Program-made: the position numbers and the translations under genes
NCBI GenBank assembly: GCA_963745035.1
Contig: CAVUVW010000013.1
Location: forward strand, 32,001-96,000
From: an uncultured delta proteobacterium
Lineage (GTDB): Bacteria > Desulfobacterota > Binatia > UBA9968
Direction: 5' to 3'
DNA: 64,000 bases
The notes under the pieces: model-generated
Seen by the model: the letters and a program-made list of their open reading frames with translations, nothing else
Database searches by the model: none
What the model was told of the DNA's origin: nothing
In this document: in pieces, positions 1-64,000 of the stretch
Layout: each line of letters begins with the position of its first letter
Numbering within the stretch: position 1 is the stretch's first letter

Positions 1-2
1 GT

Positions 3-59
3 TATTCGATTTACGTCAGAGATTTCGAAGGGAATCGAGTCGAGCTGCGATACTATTAA
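3..59 (+). CDS. C-terminal end of a VOC/glyoxalase family protein (5' truncated by window edge)
   Basis: Frame 3 reads YSIYVRDFEGNRVELRYY*, matching the VOC C-terminal pattern (Y-x-x-D-P-D/E-G-N-x-x-E-L). Confidence 0.65.
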   Translation, partial: YSIYVRDFEGNRVELRYY

Positions 60-561
60 ATTGACATTTTACGTCGCCAGATCGCTAGAAAGAGGTAGCC
101 CAAGATTAATTATGTTTAGCTGCGCGTCAGCGCTAAATGTCAGATAAAGGGGTCGTGGCGTCAACATAGCGGCAAGCCCATAAAAGCCAATCCGCGAAGT
201 TATTTTTTTTGTCTTCGTTTTCTGCGGTGCAAGGTACCCATTCCGTCTGGCTCCCCCAAGTTCAGTCAAGCCAAGCTAAAGATCGTGATCGTTGAGGATG
301 GACTTTAAGATGTCTCCTTTTTTCCTTTAGATGTATTGAAACGTAAGATCTCTTCACGGATGCCAACGAGAAACAACCAGGAGATTTAGCTGCGATGGAG
401 GTAAATGGTTTGCTCAGATATAGCCGTAGGCATAGGCTGTTGAAACATATCACCTAGGGATCTGGACGATATTTCTCGTAGATTCCCGCTTTCTTCGGAA
501 TCCAGATCTCCGAAACCACTGCACTCCGTGCCGGCGAACCATCCGAATCTCCGCATCGCCA

Positions 562-1406
562 TTACGTCGAATGGAGCGAATAGTCGATCGCCAGCCGTTC
601 GGCGCCATAATATTCCTTGAGAAATTCGTGCTGACTTTCGTAGCGGCGCTTGGGTACCACGCGGCCCTGAAAAGAGACGACTAACGGATCGACATCGAAT
701 GGATAAGGCGTGACGACGGCGCGGCTTTCATCCTCGATGGTGAAAGTCAGAATCGCGTCCGCTTTTCCCGGCCGGGTCGGCATAGGCATATTGCTCATGG
801 TATTGCTCGGACCATTCTTGCGCTGCGGTGCTGTTGAACGGATAGCGATTGCAGACGAACTGCGCCATCTGATCGTAGACTTCCATCAATTTGAAATTCG
901 TCCAGAATTGTTCGTCGGAAACGTGACCGCGATATTCCTCGGAGCTTCTGCAATTGCCTGAGCAGTTCGCGCGATAGCTCTCCTGCTCGGCGAGAAATTC
1001 TTTGACCTCGGGATAAACGGTAAAGTCCGGCATATACGGGAGCAGACCCGCGCCCCTGGGTCAGCAAACCGTCGGCGTGCAGAGAAACGATATAGCCCGC
1101 GTAGGGATCCTGCTCGGCTAGACGATCGATGCCGTGGCGGTAGAAATCCAGCCACACTTTGCCGCCAAGATGCTTGATGCTGCCAATATAATCCGGCGGC
1201 AAACCTTCGCTGTTGAGCTGCGGCTTGATCTCCCAGTCCCACCAGCCGGTGTCGTGCTCCTGCGCGGCCAAGACCATGGCCGCGTAAGGCGAAGGGCGCG
1301 CAAAAGAGTCGTTGCCCCAATGGGCAGCGAACCAGCCGGCGACCTTCGAATGATCGACTTGTAAGATCAGCAGCAGTCGTTCGTCGTCATAGGGACAGAC
1401 CATCAT
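562..1406 (-). CDS. DUF3891 family protein, copy 1 (frameshifted, ORFs 795..1430, 728..1033, 562..798)
   Basis: LQVDHSKVAGWFAAHWGN...AAQEHDTGWWDWE motif. Aligns along its length with copy 2 at 6259..7104. GAGGA RBS upstream of the ATG at 1406. Confidence 0.8.
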
Positions 1407-1449
1407 AAACTTATATCCTCCGCTATCCATTTCGAATCAATGACGCCGT

Positions 1450-2423
1450 CTACATTCCATGCAATTTCCGTCGTACCGTCCCGCCAAAAATATCATCAAG
1501 CTCAGACGCCGACCATCCGGTATTTTTTAATGCGGCGACAGTATCCTTCTCGGCGTTCGCCACATGCGGCACATCCGTGCCGAAAACCAATCGTGTCGAC
1601 GCCCCACGTCGCGCGCGCGCACGCCAACGCCGGACCATGAGTACACGCGGTGTCGAAGTAACAGCGGCGTAAATAATAACTGGGCGGGTGCGGGCAATTC
1701 GAAAAACGTTGGTAGCCGCGATCGATGCGGTCCAAGATCATCGCCAAACTCCCGCCGAGGTGCGACCAAACGATTTTCACGTCAGGGCACTCTTCGAGAG
1801 TCCCGGAGAGAGCGAGCTTGGTCGCCGCCATCGCCGTTTCGCCCGGATATCCAACGGAAAGAAAAGTTCCCGGATCGTTTTGCGGCGCGTCGCAGGGATA
1901 GGTCGGATGCACCAGCACCATCAACTTGCGGCGGCTCATCTCTTGCCAAAAGTGTCGGAGCTCGGGCGCTTGCAATTGGAAATCGCCGACATTGGTCGCG
2001 ATGCCGACGCCGCGCGCGCCCATACCAAGAGCGCGATCCAACTCGTTGCACCATCTCGTTAGCGCTTCGTGCACGGCAGGACGGCGACGAAGCGAAAACG
2101 ACTTGGATATTGCCGGCAAACCGCGGCAAGCCCGTCGTTGACAAAACGCGCCGCCGCGGCATCGCCGGAGCCGGCCCAACCAACATTCAGCGCGCCGACA
2201 GAAAGTATCGCCATACCGATGCCGGCTTCATCCATCGAAGCTAATCGTTAGGCAAATCGTCCTGCTCCGGCGGCATCGACATGACGTGGCTGCCGCGGTA
2301 GAGGAGCGACTGCCCGCGCGGGTTGTCGATGAGCTTGAAGTCCGTCCGGCTCTTGATCACTTCGGTGAAGCAGCCCGCGGGATAGACATGGGCATGAACA
2401 TCGATAATTTGCGAATCCGTCAT
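1450..2423 (-). CDS. Amidohydrolase_2 family protein (ACMSD/non-oxidative decarboxylase-like), frameshifted
   Basis: IIDVHAH (HxH), LVHPT, WSHLGG and FGTDVPH motifs distributed across ORFs 2241..2423, 1502..2179 and 1450..1638. Confidence 0.85.
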
Positions 2424-2444
2424 CGGTAGAATTTACTCCTAAAA

Positions 2445-4763
2445 TCAATTAGCTTCGCCTCGCTGCTCTTTTACCAACTGCAGAACATAGTCCGGTCTTG
2501 AGCGGCAATTTTTCACTTCGACACCCAAGGCATTCGACACGGCATTTGCCAACGCCGCGCCCGCCGCGGTGATGCCGCCTTCGCCCGCTCCTTTGACCCC
2601 GAGCGGATTGTGCGGACTGGGAAAATCTTCGGTCGAGATCAACTGCGCTTTGGGCATCTCCATCGCCGTCGGCAGCAGATAATCCATGAAGTTCGTCGCC
2701 AGCGGTTGGCCGTCTTCGTCGTAAACGAATTCTTCCAACATCGCGCCGCCGATTCCTTGAGCCAGACCGCCGGCCATTTGTCCTTCGATAATCATGGGAT
2801 TGATCTTGCGGCCGACGTCTTCGGTCACCAGATAGTCCAGGATCTTGATCTTGCCGGTTTCTGGTATCGACTTCCACCGCCGCGACATGCACGCCGTAAG
2901 GAAATGGCCGCTTATCGGTGGCGAAAAAATCTTCCTCGGAAATGCCCGGCGTCATGCCGCTTTTAAGCGCCGGACCGGGCAGCGCCAAGCGCGCGAGATC
3001 GGTAAAGCTGAGAGACCGCTCCGGCGCGCCGCGGGCAGACGACGCGACCGTCGCTAAGGATCAGGTCGGCGGCATCAATTTCCAAACTAGCCGATGCCAG
3101 ACCGCAGGAGCTTGTCTTTGACTTTGCGCGACGCGCCGACGGCGGCGCTGCCCGCCATCACCGTCGAACGGCTGGCGTTGCTGCCGTTGCCGTAAGGAAC
3201 CTTCGCCGTGTCGCCGTGCACGACGCGCACATTCATCGATGGAAACTTGCAGCTCATCGGCAACGATCTGGCTCAGCGCCGTCGCGATGCCTTGGCCGAC
3301 CGAGTTGCAGCCGGAATAAAGAACGACCTTGCCGGCATTGTCGATCTTCGACCCGGGCATACTCCCATGGCCCGATGCCGCTGGTTTCGACGAAGCAGCC
3401 GATGCCGACGCCGACGGCGCGGCCTTCGTGCTTTGCGGCGGCGCAGGTGGTCTTGAGACTTTTCATAGCCGAAGCGCTCCAAGCGCGCGCTCGAACTGGC
3501 CCGGCAAATCGCCGGTGTCATAAACCATATAGTGAAAAGGATGCTTGCCCAGATCATAGGGCATTTCTTCATGGCGAATCAGATTGCGCCGTCGCACGTC
3601 AGCGGGATCGAGCTTCAAACGATGCGCGATCATATCCATTAGCCGTTCGCGGACGAAATTCGCTTCGTAGCGTCCCGGGCTGCGGTAGGTGCCGACCGGT
3701 GTCTTGTTGGTCAGAACGCAAAAAACGTTGCAGCGATAATTTTTTACCCGAAACGGGCCGCGCAGCATGGCCGATGCGGCGATGGCGGGGACGCCGCCGT
3801 GGGTGCGCGTGTAGCCGCCCATGTCGAAGAGAATCTCGGCGTCCATCGCCATGATCGTGCCGTCTTTCTTCACGCCGATTTTGACTCGGTGATTTTGCTG
3901 GCGCGACTGATTCATCGCCTTGAGGTTTTCCGAGCGGTCTTCGATCCAGCAAATCGGTTTGCGAAAATGCATCGCGGCAAAGGGAATCAGAAAATCTTCG
4001 GGATAGAATTCGCCGCGCGCGCCAAAGCCGCCGCCGACTTCCGGCTCGATGAAATGGATGCAGCTCTGCGGCAGACCGATGAGCTCGGAGAGAATGCGCC
4101 AATTGGTATGGGTCATCTTGGTCGGTCCCCACATGGTCAAAAGACCGCGCCCCTCGTCCCACTCGGCGACCAAGCCGCGATTCTCCAGCGGCACGGCGGA
4201 ATGGCGTTGGGTCGAGAATTCCTCCTCGAACGATCAGGTCGCATCGCCGCCAAAGCGCCATCGACGTCGCCGACATTGACTTGAAAGTTGGCCGCGATGT
4301 TGTTTGGCGTCGCGTCATGGAGCTGCGGCGCTCCGGGCTGCATGCTCTGCGCGCGCGTCGGTGACGGCGCCCAGCGCGCGTATTCAACGTCGATCAATTC
4401 GAGGGCGTCCTCGGCGATGTAACGGTTCTCCGCGACGACCACGGCGACCGGGATCGCCGACGTAGCGCACTTTGTTCGTCGCAATCGGCGTTTGTTGCGA
4501 GCGCTCCAGCCCGGGAATAACGCCGGTGCGCATGGGAATAGTTTTCACTCCCGGCATATCGGCGCGGTGAGCACGCCGATGACTCCGGGGATGTCGAGCG
4601 CGGCGGCTGCGTCTATCTTGACGATCCGCGCGTGAGCATGAGTGCTGCGCAAGATCGCTGCATGCACCATGCCGGGGCGATGAATATCGCCGACATATTT
4701 GCCGATGCCGCGGAGAAGCCTCAGGTCTTCTTTGCGTTTAACTCTTGAGCCGATGTACGGCAT
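2445..4763 (-). CDS. Xanthine dehydrogenase/CoxL-family molybdopterin-binding large subunit, frameshifted
   Basis: IGSRVKRKEDLRLLRG N-terminus, VGGGFGAR, GTYRSPGR loop, GQGIAT, IEGQMAGGLAQGIGG and KGAGEGG. Confidence 0.9.
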
Positions 4764-4770
4764 AAAAATC

Positions 4771-4805
4771 AGTCTCGAGTTTCGGGTCTGGAGTCTCGGG
4801 TTTGC
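4771..4805. repeat. Short degenerate heptamer tandem repeat
   Basis: agtctcg agtttcg ggtctgg agtctcg ggtttgc, lying between the Fe-S and large-subunit genes. Confidence 0.6.
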
Positions 4806-4835
4806 GGTGAATATGTCGACCTTGCTCTTGGATCA

Positions 4836-5363
4836 TCAGTTTTGTGCCGTGCCGGATATTGCAGACCGTGAGCGCGTTAGACAGCTTTTTGCGTTCATGG
4901 TTTTCGCCGCTTCCTGGATCGCCGCGACGATATTTTGATAACCCGTGCAGCGGCATAAATTGCCGCTGATCCATTCGCGGATTTCCTCCTCGCTCGGATC
5001 GGGAATTTCTCTCAAGAGCGCCTCCGCCGTCAGCAGGATCCCCGGCGTGCAAAAACCGCACTGCAGGCCATGCAGCTCCCAAAATTTTTCTTGCAGCGGA
5101 TGAAGCTCGGTTGCGCTCGGCGCCAATCCTTCGATGGTTTTCAACTCGCGCCATTGGCTTGCACGGCGAACAGCAGACATGAGCGCACCGGCTCGCCGTT
5201 GAACAGAATCGTGCAGGCGCCGCACACGCCGTGCTCGCAGCCCACGTGGGTGCCGGTGAGCCCCAGATCGTCGCGCAGGAAATCGGTGAAAAGCTTGCGC
5301 GGCTCCACGTCACCGCGTGTACTCGCGGCCGTTGATCGTCAAGCGCACCTGTCGATCCTTCAT
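4836..5363 (-). CDS. (2Fe-2S)-binding small subunit (CoxS/CutS-like), frameshifted
   Basis: [10 protein letters not shown] can be reconstructed from the DNA; QCGFCTPG and GNLCRCTGY are in ORF 4836..5225. Confidence 0.9.
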
Positions 5364-6240
5364 CGCGAAGGGCCTCGTACCGATACGGCCGCGCGGTCTG
5401 CCGCCTGGACAAGAGCGCGGCGTGCCAACGCTTCACAGGCGCTGCGCCGGTACTCGGCGCTCGCATGGATGTCCGCATCTTGCTCCATGTTTTCGGTCGC
5501 CCGCCGCGCTGCCTCCATGAAAGCGGCGCTGATGGCTTCTCTCCCATCAGAAATTCCTCTGATGCGACGGGCAGGAAGCGGCTTCGCTCCCGTGAGAGTG
5601 AGCCGCGCATGGCGGATCTTCCCTTCGGCATCCAAAGCGATGACTGCTGCCGCCCCTGCCAACGCAAAATCGCCGTGACGGCGGCTCACTTCCTGATAGG
5701 ACCAGCCGGTATGCGCCGGCAGCCGGCACGATGATCTCGGTCAGCAACTCTTCCGGCTCCAGTGCCGTGGTCATATAGGAGACAAAAAATTCCTCGGCGC
5801 GAACCCTCCGCCGTTCGTCTCGGGAAGCCAGCACCATCGATGCATCGAGGCTCACCATCGCGACTGGCAGCTCGGCGGAAGGAAAAGCATGAGCCAAGCT
5901 GCCGCCGATCGTACCCCGGTTGCGGATCTGGATGTGGCCGATGAAACCCGCCGCCTCGCGGAGCAGCGGCCAACCTTCTGCGACCTCCGGCGACCGCTCA
6001 AGCTGCCGTTGCCGCATGGTCGCGCCGATGCGCAACACGCCATCTTGTACTCTGAGATAATCCAGTTCACCGATGCGGTTTAAATCGATCGAGATGAGCG
6101 GGCCGGAGCAGGCGAAAATTCATCAGCGGCACCAGGCTCTGGCCGCGGCGAGCGGCGGGCCCGTCGCCGAACTGCGACATCAGATTCAGCGCTTCATCGA
6201 GGCTGGTAGGATCATGGTAAGCAAAAGCCGCCGGTTTCAT
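5360..6240 (-). CDS. FAD-binding medium subunit (CoxM/CutM-like), frameshifted
   Basis: MKPAAFAYHDPTSLDEA start, IRNRGTIGGSLAHA and SRRHGDFALAG. Confidence 0.9.
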
Positions 6241-6258
6241 CTCGCCGCGTCCGCGCCA

Positions 6259-7104
6259 TCACGCCGAGGCGAGGGTATGCTCAATCGTGATCTTTTCCGC
6301 GCGGTAAAATTCGTCGAGAAACTCCTCGCCGTCCTTATAAACCCGATTGGGCACCAGCCGCGCGCTGAATGAAACCGGCAGCGGATCGATGTCAAAGGGA
6401 TACGGGCGCAGCACAGCCTTGTTCGGGCCGACGGTGTCGACCTCAATTTTCACCGCCGGTTTGCCGTGTCGAGTCGGCACGTCGACGTCATTCAGCGTGT
6501 TGCTCGGACCGAGCTTGCGCGCTTTGCTGTTGAGCGGATAGCGATTGCAAACGAACTGAGCGAGCTGATCGAAGACTTCCATGTATTCATAGTTCGTCCA
6601 GATCTGCTCCTCGGAACAGTGGCTTTTGAACTCGGCGGATTGGCGCAATTGGGCGAGTAGTCCAAGGCGCAGGTCTTCCTGATGATCGACGTAAGCTTTG
6701 ACCCGCGGGTCCGACGTGCGGTCCGGCGGATAGGCGTACTTGCCGTAGCCGGCGTTCATCAGCGCGACGCCGTGCATGGCCATGAGCATCGCCGCGTAGG
6801 GATCGCGCGTCAGCACTCGGTCCACCGAATTCTTGTAAAAATCCAGGCGAAGCTGGCCAAGATATTTTAGGCTGCCATCGTGGTAATCGAGCGGATAGCC
6901 CTTGTCGTTCAAGTTCGACGGCTACATTTCCCACTCCCACCAGCCGCTATCGTGCTCGTGGGCGGCCAACACCACCGATGAATACGGCTGCGGCCTATCG
7001 AACGCTTGATTCCCCCAGTGCGCGGCAAAGTGGCCGGCTACCCGCGAGTGGTCGATCTGCAACGCCAAGATGATCCGCGTATCGTCGTAAGGATAGGCCA
7101 TCAT
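6259..7104 (-). CDS. DUF3891 family protein, copy 2 (in-frame TAG at 6922-6924)
   Basis: LQIDHSRVAGHFAAHWGN...AAHEHDSGWWEWE. ORFs 6922..7104 and 6259..6912 are in the same frame, separated by one TAG where copy 1 has Lys. Confidence 0.8.
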
Positions 7105-7171
7105 TTTCTTTTACCTCATACGCCTTCGTAGGCAGGTCCGAGTCTTTTTGCATTCACAGACAAAGAACCGT

Positions 7172-7672
7172 TCAAAACAAAGTTCCGCCGCCGAGAATGA
7201 TCGCCACCGGCGCCTGGATGGAATTCATCGACTTCACGGCACCGGCGATGGCAGTCCGAATATCCTCCGCACGACTGACAAATTCGTAGCTGATACGCAT
7301 CGCATCGAGCAGCGGCGCAGTGCCCCAGCCCACTGGGACGGAAAACCATCTTTGATCGTGAAAGCCGCCCCGGTGAGCGATCAAGAGCAGCATCGGCACT
7401 CCGAAGGGAATCGGGCCGCGCATCAATGCATAGGGAGTGACAGCGAAGCCGGTGTTTTCCATGATCATGACCGGCTTCTTGCCGCCCAGCCAAGCGCCCA
7501 TGCACACACCGACGCCGTCTCCCTCGTTGGCGACCTGGATGTATTCGACCTGCGACTGTTCACTCAAAGGCTCATAGAGTTTTTTGAAGGCGGAATCCGG
7601 CAGGCATGCGGCAAAATTGATTCCCGAACCGATCAGCGAATCGAGCGTAAGTTTGGCCGCCTCAGGTTTCAT
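7172..7672 (-). CDS. ThDP-dependent decarboxylase alpha (PYR) subunit, sulfopyruvate decarboxylase ComD-like
   Basis: CLPDS, VANEGDGVGVCMGAWLGG (catalytic Glu), MENTG; 166 aa. Confidence 0.85.
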   Translation of the reverse strand: MKPEAAKLTLDSLIGSGINFAACLPDSAFKKLYEPLSEQSQVEYIQVANEGDGVGVCMGAWLGGKKPVMIMENTGFAVTPYALMRGPIPFGVPMLLLIAHRGGFHDQRWFSVPVGWGTAPLLDAMRISYEFVSRAEDIRTAIAGAVKSMNSIQAPVAIILGGGTLF

Positions 7673-7681
7673 TGCGTTTCC

Positions 7682-8293
7682 TCATATCGCACCTTCTAGA
7701 ATTTTGATGCCCTCTGTTTCCTCGATGAGGCGCACGAAACGAAACTTGTTTTCTTGGCCGCTGAAGTTCGGCCCGGCGCCGCGCTCATAACCCGGCTCGA
7801 CCTTGCACACGATCTCCGCAGGGCCGCCCTGAGAAATAAACTTCGAAAACTCGCCGGCGAACGCGTCAACGCTCTCCACGGTAGCGCAAGCCGCGAGCCC
7901 GGCTCCCTTCGCTAGAACGGACAGCTCCGTTCCGTGGGCGGTCTGGCTCGCCGGCCCGCCGCGGCTGCCATAGAGATGCTCGTTGTCGAACACGACGATG
8001 CAAAGATTCTTCGGCTTGTACGTGCCCACCACCGCAAGAATGCTCGGCGACAAGAGCTGGCTGCCGTCGGTATCGAGAGCGATGATTCGTCGATGAGGCA
8101 AGGCCCTGGCCAACCCGAAAGAGACCGGCGTGACCATGCCCATGCCGACCAGGTACAAGTTCATCGGACGATGCATGGTGTGGAAGCATTCATTGGTCGT
8201 TCCGGCGAGCGCCGCGACAACGATGTCCTTCTCCTCGAGAAAGCCGGAAAGCCGCAGCAGGATTTCTTTTCGCGTCACCTTAGCTCGCGCCAT
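7682..8293 (-). CDS. ThDP-dependent decarboxylase beta (PP) subunit, ComE-like
   Basis: GMGM...FGLA and DTDGS-x(24)-DN, a variant of the GDG...N ThDP/Mg motif. Confidence 0.85.
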   Translation of the reverse strand: MARAKVTRKEILLRLSGFLEEKDIVVAALAGTTNECFHTMHRPMNLYLVGMGMVTPVSFGLARALPHRRIIALDTDGSQLLSPSILAVVGTYKPKNLCIVVFDNEHLYGSRGGPASQTAHGTELSVLAKGAGLAACATVESVDAFAGEFSKFISQGGPAEIVCKVEPGYERGAGPNFSGQENKFRFVRLIEETEGIKILEGAI

Positions 8294-8413
8294 TGTTGAC
8301 TCCCGTCTGTTCCATTAGGATCACCCATTACGATTTAGGTTGAAGCCGGTGGCTTCGTCAACAGGTCGTCATCCTTACAATCGCAAACTGATTAACAACC
8401 GATATTCCTCGGC

Positions 8414-9354
8414 TTAGTTGACTTCCCGCGCGATGGAAAAATCGACGAGCTTATCGAAGTTGACCGGCTTGCCCTCGAATTGACTGCCGAGAAGCGAGTT
8501 CTCCAACGCCTTTTTGGAAGCGATACCATTCCTCGTCGCATGCTTGACCACAAGCTCATAAATGTGTTCCACCGCGCTGGCCTCGATACCGCGCAGGTTT
8601 TTCTGGATGATCGCTTTGGTCTCGACGGGATAGCGCGCCATGTAGTCCAATGATCTCCCGACCGCTCGCACGACCTGTTCGCCTCTTCGCGGTCGGTTTG
8701 AAGTTTCTTCTGGCTCATCCCCAAACCGGCAAAAAGTGTTTCCATGTAATCGCCCAGCGGCAAAATGGTTTCTGGCCGAGCTTGTGGGCGATCAAGTTGG
8801 ATGGCACTTGCAGCACTGCCGCCGCAACGATTTTCGCTTCGAGCGCCGAAATGCGCGCCGCGTCCGTGCCGCTGCCGATGGCCAACAACTTTACGTCCTT
8901 ATCGGGATCGATATTGTTCGCTTTGAGCGCGAACCGAACCGCGTATTCCGTAGACGCGCCGTAGCGGCTGATTCCGACAGGCTTGCCGCGCAAGTCGTTG
9001 AAAGATTTGATCTCCGGGCGGGCGACAAGATCGAAGAAGGTTCGATTGTAGACACCCAGGATCGTGACTAACGGCGCGCCCGCCACCGCGGCGCGTAAAA
9101 CGCTCGAAGAGCTTTGCATGTAGTCGACGTCGCCGGTGATCAGCCCTTTGACGGCGAGGTCTGAACGCATGACGACGTATTCGACCCGCAAACCGGCATC
9201 CTCGAAAAACTTTCGCTCGATGCCGACCCAAATCGGCGTATTGGTCAAAACCACCGAAGAGGTCGCGATCACGATATTCTTGCCATCGGCTCTGGCAACA
9301 AAAGCGACAATAGATAAATCGAAGCGAACGAAAAGTTTTTCCAAGCGTCTTCAT
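8414..9354 (-). CDS. NMT1/THI5/SsuA-like ABC substrate-binding protein, frameshifted
   Basis: IKSFNDLRGKPVGISRYGAST, IDPDKDVKLL and RISALEAKIVAA; N-terminal hydrophobic stretch. Confidence 0.85.
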
Positions 9355-9395
9355 GTCCCGAAACTCCCGTTGTCAGTTGCATTTCCGCGTTTTCC

Positions 9396-10082
9396 TCAGT
9401 GCTGTCCCTCCAACCAATTTACGATATCGGCGAGGATCGGCGCGCGGTCCACATTGTTCAGATGATGATTGCCGCCCTCCACAGATCGATGCTGCGCCAC
9501 GGATTGCAGCTTCTCGTATAGAAGCTTGCCGTGCCCGTGCGGCACTGAAGCGTCTGCGGTGCCTTGAACGATCAAGACCGGTTTTTTGAGTCCGCCCACG
9601 ATCTCCATCGCGTCGGCGGCGCGGAAATGTCTTTCCTGAAGCGGACCGAAGCGGGCTTCCAGGATCGCGCGCGCGTTGGCGTTGTCTTCGAGGATTCGCG
9701 TCAGGCTGCAGAACGGCGCGATCGAAACTGCTCCGGCGAAACAGTTGTATTGGGTTGCGGCAACCAGCGCCATGGTCCCGCCCGTGGATTGGCCCATGGC
9801 CCAGACTTTATTGACGATTTGCCGTCATCGCGGCGGCGCAGGCGGCCATGTCGACCGGCCATAGACTCAAATCCGCTGGCCGGTGGAGCTGCCGTAGCCG
9901 CGCTGTTCGAAACGCAGCACCGTGTAGCCGCGGCCGGCCAACATTGCAAGCAAGTCGTCATAGGGCGTGCCACCGCCCCAGCCATGGCAGAACACGATGC
10001 CTTCGTCGCGGCTCTTTGCCGGCGTCCACATGGCGCAGTGGAGCAGCGCGTCGCTGCTCTTGATGTAGAAGGATATCGGCAT
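9396..10082 (-). CDS. Alpha/beta hydrolase, frameshifted
   Basis: FCHGWGG oxyanion motif, RGYGSS, GQSTGG nucleophile elbow, QGTAD and GGNH triad residues. Confidence 0.88.
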
Positions 10083-10098
10083 AATCGCTCGACTCCCG

Positions 10099-10766
10099 TC
10101 AATTTTTCATGAACCGCTCGTAGAGACCGTTGGTACCGATGACTTTCAGCTGCAGGGATTTTTTCGCGGCGGCGGTCGCCTTTTGCTGCAACTCATCGGT
10201 GGTCGCATAATGTTTCAAGACGTAGGCGCCCAGATTGGCGTGATCGTCTTCCTCCTCGGCGTGCTCGCCGTAGAAGCGCAACAGCGAAGGGTAGGGATAA
10301 TATTTCTTCGTGGCTTCGTACATGCGATTGCCGGCGCGCGTGTTGGTGCGCTCGTTGCCGAAATTGTTCGCCGCCGCGATCTCGACGATATGGCCGCGTG
10401 AAAGCCAGTAGTAAAAATAGGGCGTGGTGAACTCGGGAATGAGCTCCATACGGCGCATCTCGTCCGGGTCTCGGCCGATCTCTTTGGCGAATTCGACAAA
10501 TACTCCGGATGAGGCGCTTCTTCGTGGGTGTAGGCTATGTATTTCAGCCCCAAGTCCGGATCGGGGCAGCGTTGAATCCAGGAGCATAAGATCGAGGGGA
10601 TATGTTTGAGATAGGCATACCATTGGCCCATGATCTGAAAAAGCTGCTCTTTGCTCAGTTTGCCGCTGCACCAAGCGTCATAATATGGAGACGCGATAAC
10701 CTCGCGCCGGAGCGGTTCGAGCTCGCGATCCAACCATTCGACAAATTCATCGCCGGACATTGCCAT
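10099..10766 (-). CDS. Heme-oxygenase-like diiron protein (PqqC/TenA/CADD-type), paralog A, frameshifted near 10500
   Basis: Apparently all-helical, ~222 aa, with EExxH (HEEAPH), NE and HxxxExxH (HAEEEDDH). About 75% identical to 12891..13577 by manual alignment. Confidence 0.8.
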
Positions 10767-10794
10767 AAGACTTCCTTTCTGTCTTCCCTGACTG

Positions 10795-11832
10795 TCATCT
10801 GATTTCTTCGGGGATGATGCGTCCATCGTCTACGATGGTTTTGCCATCGAGCTCGAATTTCGCGCGGCGTAGGATCAAATCTTCGTGCGCCATGGTCTTG
10901 TTCTTGCCGCCCAAGCGATAGTTCGCGCCAAAGGCGATCTGCACGTTGCCGTAGGTCGATCTGACCTCGCGGGCGCCCTCTTCAGTGCCGCGCTGGGCGA
11001 TCTCCGACCAACGCGCGCGGTGATCGGTGCCCCAGCCGATGTGAGAGATAATGTAGGCTTCAGGGTCCCGCGCTTGCTCCATGTGGTCTTGTAACAAGAC
11101 CGCGTCCACGCCGCCGTCGATGCGTTTGATCACGCCGTTGACGACTTCGATGCGCACCGGTTCGGTGACGTAACGGCCCAGCATGACCATCAAATCGCCG
11201 ACGTCGAGAACCAACATGCCGTTCGCAGATTCTTCTTCCGGCGCGCAATAAAGAAAGCCCGAGGGCCAACTGTCCCATCGGCCTTTCTCATCGCTGATGC
11301 CGAGCTGGGTTAGCGCCGGACGGCCGCGCTTGCGCATGGTCAGGTCTGAACCCGCTTTGGACGCAAGCCGTATTTCGGTCGCGCCGTCGAGCCATCTCGC
11401 GCCTTTTATTGTTCTTTGGCGCACGTCGTCCGTGGGAAAGCAGCGGCGCAGCTGATCCTCGTTCGCCTTGACCTGAAGGACCCTCGTGCCGCCGGCGAGG
11501 ACCGCGCCCAATCCTTCGCCATAGATGTAAAGCGTGCTGCCGGTGGACAGGTCGATGACAAAGTCGGCGCTCTTTAGCACCGTGAGTACCGGCGCAAGAT
11601 TGATGCTCTTGCCTTCCGCCTCGGGCAAGAACGGAACTTTAACTTCGAAGATGCTTCCGGCAAGCTCCTTACCGGCAGCCAAGAACGCGGCGACATAATT
11701 CGGATTGGTTCTCGTGTCGGTGAAGAGCACGACCGTTTCCTTCCGATCTACCTTGCATAGACGCAATTCGGCGAGCGCCATGCCGACCAGGTCGCCGCCG
11801 ATCTCACCGGAAATGGGAAAACGCACAGTCAT
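10795..11832 (-). CDS. nicX: 2,5-dihydroxypyridine 5,6-dioxygenase-like protein (NicX family, M29 aminopeptidase-like fold)
   Basis: GRWDSWPSGFL, ISHIGWG and AHEDLILR retain the His...His-x-Asp Fe ligands of NicX; 345 aa. Confidence 0.78.
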   Translation of the reverse strand: MTVRFPISGEIGGDLVGMALAELRLCKVDRKETVVLFTDTRTNPNYVAAFLAAGKELAGSIFEVKVPFLPEAEGKSINLAPVLTVLKSADFVIDLSTGSTLYIYGEGLGAVLAGGTRVLQVKANEDQLRRCFPTDDVRQRTIKGARWLDGATEIRLASKAGSDLTMRKRGRPALTQLGISDEKGRWDSWPSGFLYCAPEEESANGMLVLDVGDLMVMLGRYVTEPVRIEVVNGVIKRIDGGVDAVLLQDHMEQARDPEAYIISHIGWGTDHRARWSEIAQRGTEEGAREVRSTYGNVQIAFGANYRLGGKNKTMAHEDLILRRAKFELDGKTIVDDGRIIPEEIR

Positions 11833-11874
11833 AGACTTTCCTCCAAACTACAGATCCTCGCCCGTAGCGAGTGC

Positions 11875-12858
11875 TCATTTGCCGATTTCCTTCTCCAGCT
11901 GACTTACATATTGCGCATCGATCAGATTATCGGTTACCAGCTTGGCCACGTTGGGATCCGATTTGCCGAGGAAGTCCTTGACTACCCGGACACCGTCGAC
12001 CGCGGGAGATGGAACATCCTTGTATAGGGGCCCGTGAACCCTCCAGGTCTCCTCGAGTGCGGCCGAATCCTTGAGCTGCATGAACTGGGCTAGTCCCTTT
12101 ATCGCCGCGTCTTTGTTGGATTTGTAAATCCGGAGACCTTTTCCCATGGCCGATAGAACTTTATAGACTTCGTTGCCGCGCCGCTGCTGAGTGCTGCGCA
12201 GCACCACGAAGGAGGCGGCGGAGGAGGGGATTCCGAGGCTTGCCAGATCGACCAATAAATTCAGCCCCGCTTGTTTCGCGAGAAGAGTCAATGGCGGCGC
12301 GACAAAGGTCGCCTGCACCACGCCGCTCTTCAGCGCGGCAAAACGCGAGGTTTGAGCGCCGATCTGAATCAAGGCGACATCTTTCTCGGGCGTAAGGTTC
12401 AGCTTCCCGAGCACCGCGCGCGCAAGAAACTCGGTGTAGTCGCCCAAGCGATCGATGGCCAATTTCGCGCCTTTCATATCGGCGGGTGATTTGATCTCCG
12501 GGCTCGTTATCAGCGTGAGGACTTCTTTATCCATCACGCCACCGACAAATTTCACTTCAGCGCCCTGAGCCGCCGCTCGAATCGGACTGGCCGCGGCGAC
12601 AATCATCATCTGCACATCGCCGGCAACAAACGCTTGGGTGATCTGCGGTCCGCCGATATAGACAAACTGCGCGCGGATGCCCTGCTGCTCCAGCAGGCGT
12701 TGCTGTTGAATGAGACCGATAAAGCCATAGGTACCGCCGTTGGATGAGTAGCCGATCGGAAAGTCGGCAAGCGGCGTGGCCGCGTCGGCGCGAAATGGCA
12801 GCGCGCCAAGGGCGACGAGAACAGGGAGCCACGCCAGTCTTTGAGCCGTTCGAAACAT
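11875..12858 (-). CDS. NMT1/SsuA-like ABC substrate-binding protein
   Basis: Signal peptide ending ADA; IKSPADMKGAKLAIDRLG and RFAALKSGVVQAT. Close paralog of 15008..15993. Confidence 0.88.
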   Translation of the reverse strand: MFRTAQRLAWLPVLVALGALPFRADAATPLADFPIGYSSNGGTYGFIGLIQQQRLLEQQGIRAQFVYIGGPQITQAFVAGDVQMMIVAAASPIRAAAQGAEVKFVGGVMDKEVLTLITSPEIKSPADMKGAKLAIDRLGDYTEFLARAVLGKLNLTPEKDVALIQIGAQTSRFAALKSGVVQATFVAPPLTLLAKQAGLNLLVDLASLGIPSSAASFVVLRSTQQRRGNEVYKVLSAMGKGLRIYKSNKDAAIKGLAQFMQLKDSAALEETWRVHGPLYKDVPSPAVDGVRVVKDFLGKSDPNVAKLVTDNLIDAQYVSQLEKEIGK

Positions 12859-12890
12859 GGGCGTTGCCGGAGTCGGATCCTCGGAATTCT

Positions 12891-13577
12891 CTACGAAGCA
12901 GCGCCCTGCCAGTTTTTGATAAAGCGATCGCATAGCGCATTCTGGCCGAGAATCTTTAGCTGCAAGGATTTCTTGGCCGCGGCTGCCGCCTTGTATTGCA
13001 GCTCGTCGGTCGTCGCGTACTTCTGCAAGACGTAAACACCGAGGTTGGCATGGTCGCCTTCTTCTTCTGCGTGATCTTCGAAGAACTTGATCAGTGAAGG
13101 ATACGGATAGTACTTCACCGTCGCTTCGTGCATGCCCCGGCCCCGGCGCGTGTTGGTCCGTTCGTTACCGAAGTTGTTGGCGGCGGCGACTTCCACGATG
13201 TGGCCGCGTGAGAGCCAGTAGTAGAAATAAGGCGTAGTAAATTCCGGTATCAAAACAGCTTGACGCATCTCCTCGGGGTCGCGCCCCATCTCTTTCGCGA
13301 ATTCCACGAGGTATTCCGGATGCGGCGCTTCCTCGTGCAAATAGGCGATATACTTCTGCTGCACGTCGACATACGGACAGTTCTGAATCCACGCCGCGAG
13401 AATATGCGGGATCTCACGGAGGTAAGCATAGCGTTGCTTCATCAATTCAAAAACTTGCTCCTTGCTCAACTTGCCACTGCACCATGCTTCGAAATAGATA
13501 GATGACGATGCTTCACGACGCAGCGGCTCCAGCTCGCGATCCAACCATTCGACAAACTGTTCACCTGACATGGCCAT
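12891..13577 (-). CDS. Heme-oxygenase-like diiron protein (PqqC/TenA/CADD-type), paralog B
   Basis: HEEAPH, GNE and HAEEEGDH motifs. Start MAMSG set by homology to paralog A. Confidence 0.82.
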   Translation of the reverse strand: MAMSGEQFVEWLDRELEPLRREASSSIYFEAWCSGKLSKEQVFELMKQRYAYLREIPHILAAWIQNCPYVDVQQKYIAYLHEEAPHPEYLVEFAKEMGRDPEEMRQAVLIPEFTTPYFYYWLSRGHIVEVAAANNFGNERTNTRRGRGMHEATVKYYPYPSLIKFFEDHAEEEGDHANLGVYVLQKYATTDELQYKAAAAAKKSLQLKILGQNALCDRFIKNWQGAAS

Positions 13578-13686
13578 CGACAAATCCCTCCGCTGTTGCA
13601 AACACGACGCTTCTATTTCCCTGGATTCCTTTGTACCCACGGGACCAAGGGAAACTCTCGTCTCCGCCGTTCCTCGGGGGTGCACC

Positions 13687-14502
13687 TTAGCTCGCGACCC
13701 TCAACATGATCTCTTCATCGAGCCCCAGTTTATCTATTTCGCTCGCGGCCAGACGCAATTTTTCCCCAAGCATGCCTTGCTCCCTTTTGGTCAACGAGCC
13801 TGATGGGAAGGCGACCGTCAGGGCTGCGACACAAACCCGGTCGTGATTTCTCAACGGTACCGAGATGGCGCAGAGTCCCTTGGTGCTCTCCTCGTTGCTG
13901 GTTGCGAAGCCCCGCAGCCGAACGTTGGCAAGCTCGGCTAAAAATCGCTCGAACGAGGTTATCGTCGTGCTCGTCAAGCGTCTCAGCCGCGCGCCTCTGA
14001 ATCTTCGTTTAACCTCGAGATCGCCAAGCTCGGCGAGCAAAACCTTCCCGGACGCGCTCGCGTAGGCGGCGGCACTAGAGCCCACCTCGACGGTGACTCT
14101 CACCCTGCTGGTTCCGTCCAGTCGCTCGACAAAGATAACCGAAACTCCGTCGAGAACGCTCATAGTTACCGTATGGCCGCTTTCCGAGACGAGTTGGCGC
14201 ATCACGGCGCGCATCTTTGCGCGCCGGTCCACATTCAAATAGCCGGCGCCTACTGAAAAGGCGTTGACGCCGATTTTATAACTCCGCTGCGTGTCATCGC
14301 GCTCGAGAAATCCGTACCGTTCCAGGGTGGCGAGCACCCGGAAGGTCGTCGACTTATTGAACCCGAGTAGCCGCGCGGCTTCGCTGAGTCCGAGCGGCCG
14401 GCCTAACTCTTTGAGCTTGAGCAACAACTGGAGCCCCTTGGATAGAGACGACAGCGGCTTCTCGGTTTGTTTCACCGGTTTGGATGCAGAACTATTAGCC
14501 AT
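13687..14502 (-). CDS. IclR family transcriptional regulator
   Basis: SLSKGLQLL...LSEAARLLGFNKSTTFRVLATL HTH; YASASGKVLLA and VRLRGFATSNEE effector domain. Confidence 0.95.
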   Translation of the reverse strand: MANSSASKPVKQTEKPLSSLSKGLQLLLKLKELGRPLGLSEAARLLGFNKSTTFRVLATLERYGFLERDDTQRSYKIGVNAFSVGAGYLNVDRRAKMRAVMRQLVSESGHTVTMSVLDGVSVIFVERLDGTSRVRVTVEVGSSAAAYASASGKVLLAELGDLEVKRRFRGARLRRLTSTTITSFERFLAELANVRLRGFATSNEESTKGLCAISVPLRNHDRVCVAALTVAFPSGSLTKREQGMLGEKLRLAASEIDKLGLDEEIMLRVAS

Positions 14503-14676
14503 TATTTTATCCCGCGCCTTCGGCTTTTGAGTTTTAAACCGGCTGTCCCTTTAGTCGCCTCGAGACCTTGTGCACTCCCCTTGACGCGCGGGGTCGCCAC
14601 GCCGACAACACTTCTGCGGTGGGAGGCCGGCCTTCACTCATACTCGCGAGCCGACCCTTCGCCCGGTTGGTTCATT

Positions 14677-14696
14677 ATTATAACCGACGGTTACAA
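14677..14696 (-). promoter_or_regulatory. Palindromic operator overlapping a TATAAT -10 element upstream of the IclR operon
   Basis: TTATAACCG-A-CGGTTACAA, with a perfect TAACCG-N-CGGTTA core at 14681-14693. Minus-strand TATAAT at 14677-14682. A minus-strand TTGACA at 14732-14737 is too far to pair with this -10. Confidence 0.55.
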
Positions 14697-15007
14697 AAAC
14701 TTAGCCCAGCCTTATTGAAAGGGCAGTTTGATGTCAAGAAGCTCAACGAAGAGAAAGTATACTCTTGCGCGATCAGCACGAGCGTGTTTCCGCAAAGAGG
14801 GATGAAGGCCGGAATCTGTCCGCGATGGCTTCGGTAGATTTTCCATGACTGCTCTCTTCCTATGAGAAAAACGATGCCTATCGTCAATCCTCAAGCCGCC
14901 TACAGTTTTGATCGAAAGCCACAACGACAACTAACCTGGCCGAATCGCGTGATCGGAGCACAGGCGATCCCATCGCAGGCTGAGGATAGCCGGGCGAGTT
15001 TTACGGT

Positions 15008-15993
15008 CTACTTGGATGGCAATTCCCGCTTGAGCTTTTCGACGAAGCGCGTGTCGATGATCTCGTCGACGTTCAATTTAGCCACTTTGGGATCGTTCTG
15101 GCCGAGAAAGTCCTTGACCATTTTGATGCCGGCTATCGCCGGCGCAGGGATATCTTGAAAGATTTTGGCGTGGCTGCGAAACATCTCGTCGAGCGCTTCG
15201 GCATCGTTCACCTTCATGAAGCGCGCCAGACTGCGGATCGCCGCCTCCCGATTATTCTTGAACAGGCGCAGCGCTCGGGCGATAGCGCGCAGCACCCCAT
15301 AGACTTCTTTTTCCTGTCGCTCAGCCGTCGACTTCATGATGACGATGGAAGCAGAGGTCGACGGAAAACCCAGGTCGGCCAGGTCGATCAATGAGCGGAA
15401 GCCCGCCTTCTTCGCGATCAACGTCAATGGCGGCGCCACGAAGGTTGATTGAACTTGACCCGTTCGAAGCGCCGCAAAACGGCCCGTCTGCCCGCCGATC
15501 TGCAGGAGAACCACATCTTTTTGCGCTTCAAGACCGAGCGCTCCAAGACTTTGCGAGCGCGAAAATCCGTGTAATCGCCGAAGTCGTCGATCGCCATGCG
15601 GGTACCTTTGAGTTCAGCCGGTTTAGTAATATTTGATCGGCGATCACCGTGAATGTTTTCCTTGTCCGTGACCCCGCCGATAAAGCGCACGTCCGCGCCA
15701 TGAGCCGCCGCGCGAACCGGGCTGGCGCCGGCGACGATGGCCATGCGAATGTCTCCCGCGATCAGCGCCTGAGAGATCTGCGGACCGCCGATGTAGACAA
15801 ATGTCGGTCGGATTCCTTCCTGCTCTAGAAGTTTCTGCTCCTCGATCAGCGGAATGAACCCGTAGGTGCCCCCGAGCGAGGAATAGCCGATGGGAAAGTC
15901 ACTCTGCGCGCTCGCCGCTACAACCGGGACAATACAGGCGCCTACAAGAAAACTATTAAACCATTTGCCTTTGCCAAAGATCCTACCGAGCAT
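15008..15993 (-). CDS. NMT1/SsuA-like ABC substrate-binding protein, frameshifted
   Basis: FPIGYSSLGGTYGFI, YIGGPQI and RFAALRTGQVQSTFVAPPLTL; paralog of 11875..12858. Confidence 0.87.
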
Positions 15994-16150
15994 GACTCCT
16001 CCTGGATGAGAACTTGCTTCCGTCCGGATTGTCGTGAAAAACCCGTCCAACACGGTGCTTTCTACGCGATGTTACGTTGCCAAATTGTGGGGACATTCTT
16101 AACGATGCGGTCCTTTCTCTCTGCCTATTTGCGGGAACGCCGAACCATTG

Positions 16151-17104
16151 TCACGTCCCTAGAGTACTCGGATGAAACATTTCTTCCGGGTCGAACTTAC
16201 GCGCCGTAATACCCTGGCGATGGCAGTACTCGAGCAGTTTGTTCACCTCCCGTTTGGTTTTCCGAAATCCCCAGAGGTATGAATCTTGGCCGGCGATAGC
16301 TTGCTCTTCCTCCCACAAAGCGCGGTACCAGAGCGCGGTCTGATGCACCCGTTGCCACTCGAGCCACTCGTAGCATTTCTTTTTCGACTCCTGCCAGGCG
16401 TTGTACATGCTCATGGCAACCCATGGATCTTTTTCCAGAACGGAGTTTTTTATCAATAGAGTGTGCATGATCGGAAAGAAACCTGTGCGCTTGAAATAGT
16501 CACGCTCCAGGTCTGCGTAGTTCGGAAACAGAAAATCGACATCGGGATGAACGTTCGGCGCCCAGGTCCCGGTGGTGATCGCCGCATCGATGCGCACCGC
16601 CGGCGAGTAGATCGAATTGCTTTTGCTCTTTCGGAACGATTTCTATTTTCAACCAAGCGGGCGGCTTCCAATCGCCGACGCCCGAAACACGGTCTGCCAC
16701 CCAGGTCACCGATTTCGGATCGAGACCGTATTCGTCTTCGAGCAGCCCTCTTGCCCAAACCGCGGTCGTCGTCAGCCAATTCTGTACGCCGATGCGCTTG
16801 CCGTTCAGATCGGCAGGCGACCGGATGCCGGCGCGCTTGTTGATGTAGATATAGGAATGGCGAAACATGCGTTTGACGAAAATCGGAATCGCCGTGTAGC
16901 CGAGGGTTCTATAGTGGAGATCGGCGACGTAGGTGCCGGTATAGAACTCGGCGACATCGAATTCCTTGCCGTCGATCTTCGTCTGCCGTCCCGGGCTTTT
17001 GTTGACGAGAATTCCAGATCGATACCTTCCGGCTTGACCGTCCCGTCGATCAGCGCTCGGGCGCGGTCATATGGACCGCAGGTCATGGATAATATCAAGG
17101 ACAT
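16151..17104 (-). CDS. 4,5-dihydroxyphthalate decarboxylase-like protein (periplasmic-binding-protein fold), frameshifted
   Basis: MTCGPYDRARALIDGTVKPEGIDL, FRHSYIYIN...DLNGKRIGV, YFKRTGFFPIMH and YCHRQG; no signal peptide. Confidence 0.8.
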
Positions 17105-17105
17105 G

Positions 17106-18098
17106 CTAATGAAGTTTGAAAACTCGGTTGAACTCTTTGCCGAGCTGCTCGTACTCTTCGGAGCTCACGTGCATGGTAAAAGTCTTCGCGCCTTTGAGAC
17201 GCGGATTCTTAGAGCCCATGCCGATCCTTCCCGGACTGCGACCTTTGTCCTGCAGCAGCTTTTGACCTTCCGCCGATAGCATGAAGTCGATAAATACTTT
17301 GGCCGCGTTGGGTCGCGGCGCGTTTTTGAGTAGAGAAATCTTGTTGGGATCGCCGCCGACCAGCGGATTCGGCGCCACCCACTGGAGCGGCGCGCCTTTC
17401 TCTGCGTATTCATCGACTCTATGCTGGTACAGCGATACCGCCACAGGAAACTCGCCCGCCGATACCAGCTCGCTGATCAAGAGTGTAGCCCTTGCGAAAA
17501 TTTATCTGTTGATCGGCGAGCCGGCGCCAAAACTCCAAGCCTTTGTCTTTTCCCCGCGCCTTCATGAGCGCGCCGAACAGATAATACTCTTCGGCGTCCC
17601 AACCGAGCTGTCCTTTCCAGCGAGGGTGGAGCAAATCTTCATAATTCTTGGGAGCAACTTCGGCGGAAACGAGCCTGCTGTTATAGCCGATGACATAGAT
17701 CGTCTGATGCAATCCCATGCCGAAACCATCCGAATCGCGCCAATCGGCGGGAAAATTCGCGGCTTCGCTGGATTGATACCGGTCGAGCGAGCCTTTCTCT
17801 TTCAAGATTCCCGATTGAATGCCGCTGACCGCCACGACGTCGCCGAGAAATTTGTTGGCGCGGTGCTCGCTCAAGAGACGGGTCAGTGTTCTCTCGCTGC
17901 TTGCCCTGACGGTTTCGACTTTCAGCGGCGCATATTTTTTCTCGAAAGCTTTGACGACATAGTCGGCATCGCTCGGTCCCCATGAGGTGTAAAAACGACT
18001 CTGCCTTCTTGCTTGGCTTTGGCGAGGTCTTGGGCGAGGCCGGCGCCAAAAAATAACGGCACACTCAGAGCCACTAGGATGCTTGCGGCGCGCCTCAT
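17106..18098 (-). CDS. Extracellular solute-binding protein (AfuA/Fe3+/thiamine-type), frameshifted
   Basis: GYNSRLV...PKNYEDLLHPRWKG, AGEFPV and APRPNAAKVFIDFMLSAEGQ. Confidence 0.87.
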
Positions 18099-18111
18099 GA
18101 AACCCCCTTGG

Positions 18112-19091
18112 CTATTTATAGACGCTGCTTAGAAATCCTTCCCGATCCAATTCATCCATCACGCTCGTATCGACGAATTCACGCCAATCGCGCTGTTCTT
18201 TCACCTGCATGAATTCGAGAAACACCGTCGCATCTTCCGGGCCCGGATGAGGAAGTCTGAGGAAATACTTTCAGCCAAAAATCATAGGTCTCCTGAAGAA
18301 TCTTGGGATCGGTTTCCCGCAGATTTTTGCCCAACACTCTGGTGCCGAATTCACGATCGGTGCGAAACCGCGCCAGACCCGCGACAAATGCCCTTCATGA
18401 AATTCTTCACTGTTTCGCGCTGCGACTTGATAAAGGATTGGCGCGCCGTGATCTGGTTGATCGGGTATTGAATGCCGCTGCCCACCAGATCGTAGAGCGG
18501 CCGCAGTCCGAGCTCGCGCGCCCGCAACGTGAACGGCGGAAGCAGCAACGTTCCTTGGACCGTTCCCGCTGCCAGCGACGCCAAGCGCGTGCCGAAGTCG
18601 CCGACCTGCAACATGGCAACATCTTTGTCGGGATCGAGACCCAGTTTTCTGAGCGCATATTGCATCGCCACGTAACCCGAGCCGCCGACGGTGCTCACCG
18701 CGACTCTTTTACCTTTCAATTCGGATGCGTCGCGAATATCTTTGCCGACGTAGAGCGTATAGGGAAATACGCCGACGGTTCTGGCGATGATGACCGTGTC
18801 CGCGCCTTTGAGCCGGGCGTTGACCACTGCGGCGCCGCCGGTGGTGCTGATCTGAATGTCGCCGCCGATCAAGGCGCGCGTCACCGGCTGGCCGCCGGAA
18901 AACTGGATGACTTCGAGATTCTTGATGCCGTACTTCTCGAAGTAGCGGCCTTCTTTCGCGGCCCAGAGCGGCGCCTGCGTGGCGCTGAAGATGGTGCCGG
19001 CGCGCAGCGGTTCTTGCGCGGGGAGCGATGGCAGCGAGAAGAGAATTAGCCGCAGCAGAATGCGAAATGTCGGGAGGGGATTATTGACCAC
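18112..19091 (-). CDS. NMT1/SsuA-like ABC substrate-binding protein, frameshifted, start uncertain
   Basis: QAPLWAAKEGRYFEKYG, ELKGKRVAVSTVGGS and LGLDPDKDVAMLQVG. C-terminus ...GFLSSVYK* read from the DNA. Confidence 0.83.
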
Positions 19092-19183
19092 GAAGAGCGC
19101 GAAGGATCCGAAGTTCCCTCTTGGAAAAACATTTGACTTAGGGGAGATTTTCGTGAATCTTCGTAGCGACTTTGCTGCATGAA

Positions 19184-19216
19184 GAAATCCCCTGATCCCC
19201 TTTTCCAAAGGGGGAA
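19184..19216. repeat. REP-like palindrome
   Basis: aaatcccctgaTCCCCTTTtccAAAGGGGGA hairpin in the intergenic space downstream of the UbiD gene. Confidence 0.5.
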
Positions 19217-19249
19217 ATTTTGCTGTGGCGAGTTGGTAGCAACAAGTGC

Positions 19250-20732
19250 TTATCCATAGATGGTCTCACGCCATTTTGCTCGGACTTGGTTTTTCAATTC
19301 TTCGCTCGATTCAGCGATGGGTGGAAACTGATGCCGCCGGTCGTAGGGCATGCAGGCGTCGATCAGACAGCGCGAGCTGTGGCCTTTGTTCTCGGGCGGA
19401 ATGCAGACGTCGAGCGAGCCGCTCGCGGCGCGGCGGATGATTTCGACGGCTTGATCGGGGTCGCACCTTGTCGCCATTGCCCAGAGCACGTCGAACTCGC
19501 TCGTCGGATCGATGTCTTCGTCCACTACGACGACGAAGCGTCCGTTGTAGGCGCCGCCGAGAGACTGTGACGCGAGGAAGAGCGCTTGGCGCGAATGGCC
19601 GGGATAGGCTTGTTTGATCGAAATCACGTTGAACAGACTGCCGATGCCGGATTCGAGCGACCACACGCCTTTGACGTTGGGCAGGCCGGCTTTTTCCACC
19701 CGATCCCAAAGTTGCGCGGCGCGAATCATTCCCTTGGAGAGCGAATAATCGGTCGGCGGACGGCCCGGACGCGCGACGCAGAGGATCGGATCGTTGCGGT
19801 AATAGATGCGCTCGATGCGCAGCACCGGCGTGTCTTCCATTCGCGTGCCGTAATAGCCGAGCCATTCGCCGAAGGGTCCGTCGGGTTTGATGTCGCCCGG
19901 ATGCAGAAATCCTTCGATGGCGATTTCGGCATGGGCCGGAAAAGGCAGGCCGGTGACTGGACCTTCGACGAGATCGTAGGGTCGGCCTCGGATGCCGCCG
20001 CAATAGTCGTACTCGGAATAACCCAGCTCGATTGGATTACCCGCCGCCAGAAGCAGCAGCGGGTCCTGGCCGACGCATAAAACAACCGGGCAAGGTTTGC
20101 CTTGCTTGAAATATTTCTCCATGTGCATGCGTCCGTGCTTCCCGGCCGACGACATGAAAAGTCCCACCGATTTCTCGTCGTGCACCATGGCGCGATAAGT
20201 GCCGAGGTTGAGCCAGCCTTCTTCCGGATCGCGCGTGACGGCGATGCAGGCCGTGCCGATAAATCGGCCGCCGTCGAGCTCATGGACTTTCGGCACGGGG
20301 AATTTGAGCACGTCGACGGCGTCGCCCGACATCGTGTTTTCAAACACCGGTCCGGTCTTCACGATCCGCGGCGGCATCGGTTGAAGCTTGTTGAGTTTTT
20401 CTTTGAATCGGCTGACGAGCTTCAGTCCCACGCTGTCCATCGGCAAGCCGGCCATAAGCGCGAGACGGCGATAGGAAGTTTGCTGGCCGAAGAGAATGCG
20501 AAAGCCTTGTGGAGTAGCCTTTGATCTGATCGAACAGCAGCGCCGGGATCGTGCCCGTGCGCTCGCGGTAAATCAGCTCCGCCATGGTGCCGATCTCCAG
20601 GTCCCAATCGGCGCCGTCGATGCGCTTGAGCTCGCCCATCGATTCGACGAGCTCGAGCCATTGCCTGACGTCATCATAAGGCCGCGGCAGATTGCCTTCG
20701 TGCAGCGGCTCGGTTTTTTCCGGAAGCACCAT
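19250..20732 (-). CDS. UbiD family (prFMN-dependent) decarboxylase, frameshifted near 20510
   Basis: DVRQWLELVESMGELKRIDGADWDLEIG, NLGTYR, DGPFGEWLGYY and VVVVDEDIDP...VLWAMATRCDP. Confidence 0.93.
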
Positions 20733-23028
20733 TCATTTCTCCTCTCGATTCTTTGAGCTGCTCGCGCAGTTTCTCAGCCGACATCGGCAGATCCTTGATG
20801 CGCACGCCGGTCAAGCGCGCGACCGCATTGGCGACCGCCGGCGCGATGCCGAACACGGACATTTCCCCAACGCCTTTGGCGCCGTAGGGCTCCGAATCAT
20901 AATTCTTTTCGACGATAATCGGCGTCGCCGCCGGGATATCGCGCATGGTCGGGATTTTGTAGTCGGCGAAGCTGGCGTTGGTGATCTTTCCTTCGTCGAA
21001 CAGCAAACCCTCCGAGAGCGCGTAGCCGAGTCCCATCATGATGCCGCCTTCGATCTGGCTGGTGACCGCCAGAGGGTTGATGGCTCTGCCGACGTCGTGC
21101 GCCGAGGCGACGCGGATGAGCTTGATCACACCGGTTTCGCGATCCACCGCCACTTCGACCGCCTGCGCGCCAAAGGGCCAGCCTGGCGCGCTGGCGTCTT
21201 TTGTTTGCTTCGACGCATCTTCGGCCCACAGCCGTTTGCTTTGACTGGCGCCGACGCCGACGATTTCTGCTGTTCGCGATTGCTCCAAGAACTGCGGTCC
21301 AAAGTCAACGGCCGCTGGCCGTCAGCGCTGACTTTTCCGTTGGTGAAGCGAATCTGCTTCAATCGGCAAATTCCAAAGTTGCGCTGCTTTCGCCACGATT
21401 TGCCGGCGCGCGTCGAGCAGCGGCGAGCTTTACCGCGGCGCCGACATACGGCGTCACGCGGCTCGAATAGGTGCCGTGATCGAACGGCGTCAACTCGGTG
21501 TCGGCGATGACGACGCGAACTGCGCTGAGCGGCACGTCCAATTCTTCGGCAACGATCTGTCCGAGGCTCGTGCCGGTGCCGCCGCCGACGTCGGTGGCGC
21601 CGATAAACAGTTCGACCTTGCCATCGCCAGCGATGCGCACGCGCGCGTTGGAAGAGGAGGCGGAAGTGGTCGGCGACTTGTGCAGCAGCGCGACGCCGAA
21701 GCCATGATTCGCCGGCGCGCGCTTCTTCCAGCGCTTGAGCTCAGCACCGACCTTCAGCAGACACTCGCGCAGCGCGATATGGTTGGCGCGATCGCCGGCC
21801 GGAGTTTCGTCGCCGGTCTCAAGACAGTTTTTCAGCCGGAGCGCGACGGGATCGATGCCGAGCTTTTGCGAAATCATATCCATCTGCGATTCGCCGGCCC
21901 AGACCGCTTCGGGTATGCCGAGGCCGCGAAAAGGGCAGCCGCGCAGTTTGTTGGTATAGACCAAAGTCGAGCTGACGCGAATGTTGGGAATCTTGTACGG
22001 CCCGACGCCGTCTTTGAGCGCGCGATTGCTGCCGGCCAGTCCCTCGGCATAGGCGCCGGTGTCCCAGGTAAATTCCATCGCGCGCGCCGTGATCGTGCCG
22101 TCTTTTTTGACGCCGGTTTTGACCCGCACCATTGCCGGCACCGAACCGGCGGCGGCAAAAAATTCTTCGGCTCGGCTGTTGACGAGACGCACCGGTTTGC
22201 CGGTTTTGAGCGCGAGCGCGGCGGCATAGGGTTCCAGGCGCATGGCGTTCTTGCCGCCGAAACCGGCGCCGACTTTGCTGCCGATGACGCGAATTTTATC
22301 TTCCGGCAAATCGAACAATTCCGCCAAGCCGGAGCGCACAAGAAAAACTTTTTGCGTGCTGGTCCAGAGCGTCAGGCGATCGCCGTTCCAGTGCGCGACT
22401 ACCGCGTGCGGCTCGAGCGAACAATGCTGCACTTGCTGCGAGCGGAAGGTGTCGATCGAAGATCTCGTCGGCTTCGGCAAAGCCTTGATCGATGTCGCCT
22501 TTCGAGAAAGACGTCTGGTGGGCGATGTTGGTTCCGAATAACCGGATGCCAGTCGCGCGCCGAGGACGGTATTGAGCCGATAGGAGCTTAACTGCTCGTG
22601 AACCAAGGGCGCGTTTTCTGCGCAGCGCCTCATCGACGGTGAGCGCGGCGGGCAGCTCTTCGTAATCGCATTCGATAAGATCGAGCGCCTGCTCCGCGGT
22701 TGCTTCGTCGACGGCCGCAACCGCGGCGATGACATCACCGACGTAGCGCACCTTGTCGCCGGCGAGAAGCTGTTCGTCCTGAACGCCGAAGCCGAAGCGC
22801 TTCGCCGGTACGTCGCCGGCGGTGAGAACCGCCGCGACGCCGTTCAGCGCCCGCGCGCGGCTCACATCGAGGCGGCGAATCTTGGCGTGCGGAACGGAGC
22901 TGCGAAATAACTTGGCGTGGAGCATCTCCGGCAGGGCGACATCTACGGTGTAAATGGCGCGGCCGGTGACGCTGTCGGGACCATCCAGCCGCGGCAGCGG
23001 CTTGCCGACGACCTTGAAGTTGTTTCAC
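20674..23028 (-). CDS. Xanthine dehydrogenase-family Mo-binding large subunit (stand-alone), frameshifted
   Basis: VVGKPLPRLDG...VTGRAIY, QVQHCSLEPH, VGAGFGGK, PFRGLG, GTYSSR, QIEGG and AKGVGE. Confidence 0.9.
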
Positions 23029-23440
23029 GACGCGGATTGGCGTTTTCGGCGGCGCGTAGAGTTGGAGGAGATTGCCATCGGGGTCGAAGAAATAAAAACC
23101 TCTGTCCGGTGGGGCGATCGACGGTCGGGATGTCATAGACTTTCACGCCCCAATCTTTCATCTTCTTTGCCGCGAGCTCGAAATCTTCCGGCGAGACCAT
23201 GAAAGCTTGGTGGGTCGCGCCGTCTTCTTTCACGGCGTCTTTTTCGATCGGCTTTGGCCGCTGAAAAAGCACCACCATGGAATCGCCCGAGCGAAGATCG
23301 GCGCGATTCAAGTGATCGCCCATGTCGTCGCGATTAAGCTTGGCGATCGTCATTCCCAAAATCTCGGTGTAAAATTTCACTGCGCGTTCCACGTCGTTTA
23401 CCGGAATGCCGATATGGTAAACGCCCTTCGTGGTGATCAT
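23025..23440 (-). CDS. VOC/glyoxalase family protein, frameshifted near the 3' end
   Basis: VYHIGIPVNDVERAVKFYTEILG, HQAF and YFFDPDGNLLQL. Confidence 0.9.
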
Positions 23441-23518
23441 AGACCCTCCTTACCTTCAACACATGCTATGCATGGTAGAGTTCAAGCCGTTCTCATGGAC
23501 CGCTTTTCTCATGTCCAT

Positions 23519-24573
23519 CTACTGAAAGGCCAACGGATACATGCGTTTTGGATTCTCGAAACAGATCTTTTGTTTGGTCTCGGCGCGGACATCCTCGCGC
23601 GCCATGAATCTCTCGATATTCTCGCGAAACTCCGAACGCGGCTCATGAGGAAAATCCGTCGCGCAAAATAGGATATCGTCGCGAAACAAATCGGCGATCT
23701 GTCGCGATGCCGCGATCTTCCAGCTCGCAGTGAATGAAGATCCGGCCGCTCTTGAGGTGTTCGGAAGGGAGTTTTTTGCATGCTGGGACCTGGGTATTGC
23801 GATGTTCGTATTCCAAATCCAGCCGCTCCATCAAATACGGCACCCAACCGCAACCCGCTTCGGCGTACGCCACGTTGAGTTTGGGAAACTTATCGTACAC
23901 TCCGTTGTAGATCATGCTGGTCATCTGAATCATTTGGCCAAAACCATGACTGAGAGCGCGAACCTCGATCAGCCGATCGAAGGAATCGACGCCGATGCCC
24001 TGTGTGGGCGCGGCATGAACGGCCAGCAGCGCGCCAAGTTCCTGCGCCGTCTCATAGACCGGAAAATATCTCTCATCGCCAAGGGGCTGGCGCAACCCGA
24101 CCGCCGGAAGAACAGCGCCCACGAATCCAAGTTCATTGACGGCGCGTTTCAATTCCTTAACCGCGTCAGGAATCGATTGAAGCGGGATCAAAGCCATCCC
24201 TTTCAGTCGTTTTTCCGGCTTGGTGAAAGTTTCGTATAAATAATTGTTATAACCGGTCGGCAACCGCGCAGGCCCAATCCTTGTCTCTGACCAGACCGAA
24301 CGTCAGTCCCGCGGTCGGATACAATACCGACCAAGCGATTTGATCTTCGTCGAGAAACTCCTGCCACTCCTTCAAGCTGCCTTTTGCGATATAGCGGCCC
24401 TTGCCGTCAGCGACTCTTCGCGCCTGGCGGTGAAAACCGTCCAGAGTTGGAAAAAACGGAAACGCCAACAGGTCTTCCCGACTTTTGAAAGGCGCCGGCA
24501 AAAATTGCAAAAGTTCCGCATCGCTCTCTACAACATGTCCATCCGCATCGATGAAGCCTTTGATCTTCGTCAT
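23519..24573 (-). CDS. Amidohydrolase_2 family protein, frameshifted
   Basis: IDADGHV, VLYPT, AVH, AEAGCGWVPY and ATDFPHE. C-terminus ...ENPKRMYPLAFQ* read from the DNA. Confidence 0.88.
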
Positions 24574-24787
24574 TGAAATTCTCCCTCATCGGCTATCGAT
24601 TGTCCTGGCTTTTATTCAACCATCACCTCACTGCGCCATCTATGCGCTGAGGACGTAACAGGCGCGCCGCTTAACGACCGATGAACTAGGGCTCCTCCTA
24701 ATTTTCACCGGCGTTGAACTTCTCTATTCGAATCCAAAATACCTTGTGTGTTGAAACGGGTACTCGGTTCGAAAACAGTCTTGGTCG

Positions 24788-25876
24788 CTACGCGGATCTT
24801 TTATAGTATTTCTCCATCAAGTTTTCAACGCCGGCTTTGTCACAAGCCTCCTGAAACATTTTCGGCACGATGGGATCTTCATCCTCATACTCGATCTGGT
24901 TGCCGCCTAACTTGACGTCGATATCTACTTTGCCTTTTCCTTCGCCCCACATCTCGTGGTACTTCTGGCTGCCCCAACGCAGAGCCAAATACCGAACAGG
25001 TTCTGCTCCCGCATTGAAGTGCTGGTGATACCAATTGCCTGGAGGGACTATCAGGCTTCCGGGCTTCCAGTCGTAGCGCTTGATCGGCTGGCCTTGTGGC
25101 CACATGAGAGAATATCCTTGGCCACTCAAGATAATGACGTGCGCGCCAGGTCCGTGAAAATGCGCTTTCTTGTACGAGCCCACTGCAAATTCCGAAACGT
25201 GACCACACAACGTATTCTCGGAAAGCTCGAGGCGAACCTGAGAGCCGCCGCCGCCCCTTTCCTTCCAGTCGAGCAATTTCAGATTCTTTACATCGGCAAC
25301 GAAGTTCGTCTGCCACGTTCTTCCCGCATACCAGGTGCCAGGATTGCTGAAATAGTCCGTCTGCGAGTTGAAACGATCCGTAAAAACGTAGTCGCAATTG
25401 AATATAAAATCCGTGTTGTGCAGCAGGTTCATCATGCACGGCGCGCTCGTCACGGCGAGATAGCGCGCGGGCTCGCTGCCGTTGCCGTTGAAATGCTGGT
25501 ACCAACTATTTAAAGGTGGAGAAAAAACCGAGCCTTCCTGCCATTCAAACGTGTGCTTGGACCCCGGATGGTTCCATATCGTGGTCGCGCCGCGTCCGCT
25601 CACAACATAGATCAATTCTTCGAACAGGTGTCGTTGCGGCTTGAGAGCCTGTCCCGGGGGAATTTCGCAGATGTAAGCGTCATTGGTCTCGCCGGTTCCT
25701 GTAAGACAAATCCGACAAGCTAATCCCCCGGTGCGCGCCCACGGCTCGAGTGGAGCTTTCCGAATATCTTCAAGAAAAAATCCCTCGATGAGCGGAATTT
25801 GTTCACTCGCTACCCAACTCCTGTACGTACTTTGGTTTTCAGCGATCGGTCTGGTGGAAATCTTAGGTTCTTCCAT
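24788..25876 (-). CDS. Bicupin protein (gentisate 1,2-dioxygenase-like fold), paralog 1
   Basis: [11 protein letters not shown]...WYQHFN and KAHFHGPGAH...WYHQHFN. Confidence 0.85.
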   Translation of the reverse strand: MEEPKISTRPIAENQSTYRSWVASEQIPLIEGFFLEDIRKAPLEPWARTGGLACRICLTGTGETNDAYICEIPPGQALKPQRHLFEELIYVVSGRGATTIWNHPGSKHTFEWQEGSVFSPPLNSWYQHFNGNGSEPARYLAVTSAPCMMNLLHNTDFIFNCDYVFTDRFNSQTDYFSNPGTWYAGRTWQTNFVADVKNLKLLDWKERGGGGSQVRLELSENTLCGHVSEFAVGSYKKAHFHGPGAHVIILSGQGYSLMWPQGQPIKRYDWKPGSLIVPPGNWYHQHFNAGAEPVRYLALRWGSQKYHEMWGEGKGKVDIDVKLGGNQIEYEDEDPIVPKMFQEACDKAGVENLMEKYYKRSA

Positions 25877-25915
25877 TGCGCTTCTCCGAGATCAACCGAT
25901 GAATCAATGGACCGC

Positions 25916-26971
25916 TCAGATTGCTACTCTCGATTGAGTGCCTTTTCTTTTGCACTCGGCGAGAAAGGTTCGATGAACCTCGGGGTCTTGATCTTTGTAC
26001 TCGATCTGAGTTCCTCCCGACTTGATGTCTTGATCCGTCTTCGAGAGATCTTCGACTTTGTAAGTGAAACCCCACGGCTTCAAAGCGAGATAACGAACCG
26101 AGTCAGTGGAGGGATTGAAATGCTGATGAAACCAATTGGCGGGTGGCACGAAAAGACTATTTGGACGCCAATCGATCCGGATGCGAGGCCGCCCTTCCTC
26201 CCAAAGAAAGGAATATCCTTCGCCGGAAAGAATCACGATGTGCGCGCCCGGTCCATGCCGATGGCCTCTCGGGTAAGTACCGGACGGATACTGCTCGAGG
26301 TGAGCGCTCATCGTATTACAGGCCAGGTGGAGCCGGATTCCCGTGGCTCCCTGACCTCTCAAACTTCGATCCCTGAGTCCAAAGTCTCTCACGTCCGCGA
26401 TAAGATTGGACTCCCACGTCCGGTGGCTCGCGACTTCTCTTCCCTTTCCGTTGTAGTAGCCTTCTTCGCCGTTGAACCTGTCGCGAAATTCGAAGCCGTT
26501 GCCGAAAATGAAGTCGATATTGCGGAAACGGTTGATCATCTGGGGCGCGTCGGTCAGCGCGACTAAGCGAGCGGTCTCGTTTCCCTGCGCGTTGAAGTGC
26601 TGGTGCCAGGCGTTTAGGGGCGGGGAAAAAAGGCTGCCCTCTTGCCACTCGAAGGTCTGTTTTGCCCCTCCCTGATGCCAAACACTTGTGGCACCTCGAC
26701 CTTTGACGACGTAAATCAACTGCTCAAAGAGAAAGCGCTGCGGCCGGGTTTCGCTTCGGGGAGGCAGCTCAAGTACATAGGCGCCACAGGTACGCCCCGA
26801 CCCTACGAGGTTGACGAACGATCCGCTAACCCCAGTGCGCTTCCAGGGTGCCACCGGAATTGCGGTGAGATCTTCCACGCAATGACCGCGCACGATCGGA
26901 ATTTTCTCCGTCTCCTGCCACAGATCGTAAGGCGTCTCATTCGAGTAAGCTGCTGTTGCCGTCAAATCCAT
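25916..26971 (-). CDS. Bicupin protein, paralog 2
   Basis: QRFLFEQLIYV...WHQHFN and GHRHGPGAH...WFHQHFN. Confidence 0.85.
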   Translation of the reverse strand: MDLTATAAYSNETPYDLWQETEKIPIVRGHCVEDLTAIPVAPWKRTGVSGSFVNLVGSGRTCGAYVLELPPRSETRPQRFLFEQLIYVVKGRGATSVWHQGGAKQTFEWQEGSLFSPPLNAWHQHFNAQGNETARLVALTDAPQMINRFRNIDFIFGNGFEFRDRFNGEEGYYNGKGREVASHRTWESNLIADVRDFGLRDRSLRGQGATGIRLHLACNTMSAHLEQYPSGTYPRGHRHGPGAHIVILSGEGYSFLWEEGRPRIRIDWRPNSLFVPPANWFHQHFNPSTDSVRYLALKPWGFTYKVEDLSKTDQDIKSGGTQIEYKDQDPEVHRTFLAECKRKGTQSRVAI

Positions 26972-26984
26972 TGTTAACTTCGTC

Positions 26985-27977
26985 CTAGCGCAGTTTTTTA
27001 AAAAATCCTTCCCTTTCCAATTCGTCGATCACACGTTCATCGATAAACTGCTCCACATTGATTTCACCCTTCGCTTCACGGTCCCGGTCGCTCACCAACT
27101 CAAGCGCATTGCGGATGCCGTCGCGCTCGATCCGCGGCGGAAAAGAAAACTTCGGCGCGAAATAATCATAAGTCGCGTCGAGGACTTTCGAGTCTTGCTG
27201 CTTGAGGCGCTTCGCGTACACGGCTATCGCTTTTGCTTTGTCGGTTTTGAAATCGTAGATCGCTTCGCTGTAGGCGCGCACGAACCGCTTTACCGTTTCC
27301 CGATTTTTCTCCAGAAAGGAGCGCCGCACCGTGATCACGGTCTGAGGAAAGGCCGCCTTCAAATCGCTCAGGTGAGCGAGAATATTCATGCCCAGGCGAG
27401 ACGCGACTATGGTCTCCGGCGGCGACAGTACCGTCGCGTCGATCGCGCGCGTGGACAATGCCGCAAGCCGCTCCGGCGCGCCGCCACTGGCGAAGATCGT
27501 GACCGCTTGCCGCGGGATATTCCATTCTTTGAGAGCGAGCGTGATCGCCAGATCGGTGGAACCACCGAAGTTGAGAATGCCGATTTTCTTGCCGATCAGG
27601 TCCGAGGGCTTGCGAATTTCTTTTTGCGCCACGACGCTGAACGGAAATCTGTTGAGCGCCGCCGCGACAATGGTGATGTCGCCGCCGCGCAGACGGATGG
27701 GAATCGGCGCGCTCGCCGAGCCCTGCGCGAAATCGCTGCTTCCGGAGATCAAGGCCGCCATGCCGCGCGCGCTGCCGGCAATCAGCACCAACTCGGCTTT
27801 CAAGCCATGTTTCCTGAACAGCTCCAAATCCTTGGCGGCCCACAACGGGCCTTGAAAGCCGGCGTGGCCGTCATAACTGACCACCACGCCTTCCTGCGCG
27901 CAAATGCCGAAAGGAATTGCCAACGCAAGGACAAATGCCGCGAGGATTCTTCGCAGGAGTGCTGGACGTAGACTCAT
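26985..27977 (-). CDS. NMT1/SsuA-like ABC substrate-binding protein
   Basis: Signal peptide; PLWAAKDLELFRKHGL, DLIGKKIGILNFGGSTD and ELEREGFF. Confidence 0.9.
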   Translation of the reverse strand: MSLRPALLRRILAAFVLALAIPFGICAQEGVVVSYDGHAGFQGPLWAAKDLELFRKHGLKAELVLIAGSARGMAALISGSSDFAQGSASAPIPIRLRGGDITIVAAALNRFPFSVVAQKEIRKPSDLIGKKIGILNFGGSTDLAITLALKEWNIPRQAVTIFASGGAPERLAALSTRAIDATVLSPPETIVASRLGMNILAHLSDLKAAFPQTVITVRRSFLEKNRETVKRFVRAYSEAIYDFKTDKAKAIAVYAKRLKQQDSKVLDATYDYFAPKFSFPPRIERDGIRNALELVSDRDREAKGEINVEQFIDERVIDELEREGFFKKLR

Positions 27978-28721
27978 CGCTCTCCTCTGGCGGCTGCATT
28001 CATGCAGGCATCGAGAATCGCGCCATGCAAATCGATGCAGCTCAGAGCGCAATATTCGAGCGTATAGCCGGGCCTCACCTCAGCGCCGTCCTCCAAGAGA
28101 CGCCGTAACACCATTTTGCGGAAGTCTCCATGTCCCATAACGCCACCCTCATGCTCCCGCGTATCGGCTTCCTCATGAAGAGAAAAATACACCGCCTGCT
28201 CCGGGGTCAGCCCGTAGTGGGTCGTTAGAGCCGTGAACACTTCGCCCGCCCAATGACCGAACTGCTCCTCGGTCGCGCCCGCGGCATAGAACTCCGCCAC
28301 CGTGCCCTTCCCAGACCATGGCCCGGAAGTAATCGATTTTGGCGCGGAACTCGGCGAGCATCGGAGAAAGGAAAACTTCATCCTCGCTGATGCCCAGCGC
28401 TTTGGCTGTTTGTACGACCACGTGAATATGGCCCGGCGGTTTCGGATGGATTAGCTCATCGGCCAATTTTTCCGCCATGGCCGCCATCAAATCGCGGTGT
28501 TTACGAAAGAAGTGGATGTGTTTGTGATAAGACGCCGCCTCGAGGGTATTGATCTCGATCGTGTACGCCGCCCAGTTCTTGAAGAACAGACGGAAAGTGT
28601 CTTTAGAAAGTTTTCCCGCGACCAGACCTTTCATAAATTGCGAGCTGCTGACTCGTTGCCTGCCAGCGGTCGGCGACTTGCCGATAAATTCCGTCGACGT
28701 AAGCTTTGGCTTCGTCGCCAT
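27974..28721 (-). CDS. Heme-oxygenase-like diiron protein (CADD/PqqC-like), paralog C, frameshifted
   Basis: GKLSKD...NWAAY, DE...PPGH, ATEEQ and YFSLHEEAD...GH follow the CADD-type ligand pattern. Confidence 0.8.
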
Positions 28722-28771
28722 TCATTTTGACATTCATCGTTGTTTCCTCGCTCGATTGATCGTTGCGCAAC

Positions 28772-29838
28772 TCAGAATTTTAAGCCGCACCTCGACCCCT
28801 CGCTTCGCGCATTCACTAGACAAAGGTCTGATGAATCTCGGGGTCTTGATCTTTGTAATCGATCTGCGTTCCGCCCGCCGATTCGACTTCCAGGGTCTTC
28901 ACCAGATCTTCCACCTGATAAGTAAAACCCCACGGCTTCAGAGCCAGATAGCGGGCCGGTTCTTTTCCAGGATTGAAATGCTGATGAAACCATTTGGCCG
29001 GCGGCACGAAGAGCGTGCCCGGCCGCCAGTCGATGCGCGTGCGCGGCTTTCCCGGCTCCCACAATAACGAGTATCCTTCTCCCGAAAGAATCACGATGTG
29101 CGCGCCCGGCCCATGCCAATGAGCCCTCGGGTACGTTCCCACCGGATATTCTTCGATGTGAGCGCTGATGGTGTTCGCTGAGAAATGCAACAGAATGCCG
29201 CTCGCTCCCTGGCCGCGGGCGCTGTGGTCGATGAGCTTAAATCCTGGAACATCCGCGATGAAGTTTGAATCCCAGGTGCGGTGGCCTTCAACGATCTCTG
29301 CCTTTGCCGCTGAAGTATCCTTCTTCGCCGCTGAACCGATCGGAAAAAGCGAATGAGTTATTGAAAATAAAGTCCAGATTACGAAACCGATTGATCATGA
29401 CAGGCGCATCCGTCAGTGCCACGAATCTTGCCGGCTCATCACCTTGGACGTTGAAATGCTGGCGCCAGGTGTTGAGGGGCGGCGAGAACATGCTGCCCTC
29501 CTGCCATTCGAACGTGTGCTTGCGGCCCGTCTTCGTTCCAAACGCTCGTTGCGCCGCGCCCCTTCACCACGTAGATCAACTCTTCAAAAAGGTAACGTTC
29601 GGGCGTGGTTTGACCTTGGGCAGGGATCTCGCACGCGTAAGCGTCACAACTACGCCCGGCACCCGATCAAATTAATAAATGCGCCTAAAGCGCGTTTGCG
29701 TTTCCACGGTTCAACGGCAACCGTTCTCACGTCATCGATGGCAAGGCCTTTGTAAACAGGCACGCCTTCCGTTTCTTGCCACACTTCATAGGGCGTCTTA
29801 TCGATGTAGGCCGAATGTTTGGTTAGATCCAAGCTCAT
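28772..29838 (-). CDS. Bicupin protein, paralog 3, frameshifted
   Basis: [26 protein letters not shown] and AHWHGPGAH...WFHQHFN; closest to paralog 2. Confidence 0.85.
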
Positions 29839-29947
29839 AACTATGCCTCGCTTCGACGATTGCTCTGAACATTTGTCTCGTCCTATCTGGTCGCAGCACG
29901 CTGTATCTAGTTCGACTTAGAGCCCGACTGGTGTGAGGTTTCGCGCT

Positions 29948-30000
29948 GGTTCTTTACACCATTGGGAATTCGTGGCGGTACCGGAACAGTGTAAAGAACC
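29948..30000. repeat. Perfect 12-bp inverted repeat with 29-nt spacer
   Basis: GGTTCTTTACAC (29948-29959) pairs with GTGTAAAGAACC (29989-30000). Confidence 0.75.
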
Positions 30001-30222
30001 GCTCTTATACGTCTCATTCACGTTAACGTGATGCGTCTGTCACTTTTAAGACTTCTAATAAGACTTCTCGCCATTTTGACCTGAACGGAAGATTGCGAGA
30101 CTGCGGCAAGAGTTCGGGACTGTTCTCGATCAACGCCGAAGGTGATTTGCACGGAGATGCCGAAAACTCTGCGTCCTCCTGCAGGATCGTGCGGAAGCGG
30201 TTGCAGTATGCGATCACCCTGA

Positions 30223-31278
30223 TCAATTATCCGACGCTACGAAGAGCACGCGGTCCGCCGGCAAATCCATTGGTAGCCTCTCCCAATTGTCTCCCTGGTC
30301 TTTGCTTACCAGGATGTCCCCATGTCCTTTTTGTGTGGCGTCCGCCGAACGCCCGCGTGACACGGCGCCGAGGCCGGCATAAACAATCGAGGGATTTTCC
30401 GGATGCTGCGTCAACGCCCAGACCATCTGCTTCATTTCGTCCGGCAACCATTTTCCCGTGCCTACACGCTCCCAGCTTTCGGCGAGATCGCGGCTGCGGA
30501 AGATCGCGCCCTGGGCGCGCTCCGGACGATCCCAATAACCAGGCGACTTGTCTGCCGCCGCAACCAGCATCGTCGGAGTGGCGCCCGGCAAAAAAACAAA
30601 ATCATGAAAATAATCGCGCGTAAACCCGTTTTCTGCTCGCTGCCATCCTTGCGCCGGATCATTCGTTTTGAAGAACCCTCGAGCGCTGGCGACAAAATAC
30701 AGATCTTTGCGTCCTGGCGCGCTGCTGATGTGATGAATGTCCAAATAATCGATGCCGGCGCTGACATCCTCCCAGCTCTCGCCACGATCGAAGCTGCGAA
30801 TAATCCCGCCATGCTCCAAGCACACGTGAAGAATGTTTGGGTCATCGGGATGGACGAAAATATGGCGCACATGCTCGCGGTGCGGTGGCCGCGGATAGCT
30901 CCATTTTGCTTTCACCTGCGACGGCAAGGCCTGGACGCCAACAAGCTCCTCCCAACTTTTACCGTCATCTTCAGATCGATAGAGATGGATGGGCTCGACG
31001 CCGACATATACGACGCGCTCATCGGTAGGGTCTACCGTCACGGCGCGCACGTTGCCTTCGAATACGCGCCGCCAATTCTTGCCCGCATCATCAGTTCGAT
31101 ACAAGCCGTCCTGCGTGACACCTAGATAGACGACGTTGGGCCGGCTTCGTAACCCATCGATGGCATCGATGGTGCCGGTCTCGAAGGAAACCGCGACGTT
31201 CTCCCAGGAACCGTTCTTGGAACGCCAGACAAATAAGCCTTCTTGAGTGCCTGCATAGATTCGCACTGGACTTGTCAT
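30223..31278 (-). CDS. BNR/Asp-box beta-propeller protein (no signal peptide)
   Basis: Repeated Asp-boxes: RTDDAGKNW, RSEDDGKSW, RSFDRGESW, RSRDLAESW and SKDQGDNW. Confidence 0.85.
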   Translation of the reverse strand: MTSPVRIYAGTQEGLFVWRSKNGSWENVAVSFETGTIDAIDGLRSRPNVVYLGVTQDGLYRTDDAGKNWRRVFEGNVRAVTVDPTDERVVYVGVEPIHLYRSEDDGKSWEELVGVQALPSQVKAKWSYPRPPHREHVRHIFVHPDDPNILHVCLEHGGIIRSFDRGESWEDVSAGIDYLDIHHISSAPGRKDLYFVASARGFFKTNDPAQGWQRAENGFTRDYFHDFVFLPGATPTMLVAAADKSPGYWDRPERAQGAIFRSRDLAESWERVGTGKWLPDEMKQMVWALTQHPENPSIVYAGLGAVSRGRSADATQKGHGDILVSKDQGDNWERLPMDLPADRVLFVASDN

Positions 31279-31364
31279 GACAGAGCTCCTTTCAATTGGC
31301 CGTAACCGTTGACGTTACTGCGCGCCGGCAAGCCTTCGGCCTTGCCAATCTCCATCGACCAATC

Positions 31365-31827
31365 TTATTGTTGCGCCAATTCTTTCACCGCAGCTAAAAC
31401 CTCGCTGTAGGTCCCGCAGCGGCACAAGTTTCCCGACAGATAGTCACGCGTCTGTTCCTCAGTCGGATGAGGATGGTTCGCAAGCAATCCTTTCACAGCC
31501 ATGATCATACCGGGCGTGCAATAGCCGCACTGAAAAGCTTGATGCTTGAGAAATGCCTGTTGCACCGGATCGAGCTCGCCGTCGTGTGACAGACCTTCGA
31601 TGGTGATTATGTTTCTGCTCTCGGCGTTTGCGGCAAGCATGAGACAAGAGCTCACTGGCCGGCCATCGACCAAGACCGTGCAAGAACCGCAGACACCTAC
31701 GCCGCAGCCTTCGACGGAACCCTTGAGCGAAAGATCATCGCGCAAGCACTCCAACAGCGTCTGATTCGGCCTCACTGTGAACTCTTGCTCTACCCCGTTA
31801 ATCGTCGTCTGAGATCGTGATCGGCAA
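31365..31827 (-). CDS. (2Fe-2S)-binding subunit of a Mo-hydroxylase
   Basis: GCGVGVCGSC, QCGYCTPG and GNLCRCGTY; the 5' end is frameshifted. Confidence 0.93.
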
Positions 31828-31828
31828 G

Positions 31829-34150
31829 TTAGCTCCCCCTTTTTTCTGCATTGAGCATAGCAACGATCTTGTCCGGCTTTATCGGCAAATCTCTTATGCG
31901 AATTCCACCGAGCGCATTGGCAATGGCATTGCCGATGGCCGGCGCCACCGGCGGCAACGCCGCTTCGCCCATACCTTTGGCGCCGAAGGGGCCGTCGGGA
32001 TGGGGCGTTTCGACCGTGATCGAATGAAAATTCAGCGGATGATCTTCCATGGACGGCAGCATGTACTCCAAAAAACTGCTGTTGATCGGCTGGCCGTTGT
32101 CATAGACCATCTCTTCAAAAAGCGCCGATCCCATACCGGACAACATCGAACCTTCGTTTTGCAGTTCGCATTGTTTGGGATGAATCGCCTTGCCCGCGTC
32201 CGCCGTTGCCACGATGCGCAAAATCCGCACTTTGCCGGTCTCACTATCGACTTCAACTTCAACACCGCAGGCCGAGAAGAACCAGAATGCCGCGGCCTTC
32301 CCTTTTCCGGTCTTCGGGTTCAACCCGCCTTCGGTCTTAAAACAATGGCCGCCAAACATGCTGCCCACGGATGATCCGAAGCGTGCCTTGAAAATCTCCG
32401 TGATCGATAACCGTTTATCGGGTACGCCGCGCACCCACACGGCGCCATCGCGCAATTCCAAATCCTCGACGCGCGCTTCGAGTTTCTTCGCGCCGACTTC
32501 GAGCAACTGGTTTTTGATCTCGCGGGCCGCCTTCTGCGCCGCTTGCCCCATATGAAAGGTCGTGCGGCTCGAGCTCGACGACTTATCGTAGGGCGTAAGA
32601 TCGGTATCCGGGAAGCTCACGGAGACTTTTTCAAAGGGCAATCCCAACTCGTCGCCGACGATCTGCGCCAGCGAAGTCAACGCCCCTTGGCCCATGTCGA
32701 CGCTGCTGGTGAGAAGAATAGCCGAACCATCGGCGTTAAGACGCACGTTAGCCGAAGAAGTCGTCGGCGTGGTCGTGCTTTTAATCGTGACCGCAAGCCC
32801 TTTGCCGCGGACCACGTTTTGTCCGGCCGGCGGCGGTCGACTGTTCTTCCTTGCCGTTCCATCCGATAGCGCGGGCGGTGCGCTCCAAGCACTCGGTGAT
32901 GCCTACGGAAACCAGTTTTTCGCCGGTGACAAATACATCCCCCTCTTTCACAAGATGTCGCAGACGCAATTCGCAACGGATCGATGCCGAGCCGGCGCGC
33001 GATATCGTCCATCTCCGACTCATAAGCCCAACACACATGCGAAACGCCGACGCCGCGAAACGGACCGGTCGGCGGCAAATTGGTGTAGACGGAATAGGTC
33101 GACAAACTTCGGTTGGGAATATTGTAAGGTCCGCTCGATACATAACAGCCGGTTTTAGCGTTGACCGGCCCATTGAGCGCGTAGGCGCCGATTTCATAAA
33201 AAGACTCGACCTTGCGCGCCACGATGGTGCCGTCTCTTTTAACTCCGGTTTTGATTTTCACCACCGCGCCGTACCGTCTGCCGGTGAGAAAGACCTCGTC
33301 GCGGGTCAACACCCACTGCACGGGACGGCGCGCTTTGCGCGCCAGCAATGCAAGTGGCGGCTCCAGCCGCGCATGGGTCTTGCCGCCATAACCGCCGCCG
33401 AGCGGTGGAACGATGACGCGCACCTGATTTTCCGGCAATTTGAAGATCTGCGCCAGTTGCTCTTGCACGCCGGAGGGGTTTTGCGTCGCGGAATGAATGA
33501 CCAACTTGCCGCCCGGCTCCCAGTAGGCCGTGGCGGCATGGGGTTCTATATGGCCGTGCTGCACCGGCGGTAGCGTGTAGGTATTTTCAAAAATCTCTTC
33601 CGCTTCTTGAAATCCTTTTTCGATGTTGCCGTCTTCCACCCGAAATACACTGCAAACATTGCCGCCCAACTCGAAATTGAATTCCTCGCGGTGCACGCCC
33701 GCGTTGGTCTCGTTGCGCTGCGCATGCAGCACCGGCGCGCCGGGCTTGGCGGCTTCGAGAAGATCGAACACCGCCGGTAACTCTTCGTAATCGACTTCGA
33801 TCAGATCCAAAGCCTCTTCCGCAATCTCCCGGCTCTTCGCCGCTACGAGCGCGACAACTTCACCGACATGACGCACTCGATCGGTAGCGACGACCGGTTG
33901 ATCATCGACCACAGGGCCGAAATAAGGATTCAAGCCGGCCAAATCGTCGCGCGTGACAACGGCTACGACACCGGCAAGTTTTTCCGCCTTGCTTGCGTCG
34001 ACGCGCAGGAGTTTCGCGTGCGGGCAAGGGCTTCGCAGCGCCTTCGCGTAAAGCATGCTGCGGCAGAACAAGGTCCGGGGCATAGTTGATCGCTCCGGTG
34101 ACCTTGGCCAACCCGCCCACCATCGTGACATCCGTACCGACCAGAGACAT
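31829..34150 (-). CDS. Xanthine dehydrogenase-family Mo-binding large subunit, frameshifted
   Basis: AKVTGAINY, VQHGHIEPH, LGGGYGGK, PFRGVG, DMGQG, SSSSR and AKGMGE. Confidence 0.92.
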
Positions 34151-34172
34151 CTTTATGGTTCCCTTCTTAGTG

Positions 34173-35020
34173 TTACGCCGCAGCGCCGAGCGCCCGGCGC
34201 ACCAGCACATGGACCAAGTGGCGCTTGTAATCCAGCAGTTCCACGCAAGTCGTCGATCGGCTCGACCCGAGAGCTCGCGTCCGACGCGATCCGCTCGATC
34301 AACTCAGGTGTGAGTTTCTCACCCCGCGCCATCGATTCGGCTTTTTCTAAACGCACCGGTTTCGGCGATACCGCGCCGACCACGAGGCGAAGTTCAGCGC
34401 AAACGCCTTTCTCCATAGTCGTCAATGCGGCAACACCGACGCACGGCCGCTCTTCGGAAGAACCGGTGGTAAACTTGGTGTAAGTTCCACGTAGACGATC
34501 GGCCGGCGGGACGATCAACGCCGAAACCAATTCACCCGGTTCCAGAGCGGTCTCGTAACTGCCTTTCAAAAAATCGGACAATTTCATCCGCCGGGTTCCC
34601 GCGCGGCTCAATAAGTTCGACCACGGCGTCCAGCGCCACCAGCACCGTGGGCGGATCGGATTGATAATCGCCATGCGCCAGATTGCCGCCGATGGTGGCC
34701 ATGTTGCGAATGCGGATGTTCGCCACCACATGGCACGCGTCGGCGAGCACCGGATAATGTTGCCGCACCAACGGCGACGCCTCGATATCGTAGATCGCCG
34801 CCAGCGCGCCGACGCGCAATCCTGTTTGCGCGTCATAGCTGATATCGCTCGCGGCTTTGATTTTTTTTAAATTGACGAGCGTCTTTGGGACAAAGATGCC
34901 GTGCTTGATCAAGGTCAAAAGCGCCGTACCGCCGGCGATAACTTTAGCTTCCTCGTTGTCACTGAGAAGCGCGCAAGCCTCTTTGAGAGTGCTGGGCTCC
35001 ACTAGCTCGAAATGTCGCAT
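34173..35020 (-). CDS. FAD-binding medium subunit of a Mo-hydroxylase, frameshifted
   Basis: IAGGTALL, IRNMATIGGNLAH and DDLRG. Confidence 0.9.
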
Positions 35021-35033
35021 ATAACTTGATCCT

Positions 35034-35861
35034 TTAGCGCCAAGAATGAACCGGCTGCCAGCCGAGCAATTTTTTTGCGCGGGCGTTGGAATACGCGCCT
35101 TTGCTGCCGGTTAGATTGCGCGCTTTGTCGCCGATGGCCGGCATGATTCGCGGATATAGATCGCAGAGCGGTTCAGCCACCGTGCTGTCGTCGGCGACGA
35201 CAAATAAAATAGTGCCGCTCGGAATCGGGCGCTCGACCGCCAGCCGAAAAGCAACGGCCAAATCGCGCGCGTCGATATAACTGTAGGCATAAAAACCCGT
35301 TGGTTTGCGCCCGCCGTCTTTTTTTATCTTTTCGAGCTCTTCCGGCGTGACCACGCCGCTTGGCCGCAGCATCACGGTTTCCAGACCTTTGCGCGCGTAG
35401 GAGCGCGCGATGGTTTCGCCGATCTCTTTGGATAGACCGTAGACGTCTTCGGGCCGCAGCGGATGGTCTTCATCGATCGGCAGATAGTCGGGCAGGAAGC
35501 GCTCGCTGTAGCTCCAGCCGACGATGGCATTGCTGCTGGCCGAGACCACCCGCTTGACGCCGAGACGGAAAGCGGCGTGATGGACGTTGAACGTGCCGAC
35601 GACGTTGGTCTGATAAGTCACCGTGGTGGTGGCGATGTTCGGATTATGGATCGCCGCGAGATGGATGACCGCTTCGGCGCCGGCCATGGCTTCCATGACT
35701 TGGCCGAGATCCTGGATGTCTCCAAGCAAATATTTGACCGGGCCGCGCTCCGGCCCCGGCGTGCGATCGAGGACGGTGATTTCGTAAGCGGGGTTATTCA
35801 GCAGCTCGCGAACGATCCCTTGGCCGACTTTGCCGGCTCCGCCGGTGATAAGAAGCTTCAT
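35034..35861 (-). CDS. NAD-dependent epimerase/dehydratase (uronate dehydrogenase-like extended SDR)
   Basis: ITGGAGKVG Rossmann motif, HLAA, ASS and YGLSK (YxxxK). Confidence 0.92.
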   Translation of the reverse strand: MKLLITGGAGKVGQGIVRELLNNPAYEITVLDRTPGPERGPVKYLLGDIQDLGQVMEAMAGAEAVIHLAAIHNPNIATTTVTYQTNVVGTFNVHHAAFRLGVKRVVSASSNAIVGWSYSERFLPDYLPIDEDHPLRPEDVYGLSKEIGETIARSYARKGLETVMLRPSGVVTPEELEKIKKDGGRKPTGFYAYSYIDARDLAVAFRLAVERPIPSGTILFVVADDSTVAEPLCDLYPRIMPAIGDKARNLTGSKGAYSNARAKKLLGWQPVHSWR

Positions 35862-35912
35862 GGAAATATCTAACAAGCAGCTGAAAATGGGTCGCGGTTC
35901 ACTTGAAAACCA

Positions 35913-36942
35913 TCACAAGCTGTAGAGCGCCTTGGCGTTGCCGCCGACGATTTTTTCGGCAACGGATGAACTGAACTTAGAGTTTTGCAGAACGCCGTCG
36001 AGAGCTCTGAGCTCGGACGCGCTGTCGGCGTGGCCGTAATCCGTGCCGATCACCAGGTTGTCTTCTCCAGCGATTTCCATGATGTACGGAAGGTCGTCGC
36101 TGCTCTCGCAGCCGACATAAAATCGACTTTGACGCAGCAGCTCTTTCGCATTCAGCTCTCGACCTTGCAGCTTGTAGCGTTTGCCCAGATCATTGAGCAC
36201 GTAAGGGAGCCACTGCGCGCCGGCTTCGAGAAAAGCGACTTTGAGTTTTGGAAAACGCTCCGGAATCCCATCCATGATCATGTTGTGGAACGCGCCGACG
36301 ATCACCAATTTGAATTTCGAAAAGCCGATGGTCTCGTAACGAAAATAATCGTACAACCCGGAGCTACCGGTGCCCGAATGAATGCAGATCGGAAGATCCA
36401 AACGGCTCGCGGCATCGTAAAGTGGAAAGAAATAACTATCGCTTAGAAGTCTTTCGCACTCCGAGCCGCGCAGGAAAATACCGCAGGCGCCGTTCTCTTT
36501 GGCGAACTTTGCTTCCTCGAACACTTTGTCCATGCTCAACAGCGGCAATACAGCGGCCCAGCGCAGGCGCTCTTTCGCCTGTTTCCAGATGTCCGCCATC
36601 CAACGATTATAGCTGCGGCCCAAGGCCAGCTCGATTTCGGGCCGCGCCGTCAGCGGAATGATAAACATCGTCGGAAAAATCACCTGGACATCGACACCGA
36701 GCTCATCCATGTGTTTCAAGCGCGCACTCGGATCGCGCAACTCGCGCGATTCCATCGGCGTGTTTTTGCCGACATTGCGCGATTTCAGTCGCAGCGTGCC
36801 ATCGACCAGCCAATATTCATCATGCGGCGAACCGATCGGTGGAAACGACGACCTGGGGGCGAAATTTCCGATCAGCGCCTTCCATGTATTCCCAGGTTTT
36901 TTCGGTTTCTAGAACATGTGCGTCAGCGTCGATCCTTAGCAT
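35913..36942 (-). CDS. Amidohydrolase_2 family protein, frameshifted near 36820
   Basis: MLRIDADAHVLE read from the DNA; QVIFPT, ICIH, LEAGAQWLPY and GTDYGH. Confidence 0.9.
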
Positions 36943-37005
36943 GAGATAATCCTCGCTTTATAATCGTGGGTAATTCCTCGCCAGGACTCTGCCACGGCGC
37001 TTGCG

Positions 37006-38220
37006 CTACTCGTCCCAAAGCACATGGAGAGGCAAACCTATCGCCACCGGACACATCTGCCCCTTCACCGTCCGCCAAGTCTGCTTTACTGTAACCGGGG
37101 CATCCTTAATATCCATAAGCGTCACATGCGGGATTCGCAATGCGTCGAATATTGGTTCGGTCACCCACCTAGTGCAAGCATGGGAATCTCGAGACTCTCC
37201 CAAGGCAAAATGGTGGGCGTATAATATGAGAGTTGCCATCCGTTGCTCGTGGGCAAGAACAGCAAGGACCAAGCTGCAAAGTCCCAGTCCTGAAGCTTCC
37301 ATAATAGTGACAGGGTTGCGACCGCCCATGAAAGCACCCATGGCTATAGCCAGGCCATCGTCTTCCCTTGTGACCGCGATACTCGTCACTTGGGGATCTT
37401 CACTTGCCAGTCGCTGTATTAGATAGTTCGCGCTATCTGGAACATAAACAATAAAGTCTATCCCTGCTTCACGCAAACTTAAGTAGATAATTCGAGCCTT
37501 CTCAAGCGACGCTCGCGACCCGGTTTCCGGTTCCACGCGGATATCAGGAATAGAAATAAGGGACCTCCCCGCGCGGTTATCCACGGGCGCCGATTTTCCC
37601 CGGGACATGCCCGCATGCTCCGGACTGAGCCAACCGCGATTAATCAGCGCCCGGCGAAACGTTATTGCCTGCTCGATCGTGGTAAGCGTCTTGGAGGTCA
37701 TTTGTGGCATCGGGTCTTTATCCACCTTCGCAACGATGTAGCGTAGACCGTCCTTGGACAGCGCTTCTGTAATGGCGTTTTCAAACTCGGCCATCGTATT
37801 GACCGTGCAAGTGTTTCGAAAACCGGAAGCACGCGCGAGTCCTTCAAGGTCAGTGCATCCCGCCGTTGGGGTAGGGAACGGTCCGTGATGCTTGCGGGTC
37901 GACGTTGTTCCGGGTGAAAGATATGCACCGTTATCCCACACCACCTGGACAAGATTTGCCGGCGCCGTATTGGCGACCACGGGCAGAGCCGTCATTCCCG
38001 AAAGCGCCGAACCATCGCCGTCCATCACAACCACTTTCTGTTTGGGAAGGGCCATTGCCAAACCTAAACCCATCGACGTGGGATAAGGAATCGGCGAGTA
38101 GAGGTTCAGCTCGCTGGGGTTTACCGTGCGTATCTCTTCGTTCATTCCGCCTGCGCCGTTGACGACGACTGCCTCGCCCCGCACCTTTTTGAAGATTTGC
38201 AAGGCTTCCCATCTTTTCAT
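37006..38220 (-). CDS. Fused ComE-like (PP) and ComD-like (PYR) ThDP-dependent decarboxylase
   Basis: N-half has DGDGS...DNG. C-half has YVPDS, TREDDGLAIAMGAFMGG and MEASGLG. Single uninterrupted 404-aa frame. Confidence 0.82.
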   Translation of the reverse strand: MKRWEALQIFKKVRGEAVVVNGAGGMNEEIRTVNPSELNLYSPIPYPTSMGLGLAMALPKQKVVVMDGDGSALSGMTALPVVANTAPANLVQVVWDNGAYLSPGTTSTRKHHGPFPTPTAGCTDLEGLARASGFRNTCTVNTMAEFENAITEALSKDGLRYIVAKVDKDPMPQMTSKTLTTIEQAITFRRALINRGWLSPEHAGMSRGKSAPVDNRAGRSLISIPDIRVEPETGSRASLEKARIIYLSLREAGIDFIVYVPDSANYLIQRLASEDPQVTSIAVTREDDGLAIAMGAFMGGRNPVTIMEASGLGLCSLVLAVLAHEQRMATLILYAHHFALGESRDSHACTRWVTEPIFDALRIPHVTLMDIKDAPVTVKQTWRTVKGQMCPVAIGLPLHVLWDE

Positions 38221-38323
38221 AGCTGCACTCCCCCTGACGAATACGCCATACGCATCTTTGAAGAAATCAGATCAACTCTGATCCCGTGGCCTGCCTTTCT
38301 CAAACTGCGGGAAAAGCGTCGGA

Positions 38324-39379
38324 CTATTTAGCCTGCGCCGTTTTCAAATTTGACAGATCGAAGAGATCGGATAGCCGGACCGGCGGCGGATTGGCGGCGC
38401 CTTGTCGCGCGCTATCGTACGCCGCTCGCACATCTTCCTCCGAGAGCGATCCGTCGCTACTGAATACGTCAAGGCTCCTTTTGTAGAGCCATTCAAACTG
38501 TTCGGGCTTGATCCTCATCGTACGAATAAAAAGCGGCTTGATTCTTTCTTTGTCGTCTTTGAAATCAGCAAGCGCGCGAAGGACAACCTTGGTTACCTTA
38601 CTTACCTCTTCACGGTTTTTCTGGATCCTTACGGTAGATGTCCCCAAACCCGTAAGTGTCTGCCGAGTGAGATGTCCGGTAGCGATGAGGACTTTCATTC
38701 CCTGTTCGACTGCGGCGAGGGTTTCCACTCCATTAAGAATGGTGGCGTCGACCCGACCCGAAAGAAGCGCCACCAACCTGAAATCGCCCGCGCCCACGGG
38801 AATAACCTTAACATCTCGAAGGGAATCCAAGCCGAGATGTTTCAAACCTACGCGAAGATCGGAATCGACGGCAGAGCCGAACCGTGTAACGGCAACGATT
38901 TTTCCCTTCAAATCGTTCGCGCTTTTAATCCCCGGATTAACAACGATGCTGTAGTCCGATCCATTGAAGAAACTTGCCAGAATCTTTACAGGAAACCCAA
39001 CAGCTGCCGCCCTGGCAATACTGGTTGTGCTAGTGGCGTAGCTCACGTCACCAGTTACGAGCGCCTTCACCGACAAGTCAGAATTCATACTTACTAATTG
39101 TTCGGCGAAGCCCTCGGCTTTGAAATACCCAAACTCCTTAGCAATTATAAGCGGAAAAATATTGATGCTTCGGAGGTTCGTGACTCCGATAACAACCTTC
39201 TTTTGCTCTTGCCCTAGAAGAGGATCGCTAAATAAGATAACGGCGAGTGACAAAACTACGATAGATTTCACGAAGGACATAAAGATAAGACACAGGTTTG
39301 TTGTCACGAACATTAAATTTCTATACAAGCTCCACACCAAGACATGTTTGCCACCAGGCTGTTTCCAAAATATTTTCAT
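38324..39379 (-). CDS. NMT1/SsuA-like ABC substrate-binding protein (true start possibly ~39280)
   Basis: IAKEFGYFKAEG, DLKGKIVAVTRFGS and RLVALLSGRVDAT. Confidence 0.88.
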   Translation of the reverse strand: MKIFWKQPGGKHVLVWSLYRNLMFVTTNLCLIFMSFVKSIVVLSLAVILFSDPLLGQEQKKVVIGVTNLRSINIFPLIIAKEFGYFKAEGFAEQLVSMNSDLSVKALVTGDVSYATSTTSIARAAAVGFPVKILASFFNGSDYSIVVNPGIKSANDLKGKIVAVTRFGSAVDSDLRVGLKHLGLDSLRDVKVIPVGAGDFRLVALLSGRVDATILNGVETLAAVEQGMKVLIATGHLTRQTLTGLGTSTVRIQKNREEVSKVTKVVLRALADFKDDKERIKPLFIRTMRIKPEQFEWLYKRSLDVFSSDGSLSEEDVRAAYDSARQGAANPPPVRLSDLFDLSNLKTAQAK

Positions 39380-39477
39380 GATAACTCGAATGGACCAAAG
39401 GATCGCATATTGCGGAGATATGTCGACACCATTCCAAAGTGTCTCAAAATCACGGGAGCCCTACGTACCGATGGAAC

Positions 39478-40458
39478 TCACGGCCTCCAACCTTTCGCTT
39501 CGATTTCGGCAAGAAGTTTTTTCGTCAAGCCGTAATTGAAAACACGATCAAGCGAAGGGGGCTCTTTGATTGCCAGGCGCTCCACTGCCTGGCGATAAGC
39601 TTCTCTTTGCAAACTGTCGTCGACAACCCCTCCACGAGTAAATCCCGGCAGCGAGAGATCAAAGATTTTTTGAGCGTAATCCTCTTTGACTTTCAGCGTC
39701 TTGGCTACATAGGGAAGCGCACCGGCGCGGTTCTGTTACGTGTAGAGTTGTCCTTTGATGGTGGCGCGCAGAGACTTTTCGATTAGGGGTTGATCGCTAT
39801 TGATGAATGCTTCGCGTGCGCCGACACTGCCAGAAAGTAGAAAAACATCTTCTTTAAGATAAGAAATCAGCTCGCGCAAGCCGTTCTCGTCAGCGATGAA
39901 TTTTGACCCTTCGGAAAGCACGGCCGCGTCGACGTTTCCAGTCTTCAACGCCATGTAGCGGGCCTCCGGCGAGCCCAGCGCCAACATCGTAATCTCCCTG
40001 CCACCCTCGATGCCGCGCTTTTTCAAAACATCCCGTGTTAAGGTGTCACTTGCTGAGCCAATGCTGGAAACCGCGATCTTTCTGCCCTTGAGATCCGCAA
40101 CACTCTTGAATTTAGGGTCGGCGTAAAGCCACAACAAGGGCCGATAGTAGCTGCTAAAGAGAATTTGCAACCGCGCCCCACCGAGATAGGCTGAAAGCAC
40201 GGCGGGCTCACCGGTTGCCGCGAGCTCGACATTACCGGCAATAAGAGCGCGGAGCCCAATACCGCCGCCCATTACAACGAGCTGCACCTCCAAGTCTTCT
40301 TCCCGGTAATAACCGCGATCTTTGGCTATAAAGAACGGCAGGTATTGAAAACAATAACATGGAATCGCCACGTTGACGGTCCTTGCCTCCGTCGGATTTC
40401 TTAAAGCAGATAACGATAGGAGACATAGAGCACTAACTGATAGTAAACGCACGAGCAT
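39478..40458 (-). pseudogene. NMT1/SsuA-like binding protein interrupted by an in-frame TAA (39736-39738) and a homopolymer slip
   Basis: The frame continues after TAA as QNRAGALPYVAKTLKV...PPSLDRVFNY, homologous to 40496..41542. Could equally be sequencing error. Confidence 0.6.
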
Positions 40459-40495
40459 TTTTCTTTTCTCCTTAGGCCACTCTATTTCCAGGACT

Positions 40496-41542
40496 TCACT
40501 GCGCCCGCCATCCCTTCGCCTGCAACTCGGCGAAAGCATTCTTCGTGATAGAATAATTGTAAATTCGATCCAAAGGAGGGGGCTCCTTCATGCCAAGCCG
40601 GTCGAGGACATATTCCAAAGCTTTTCTTTGTAACACGGCGTCCACGGTTCCGTCCTTGGTGGTCGCGGGAATCACGGTATCGTAGATCCGCGCCGCCTCA
40701 TCGGGCTTGGTTTTCAAAATCCTCGCGAGAATGGGAACGGACCCGGAGCGGTTATCACGATAGTAAAGAAATCCCTTCAGGCTCGCTCTGATAAATCTCT
40801 CGACCAAGCCGGGGTCGGTTTCGAGCAGCTTCTGATTCGTCACGATGCTGCCTAGGACGTCAACGAGGTCATCCTCTTTTATAAACGACGCGAGCTCGCG
40901 AAAACCAGCATCCCTGGCTGCGAACGCGCCTTCGATCGGCAGAACCGCCGCATCCAGAACGCCCGTTTTCAGAGCCGTTACCCGCGCAGAATTCGATCCG
41001 ACGGCCATCATCGTAACGTCCCGGCCGCGATCCAGACCGTATTTCTTAAAAAAGCTATGCAAGAGGACGTCAGGGCCGCTGCCGAAACTAGAAATACCGA
41101 GCCGCTTTCCTTTGAGCCCTTCAACAGATTGAATTTCCGGTTTGCTGTAGATCCAAAAGATCGGCCGGTTAAAAGAGGTAAATATGAACCGGAGGGGAAT
41201 TCCACGGAGAATCGGTACAAGTCCGGCACCTGCCGAAATCGCAAATTGAAGGTCGCCGCCGATCAGCGCCTGGACCACTCCGGCGCCTGTGATCACGACA
41301 AAATCCACGTCGAGTGCTTCTTGCTTGTAATAGCCCTGCTCCTTGGCAACAAAAAAACTTCCCATCAGAACAACCGACAAAGGAATGCCCAAATAAACTT
41401 TTTTCAGCGGCTGAGCCGGGGCAGCCGATACGTGCACGAGAACTAGCGGCAAGGCTAGAATAATGCCCAAGAGAGAGCGCTGCAAATTTTTCAATTTAAC
41501 GTCCGCCCGCCCCGAGTTGAATCCAAATGCAATCACTTCCAT
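40496..41542 (-). CDS. NMT1/SsuA-like ABC substrate-binding protein
   Basis: Signal peptide ending APA; VAKEQGYY, LKGKRLGISSFGSG and RVTALKTGVLDA. Confidence 0.9.
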   Translation of the reverse strand: MEVIAFGFNSGRADVKLKNLQRSLLGIILALPLVLVHVSAAPAQPLKKVYLGIPLSVVLMGSFFVAKEQGYYKQEALDVDFVVITGAGVVQALIGGDLQFAISAGAGLVPILRGIPLRFIFTSFNRPIFWIYSKPEIQSVEGLKGKRLGISSFGSGPDVLLHSFFKKYGLDRGRDVTMMAVGSNSARVTALKTGVLDAAVLPIEGAFAARDAGFRELASFIKEDDLVDVLGSIVTNQKLLETDPGLVERFIRASLKGFLYYRDNRSGSVPILARILKTKPDEAARIYDTVIPATTKDGTVDAVLQRKALEYVLDRLGMKEPPPLDRIYNYSITKNAFAELQAKGWRAQ

Positions 41543-41587
41543 GTTCGTGAGCTCCGTTTTTGGTAAAAAGGCAAATTTCGCTGTCGA

Positions 41588-42970
41588 TCAGCCGCGCTGG
41601 CGTCTAGCAGAGACGCCGTAGCGTGCCCAGTCGGCAAGGACTTGTTGCCAAACGTCCTTGTGGGGCCAGCATTCCGTCGTCTGGTCATGCGTCTCATTTT
41701 TTGTAGCGTCAATAATGATCTTCGAAGTCGAGTGGTGATGGGTCGAGGGGTCAAGTCGGCTGCCGACCAAATTATGAAGAACTTGAATGTCACGATCAGG
41801 TTGGAAGCGAGTCGACAGTGCCCAGTTCACGTCGATGGGGTTACCGGGATCGAGGTCAGCATCAATGAGAATCAGAACTTTGATATGGCGACCGGCCCAG
41901 GTGCCCAACAATGCCAAAGCCATTTGGCGGGCGTAACCCTCGCTGCGATTTTCTAGGGAGGCAACCGCGGTGAGCCCGCCAGCATCATGGACGTGGATCT
42001 GTTTGAGCCCGGGCAGTGACACCGCTCGGCGCAACTCATGCTCAAACATCACGCTGTTGATAACGGCGCTATCATGGGGTGGGCGGCCCTCAAAAGACGC
42101 TAGCATGATCGGCTGATCGCGATAGGTAATGGTCGTGACTTCCATGATCGGCGACGGGCTTTGGCCGTCATAGTAGCCCAACCAATCACCAAACGGCCCC
42201 TCTGGCCGGGTTTCACCATCTGCTTTGATGTGCCCCTCTAAGACAATCTCGGCACTGGCCGGCACCTCCAATGGAATCGTCTCGCACGGCACCAGCTCTA
42301 CCGGCTCACCGCGCAATCCGCCGGCGAGAGCGAGCTCATCATAGTCGACCGGCAGGGGCGTCGCTGATGCGATGTGCACGGTGGGGTCGCAGCCCATCGC
42401 GATGGCTAAAGGAAACGGCTTGTCCTTTCCCGCCTTGGCCCAATGGCGAAAAAGATGCCGATAGGCTGAGCCGTGAATCCCGATCGTGTTTCGGCCGAAC
42501 ACCTGAGAGCGGTAGATTGCAGCGTTTCGTATGCCGGTTTCCGGATCTTTGCTGATGTCGCAGGGGAGAGTCAGAAATGGGCCTCCGTCCCGCTCGCTCC
42601 ACACAGGGATCGGCAAATCGTATAAGTTCACTTCCTTGCCCGAGATGACGTTTTCTTTGCAAGGCCCGTCTTTGACCATGACAGGGGCGATTTTTCTATC
42701 CATCCGTTTCGTCAGCTCGTCGGCCAGATTCTCCGGTGAAGTCTCCAAGGCCATGGCAAAGCGCGCGCGAGTTGCCACGATATTGGATATGAGCGGCATA
42801 CGCTGGCCCTTCACCCGATCAAAGCATAGGGCGGGCCCGCTGTCGTTAAGCGCCTTTCTGCAAACTGCAGCGAGTTCGTGCATCGGGTCGACTTCCACAG
42901 CAATGTGGGCCAATTCACCCGCTTCCTCCAGACGACTCAAAAATTCTCTCAGATCACGGTAAGCCATCAC
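41588..42970 (-). CDS. UbiD family decarboxylase
   Basis: YRDLREFLSRLEEAGEL, NAAIYR, EGPFGDWLGYY and VNWALSTRFQP. Confidence 0.95.
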   Translation of the reverse strand: MMAYRDLREFLSRLEEAGELAHIAVEVDPMHELAAVCRKALNDSGPALCFDRVKGQRMPLISNIVATRARFAMALETSPENLADELTKRMDRKIAPVMVKDGPCKENVISGKEVNLYDLPIPVWSERDGGPFLTLPCDISKDPETGIRNAAIYRSQVFGRNTIGIHGSAYRHLFRHWAKAGKDKPFPLAIAMGCDPTVHIASATPLPVDYDELALAGGLRGEPVELVPCETIPLEVPASAEIVLEGHIKADGETRPEGPFGDWLGYYDGQSPSPIMEVTTITYRDQPIMLASFEGRPPHDSAVINSVMFEHELRRAVSLPGLKQIHVHDAGGLTAVASLENRSEGYARQMALALLGTWAGRHIKVLILIDADLDPGNPIDVNWALSTRFQPDRDIQVLHNLVGSRLDPSTHHHSTSKIIIDATKNETHDQTTECWPHKDVWQQVLADWARYGVSARRQRG

Positions 42971-43010
42971 TGTCTCCTAGCCATCTAAGGCGTGCCAAAG
43001 GTTTCATGGG

Positions 43011-44450
43011 TCATGACAAGTTTGGTTTCAGGTGATGCCAGCGCTGGCTTTGTTCGTAAGCGTGAGCCACTTGAAGCACTGTTGCCTCGTCGAATGGCGC
43101 AGCAGCGATCTGAATCGCTAGCGGCAAACCATTGGAAGCGAAACCGCAGCACACGCAAAGCGCCGGCAGACCGGTGACGTTGAAAGGAATCGTGCTCAGC
43201 CCCCAGTAGCTGCCGCGGATATCCTGAAAAGTAACCTTTTTCCCATCGATGATGGCGAAACCCCGCCGACATTCGTCGATGGTCGGCGCAGGGATCGACA
43301 CCGGCGTGACAATGACACTCACGGATTTGAACGCGGCGGCAAACTCGTCGCACAGGACGCGTCTGACTTTTTGTGCGGCGAGGTAGATGGTCGCCGGGAT
43401 CGTCAGTGCATGAATATGCCGGTAAAGAATGTCCGGACTGTAATCGCGCGAGCGCGTTCGCAGATATTCCTCGTGCGCCGAGGCATTCTCCACGCGGCTG
43501 GTCGCCATCTGCACCGCCGGGATCAGCGACGCGTGCGGAATCGCAACTCGCTCGGCTTTCATACCGAGCGCTTCGAGCGATTCGATCGCTTGCTTGAAAA
43601 GCCGCTCGGATTCGCCGGTCACCAGACCATCGAAATAATCGGCGACCAGACCAAATTTTTTACTCCACACACCGCTCTTCAGTTCGGTGGAATAATTTGC
43701 CACCGGCGCAGTGGAGCTGAGCGGATCCTTGTCGTCCCTGCCGGCGATCGCTTGCAGTACGATCGCCGAGTCTTCGACAGTCTTGGTAAAAACACCGAAA
43801 TGATTGGTCGAGTAACCTCCGGTTCCAGGAACGCCGCCGAAGACACTCAGCCGGCCGTAGGTCGGCTTCAAGCCGACGACACCGCACATCGCTGCCGGGT
43901 TCCGCACCGAGCCGGCATTGTCAGTTCCAATTGACGCCAGGCAAAGATCCGCCGCGACTGCAGCGGCAGAACCACCGCTCGAGCCGCCGGGGATTCTCGA
44001 TCGATCCCACGGATTGTATGTGGCGCCGAAATAGGGATTGATGGTCGTTCCTCCCGCCGCCCACTCGTGCATGTTGGTCTTTCCCAAGATGATCGCTCCG
44101 GCTTCCTTGAGTGATGCGACGACCGTTGCATCGAAGTCGGGAATCCAATCAGCGAGAATCTTTGAGCCAGCCGTGGTCTTCACCCCTCGCGTCGCTAGAT
44201 TGTCCTTGATCGAAACCGTGATGCCGTGAAGCGAACCACGGTATCCGCCCGCGGCGATTTCCTTTTCCGCCGCTGCGGCATCGGCTAGGGCGGCCTCAGC
44301 CGTGAGTGTCTGATAGGCATTAAGGACGGGGTTGAGCTTCTCGATGCGCGCCAAGTACCGCTCGGTTAATTCGACCGGCGACAGGCGACGCTCACGAATC
44401 TGCTCCGCCGCGCGGGCGATGGTTAGATCTAAAAGGTCATTTTCGGTCAT
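43011..44450 (-). CDS. Amidase-signature family amidase (GatA/AtzE-like)
   Basis: SIKDN, GKTNMHE, GGSSGGSAAAV and GTDNAGSVR give the Lys-cisSer-Ser triad. Confidence 0.95.
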   Translation of the reverse strand: MTENDLLDLTIARAAEQIRERRLSPVELTERYLARIEKLNPVLNAYQTLTAEAALADAAAAEKEIAAGGYRGSLHGITVSIKDNLATRGVKTTAGSKILADWIPDFDATVVASLKEAGAIILGKTNMHEWAAGGTTINPYFGATYNPWDRSRIPGGSSGGSAAAVAADLCLASIGTDNAGSVRNPAAMCGVVGLKPTYGRLSVFGGVPGTGGYSTNHFGVFTKTVEDSAIVLQAIAGRDDKDPLSSTAPVANYSTELKSGVWSKKFGLVADYFDGLVTGESERLFKQAIESLEALGMKAERVAIPHASLIPAVQMATSRVENASAHEEYLRTRSRDYSPDILYRHIHALTIPATIYLAAQKVRRVLCDEFAAAFKSVSVIVTPVSIPAPTIDECRRGFAIIDGKKVTFQDIRGSYWGLSTIPFNVTGLPALCVCCGFASNGLPLAIQIAAAPFDEATVLQVAHAYEQSQRWHHLKPNLS

Positions 44451-44628
44451 GGCTTTCCTGCCGGTCGATCTTCATCAGCGGAGCACTTTCCGGGAAATCC
44501 AGTACTCGGAGTTGCCGAAGTAGCTCGTCGGCTCTTTCCGCCTGACGGACAATCGAGTCGACTTCCGCCTCGGTCAAATTGAAGCCGTACTCGGCATCCA
44601 GTTTTTTGATCTGCTCTCTCATCCGCAA
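44437..44628 (-). CDS. Small GatC/AtzG-like amidase partner protein
   Basis: About 60 aa, apparently helical (IKKLDAEYGFNLTEAEVDSIV...P), overlapping the amidase start. Confidence 0.6.
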   Translation of the reverse strand: MRMREQIKKLDAEYGFNLTEAEVDSIVRQAERADELLRQLRVLDFPESAPLMKIDRQESHDRK

Positions 44629-44646
44629 ATCCTCCGGTAAGCCTAT

Positions 44647-46260
44647 CTAACGTTGCGTTCCACGCACACGATCAACCAAACTGCGGGCGTCTTGTGGCGC
44701 AGAATCCGCTCGCCATCCTACATGTCCGTCGGGCCGGACCAAGACCAGCTTGCGTTGATACAGGCTCGCCACAGGCACTTCGTCGAAATCATACACGGTG
44801 AGCGGCAACGCCACGTCCCGCGCCGCGGCCATGAGTCCAGTTACATCCGCGGCGGCATCGAAGCGCAAAAGGCAAAAACCATCGCCGAATAGATCTAACG
44901 TGGAGCGGCCGTCCTCGAGCCAAGCATGCGGCGCTCGGGAGCCGGGGCGCGCGGTGGGGGTATAAACCTGTACGTCATCCGGCGGCGGGGGTGTGCCGTC
45001 CGGCACAATGAGGGGCGAGGCATCGTAGCGGTAACCTAAAGCAACTCCCTCTACGTCGAATTGGCGCTGTACGTTGCTCTCGACCAATGTTTTCGCGAAC
45101 AGCTCACGCAAGGTCTTTCCTTTAGCCGAATCCTCGGAAATCGTCTCATCGCCCGGCAAGAGCGCCTTGGTCTTCCAAAACATATCGGTGGCTTCGTCAA
45201 GATTATAAAGGGCGACGGGTTTGCGCTCCGCTTCGTAACTGTCCAGCAAGGTCGGTCCGCCCCATCCTTGTAGCGCAGCCTGTAGCTTCCATCCGAGATC
45301 CACCGCATCGCCGATGCCGGTATTCATGCCGAACCCGCCAGTGGTCGACATCTGGTGCGCCGCGTCGCCAGCTAAAAACACCCGGCCGCTTCGATAACCC
45401 TGCGCGATCATTTTACGGCGATCCCATTTGTAGACCGCCAGAACTTCGAACTGCACGTCGCGCCCCGCAACTCTGCGGATGATCGACTCAATGGGTGGTT
45501 GAGAGTCGCCTTTCAGTTGCACCGTCATGCGCCACAATCCCTTGCCGTCCAAGGCGTGCATGTTGCCCCACATGCCTTCGGCGCCGACGATGCGGTGCAT
45601 CTGGGCCGGCCTGCCGTGTTGCATGGAAACGAACTCGGGGCAGCTGAAAAATATGTTGAGGTTGGAATTGAGACGCGGATCGCCGTCCAATTTGATGCCC
45701 GATATTTCTCGCACCGGGCTATCGGCGCCGTCGCAGCCGACCAAGTACGACGCGCGGACGGTTTGCCGCTGATTGGACTCGAGATCGACCAACTCCGCAG
45801 TTACGTCTTGCTCGCTTTGCGAGAGCGATTCCAAGCGGGTGCGTAGGCGCACCTCGACGTGGGGAAACGAACGCACGCGCTCGAGCAGTATCGGGTCGAA
45901 CCAGAGCTGCGAGCAGACACAGTTGCCTTCCGGGGTGTAATCGAGTCTGCCGCGCTCGCGATAGGTTGGGTAGCAAAAGCGCAATAGCTCGTAGCCGGCC
46001 ATGCTGGTGATGAACCGAATGTCCAGGGGATAGTCTTCGCCGATGCCCGCTTGCTTGACTTTCGTGGCGACGCCCCAGCGCCGGCAGAACTCCATCGTGC
46101 GGGTACTGACCGTATTCATCTTGGGCAACGTAACCTTGCCGTCCCGCTGTTCAACGATCAGACAGTGAATTCCGCGCAGACCCAGTTCCAGAGCTAGCGC
46201 CAATCCAACCGGACCGGCGCCGACGATCAAAACCGGTGTGTTATTGATTTTGTCTTCCAT
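44647..46260 (-). CDS. FAD-dependent aromatic monooxygenase (PheA/TfdB/RdmE-like, group A)
   Basis: GAGPVG, CDGADS, LAGDAAH...GGFGMNTG, PGSRAPH and VRPDGHVGWR. Confidence 0.95.
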   Translation of the reverse strand: MEDKINNTPVLIVGAGPVGLALALELGLRGIHCLIVEQRDGKVTLPKMNTVSTRTMEFCRRWGVATKVKQAGIGEDYPLDIRFITSMAGYELLRFCYPTYRERGRLDYTPEGNCVCSQLWFDPILLERVRSFPHVEVRLRTRLESLSQSEQDVTAELVDLESNQRQTVRASYLVGCDGADSPVREISGIKLDGDPRLNSNLNIFFSCPEFVSMQHGRPAQMHRIVGAEGMWGNMHALDGKGLWRMTVQLKGDSQPPIESIIRRVAGRDVQFEVLAVYKWDRRKMIAQGYRSGRVFLAGDAAHQMSTTGGFGMNTGIGDAVDLGWKLQAALQGWGGPTLLDSYEAERKPVALYNLDEATDMFWKTKALLPGDETISEDSAKGKTLRELFAKTLVESNVQRQFDVEGVALGYRYDASPLIVPDGTPPPPDDVQVYTPTARPGSRAPHAWLEDGRSTLDLFGDGFCLLRFDAAADVTGLMAAARDVALPLTVYDFDEVPVASLYQRKLVLVRPDGHVGWRADSAPQDARSLVDRVRGTQR

Positions 46261-46506
46261 CGATTACCTGCAGTCGCATCCCGCGTTGGAAAACACAACG
46301 CACTTATCCATCCTGGCCCGCCAAGAAGCGCATCCCTCCCGTTACGCTCTTTGAGAACATCAGCCGCGTCGCCGGTACTCGGCCGCGCCGAAGGGAAAGT
46401 TGATGCCGTCGTCCGAAATGATTGCCTTGTTCTGCAGCGACAGAAAAGTGTCGTTTCGCGACTCGCGCAGTCTCGATCGCCGCCCCTTGCAGCACCAATG
46501 TTCGTT

Positions 46507-47532
46507 TCAATGAATGCTAAATATCTCGTTGTAAAGCTTTACGATCTCTTCGTAGTTCTTATAATCCCTAGGATGCGCGATCACCCATCTGTAACCGCGA
46601 AAAAGTCGCGGCGGGTCCGGCTCGACATCTTTGCGGACCGGAACTCCGCCAAACCCCTGCATCATCTGTTGACCTTCCTTGGAAAGCACAAAGTCGATGA
46701 AAAGCTTGGCCGCGTTCGGGTGCGGCGCATTCGCCGCCAGTACGGTTGGGTTTACCCGGACGACCGCCGGCTCCAAAGGTATCCAATCAATGGGCGCTCC
46801 GCGCATGATCATGCGCTGGCAAGTCTGGTTAAAAGCCACGACAAGCGGGAATTCACCCGCGGCGGCCAATGTGGCTCTGTGCGTGCTACCCCGCTGAACC
46901 CTTGGGTGTTGCGCAGCCAAGCTCTTGAAATACGAGATTGCCTTCGACCTTCCCCACACCGCTATCAATCCCTGAAGCATTTCGTAGGCTTCAACATCTA
47001 GCGAAATTTGCGAACCTTTCCATTTTGGCTGCAACAAATCTTCGTAAGTCTTGGGTAGATCCTCTTTTCTGATCAATTTTGTGTTGTAACCCAGAACAAA
47101 ACTAAGCGTATAGAAAGACGCCCAGTATCCATCCTTGTCCACGAGATCGTCGTAAATCATCGTTGCCTCCGGAGATCGGTAGGTCGCCAGCAGTTTTCTC
47201 TCCATCAGAGGCACAACCATCAATCCCGGACCCACTGCGACGTCCCAGGTTCGCCCACCCGTTCTCGCTTCCGATAAAATACGGTTCAATAGCGGGCCGC
47301 CGGCGGTCCTGTAGAGTGTAGGTTTTATGAACGGATACTTTTTGTTGAAGCGGTCCATCACCTCTTTGCTCATGTCGAGCGTCAAAGTCGTGTACCAGAT
47401 TACTTCAGCCTCTTTTTTAGCGGCTTCGAGAACCTTGGGATCCGGAGCGGTCTGTGCCATCGAGGTTGAAACCCAAACGAGGATGCCCAAAGCTAACAAG
47501 GACGCTGCAAGCAAACGGCATTGTTGGATCAT
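46507..47532 (-). CDS. Extracellular solute-binding protein (AfuA/Fe3+-type)
   Basis: Signal peptide; EAAKKEAEVIWYTT, PKTYEDLL and APHPNAAKLFIDFVLSKEGQ. Confidence 0.92.
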   Translation of the reverse strand: MIQQCRLLAASLLALGILVWVSTSMAQTAPDPKVLEAAKKEAEVIWYTTLTLDMSKEVMDRFNKKYPFIKPTLYRTAGGPLLNRILSEARTGGRTWDVAVGPGLMVVPLMERKLLATYRSPEATMIYDDLVDKDGYWASFYTLSFVLGYNTKLIRKEDLPKTYEDLLQPKWKGSQISLDVEAYEMLQGLIAVWGRSKAISYFKSLAAQHPRVQRGSTHRATLAAAGEFPLVVAFNQTCQRMIMRGAPIDWIPLEPAVVRVNPTVLAANAPHPNAAKLFIDFVLSKEGQQMMQGFGGVPVRKDVEPDPPRLFRGYRWVIAHPRDYKNYEEIVKLYNEIFSIH

Positions 47533-47551
47533 GGACAGATCCCTCTATTTG

Positions 47552-48754
47552 CTATGCACAAACAGACAGTTCGAGTTTTCGATCGCCCAATTCGCGATAG
47601 CCGTTTTCGGTAACGATGACGGTGGTGCCGGCCAACATGGTATCGTCGCTGGAATCGGCCAGCAAAGTCGGCGAGATGCTGTAAACCATGCCCGCTTTTA
47701 GCATGAAATTACTTCCTCTGAATCCCAAGCCGAGAGTCTTGCTCAGTTGTTCCTTCGAAGGATCCGGAATGTTGAAGGCCGGTCCCGGAAATTCCGGAAC
47801 GTCGATGCCGTATTGATGAGTCTGCGAATGGGGCGAGGATCGAAATCCGGTCTCCGTCACGGCTTTGCGGTATGTTTCCACCAGGTCCAAATGGGATACG
47901 CCCTCCCGGACGGCGCCGAGAACTTTCTCTCTGACATCGAGCACTGCTTTGAATAGATCCCGATGGAGCGGTTTCGGCTCGCCGACCGAGAACTGGTGAT
48001 CGCTGTGGCCGGCGTAGTGATGATATTCGGCGTGGGCTGTGAGCGTTCCGATATCTCCTTTTTGTATCGCTCGATCAAGACAAATTTGCATGAGCACAGG
48101 ATTCTGCTTCGGAACGGGACCCAAATGCAGGTTGAAACTTGAATGCATATCACCGCCAGCCGCCCACATCGCATTGATGCCTTCCTGCAGCAGCCGCCGG
48201 CCCAGCATTCCCGGCCTTGCGACTTCGCAAACTCTCTCCACCGCCCGGTCGAAAATCCGGTTCGCCATGTCGATCATGGCGATTTCCTCTTCGCTTTTGA
48301 TGGTTCTGGCATTGGTAAAAATGCCGGATACGTCGACAAACTTCGCCTCCGGGAAAGCTTTTTGAAGCTGCGCGTAGAACGCGTGATTGATGCTGGCATA
48401 TCCGGCCAACCCCAGCGTTCCTTTATCCAGCTTGAGCTCCTTCATCCTCGCAATGATCTGTGAGCCGTCCACACCGCCCCGGATGTCCCGAATCCACTCT
48501 TGCATGTCGAGCAATACATCGACGGAAATATCGGCCAGTTGGCGGAAATTGATCACCACGGTCGGAAGATCGTCCGTGGCGGGAAGCAAACCGAACATTT
48601 CACCGGGAATTCCGTTGGTGATGTAAAACAGATTAGTGCCGGTAACGACCGCGCAATCGACATTTGCATTTCTCAATTCCCGTCGAATCAAAGCATAGCG
48701 TCGATCACGCTCCTTCAACGATATCTGCGGCAGTCCTGCGCTGGCCTGGTTCAT
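47552..48754 (-). CDS. M24/creatinase-fold hydrolase
   Basis: Creatinase-type N-domain, RTIKSEEEI, HQYG and LKAGMVYSISP...VTENGYR. The usual D/D/H/E/E metal set appears largely replaced. Confidence 0.8.
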   Translation of the reverse strand: MNQASAGLPQISLKERDRRYALIRRELRNANVDCAVVTGTNLFYITNGIPGEMFGLLPATDDLPTVVINFRQLADISVDVLLDMQEWIRDIRGGVDGSQIIARMKELKLDKGTLGLAGYASINHAFYAQLQKAFPEAKFVDVSGIFTNARTIKSEEEIAMIDMANRIFDRAVERVCEVARPGMLGRRLLQEGINAMWAAGGDMHSSFNLHLGPVPKQNPVLMQICLDRAIQKGDIGTLTAHAEYHHYAGHSDHQFSVGEPKPLHRDLFKAVLDVREKVLGAVREGVSHLDLVETYRKAVTETGFRSSPHSQTHQYGIDVPEFPGPAFNIPDPSKEQLSKTLGLGFRGSNFMLKAGMVYSISPTLLADSSDDTMLAGTTVIVTENGYRELGDRKLELSVCA

Positions 48755-48805
48755 CGTCTTCTCCTTATCGCTTTATCTTTCTCATTGCTTTCCTACTATG
48801 GCTTG

Positions 48806-48845
48806 AATATATCGTCAAATATATTAGTTTTATCGCTATCATAAA
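48806..48845. promoter_or_regulatory. Two LysR-type palindromic operator sites in a divergent promoter
   Basis: AATATAT-N6-ATATATT (48806-48825) and TTTAT-N7-ATAAA (48829-48845, containing T-N11-A), between the divergent M24 and LysR genes. Confidence 0.65.
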
Positions 48846-48854
48846 TGGTTCTTT

Positions 48855-49831
48855 ATGGCTGTAGATATTAGCCTTCATCGGCTAAAAATTTTTTTGTCGG
48901 TCGCCGAGCACAAGAACTTCTCTAAAGCAGCGGGTGTGCTCGGCATGACGCAGCCGTCGATTTCCATCCAGATCAAAAAACTCGAGCACGACCTCGGCGT
49001 AAAGTTATTCGATAGGTTGCGGCGGAATACGCACCTGACCAATGAGGGTCAACTCGTATTGGCGTACGCCAAGCGAATGCTGGGCTGGATTTCCAGTCTC
49101 GAGAGCGATCTCGAAGACCTGCGTGGAATCAAGGTCGGAAATCTGGTGGTCGGAGCGAGCAGGGTTCCTAGCTCGACTACTTTCCCTCTCGCTTTTGCGC
49201 TGTTCAAGAAACAGTATCCGGAAACAAATATTCTGGTGAAGACAGCGCTCAGCCGTCAAGTGGAACAGTGGGTGTTGGATAATGAGGTCGACCTTGCGAT
49301 CGTCGGTGGAGATGTCACATCAAAATTTATCCTGCGAGAACATTATTACGACGAAGAATTGTTGGTAGTGCTCACGCCCGACCACCGTCTTGCGAAAAAG
49401 GACAAGCTGCTTCCCCAGGACATTCTCTCGGAACCTTTCCTGCTGCCTTACACCGGCGCGTCGCTAAATTTATCGACGACGCTCTTCACCGAAAGGGAGT
49501 CGTGATTACGAATTATGTTACGTTGGGATCCCGCGAAGCCATTAAGGGGGCACTGGCTGCGGGTTTTGGCATAACGATCATGCCGAGATCCGCCGTTGAG
49601 CTGGAATCAAACGTTGGGCTCCTGACAACCAAGAAGATTCACGGCATCGATCTTCAATATCCCGTTTACATTATCCATCATAAAGATAAGCATCTTTCCC
49701 GTCTGGCGCTCACTTTTTTGGAGTTTCTACGCAAATTGCAATCAGTCTCATCGGTTTCGAAATCACTCGAACCGAACGGCGACGCTAACCGGATGGAATC
49801 AAGTCGCTTCAGAAGGTTCCTCAGAGTGTAA
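48855..49831 (+). CDS. LysR family transcriptional regulator, frameshifted near 49460
   Basis: LKIFLSVAEHKNFSKAAGVLGMTQPSISIQIKKLE HTH; C-terminal part SREAIKGALAAGFGI in the next frame. Confidence 0.93.
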
Positions 49832-49942
49832 ACCGTGCCGGCAAGTCGAAAAGGTCCTCCTGAGCACTTAAAGTCCTCCAATTGAGCCAACCAGATTGCT
49901 TTTCGCAGGAATGAGCATGATGCGGCATTAGTCTGAGATCGG

Positions 49943-50959
49943 TTATCGTTGGATTCGTTCGAAGAATCCCACGTTTTCAATTTCTTTCATGGGCGTTACA
50001 TCGATGAAATCGGCAACTTTCATCTCTTTCAGCTTGGGAGTGGTTGGAGAGAGATCCTCGATCGCTACCTGGATTGCGTCTTCTCGCGGATAAGGCTTCG
50101 CCGGTATGCTTTGAAGAAATTGCACTTTATAGGTGAAGTCCAAGAGCTTGGGATCTTCGATCCGCATGTACTTCTTGAAAGCCTGATAAACCAAATCCTT
50201 GTTTTTTCTTCCCAAGGAAATCGCTTCGCTATAAGCCATCAGGAAGTTTTTCAATCGGGCGCGATGGTCTCTCACAAAATCCCTGGTCGTGACGAATTCA
50301 CTGCCCGGGATCGGAATACCAAAGTCGCGCAAGTCGCCCAACACGGTCATTTTCTCCCCTTTCAATTCCATCAGCTGAAATACTTTATCAGGCTCGCCCA
50401 GGGTCGCATCGAGTTTCCCTTGCAACATGATCAGAATTCTTTTTTCGGATTCGCTGAGTCCGGTTGCGATTAAATACACGTCTTTACCTGGCACCAACCC
50501 CGCGTTGTTGAGGATACGCCGCAGCACGAAGTCAGGGCCTGCACCGATGCGGCTACCGCCCACAATTTTTCCGCGGAGATCCTGAAGAGTTTTGATTGAC
50601 GGGCGAGCAACCAACTGAAAATTTGATCCGCCATTCGTCGACACGATCGTAATTGGCGCGCCTTGCGCAACTGAGGCAACAACCTGCGGTCCGGCGGCAG
50701 TAATCAAATGCACACCGCCGGTCAATAGCGCGCTCAGGATGACATTGCCGCCAGCGATGCTAACAAGTTTTACATCCAATCCGTACTTTTCGAAGAGACC
50801 CGTATCACGTGCAATCCACAGGGGAGCCCGATTGGCAGTGACTGAGGCGTAGGCAGCGATGAAAGGTTCAAGTTTTCTTTCCTGGCTGATTGCAAACTGT
50901 GGGTTTAGAAAGGCGATCGCAACGATCCACAATGAAATTTGTTTCATCGGTTTTAACAC
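49943..50959 (-). CDS. NMT1/SsuA-like ABC substrate-binding protein
   Basis: APLWIARDTGLFEKYGL, DLRGKIVG and IPAKPYP. Confidence 0.92.
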   Translation of the reverse strand: MLKPMKQISLWIVAIAFLNPQFAISQERKLEPFIAAYASVTANRAPLWIARDTGLFEKYGLDVKLVSIAGGNVILSALLTGGVHLITAAGPQVVASVAQGAPITIVSTNGGSNFQLVARPSIKTLQDLRGKIVGGSRIGAGPDFVLRRILNNAGLVPGKDVYLIATGLSESEKRILIMLQGKLDATLGEPDKVFQLMELKGEKMTVLGDLRDFGIPIPGSEFVTTRDFVRDHRARLKNFLMAYSEAISLGRKNKDLVYQAFKKYMRIEDPKLLDFTYKVQFLQSIPAKPYPREDAIQVAIEDLSPTTPKLKEMKVADFIDVTPMKEIENVGFFERIQR

Positions 50960-50981
50960 CTATCGGACGGTGAATGTTTCG

Positions 50982-51377
50982 TCATTCTGGGCTTGGCTTG
51001 AATCTGGGCACGACGATTTCCTCCGTGATGGATTCGAAGGCAACCGTCAAAGGCATGCCGATCTCAATTTGATCGACCCGCACGCTGGTAAGATTACTGA
51101 GCATTCGGGGGCCTTCCGCAAGTTCGATCACGCCCACTAGGTAGGGCAATTCTCCTTTCCAATACGGATCCAGTGCACGATGCGCGATGACAAAGCTGAA
51201 CAATGTCCCCTTACCAGAAGCCTCGACCCACAGGTGATCGGGAGATAAACAGGAGTGACAAATCGGACTCGGTGGATAGCGGAAATGACCGCAGCGCGCG
51301 CAACGCTGGATCAAGAGCACTCCACGTGCGCAACCCGCCCAAAATGGCTCCCAATCAGGATCTGATAAGACCGGCAT
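50982..51377 (-). CDS. DUF35 Zn-ribbon/OB-fold protein
   Basis: PFWAGC, CxxC-x10-CxxC, GKGTLFSF and ELAEGPRMLSN. Confidence 0.93.
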   Translation of the reverse strand: MPVLSDPDWEPFWAGCARGVLLIQRCARCGHFRYPPSPICHSCLSPDHLWVEASGKGTLFSFVIAHRALDPYWKGELPYLVGVIELAEGPRMLSNLTSVRVDQIEIGMPLTVAFESITEEIVVPRFKPSPE

Positions 51378-52548
51378 AGGCGCAATTCAGACAGCTAGAA
51401 TTACCAAACAGAAGCGTAACGTGAATGCCGAGTTCGCCGCACTGACCATTCGCAAGCGCTATTTTGGCATCAGACACCTGCCGGGAACCGGCTTGGTGAC
51501 GGAGTTGAGCCACCGCTTCGGTCAAATGACTGATCCCGCCGATATGAGCGTGCGAAAGAAGTCCGCCGTGCGTGTTTACCGGCAGTGCTCCGCCAAGCTG
51601 AATCCTCCCGTCCTCGACAAAAGATCCACCTTCGCCCTTTTTGCAAAATCCGTAGTCCTCCAAGGTGACGAGAACAACGGCGGTAAAGCAATCATAGAGC
51701 TCGGCAACATCCACGTCGGCGGGCGCGACTCCGGCCATTTCGAAGGCCTGCCGCGCTGCCCCGCGCGCGGCGGTTTCGGTCATGCTGCGGCTGGAAACGA
51801 TTTCGCTATGTTCGCACGAATAGCCGGAGCCCAGGATGAATATAGGCGGCTGCTTACAATCTCGCGCGCGATCGCCCCGTGTGACGACCAATGCCGCGGC
51901 TCCATCCGACACCAACGAACAATCAAGCAATCTGTAGGGGTCCGCAATCATTGGCGAGTTCTGGTGATCCTCGATCGTAATGCGTTTACGCATCTGGGCG
52001 GCGGGATTCATGCTCGCATGATGCCGACATGCGACGGCCACGGCCCCGAACTGCCGCGAAGAAGTGCCATACTCATGCATATGCCGTCTTGCCGCCAAAG
52101 CGTATTGGATCGGCGCTGCCCCCGCGCCAAACAGATTCCTCACGTCTTCGGTGTCGGCAGGTGACCGCTCGCGCGGTTTCAATCTTCCCCGATTGGACGA
52201 TCGGCTATCCCCGCCTACGCACAGGACCGTGGAGCAAAGGCCGGCCGCGATCGAGGCTGCCGCATTCACGATCATGCTCGCGGCCGCAGCGCCGCCGAGA
52301 GCGATATCGGTCACGTACGCTGGCGTGATTCCCAATCGTTCCGCCAAAAGAGCGGAATAGTTGGGCTGCGGATTGCTCCGCATCTGCGTGGCGATAATTC
52401 CGTCGATGTCTCGTTTGTCTAAGCCAGCGTCCTGAATTGCGGCAACCGAAGCTTCGAGCCTGAGGCTTAGAGCACTTCTGTCGGGAAGCCTGCCTACTGC
52501 AGTCTCGCCGATTCCAGCAATCGCAAATTGGCCGGTTGTACTGTTCAC
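51355..52548 (-). CDS. SCP2/Ltp2-type thiolase-fold protein
   Basis: AIAGIGET, LLDCSLVSDGA, AELYDCF and NTHGGLLSHAH. The nucleophilic Cys position reads GGA. Confidence 0.9.
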   Translation of the reverse strand: MNSTTGQFAIAGIGETAVGRLPDRSALSLRLEASVAAIQDAGLDKRDIDGIIATQMRSNPQPNYSALLAERLGITPAYVTDIALGGAAAASMIVNAAASIAAGLCSTVLCVGGDSRSSNRGRLKPRERSPADTEDVRNLFGAGAAPIQYALAARRHMHEYGTSSRQFGAVAVACRHHASMNPAAQMRKRITIEDHQNSPMIADPYRLLDCSLVSDGAAALVVTRGDRARDCKQPPIFILGSGYSCEHSEIVSSRSMTETAARGAARQAFEMAGVAPADVDVAELYDCFTAVVLVTLEDYGFCKKGEGGSFVEDGRIQLGGALPVNTHGGLLSHAHIGGISHLTEAVAQLRHQAGSRQVSDAKIALANGQCGELGIHVTLLFGNSSCLNCAYAGLIRS

Positions 52549-52549
52549 G

Positions 52550-53005
52550 TTAGCTCTCGCCGCGTGTACTGGGCGGGTTCCTGGCAGGAACTATTAAGAC
52601 GCACGACCCGGTAAGAATCTGTCTACCGTCCTGGTTCTTCCCTTCGATTTCGCAGCGTATCCAAGGATCGGCCGAACTTGGCGACATTTCCGTAATTGTG
52701 CCGCCATAAGAAATGCTGTCACCCTCAAATGTTGAATATGTGTGCCTCAAATTGATCTTCTTCAGTTGTCCTTTTGGCCCAACCCAATCGGTCAACATCC
52801 GGAAGAGGAGCGCTTCGCGATAGGCTCCACTGGCGATGAATGTTCGCATGCCATTATGCTCGCGCACGTAATCGCGGTCGAAATGAAGCTGCGACCAATT
52901 CTCCTGCAGCCCCGCCCAACGCACTGTATCCGCCACCGTCAGCGGTCCGTATTGCCGCGACGGAAGAGCACTCCCACACGTGAGATCTTCAAAATAGATC
53001 TGCAT
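52550..53005 (-). CDS. MaoC-like hot-dog dehydratase
   Basis: YFEDL...LP, WAGLQENWSQLHFD and MLTDWVG. Confidence 0.8.
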   Translation of the reverse strand: MQIYFEDLTCGSALPSRQYGPLTVADTVRWAGLQENWSQLHFDRDYVREHNGMRTFIASGAYREALLFRMLTDWVGPKGQLKKINLRHTYSTFEGDSISYGGTITEMSPSSADPWIRCEIEGKNQDGRQILTGSCVLIVPARNPPSTRGES

Positions 53006-54104
53006 GATCGAGTTCCGTTCGGCTGTATCCCAACTCTGAGAGGATTTCGTTATTGTGTTGGCCGATTTTGGGTGCAGGCGTAAGGCGGCGACCCAAGGCG
53101 GCTGCGACAGCACCGTTTGGGAACGGAATCGTGCCCAATTCTGAATGATGAAGTTCGCTCAAGAAGCCTCGAGCAAGTAGTTGCGGATCCTCGACAAGAT
53201 CCAAAGGCGTTGCGACCGGCGAAGCCGGCATGTGGCGTCTTTGGGCTTCCTCCACCAACTCTGCCCTATTGAATTGGGAAGCCCATGCTTCGACACGGTT
53301 CAGAATAAAGTCTTGACCAGCTTCTTGTTTCTCTTCCTGTGCGAGGGAAGGATCCGCGCTCAGCACCGGGTCCTGCATCCAATCTACGAAGCGCTTCCAG
53401 CTCTCGACGCCATGGACTTGGCTGATCACGAAATGCCCGTCTTTGCATTTGAGCGCGCCCGACAGTGCTGTGATTCTGCCACGATTACCCTTTCGTTCGG
53501 TTCCGACCCCGAGAAACGTGTACTCCAGCATCGCTTGTTCCATGAAGCTCGCAAGGCACTGAATGGCAGAGACAGTCGCGGTTTGTCCCTGGCCGGTAAG
53601 ATCTCGTTGAAGAAGGCCGAGCATAGCGGCGATCGCGGCATAGAGGCCCGCGGCACTCACGCTTACCTTTCCACCCAAAAGCCGCGGTTCTTCACCAGGC
53701 TGGCCTGTGAGCGACATTAGACCCGAACGCGCGAACGCACCAATCTCTGATTTTTCTTCTTCGATCTTGATCACTACGAGATTGGGATGAGGATATAGAG
53801 CAAGGTAATCTTCCAGGGCCGACGGAGTATCGAACATGACGATGTCAGCCGTTTCAAGAATCCTTTTCAGGACTTCGTTCGCCAGCGGTTTACTGAAATC
53901 GATGCACAAGCTGCGTTTGCCTGCATTTAAGTAGTGATGAAACGCGCCGTATTCCAAATCGAAAGTATTCCTAAGAAAAGGACCGGTCCGCCGTACCTCA
54001 TCCCCCTCTTTGGACTCTAACCGAACTACGTCATGACCCGCCTCGACCAACAACCGGGTGGCGTAAGCGCCAGAAAACGAGGTGAGTTCAAGTATTCTTG
54101 CCAT
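52989..54104 (-). CDS. CaiB/BaiF family III CoA-transferase, subunit apparently lacking the catalytic Asp (BbsE-like)
   Basis: GAYATRLL, LNAGKRS and DPQLLARG...APKIGQHN; no Asp at the usual catalytic position. Confidence 0.85.
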   Translation of the reverse strand: MARILELTSFSGAYATRLLVEAGHDVVRLESKEGDEVRRTGPFLRNTFDLEYGAFHHYLNAGKRSLCIDFSKPLANEVLKRILETADIVMFDTPSALEDYLALYPHPNLVVIKIEEEKSEIGAFARSGLMSLTGQPGEEPRLLGGKVSVSAAGLYAAIAAMLGLLQRDLTGQGQTATVSAIQCLASFMEQAMLEYTFLGVGTERKGNRGRITALSGALKCKDGHFVISQVHGVESWKRFVDWMQDPVLSADPSLAQEEKQEAGQDFILNRVEAWASQFNRAELVEEAQRRHMPASPVATPLDLVEDPQLLARGFLSELHHSELGTIPFPNGAVAAALGRRLTPAPKIGQHNNEILSELGYSRTELDHADLF

Positions 54105-54107
54105 GGA

Positions 54108-54662
54108 CTAGGTGCCTTTATCGCTCGTATCAGTAAACTTCGCTTCTGGAAGAAGCACAATTGTCTGTCTCCGGCGGAGAACTATCTCGCGAGAATAATC
54201 CAAAATACGATTCTCTTGGGTGACGTAGATACCCCATCCCCTTTTACCCTCACGAGCTGAAATGTCCGTGATCGAGCTTTCGGTGAAAAGCTGCTCGCCG
54301 AGAATGACCGGCCGCCCCCACTCGAATTCGACACTGACGTTTCGCGCATTTCGGACGTTGGTGTAGGATTTCGGAAGCGGCAGATGATGCCGTAGGTCGG
54401 CCGCGTCAAACCCCATGTCAGTATCCCGACGTTTAATACTGAAGGGCAGCCACCCGACCAGGAGCGGCGGCAAAATGCATCCCCGATATCCTTCAGATCT
54501 CGCGAAGGCGTCGTCGAACCACAGGGGATTACTGTCGCCGGTCGCATCGACATAACGGCGTACTGTTGACCCCGTGACCGATTCCAAAGGTTTCAACGGC
54601 GTTGTCTTACCTACCCACGCCCGCAGTTCCGGTGTAATCAGCGTGTCGGTTGCTTCACTCAT
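54108..54662 (-). CDS. MaoC N-terminal-type hot-dog fold protein
   Basis: VRRYVDATGDSNPLWFD...PP and EWGRPVILGE. Confidence 0.85.
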   Translation of the reverse strand: MSEATDTLITPELRAWVGKTTPLKPLESVTGSTVRRYVDATGDSNPLWFDDAFARSEGYRGCILPPLLVGWLPFSIKRRDTDMGFDAADLRHHLPLPKSYTNVRNARNVSVEFEWGRPVILGEQLFTESSITDISAREGKRGWGIYVTQENRILDYSREIVLRRRQTIVLLPEAKFTDTSDKGT

Positions 54663-55898
54663 ACGAGAGCGGATTGAACATCGAGAGCTTTAATCTCTTC
54701 ATCCGCAAGTTCGAGCCAGCCTTTCAGAACTTCATGGGTGTGTTCTCCTAGACTCGGCGCCGATGTGGGGCCTGGCCACGGTCCTGTTGAGAAGGAAAAC
54801 GGCAGCCAAGTCATACACATTGAACCAAGCCTGCGCTCAGGCATGCTCCGATAAACCTCGGAGCGGTCGTCGCTGTCCATTACGTCTTGTATGCGGCGCA
54901 TACGTTCGGCTGGGATGCCGACTTGTTTAAGTCGGCTTTCGAGTTCCGTAGCCGCTTGGGTCTCAGTCCATTCCCGGATTTTGTTATCGATCTCGTCGTG
55001 AGAAATGAAATCTCTCTGTGGCCGTAGCAAAGCGGCTATCGGTGCCCCAACCAGGATTATCCATAAGTTGGAGCAGCGCTCGCCATTGATCATCGTTTTG
55101 GATACTGATCGCGCACCATTGATCGTTGCCCGCACACCGGTAGACCCCCTGCGGACAGAAGCGCGGAGATCGGTTTCCGAGCCGTTCAGGAGGCTTCTTG
55201 CTGACTCCGCTGTAAAGCAGCATCGCCCCTAAAGTCGCAACGCTGCATTCGAACTGGCTGATGTCCAGCCTGCTCCCGAGACCTGTCTTTGAGCGTTTCT
55301 GCAAGGCCTGAAGGATCGCGAAACAAGCATGGAGGCCGCCGACATAATCGTTCCATGAATTTGAAATCCCGATCGGCGGATCACTTTCCGATCCAGTAAG
55401 CATCATTAGGCCGCTGTAGCCTTGAAGGTTAAAGTTCATGCTGGTCCAATCGCGTCGCGGCCCGCTGTGCCCATACCCGGACATGCTAGCGTGAATCAGC
55501 CGAGGGTTTTTGCCCTTTAGGCTTTCATAGTCGAGCCCCAGCCGTTCCATGACTCCAGCGCTAAAGTTTTCCAAAACAACATCGGCAACGGAGGCGAGGC
55601 GCGCCGCCAAATCGCGCCCATTGGTATTCTTGAGGTCAATACAAATGGACCGTTTGCTTCGATTGGTGTTGAGATAGGATGCTTGGCGATCCTGTTTAGT
55701 TTCGAAGCCCGGTTTAATAATACCCTTACCCCAACGATCCGGGTGTTTCGTACTTTCAACGCGCACGACGTCAGCGCCAAAATCCGCCAGCAAACGGCTA
55801 CAAAAAGGCCCGGCAAGAACATGCGTGAAGTCCAATACCTTGATCCCCGCAAGGGGAGAAATTGCGGCTTCCGCCAAATGGCCCTCTTTCGCTTGCAT
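54659..55898 (-). CDS. CaiB/BaiF family III CoA-transferase (catalytic subunit), frameshifted near 55050
   Basis: PLAGIKVLDFTHVLAGP, NRSKRS, ENF, SWNDYVGG (catalytic Asp) and APSLGEHT. Confidence 0.92.
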
Positions 55899-55918
55899 GA
55901 ATGTCTCGGTAGGTCGCG

Positions 55919-56931
55919 CTATTGAGAAGAAGCTGTCTTAAAAACTTTGTCAAGGAATCCACTTTCATCGAGTTTTCGAATGAAGCGCGGCTCGTTTAAC
56001 GTTTCAGCTTTCAGGCCGCCGACACGAGGATCTTGCGTCTTCATGAATTTTTGCAGGTTTTCCAAGCCCGGCACGGATGGGTAGGGCTTGGTTTCAATGC
56101 TGCGGGCAAGATGCATATAGCCCTCTTCAGCGGCTGCTGGATCCGCAAGCCTGAGACGAGTCATCATCGTTTTCAATACCGCGGCTTTGTTGCGTGGATT
56201 AACGAAAAAGCCCATTCCTTCAATCAGAGCTTTGAGAATGTTCTCTAGCAACTCGGGACGCTCGTCCATAAGAATCTTCGTGGCAACAACATCTGATCCT
56301 GTGAGCGGCACTTTCACGTTCATAGAATCACCCAAGATATTGAATCCCTTGTTCTTGAGAGAGCGACTGTAGGCCGTCCCTAGAGCAGAAGCATCCATTC
56401 TTCCCACTTCCATCCCCAGCACACGCACGGATTGCTCTCCGGCCGGCACGATCTGGATTTTGTCTCGACGTGGGTCGAGTCCCAGATGCTCCAGCCATAG
56501 ATTCGCGATTACCCAGTTTGTGCCGCCGATACTTTGAACACCAATGGTCTTGCCGCGCAAATCTTGCGCCTGCTTGATAGCCGGAGCGGCGACTAAATCG
56601 TTCATTACCCTGCCAATGAACGTTGCGACGATTTTGAGACCGGTAGCGCTGGCCTCGACGCCAAGAATTCCTCCACCGCCGCCATACGCCACCGGTATTC
56701 GATTGGAGGCAAACCGGCCAACATGATCGACGTACTCCTCACGAATACGATTTCGGGATCGATGCCGTATTTGGTGAAGAAACCTTGCTCCGCGGTTATC
56801 CACAGCGGCGTGATGCTCGGGTTTATGGTTGCATGAACAATTGTGATCTTAATCCCTGCGGCGCCCGCAGAGTTCAAGTTCAAAAGGATGCTCAGGATAC
56901 ACGAGCTTAGTATCACGTTCAGGTTTTTCAT
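55919..56931 (-). CDS. NMT1/SsuA-like ABC substrate-binding protein, frameshifted
   Basis: PLWITAEQGFFTKYGID, DLRGKTIGVQSIGG and KPYP...KLDESGF. Confidence 0.87.
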
Positions 56932-57181
56932 AGTTCGCTTATACAATAGCCGTGCGCAAAGCTTCAATAAGAACCGTTGAGGTGCATGGATATATTGAAG
57001 CCTCGATTCGAAGTGACGCGGACGAGTGTCATTGGCGGATCTACGCGAGAACTGGGCGTACACTGTGCTTGCTAGTCGTGAAGAAACGCACACCGTGGTG
57101 CGTGAGAAGCCGCTGCTTTGGTGTTCGAAGGAGCGTTTATACTTTCAGATGGCTATTTCAATTTAGCCATTCTTCCGAACT

Positions 57182-57439
57182 ATGATCAGAATTGTCGAAA
57201 CAGTCTTTTATCACTTCGTTTTTCAGATTGACGATCTGGAGAAAACAACGGCCAAGAGAAAAAATCGGGTTGTCAAAGCTGCCAAAGATCGCGAGTACGC
57301 GGAAACTCGAGCTTCAGATCCAGACGGAAACTATTTCGATTTGTCAGAACACGGGTTTTTAGATATCAATCCGACAGCAGAAAAGAGAAGGACTAATCAC
57401 CGTCTACCCGATCAACTCAATTTAAGCTCATCGGTTTAA
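57182..57439 (+). pseudogene. C-terminal remnant of a VOC family protein
   Basis: YHFVFQIDDLE...EYAETRASDPDGNYFDLSEHGF; no N-terminal part visible. Confidence 0.55.
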
Positions 57440-57457
57440 CTGCCAGGAGGCATTGAC

Positions 57458-58597
57458 GTGGCGAAAAACGGCTTCAAAATTCTCGACAGCGACATGCACG
57501 TCATGGAGCCCGTGGATCTTTGGGAGCGCTACATCGACGGTAAATTCAAACATCGGGCGCCGCGCGGCGTCACCAGCGCCAACGTCAGGGACCTGCGTAT
57601 GGTCTATCCGGACGGCCGCGAGTGGGCGCGCACCACCACCCGGCAAAACGATACGGCGCGCGGCGAAAATTTTGAAAAGAACCAACTCCTTTATCGGTCC
57701 GACGCGGCGCGCGGCTGGTCGGCCGACGTGCAGTTGGAAGCCATGGACACCGAAGGCATCGACATCGCCGTGCTCTATCCGACCCGCGGCCTGCGCGCTC
57801 TGGTGGTGGACGATATGGACGCGGCATTCGCCGCGGCGATCGCCCGCGCTTACAACGATTGGCTTTATGATTTTTGCAAAACCGAGCCGCGGCGCCTAAT
57901 CGGTGCCGGCATGATCTCGCCCTACGACATGAACGACGCGGTGAGCGAGGCGCGCCGCTGCGCCGAGCAGCTCGGCTTTCGCGCCGTGTTCCTACGCGCC
58001 AATCCGCTGGTGCCGCACCAGTGGCACGATCCGTACTACGAGCCGCTCTGGGAAGCGCTCGAAGATTTGGACCTCTCACTGGGATTTCACGAGTCCACCG
58101 GCACCGGCAAAAATCCCGCGGCGGCGCGGATGGAGCCCAATCTGATGCTGCGCCGCGTTTACGGACAACCGCTGGAGCAAATGATGGCGCTCGGAAGCTT
58201 TTGCGGCGGCGGGGTATTGGCGCGCTATCCGCGGCTCCGCGTTGCTTTTCTCGAAGCTAATTGCAGTTGGCTCCCGTGGCTACTCTGGCGTTTGGACGAG
58301 GGCTGGCGCCTCGAAGGCGATGTCTGGGCGCCGGACTTGAATCTAGCACCGAGCGAATATTTTAAGCGCCAGTGCGTGGTTTCCGCGGAGCCCGACGAGG
58401 CCACGGTCAAACACGTGATCGAGCATCTGGACGGCAGCGGCATCGTCTTCTCCACCGACTATCCTCACGGCGATTCGAAATATCCCGAGGCGGTGAATCA
58501 TTTTTTAGAGTTGCCGATCAGCGACGACGACAAGCGCAAGATTCTCTGGGACAACTGCGCGGCCTATTACGCGATGGGAAAGCGCGAGGCGATTTGA
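57458..58597 (+). CDS. Amidohydrolase_2 family protein
   Basis: AGGAGG RBS and GTG start; LDSDMHV, VLYPT, GFHE, LEANCSWLP and STDYPHGD. Confidence 0.95.
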   Translation: MAKNGFKILDSDMHVMEPVDLWERYIDGKFKHRAPRGVTSANVRDLRMVYPDGREWARTTTRQNDTARGENFEKNQLLYRSDAARGWSADVQLEAMDTEGIDIAVLYPTRGLRALVVDDMDAAFAAAIARAYNDWLYDFCKTEPRRLIGAGMISPYDMNDAVSEARRCAEQLGFRAVFLRANPLVPHQWHDPYYEPLWEALEDLDLSLGFHESTGTGKNPAAARMEPNLMLRRVYGQPLEQMMALGSFCGGGVLARYPRLRVAFLEANCSWLPWLLWRLDEGWRLEGDVWAPDLNLAPSEYFKRQCVVSAEPDEATVKHVIEHLDGSGIVFSTDYPHGDSKYPEAVNHFLELPISDDDKRKILWDNCAAYYAMGKREAI

Positions 58598-58603
58598 ATG
58601 CGC

Positions 58604-58636
58604 CGAGCCGCTCTGTGCGGAGAACAGAGCGGCTCG
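58604..58636. terminator. 13-bp perfect hairpin between convergent genes
   Basis: CGAGCCGCTCTGT-gcggaga-ACAGAGCGGCTCG, directly after the amidohydrolase stop; no U tract. Confidence 0.6.
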
Positions 58637-58645
58637 ACGCGGGAA

Positions 58646-58759
58646 TTAGCGGCGGTTATAATTGTCGTTGTAACGATGATGGCGGTGATGGCCCCAGTGA
58701 CATCCTGCCGCAGTCACCATTCCCACTGCCAGCAGGGCAAGTAACGCGATGGTTTTCAT
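58646..58759 (-). CDS. 37-aa His-rich small lipoprotein (not in the ORF track)
   Basis: GGAGG RBS; MKTIALLALLAVGMVTAAG-CHWGHHRHHRYNDNYNRR*, a type II signal peptide with lipobox-like AAGC. Confidence 0.75.
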   Translation of the reverse strand: MKTIALLALLAVGMVTAAGCHWGHHRHHRYNDNYNRR

Positions 58760-58828
58760 GGTTCCTCCTTTCTCTGCACCATTGGCTTTCGGATAACGCC
58801 GAACTTCGTCAGACTCCTCTCTGTTGCT

Positions 58829-58857
58829 TTAGACGATCAAGATCGCGCCTTGCGACA
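58829..58857 (-). promoter_or_regulatory. Candidate ECF-sigma promoter for the small lipoprotein
   Basis: Minus strand TGTCGC-N16-CGTCTAA, sharing the -10 element of the promoter upstream of the ECF gene. Confidence 0.45.
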
Positions 58858-59016
58858 GGAGAAGTTACGTTGGCAGCGCGGCAAGACAGCTGCGGATTCG
58901 AAAGAACTGGCGGTGGATGGGATGTGCGGGTGCGCGGCGGTGCGCGGCGCCGATGTTGCGCCGCAGCAGAGATGGAATACGAATTAGAAGGCTAGGCGGA
59001 GAAGCCCGAAGCGAAC

Positions 59017-59301
59017 TCAGTCGCGATCGCGATCCCGGCCGCGATTGCGGCGCTGATCGTTGTAGCGTTCCTTCAGCCGGTCGCGCCGCTCCTCCGGCAG
59101 GCGCTGCCAGCGATTCCACTCCTCGCGCAGGTGTTCCTTGTCTTGCGACGGTAAATTTTGCCAACGCTGATAGTTGCGCAAAACCCGATCCTTCTCTCTG
59201 GGTGAGAGATTGCGCCAGTCATCGTTGGCCGCGGACGCGTGGTGCGCTGCCAGCAACAAGAACGATCCAAAAAGCCAAGCTGTGATCTTTCGCGTTTTCA
59301 T
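59017..59301 (-). CDS. DUF3106-like periplasmic protein
   Basis: Signal peptide ending ASA; repeats WRNLSPREK, WQNLPSQDK and WQRLPEERR. Confidence 0.85.
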   Translation of the reverse strand: MKTRKITAWLFGSFLLLAAHHASAANDDWRNLSPREKDRVLRNYQRWQNLPSQDKEHLREEWNRWQRLPEERRDRLKERYNDQRRNRGRDRDRD

Positions 59302-59312
59302 TGCATTTCGAG

Positions 59313-59873
59313 TTAGGCGACGTGGCTGAATCCGCGCACCTGTCGCGTACCGCCGGTCGCGGCGTCGCTCTTGGGCTCATCTTGAGACTCGAGTCCGCCG
59401 AGTGCTTCTAAAATGTCCATCGACTTGAAAAACTCGAGCTGATTTTCGTCGGCCAAAATCTCCTGCGGAATTCTTTCCGCTCGCGGCTCGACGAACAATC
59501 CCAAATTATCCTGTCCAAACAGCAAGCCGATGACCAGCACCGCCGCCGTCACGGTGCCGAACGCCGGCACCATCCAGCTCCGCGTCGGCACGAACAAGGA
59601 ACGCCACCAAGATTTTCTTTCGTCATGCTCCGCCAGTTTCGCCACCGTCTCCCGATAGTAACTGTCCCAGAAAGACGGCGGCAACTCCTCGGTCCGCGCG
59701 ATCTGCGGCAACAGCCGTCGTAAATCGGCAAGAAAATGCCGGCAGGAATCGCACTCAGCAAGATGGCGCTCCACGCGGACTCGTTCGCTCTCGGCGTTCT
59801 CGCCGTAATAGTGAAGAACGAGGTCCTCTTCGTATTGCTTGCAGGCGCCTTTCAGCGGCGTGCTGATAGTCAT
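59313..59873 (-). CDS. Zinc-binding (zf-HC2/ZAS) transmembrane anti-sigma factor
   Basis: HLAECDSC (HxxxCxxC) and one TM helix; directly downstream of the ECF sigma gene. Confidence 0.9.
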   Translation of the reverse strand: MTISTPLKGACKQYEEDLVLHYYGENAESERVRVERHLAECDSCRHFLADLRRLLPQIARTEELPPSFWDSYYRETVAKLAEHDERKSWWRSLFVPTRSWMVPAFGTVTAAVLVIGLLFGQDNLGLFVEPRAERIPQEILADENQLEFFKSMDILEALGGLESQDEPKSDAATGGTRQVRGFSHVA

Positions 59874-59882
59874 AGCTTCCCC

Positions 59883-60458
59883 CTAAACGAATTCCAACAA
59901 ACTCTGGCGCAGCGCCGCCACGGCGCGATGGAGATACACCCGAACCGTTCCTTCGGTAGTTTTCATGACTTTCGCGACGTCCGCAATCGACAAACCCTGA
60001 TCGTTTCTGAGCAGGAAGGCGGTGCGCTGTTTCTTGGGCATCGTCTCCAGCGTCTTGTTCACCCTGCGCTTGGCCTCGCCGGCGATCGCGTGCTGCTCCG
60101 GCGCAAAAGTCGAGTCGGCGAACTGCCGCGGTTCACCGGATTCCTCGCTCACTTGATCGAGCGATTCCCAAACGACCCGCCGCTGCCGCCGCGCATGATC
60201 CAAACAAAGGTTGACGACGATGCGATAAAACCACGTATAAAAGGTCGATCTTCCGTCAAACTGTTTCAAGTTGGCGTAGGCGCGCACGAAAGCATCCTGG
60301 GACAAATCCTTGGCGGTTTCGGTGTTGCGTGTGAAATTGAAAGCGATATGAAAAGCCTTTTCCATGTATCGACGCACCAGGACCTCAAAGCAATCCCGCC
60401 GCCCTTGCTGACTTAACGCCACCAGTTCTTCGTCGCGCAGTTCTTGCTCGTTAGCCAT
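59883..60458 (-). CDS. ECF RNA polymerase sigma factor
   Basis: DEELV, DLSQDAFVRAY, FYTWFYRIVVNLCLD and region 4 EGTVRVYLHRA. Confidence 0.96.
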   Translation of the reverse strand: MANEQELRDEELVALSQQGRRDCFEVLVRRYMEKAFHIAFNFTRNTETAKDLSQDAFVRAYANLKQFDGRSTFYTWFYRIVVNLCLDHARRQRRVVWESLDQVSEESGEPRQFADSTFAPEQHAIAGEAKRRVNKTLETMPKKQRTAFLLRNDQGLSIADVAKVMKTTEGTVRVYLHRAVAALRQSLLEFV

Positions 60459-60496
60459 TTGCGTTCGCGCTGAGAATTCCTACGCCTTACAACAGT

Positions 60497-60526
60497 TTAG
60501 ACGCCGTTGGATAAGAAAGGTTAACA
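60497..60526 (-). promoter_or_regulatory. Autoregulatory ECF-type promoter
   Basis: Minus strand TGTTAAC-N16-CGTCTAA (AAC-N16-CGT consensus), about 40 nt upstream of the sigma ATG. Confidence 0.7.
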
Positions 60527-60627
60527 GCCTTTGGAGGCCCGGCCAAGAGACGCTAACTCGCAGGAAAGAATGAGGAAACCGGCAAGCGAAAATGAGGAGG
60601 AACGGCGTGGCGGATAGGAACCGGCCT

Positions 60628-61059
60628 TTACTGGCCGGTCGCCAGCGCCAGTACGTCTTCGATGATGTCGAGAATCCGGTTGGTGCGGCGGTCGATAAGA
60701 ATCACGTCGCGCTCGACGATTACCCGTTCCCAGGATTCCGGCAAGCGCGGTAGCTGGCGATCTAAATCGACCGGCAGCGGTTCAAGACGTTTTTGCAAGC
60801 CTGGCGGCAACTCGCCGTTCTTCTCGAGCTTCTTTTGTAAGCCCGGAGGCAGATTGCCGCCGCGCTTGGCGAGGCCGGGCGGCAGTCCCTTTGCCTTCGA
60901 TTTCTTGCCGCGCCGGTAATACTGTTCAATCAGCCGTCTCTCCTCAGGAAGGAAGTGTCCCGGCCGCGCTTCGGCGCGCGCTTGAGCGAATCGGTTATGG
61001 AAAAGCGACCCTACCGCGGCATAGGTAAATATCAGGAATGCTCGTCTGGATTGATTCAT
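60628..61059 (-). CDS. Putative Tat-exported protein with LPPGLxK repeats (RcnB-like C-terminus)
   Basis: SRRAFL twin-arginine motif and AQA cleavage site; three LPPGL(A/Q)K repeats; VILIDRRTNRILDII. Confidence 0.75.
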   Translation of the reverse strand: MNQSRRAFLIFTYAAVGSLFHNRFAQARAEARPGHFLPEERRLIEQYYRRGKKSKAKGLPPGLAKRGGNLPPGLQKKLEKNGELPPGLQKRLEPLPVDLDRQLPRLPESWERVIVERDVILIDRRTNRILDIIEDVLALATGQ

Positions 61060-61080
61060 AGCCTTTGCCCTCGCGAGAAA

Positions 61081-61977
61081 TTACTTGCTGTGTCCTTTGC
61101 CGTTATTAACGCCTTTGCCGTTACCCCCGGCCGACACAATGCCGCTGCTCGCGCCCGCCGAGTTGCCCGAAGCACTTACGATGCTGCCCCGGTTGCTATG
61201 TCCATAGGCGTTGCCGCTGCCTTTTCCAGCCGCGCTGACAATGCCTTCGCCAGAGCCTTTTCCGGTGGAAATCCCGTGTGCCGAGTTGCCATGGGCTTTG
61301 CCGCCGGCGGAAACGATGCCGCTTGTCGAATTCCCACTCTGGACGCCGGGGGTTGACCCGGCTCCTTTAGCCGAGGCGGTAGACGCCGTGGAAAAGTTCT
61401 TATTTGCGCTCTTCATGCTCGACATCACGGGACCAAGTTTGGTACCGAGTCGCTGGGCGATTTGACCCCAGCCCATGTTCTGGCTGCGCATCGCCAGAAC
61501 GCCTTGTAAATTCGTGGTGGTGATCGCCCCGTTGGCGCCAGTCTGCGTAATCGTTCCGCCGGTAAGGGCAGCCTGCAGCTGCTGGGGTGTGGGCTGAGTG
61601 ATTCCCAGCGTACTCAACTGCTGTTTGGCAAGGGCCAGGGAAATATAAACGTTGCCGTAGCCCATCTGGCCCGTCGGCGGCGTGATCACCGTCGTGGTCG
61701 GGATCGGCGGCAACCCCGGCGTCGGATTGGGCGTCAACGACGTGAGCGTGATCGGCGTCCCGTTGCGTAGGCCGGTCACAACGCCATTCGCATCGGCGCC
61801 GAGAAACGGATTGAAGTCGCCGCTGATCTTGCCGACGACGTTGGTTTGACCGGGATTGGTCGTCAGCTCGTTCATTGTCGTCACCTGACCATTCAAATCC
61901 GCCGCCGTCTGGGCGGGGCTCAAGCCCGGTGCGCCCGCTATCAAACCGACTGTCAATGCGATCGCTGAAACCTTCAT
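61081..61977 (-). CDS. Secreted Gly/Thr/Ser-rich hypothetical protein
   Basis: Sec signal, GGAG RBS, MGYGNV and MGWGQIA motifs, and C-terminal IVSA(G/A/S)G repeats. Confidence 0.8.
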   Translation of the reverse strand: MKVSAIALTVGLIAGAPGLSPAQTAADLNGQVTTMNELTTNPGQTNVVGKISGDFNPFLGADANGVVTGLRNGTPITLTSLTPNPTPGLPPIPTTTVITPPTGQMGYGNVYISLALAKQQLSTLGITQPTPQQLQAALTGGTITQTGANGAITTTNLQGVLAMRSQNMGWGQIAQRLGTKLGPVMSSMKSANKNFSTASTASAKGAGSTPGVQSGNSTSGIVSAGGKAHGNSAHGISTGKGSGEGIVSAAGKGSGNAYGHSNRGSIVSASGNSAGASSGIVSAGGNGKGVNNGKGHSK

Positions 61978-61995
61978 GACGCTCCTCCCCAGTTT

Positions 61996-62424
61996 TTAGC
62001 CGATTCCCAAAGCCTTCTCGGTCTGAATAATGATCTCGGTGGCGGTTGCGCGATCTTTGAAGAAGATCCCCTGCTTCGCCACGGTGCGAATGCGAGTGGT
62101 TTTCGGACTGACCATCTCCAACTCGATCTCAATGTCGCGATCGTTGGACACGGCCTTGATTGCTTTACCCTGGTCGATCTTCGAGGTGGCTTCGACCTGG
62201 ATACCCATGCGGTTCAGAGCTGTCCGCGTGGCGCTTTCCACTTGCGGCAAGGACGCCGTAAATGTGCGATAAGCTATGCCATCCAACGTGTAGGCGACCG
62301 ACGTGCCAGTCGTAACCCCGGCGCCGACGCCAAGTAAGGTCAGCCCCACCGCGGCGCAGCCGTGGAGAAATAGCAACAAACCAAGAATAACTACGCAGTG
62401 GAAAAGACACTTCGTATTTGCCAT
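61996..62424 (-). CDS. DUF3568-like lipoprotein
   Basis: Lipobox LHGC, Gly-rich segment, and TRIRTVAKQGIFFKDRATATEII. Confidence 0.75.
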   Translation of the reverse strand: MANTKCLFHCVVILGLLLFLHGCAAVGLTLLGVGAGVTTGTSVAYTLDGIAYRTFTASLPQVESATRTALNRMGIQVEATSKIDQGKAIKAVSNDRDIEIELEMVSPKTTRIRTVAKQGIFFKDRATATEIIIQTEKALGIG

Positions 62425-62438
62425 ATGGCGACCCATAG

Positions 62439-62453
62439 GCAATACACGAGCCA
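62439..62453 (-). promoter_or_regulatory. Candidate sigma-54 -24/-12 promoter
   Basis: Minus strand TGGCTC-N5-TTGC (GG-N10-GC); unusually close to the start codon. Confidence 0.4.
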
Positions 62454-62590
62454 GAATTGCGGGTGTGCCAACGGAAGGGACTGCTTGGAGCAATTCTATA
62501 TGCGCGTCCGGTTTTCGTGCCATTCGCGCAGACAAAAATGTTAGAGCGGTGGTAAGTTTTACCGCCAAGGCGAGCAGAGGCGCAGCCGTG

Positions 62591-63244
62591 CTAATGGCCG
62601 CCGATGCCGGTAATTTTGATGCTACCGTGCTTCGACTTGTACTTTCGGTTGAGCGCAATAATAACGCCCGTAAGTCCTTCGATCACGTAGGCGTTGCTCG
62701 CCGGCCCGCCGTCGTAAGCGGTCGCGCCGATGCGCGTGATGATCTCCATGACTTTTTGCTTGGCTTCGGCGTTGTCGCCGCAGACCAGCACGTCTCCCAG
62801 CGGCGCGTCCACGTCGCCTAAGTCGACGGCGGAAATATTGTGCAGCGCGCCGACAACCGGCGCCTCGTCGGCCAAAATCTGCTGCGCTTCCTGGAGCGCT
62901 GAGCCGGCCGGCGGCACGAACGGTTTCACTTTGTTGAGCGGCACGACGGTGTCGATCACGATCTTCCCCGCCAATTGTCCTTTGAGATCCGATACCATCT
63001 GCGCGTGCCCCTCGTAGGGCACGGCGATGACGACGAAGTTGGCCTCTTTGACCGCTTCCTTGTTCGTTGTGCCGGCTATTTCGCCGGCTCGCAGTTTTGG
63101 TTTCAACGTTTCAACGGCGTTGCTAGCCTTCTCGGCATCGCGCGAGCCGATGATGATCTTCACTCCCGGCGCGCCCAGGCGCAGCGCCAACGCGCTGCCC
63201 AGATTGCCCGTTCCGCCGACGATTGCCACGCTAAACTGATCCAT
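62591..63244 (-). CDS. npdG: NADPH-dependent F420 reductase (F420H2:NADP+ oxidoreductase)
   Basis: IVGGTGNLG, IGSRDAEKA, VIAVP, DTVVPL, GSALQ and VLVCGD; adjacent to cofE. Confidence 0.92.
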   Translation of the reverse strand: MDQFSVAIVGGTGNLGSALALRLGAPGVKIIIGSRDAEKASNAVETLKPKLRAGEIAGTTNKEAVKEANFVVIAVPYEGHAQMVSDLKGQLAGKIVIDTVVPLNKVKPFVPPAGSALQEAQQILADEAPVVGALHNISAVDLGDVDAPLGDVLVCGDNAEAKQKVMEIITRIGATAYDGGPASNAYVIEGLTGVIIALNRKYKSKHGSIKITGIGGH

Positions 63245-63258
63245 GATGATTTCTCGAA

Positions 63259-64000
63259 CTAGCGAAAAAGATCCTCCGCCTCGGGGCGAAGAAGCTCCCG
63301 CGCCGATCCATCCTCCTTTGTTTCGATGTCGTATCCGCGCGCGACCACCACCGGCACGCCGTCGCGCTTGCCCATAACCAATTCCGCCGCCGCGGCAAAC
63401 TCATCGGCGATGGCCGCCACCGCGGCCTTGAGCCGGTAGCCGTAGCGGTCTTCCAACCCGCGCTCATCTTTGACGGGGCTCATGCCCGCCACGCCGATCG
63501 CGACGTCAACGGTGCCCAGCCGCCAGGCCCTGCCGAAGCTGTCGCTGATGATCACCGCCGGCTTTTTGCCGGTGTGCTGCGCGATCACGGCGCGAATTTC
63601 CCGCGCCGAGCGATCCGGGTCTTTGGGCAGCAGAGCCACCTGCCGCAAGCCGACATTGGATTGATCGACGCCCGCGTTGGCGCAGACAAAGCCGTGGTGC
63701 GTTTCCACGATCAGCGCCCGCCCGCCGGTGCGAATCACGTCCCGGCTCTCGGCCAGAATCACCTCGACCAGCTCGGGTTCTTTGTCGAGCTCGGCGGCCA
63801 ACTCCTTCGCCCGCGCCGAAGCCGTGACCTCGGCGAGATGCGCCATCCGCCCTTCCGCCTTGGAAACGATTTTTTGGGCGATTACCAAAACGTCATGCTC
63901 GGCGAGCTCGATTTTCTGGCGAGCGCAGGCCGCGCAAATGAGCTCGCCGATAGAATCGCCGGCGCGGACCTCGCCGATACCCTCGACGCCGATCAGCTCG
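63259..64000 (-). CDS. cofE: Coenzyme F420-0:L-glutamate ligase (5' end beyond the window)
   Basis: AQKIVSKAEGR, CANAGVDQSN, LLPKDPDRSA, ISDSFGRAWRLG and EDLFR. Confidence 0.96.
   Translation of the reverse strand, partial: ELIGVEGIGEVRAGDSIGELICAACARQKIELAEHDVLVIAQKIVSKAEGRMAHLAEVTASARAKELAAELDKEPELVEVILAESRDVIRTGGRALIVETHHGFVCANAGVDQSNVGLRQVALLPKDPDRSAREIRAVIAQHTGKKPAVIISDSFGRAWRLGTVDVAIGVAGMSPVKDERGLEDRYGYRLKAAVAAIADEFAAAAELVMGKRDGVPVVVARGYDIETKEDGSARELLRPEAEDLFR

Follow-up and report, generated by a model that had tools for sequence, protein, structure and literature searches.

We tentatively regard the fifteen co-oriented genes at positions 562–14502 on the minus strand of the window (the whole 64,000-nt stretch of DNA analysed) as a genuine, conserved soil-bacterial locus for catabolism, in which two separable modules are fused in one array in this genus, and which may act on an N-heteroaromatic substrate.

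Gene content of the locus

The fifteen families and their order, as originally predicted, are borne out by Pfam, NCBIfam and PDB matches and by tblastn with the intact orthologues of a relative, G012, as queries. The reading frames fared worse, as only six of the fifteen genes (IclR, HDO-B, SBP1, NicX-like, ComE and ComD) are uninterrupted, and the earlier reader must have read through the breaks. The genes are as follows.

13687–14502, minus strand: IclR-family regulator; uninterrupted ORF of 271 aa; matches Pfam HTH_IclR (52.6 bits) and IclR_C (144 bits)
12891–13577, minus strand: HDO-B, heme-oxygenase-like (CADD/PqqC-like) putative di-metal oxidase; intact, 228 aa
11875–12933, minus strand: SBP1, NMT1/SsuA-type periplasmic solute-binding protein; intact, 352 aa
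10795–11832, minus strand: NicX-like Fe(II) ring-cleavage dioxygenase; intact, 345 aa
10099–10793, minus strand: HDO-A, paralogue of HDO-B (~70% identity); frame broken near 10496–10499
9396–10082, minus strand: alpha/beta-fold hydrolase (Hydrolase_4/Peptidase_S9/Abhydrolase_1); 228 aa in G012
8414–9350, minus strand: SBP2, NMT1-type solute-binding protein; four frameshifting indels
7682–8293, minus strand: ComE-like ThDP enzyme beta subunit; intact, 203 aa
7172–7672, minus strand: ComD-like ThDP enzyme alpha subunit; intact, 166 aa
6259–7104, minus strand: DUF3891a; 281 aa in G012; one in-frame TAG
5360–6240, minus strand: CoxM-like FAD subunit; six frameshifting indels
4836–5429, minus strand: CoxS-like [2Fe-2S] subunit; two frameshifting indels
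2445–4763, minus strand: CoxL-like molybdopterin subunit; 768 aa in G012; 13–15 single-base indels
1450–2426, minus strand: Amidohydrolase_2, ACMSD-type putative decarboxylase; 326 aa in G012; five frameshifting indels
562–1406, minus strand: DUF3891b; 282 aa in G012; four frameshifting indels

Module A comprises the genes from IclR to SBP2 (IclR, HDO-B, SBP1, NicX-like, HDO-A, alpha/beta hydrolase, SBP2), and module B, those from ComE to DUF3891b (ComE/ComD-like, DUF3891a, CoxMSL, amidohydrolase_2, DUF3891b). The genes may be co-transcribed; a scan for promoters and terminators yielded numbers at the chance level (13 vs. 10.3 and 22 vs. 21.7, respectively).

The expected three-subunit Mo enzyme of the xanthine oxidase family is present: different pieces of CoxM match Pfam FAD_binding_5 (123 bits) and CO_deh_flav_C (56.7 bits), with tblastn hits in three frames; CoxS matches Fer2_2 (114 bits); and across four pieces of CoxL there are matches to Ald_Xan_dh_C, MoCoBD_1 (211 bits) and MoCoBD_2. 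Family matches likewise confirm the ACMSD-type amidohydrolase_2 (tblastn in four frames; for the G012 orthologue, Pfam Amidohydro_2 at 109 bits and PDB ACMSD at 2.8e-24) and the split ThDP enzyme, with TPP_enzyme_C at 34.3 bits in ComE and TPP_enzyme_N at 18.7 bits, below the cut-off, in ComD. The hydrolase domains are found both on the window pieces and in the G012 orthologue. SBP1 (Pfam NMT1, 41.9 bits) has a signal-peptide-like N-terminus, and SBP2 matches NMT1 (59.3 bits) on its N-terminal piece, with tblastn hits in two frames; neither a permease nor an ATPase of a transporter was found beside the binding proteins.

Two CADD-like HDO proteins and two DUF3891 proteins are indeed encoded. 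HDO-B matches Pfam PF14518 with 37.4 bits (cut-off 28.9), and the C-terminal piece of HDO-A, with 30.3 bits; HDO-A gives tblastn HSPs in two frames, with 93% and 80% identity to its G012 orthologue. Pfam PF13030 is matched by a piece of DUF3891a (82 bits) and by the G012 orthologues of DUF3891a (144 bits) and DUF3891b (141 bits), the window copy of the latter being recovered by tblastn in two frames. The two DUF3891 proteins are 46% identical to each other; we found no relative of the family among solved structures and no literature on it.

Recurrence and modular organization

Intact, collinear clusters are present in G012, in G008 and in locus L018, and one more is split over L016 and L017; the genomes carrying them are related and labelled Candidatus Binatia. 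The G012 cluster has 75–82% nucleotide identity to the window, and in G328 both HDOs, DUF3891a and CoxL lie on one contig with the expected spacing. As the same order is intact in G012, G008 and L018, the arrangement is not due to chance. An orthologue of the IclR gene occupies the same place in L018 (81% identity); it is absent from the G012 cluster and not found in that of G008.

The expectation that these families recur together thus holds for the cluster in relatives. The HDO clade is small (71 clusters found) and rare, being present in 10 of the 123 genomes of the order, whereas DUF3891 is common (87 of 123), so they do not form an obligate pair. DUF3891 is always found near an amidohydrolase_2 gene.

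The original prediction treated the locus as an operon for a single pathway. The conserved locus does recur, but one new pathway is unproven, since the two halves are found separately more often than jointly and need not share a pathway. We considered as informative 21 metagenome loci that either contain a gene of module A or run on for over 3 kb upstream of module B; in 17 of them module B occurs without module A, and module A genes are seen in four. Moreover, the genome of the window itself has a second, unbroken SBP–DUF3891a–CoxMSL–amidohydrolase copy without module A (contig C14, 144257–150836), and the 98% complete genome G007 has module A, while its best CoxL match is just 37% identical and its closest DUF3891a match has E 4.9e-29, that is, neither an orthologous CoxL nor a close DUF3891a.

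These observations could also mean that the locus is a catabolic island whose units function independently and are adjacent in the genus only incidentally, with modules A and B serving separate substrates and the NicX-like enzyme not acting on the product of the Mo-hydroxylase. We consider this somewhat unlikely, although several other loci agree with it. L019/L110 combines an HDO pair, the hydrolase, a stand-alone CoxS-like gene, amidohydrolase_2 and DUF3891b without NicX, CoxL or ComDE, and adjoins a UbiD decarboxylase and a Tct transporter; an HDO stands alone in L020, where the scanned neighbors are unrelated, and in L021. With 153 Amidohydro_2 matches and many Mo-enzyme paralogues in the genome, close packing of genes of this kind is nothing unusual here. 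On the other hand, whenever the modules co-occur (the window, G012, G008, G328, L018 and L016 with L017), they are fused in the same order and orientation, the gaps in L018 are short (13–220 nt), and in another family a module-B-like array (L109) likewise has an IclR homologue at its head. Besides, reshuffling of upper and lower pathway modules is common among catabolic operons.

Candidate reactions and substrate

The predicted NicX-family dioxygenase is indeed encoded. Its homology to solved NicX of Pseudomonas putida KT2440 (PDB 7cn3) is nearly full-length (residues 19–344; E 1.8e-57 with a single sequence, 1.7e-62 as a profile), and the His/His/Asp triad is kept, H264, H316 and D318 aligning with His265, His318 and Asp320 of NicX. 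The pocket differs: A300 stands at the position of the iron ligand Ser302, Y104, Q176 and S188 align with the dihydroxypyridine-recognition residues His105, Glu177 and His189, and the Cys76 region is deleted. Each of these four substitutions is invariant in all eight aligned relatives. According to the NicX study, S302A abolishes activity and iron binding, and His105, Glu177 and His189 set the specificity for dihydroxypyridine, DHP (PMC7910607); hence canonical 2,5-DHP specificity of the locus protein is not assured, and the substrate of the locus would not be plain nicotinate or picolinate.

The best solved relative of CoxL, represented by its G012 orthologue, is PDB 7dqx (2.3e-169, 568 bits), the large subunit of 6-hydroxypseudooxynicotine dehydrogenase (ketone dehydrogenase), an enzyme of the same three-subunit Mo/FAD/[2Fe-2S] family, which we take to be a pyridine-ring hydroxylase. 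CoxL falls below every NCBIfam equivalog cut-off (the best being glyceraldehyde dehydrogenase alpha, 687 bits vs. 790) and cannot be assigned a substrate from sequence; the AY....R motif of CODH type is absent from it. The NicX homology with the triad kept, together with 7dqx as the best solved relative of CoxL and the missing CODH-type motif, is the signal for N-heterocycles: N-heteroaromatic catabolism by the locus is plausible, and the substrate is probably a pyridine- or pyridone-type acid.

Among solved structures, HDO-A and HDO-B come closest to CADD/4-aminobenzoate synthase (PDB 1rcw, 8va9), a di-metal protein of the heme-oxygenase-like type, with 2.8e-5 for the single HDO-B sequence and 2.6e-8 for the profile. 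Under the ligand numbering that we assume for CADD, five of the six metal ligands correspond to Glu or His residues that are invariant in the HDO clade. The resemblance is weak, Tyr occupies the sixth ligand position and a His lies three residues before it, and the genomic context of the HDOs is catabolic, in contrast to folate synthesis.

In the pathway that we propose, module B would be the upper route, where the Mo enzyme might use water to hydroxylate the ring carbon adjoining nitrogen, amidohydrolase_2 might take off a ring carboxylate without oxygen, and the ThDP enzyme might decarboxylate a 2-oxoacid. Module A would be the ring-opening route, with the NicX-like Fe(II) dioxygenase cleaving a hydroxylated pyridone, the hydrolase removing a formyl or acyl-amide group, and the two HDOs possibly performing an O2-dependent oxidation.

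The picolinate-degrading pic cluster of Alcaligenes faecalis JQ135, as described in bioRxiv 10.1101/530550, shares with the locus, by family, the three-subunit Mo dehydrogenase (PicA) and NicX-type dioxygenase (PicD), and putatively the amidohydrolase-type decarboxylase (PicC) and deformylase (PicE). The locus differs from it in lacking the four-component monooxygenase (PicB), maleamate amidohydrolase (PicF) and maleate isomerase (PicG), in having two HDOs, two DUF3891 proteins, the split ThDP enzyme and the NMT1-type binding proteins, and in its phylum, as the pic clusters reported there are from Proteobacteria. By analogy, for an already hydroxylated pyridine carboxylate the hydroxylase, decarboxylase, NicX and hydrolase would suffice.

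As predicted, the fifteen genes include neither a flavin or Rieske oxygenase nor an isochorismatase-type amidase or maleate isomerase. The suggestion that the HDOs and/or DUF3891 proteins supply the missing oxidative steps is not supported in that form, as such steps would be lacking only with nicotinate or picolinate as the substrate. Moreover, 13 Amdase-family and 22 isochorismatase-family loci score over the cut-off elsewhere in the genome, so absence from the operon does not mean that these steps are absent.

It is highly improbable that the substrate is instead an organosulfonate or organophosphonate, delivered by the SsuA-type binding proteins, with a C3 product processed by a sulfopyruvate/phosphonopyruvate-decarboxylase-like enzyme. 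The best NCBIfam names do suggest this, but the scores are far below the curated cut-offs: SsuA_fam for SBP1 (74.2 bits vs. 163.5), sulfopyruvate decarboxylase beta for ComE (95.1 vs. 221.5; phosphonopyruvate decarboxylase, 84.6 bits) and alpha for ComD (96.5 vs. 147.95). There is also a weak Phosphonate-bd match on SBP0. In locus L014, which comes from a different family of the order, the NicX-like gene (68% identical) stands outside this cluster type, with an SDR, two adjoining TauD-family dioxygenases, a CoA-transferase and amidohydrolase_2; the TauD pair agrees with the sulfonate reading, and the setting counts against the pathway proposed above. However, Pfam scans of the cluster revealed no desulfonating enzyme (Xsc, SsuD) and no C-P lyase or hydrolase, and the homology of NicX and the Kdh-like CoxL points to N-heterocycles.

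Interrupted reading frames

Relative to G012, the window has 40 indels of a length not divisible by three: two each in HDO-A, the hydrolase (compensating 1-nt indels near 9821 and 9876) and CoxS (near 5318 and 5143), four each in SBP2 (at about 9334, 9297, 8773 and 8679) and DUF3891b, five in the amidohydrolase, six in CoxM and 15 in CoxL. They are 1–2 nt long, with no large deletions. These frameshifts, about 40 in all, and the single nonsense codon are likely consensus errors of long-read metagenome assembly and not decay, given the intact relatives, the CoxL dN/dS and near-identical short-read contigs lacking two of the indels. CoxL, with its 15 frameshifts, has pN 0.054 and dN/dS 0.048, inside the range of intact genes (0.029–0.087). 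Near-identical contigs cover just two sites: record 2 of run X1 (5900–6146, no mismatches) lacks the extra base at 6090 in CoxM, and record 1 (four mismatches) carries the CT missing behind 5724. Other metagenome contigs insert C behind 8677 and behind 8769 in SBP2, or an extra G behind 10499 in HDO-A, which is in two ORF pieces in the window. Such break-correcting contigs are mostly 5–7% divergent, with a third-codon bias (16 of 23 listed sites at 10119–10599), so most of them belong to other strains.

The frameshifts would be real if the window copy were a decaying pseudogene cluster, dispensable owing to the paralogous module B on contig C14, whose intactness would make the loss tolerable; we hold this to be unlikely. 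It would account for the breaks being confined to 562–10600 and 15000–22000, with 10600–14700 clean, and for record 20 of X3 changing near position 10600 from some 7% divergence to identity, which implies a different strain history of the broken segment. It would also fit the nonsense codon of DUF3891a, a TAG at 6922–6924 where G012 has AAA, that is, a substitution and not an indel, which speaks against assembly error. However, 15 real indels should have brought many neutral substitutions, while the most broken gene has the same dN/dS as intact ones; no within-gene deletion exceeds a few bases; and both break sites covered by near-identical contigs are unbroken there. The module B paralogy is, moreover, ancestral, two close DUF3891a copies being present also in G012, G024, G328 and G329, so the redundancy is maintained elsewhere. 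Low-ORF patches are scattered over the contig.

Conservation and modular structure of the cluster

Among pyridine-type catabolic clusters, this locus is a variant in which several parts are uncharacterised. It is modular and conserved in soil Binatia, and its copy in the window is not intact as assembled. The gene families and order of the original prediction (IclR, HDO-B, SBP, NicX-like, HDO-A, alpha/beta hydrolase, SBP, ComE-like, ComD-like, DUF3891a, CoxM, CoxS, CoxL, amidohydrolase_2, DUF3891b) were all recovered by Pfam on gene pieces, the NicX-like protein by a PDB match. Apart from the Cox domains given below, the models matched are IclR_C/HTH_IclR, Haem_oxygenas_2 and NMT1 (two each), alpha/beta hydrolase, TPP_enzyme_C/N and DUF3891. 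The fifteen-gene observation stands for families, order and recurrence, but eight of the genes are frameshifted, and DUF3891a contains an in-frame TAG; the interpretation built on it is supported in part.

Two related genomes, G012 (locus L009) and G008 (locus L010), carry the complete array in the window's gene order, with 75–82% nucleotide identity and every gene open. Both carry two SDR genes between DUF3891a and CoxM, none being there in the window, and the IclR gene is missing from G012. The window's order, IclR included, is also observed in locus L018 and, split over two contigs, in L016 and L017. The proposed check of co-occurrence across genomes yields collinear arrays in G012, G008, L018 and L016+L017, but the modules are also found apart.

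The metagenome scan with DUF3891 confirmed 455 close relatives of DUF3891a in soil and rhizosphere contigs, of which 80 loci, 77–91% identical, were kept; a separate search gave 630 protein clusters. In 62 of the loci the contig continues for 700 nt or more past DUF3891a, and the gene following it is SDR1 in 26, CoxM in 19, CoxL in five, ComD, SBP0 and IclR in one each, and another gene or none in nine. Long contigs contain a self-contained array, SBP(s)-ComE-ComD-DUF3891a-(SDRs)-CoxM-CoxS-CoxL-amidohydrolase_2-DUF3891b, and in one locus, L082, the genes upstream of this array lie on the opposite strand. The upstream side can be judged in 21 loci; HDO, NicX or hydrolase genes are present in four of them, one of these (L051) being the G008 contig itself. 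The source genome has a second, unbroken array on another contig (C14:144257-150836), SBP-DUF3891a-CoxM-CoxS-CoxL-amidohydrolase_2, with approximately 81% DNA identity to the window copy and 86% (DUF3891a) and 88% (CoxL) identity to G012; HDO, NicX and ComDE genes are absent from it. Conversely, genome G007 (98% complete) has HDO-B, the NicX-like gene and HDO-A, and its best match to the cluster's CoxL is 37% identical. HDOs of this clade occur in 10 of 123 genomes of the order and in two of 251 genomes of the phylum sample, DUF3891 in 87 of the 123, a count that takes in three genomes flagged unpublished. Given this separate occurrence of the modules and the unequal spread of the two families, the paired HDOs and the paired DUF3891s are not one co-inherited set.

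Downstream of the cluster (L023, G000:C13:18001-32600; window –8637 to +64) we observe a second CoxL/S/M set, 31–47% identical, a LysR gene, two further NMT1 SBPs and a gene of the glyoxalase family. Also present are ORFs with a Rieske domain and with LigXa_C, apparently the two pieces of a single split oxygenase gene. The Rieske/LigXa_C ORFs, the LysR gene and the second CoxLSM set are located 3–9 kb past DUF3891b. G012 and G008 show no synteny with this flank, and it was therefore left out of the cluster. A promoter and terminator scan of L009 gave results at chance level, and Rfam had no matches at gathering scores in the window, L009 and L018, hence no riboswitch lead.

Interrupted reading frames in the assembled copy

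Six ORFs of the cluster (minus strand, 562-14502) are uninterrupted and of the expected size: IclR, HDO-B, the NMT1-type SBP, and the NicX-like, ComE-like and ComD-like genes. The remaining genes form a mosaic of short ORFs in shifting frames, the rest of the window having normal long ORFs. Relative to G012, the window has numerous indels of 1–2 nt. Those of a length not divisible by three number 40 across eight genes, including 15 in CoxL (13 CoxL indels in another alignment), six in CoxM and two in CoxS; the TAG of DUF3891a stands where G012 has AAA. An alternative genetic code was set aside, as the breaks are frame changes and long ORFs are read elsewhere in the window under table 11.

The breaks probably arose as local errors in the consensus of a long-read metagenome assembly; true decay of the window copy seems improbable to us, the intact paralogous array in the same genome making it somewhat likelier. 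With indels removed, CoxL compared to G012 has pN 0.054 and dN/dS 0.048 (intact genes, 0.029–0.087). Fifteen real frameshifts in this gene would have brought a visible non-synonymous excess, and none is seen, which favours consensus errors. Moreover, contigs from short-read rhizosphere and soil runs drop or add single bases at window positions 4452, 5317, 5521, 5724, 6090 and 8677, and differ in the same way at 8769, 9371, 9822, 9878, 10499 and 10770, all twelve sites coinciding with breaks predicted from G012. Most of these correcting contigs diverge by 5–7%, and their differences fall mainly on third codon positions (16 of 23 sites listed in 10119-10599, by our own count); hence they belong to other strains. 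Two contigs from the public metagenome run X1 are near-identical to the window, one with no mismatch and the other with 4; neither is broken at the site it covers, 6090 and 5724 respectively.

Strain history also differs along the locus. One contig of the run X3 (record 20, 10089-11352) has many differences from the window, mostly third-codon, up to 10599, and a single listed site beyond it. From this switch, the broken part has a strain history different from that of the clean part (10600-14700), which puts a boundary, by strain mosaicism or recombination, at around 10600 within HDO-A. Patches of low ORF content are dispersed along the contig. Upstream of IclR, an SBP gene orthologous to 'SBP-up' of G012 (15011-15993), another SBP gene (18263-18956) and a CoxL-like gene (20749-22000) are each read in two frames, so that the indel-rich patch resumes past the clean stretch. 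In long-read metagenome assemblies, such local indel patches can mimic pseudogene clusters, and a reading without tools passes over them.

Predicted enzymes

The NicX-like protein aligns with the solved NicX (PDB 7cn3) over residues 19-344 (E 1.8e-57 in a single-sequence search; 1.7e-62 for a profile of eight relatives), with no Pfam or NCBIfam model matched. Its H264, H316 and D318, invariant in all eight relatives, fall on His265, His318 and Asp320 whether the single sequence or the profile is aligned; these are the Fe(II) ligands of NicX, as outlined in PMC7910607. The fourth ligand, Ser302, is replaced by Ala300 in 8/8 relatives in both alignments, and the same source describes an S302A mutant of NicX as having lost activity and iron. 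Residues stated there to set 2,5-dihydroxypyridine (2,5-DHP) specificity, His105, Glu177 and His189, are replaced by Tyr104, Gln176 and Ser188, again invariant in the eight relatives from two families and in both alignments. The NicX assignment of the original prediction is thus borne out by full-length homology and the His/His/Asp triad, but not by Ser302 or the three DHP-recognition residues. Judged by sequence, the protein belongs to the NicX family of dioxygenases but its pocket is rebuilt, and, given the change of Ser302 to Ala and the altered recognition residues, activity on 2,5-DHP, which NicX-type enzymes cleave to N-formylmaleamate, cannot be assumed. The gene is present in 15 of the 41 related genomes searched, with identity of 83–88% in three congeners and 67–68% in seven genomes of another family. 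In one locus of the other family, the 68%-identical gene stands beside an SDR, two TauD-family dioxygenases, a CoA-transferase and amidohydrolase_2 (L014:3757-7689), with two distant HDO-C-type genes and a bicupin 9 kb away (L014:14322-15734).

HDO-A and HDO-B share approximately 70% identity. Pfam PF14518 (cut-off 28.9) matches HDO-B at 37.4 bits and the C-terminal piece of HDO-A at 30.3 bits, and a profile of the clade matches CADD, a 4-aminobenzoate synthase, in PDB at 2.6e-8. HDOs of this type have six metal ligands, three His and three carboxylates; in CADD, His88 is one of them. The invariant E118, E175, H205, E209 and H212 of the clade fall on five of the six CADD positions, and the His88 position is taken by Tyr125, with an invariant His122 close by. 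An AlphaFold2 model from five input sequences is all-helical and of very low confidence (pLDDT 41.4, pTM 0.25). For the HDO-A/B clade, 71 protein clusters were found and, in a pattern scan with one genome per species, eight loci, all from MAGs, mostly Candidatus Binatia by title. A narrow literature search found no paper on heme oxygenase-like diiron proteins in pyridine catabolism. Four metagenome proteins of 195 aa (P0187-P0190), annotated as pimeloyl-ACP methyl ester carboxylesterase, share about 70% identity with HDO-B over 26% of its length. Either they are real fusions, or the gene call may run on from the HDO end into the adjacent hydrolase. Upstream of the G012 cluster, a third and distantly related HDO-like gene, HDO-C, lies between two SBP genes (L009:16186-16905; 18% identity to HDO-B, PF14518 only at E 0.015), and no counterpart was found in the window.

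The G012 orthologues of the two DUF3891 proteins match PF13030 at 144 and 141 bits (cut-off 24), the sole Pfam match at E ≤ 10. Invariant residues are His19, His29, Glu50-His51-Asp52, His111 and Asp179. The predicted structure is confident (pLDDT 87.4, pTM 0.88) and has no Foldseek match in PDB at E ≤ 0.001. PDB sequences gave no match, an Atlas search returned other DUF3891 clusters only, and a literature search found no paper on the family. The H...HD...H...D pattern had suggested an HD domain, an idea reduced to speculation, as its sole lead is SAMHD1 at rank 22 with TM 0.16. The source genome has six DUF3891 places:

C13:32948-33406, DUF3891, window's contig
C13:38262-39104, DUF3891, window's contig
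C14:145330-146172, DUF3891, contig C14
C10:81360-82091, DUF3891, contig C10
C19:271584-272417, DUF3891, contig C19
C23:51993-52721, DUF3891, contig C23

All six have an Amidohydro_2 match within 5 kb, directly adjacent in two cases, the estimated chance expectation being about 0.2 per place (153 matches in 7.43 Mb). DUF3891 is probably a partner of amidohydrolase_2. In a locus from another family, L111, two Amidohydro_2 genes lie next to the DUF3891a orthologue in divergent orientation.

The G012 orthologue of amidohydrolase_2 (Amidohydro_2, 109 bits; N-terminal HxH visible) matches ACMSD in PDB at 2.8e-24 and gamma-resorcylate, 5-carboxyvanillate and uracil-5-carboxylate decarboxylases at 1e-15 to 1e-13; by these matches it is nearest to ACMSD and other non-oxidative aromatic decarboxylases. 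CoxMSL is predicted to be a three-subunit Mo hydroxylase of the xanthine-oxidase/CoxLMS family with Moco, FAD and two [2Fe-2S] domains, from Ald_Xan_dh_C, MoCoBD_1, MoCoBD_2, FAD_binding_5, CO_deh_flav_C and Fer2_2 on the window's pieces. In G012 all three subunits are full length, and the best solved relative of CoxL (768 aa) is 6-hydroxypseudooxynicotine dehydrogenase (2.3e-169), followed by CO dehydrogenases and quinoline 2-oxidoreductase. Unlike form I CoxL of aerobic CO dehydrogenase, whose active-site loop is AYxCSFR, this orthologue has no AY....R loop in a motif scan and reaches no NCBIfam equivalog cut-off (CO_dehy_Mo_lg, 518.6 bits compared to 991). The ComE-like and ComD-like proteins, also below the NCBIfam cut-offs for sulfopyruvate decarboxylase (beta 95.1 bits compared to 221.5; alpha 96.5 compared to 147.95), are relatives rather than members of the ComDE/phosphonopyruvate decarboxylase group.

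Possible pathway and its distribution

As predicted originally, and in contrast to nic and pic clusters, the cluster lacks maleamate amidase and maleate isomerase genes: no Pfam match to either was found in the 15 genes or in the flanking stretches covered by the scan. Elsewhere in the genome, 13 places of the Amdase family (PF17645, which covers maleate isomerase) and 22 of the isochorismatase family exceed the cut-off, so that candidates for the downstream amidase and isomerase steps exist there.

The pic route (bioRxiv 10.1101/530550), whose clusters are reported from Proteobacteria, includes a Mo hydroxylase, a decarboxylase of the amidohydrolase type, a dioxygenase of the NicX type and a hydrolase. 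By analogy, the Mo hydroxylase, decarboxylase, NicX-type dioxygenase and hydrolase studied here could lead from a pyridine carboxylate that is hydroxylated from the start to an amide with an open chain, and with such a substrate no flavin or Rieske oxygenase would be required. The 'missing' oxidative steps, which the HDOs and/or DUF3891 proteins had been suggested to supply, thus depend on the substrate. For the HDOs, hydroxylation of the ring or an oxidative decarboxylation is conceivable; the ThDP enzyme may act as a decarboxylase on a 2-oxoacid, either a side chain or a product of cleavage.

A more specific reading, unlikely to hold as a whole, links three parts of an undescribed pyridine-type pathway abundant in soil Binatia: DUF3891 would be a new metalloenzyme family that takes part in N-heteroaromatic degradation alongside Mo hydroxylases and decarboxylases of the amidohydrolase_2 type, the HDO pair would take the place of the ring hydroxylase, flavin or Rieske, found in known pyridine routes, and the Ser302Ala/Tyr-Gln-Ser NicX variant would open a pyridone other than 2,5-DHP. 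The gene combination was not found in print in a narrow literature search. If the cluster degrades pyridine-type compounds, such pathways would extend past the Proteobacteria from which pic clusters are reported, DUF3891 and the new HDO clade would obtain their first functional contexts, and a NicX variant with a rebuilt pocket would be shown. Binatia are uncultured, and close relatives of DUF3891a are numerous in soil and rhizosphere metagenomes.

One more arrangement is found in L019 (= L110; 8160-13309), with a hydrolase and an HDO on one strand, an HDO, a 159-aa CoxS-like [2Fe-2S] protein, amidohydrolase_2 and DUF3891b on the opposite one, and a UbiD decarboxylase and a TctABC transporter upstream; NicX, CoxL and ComDE are absent. 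Speculatively, the lone [2Fe-2S] protein could serve as electron donor to the HDOs.
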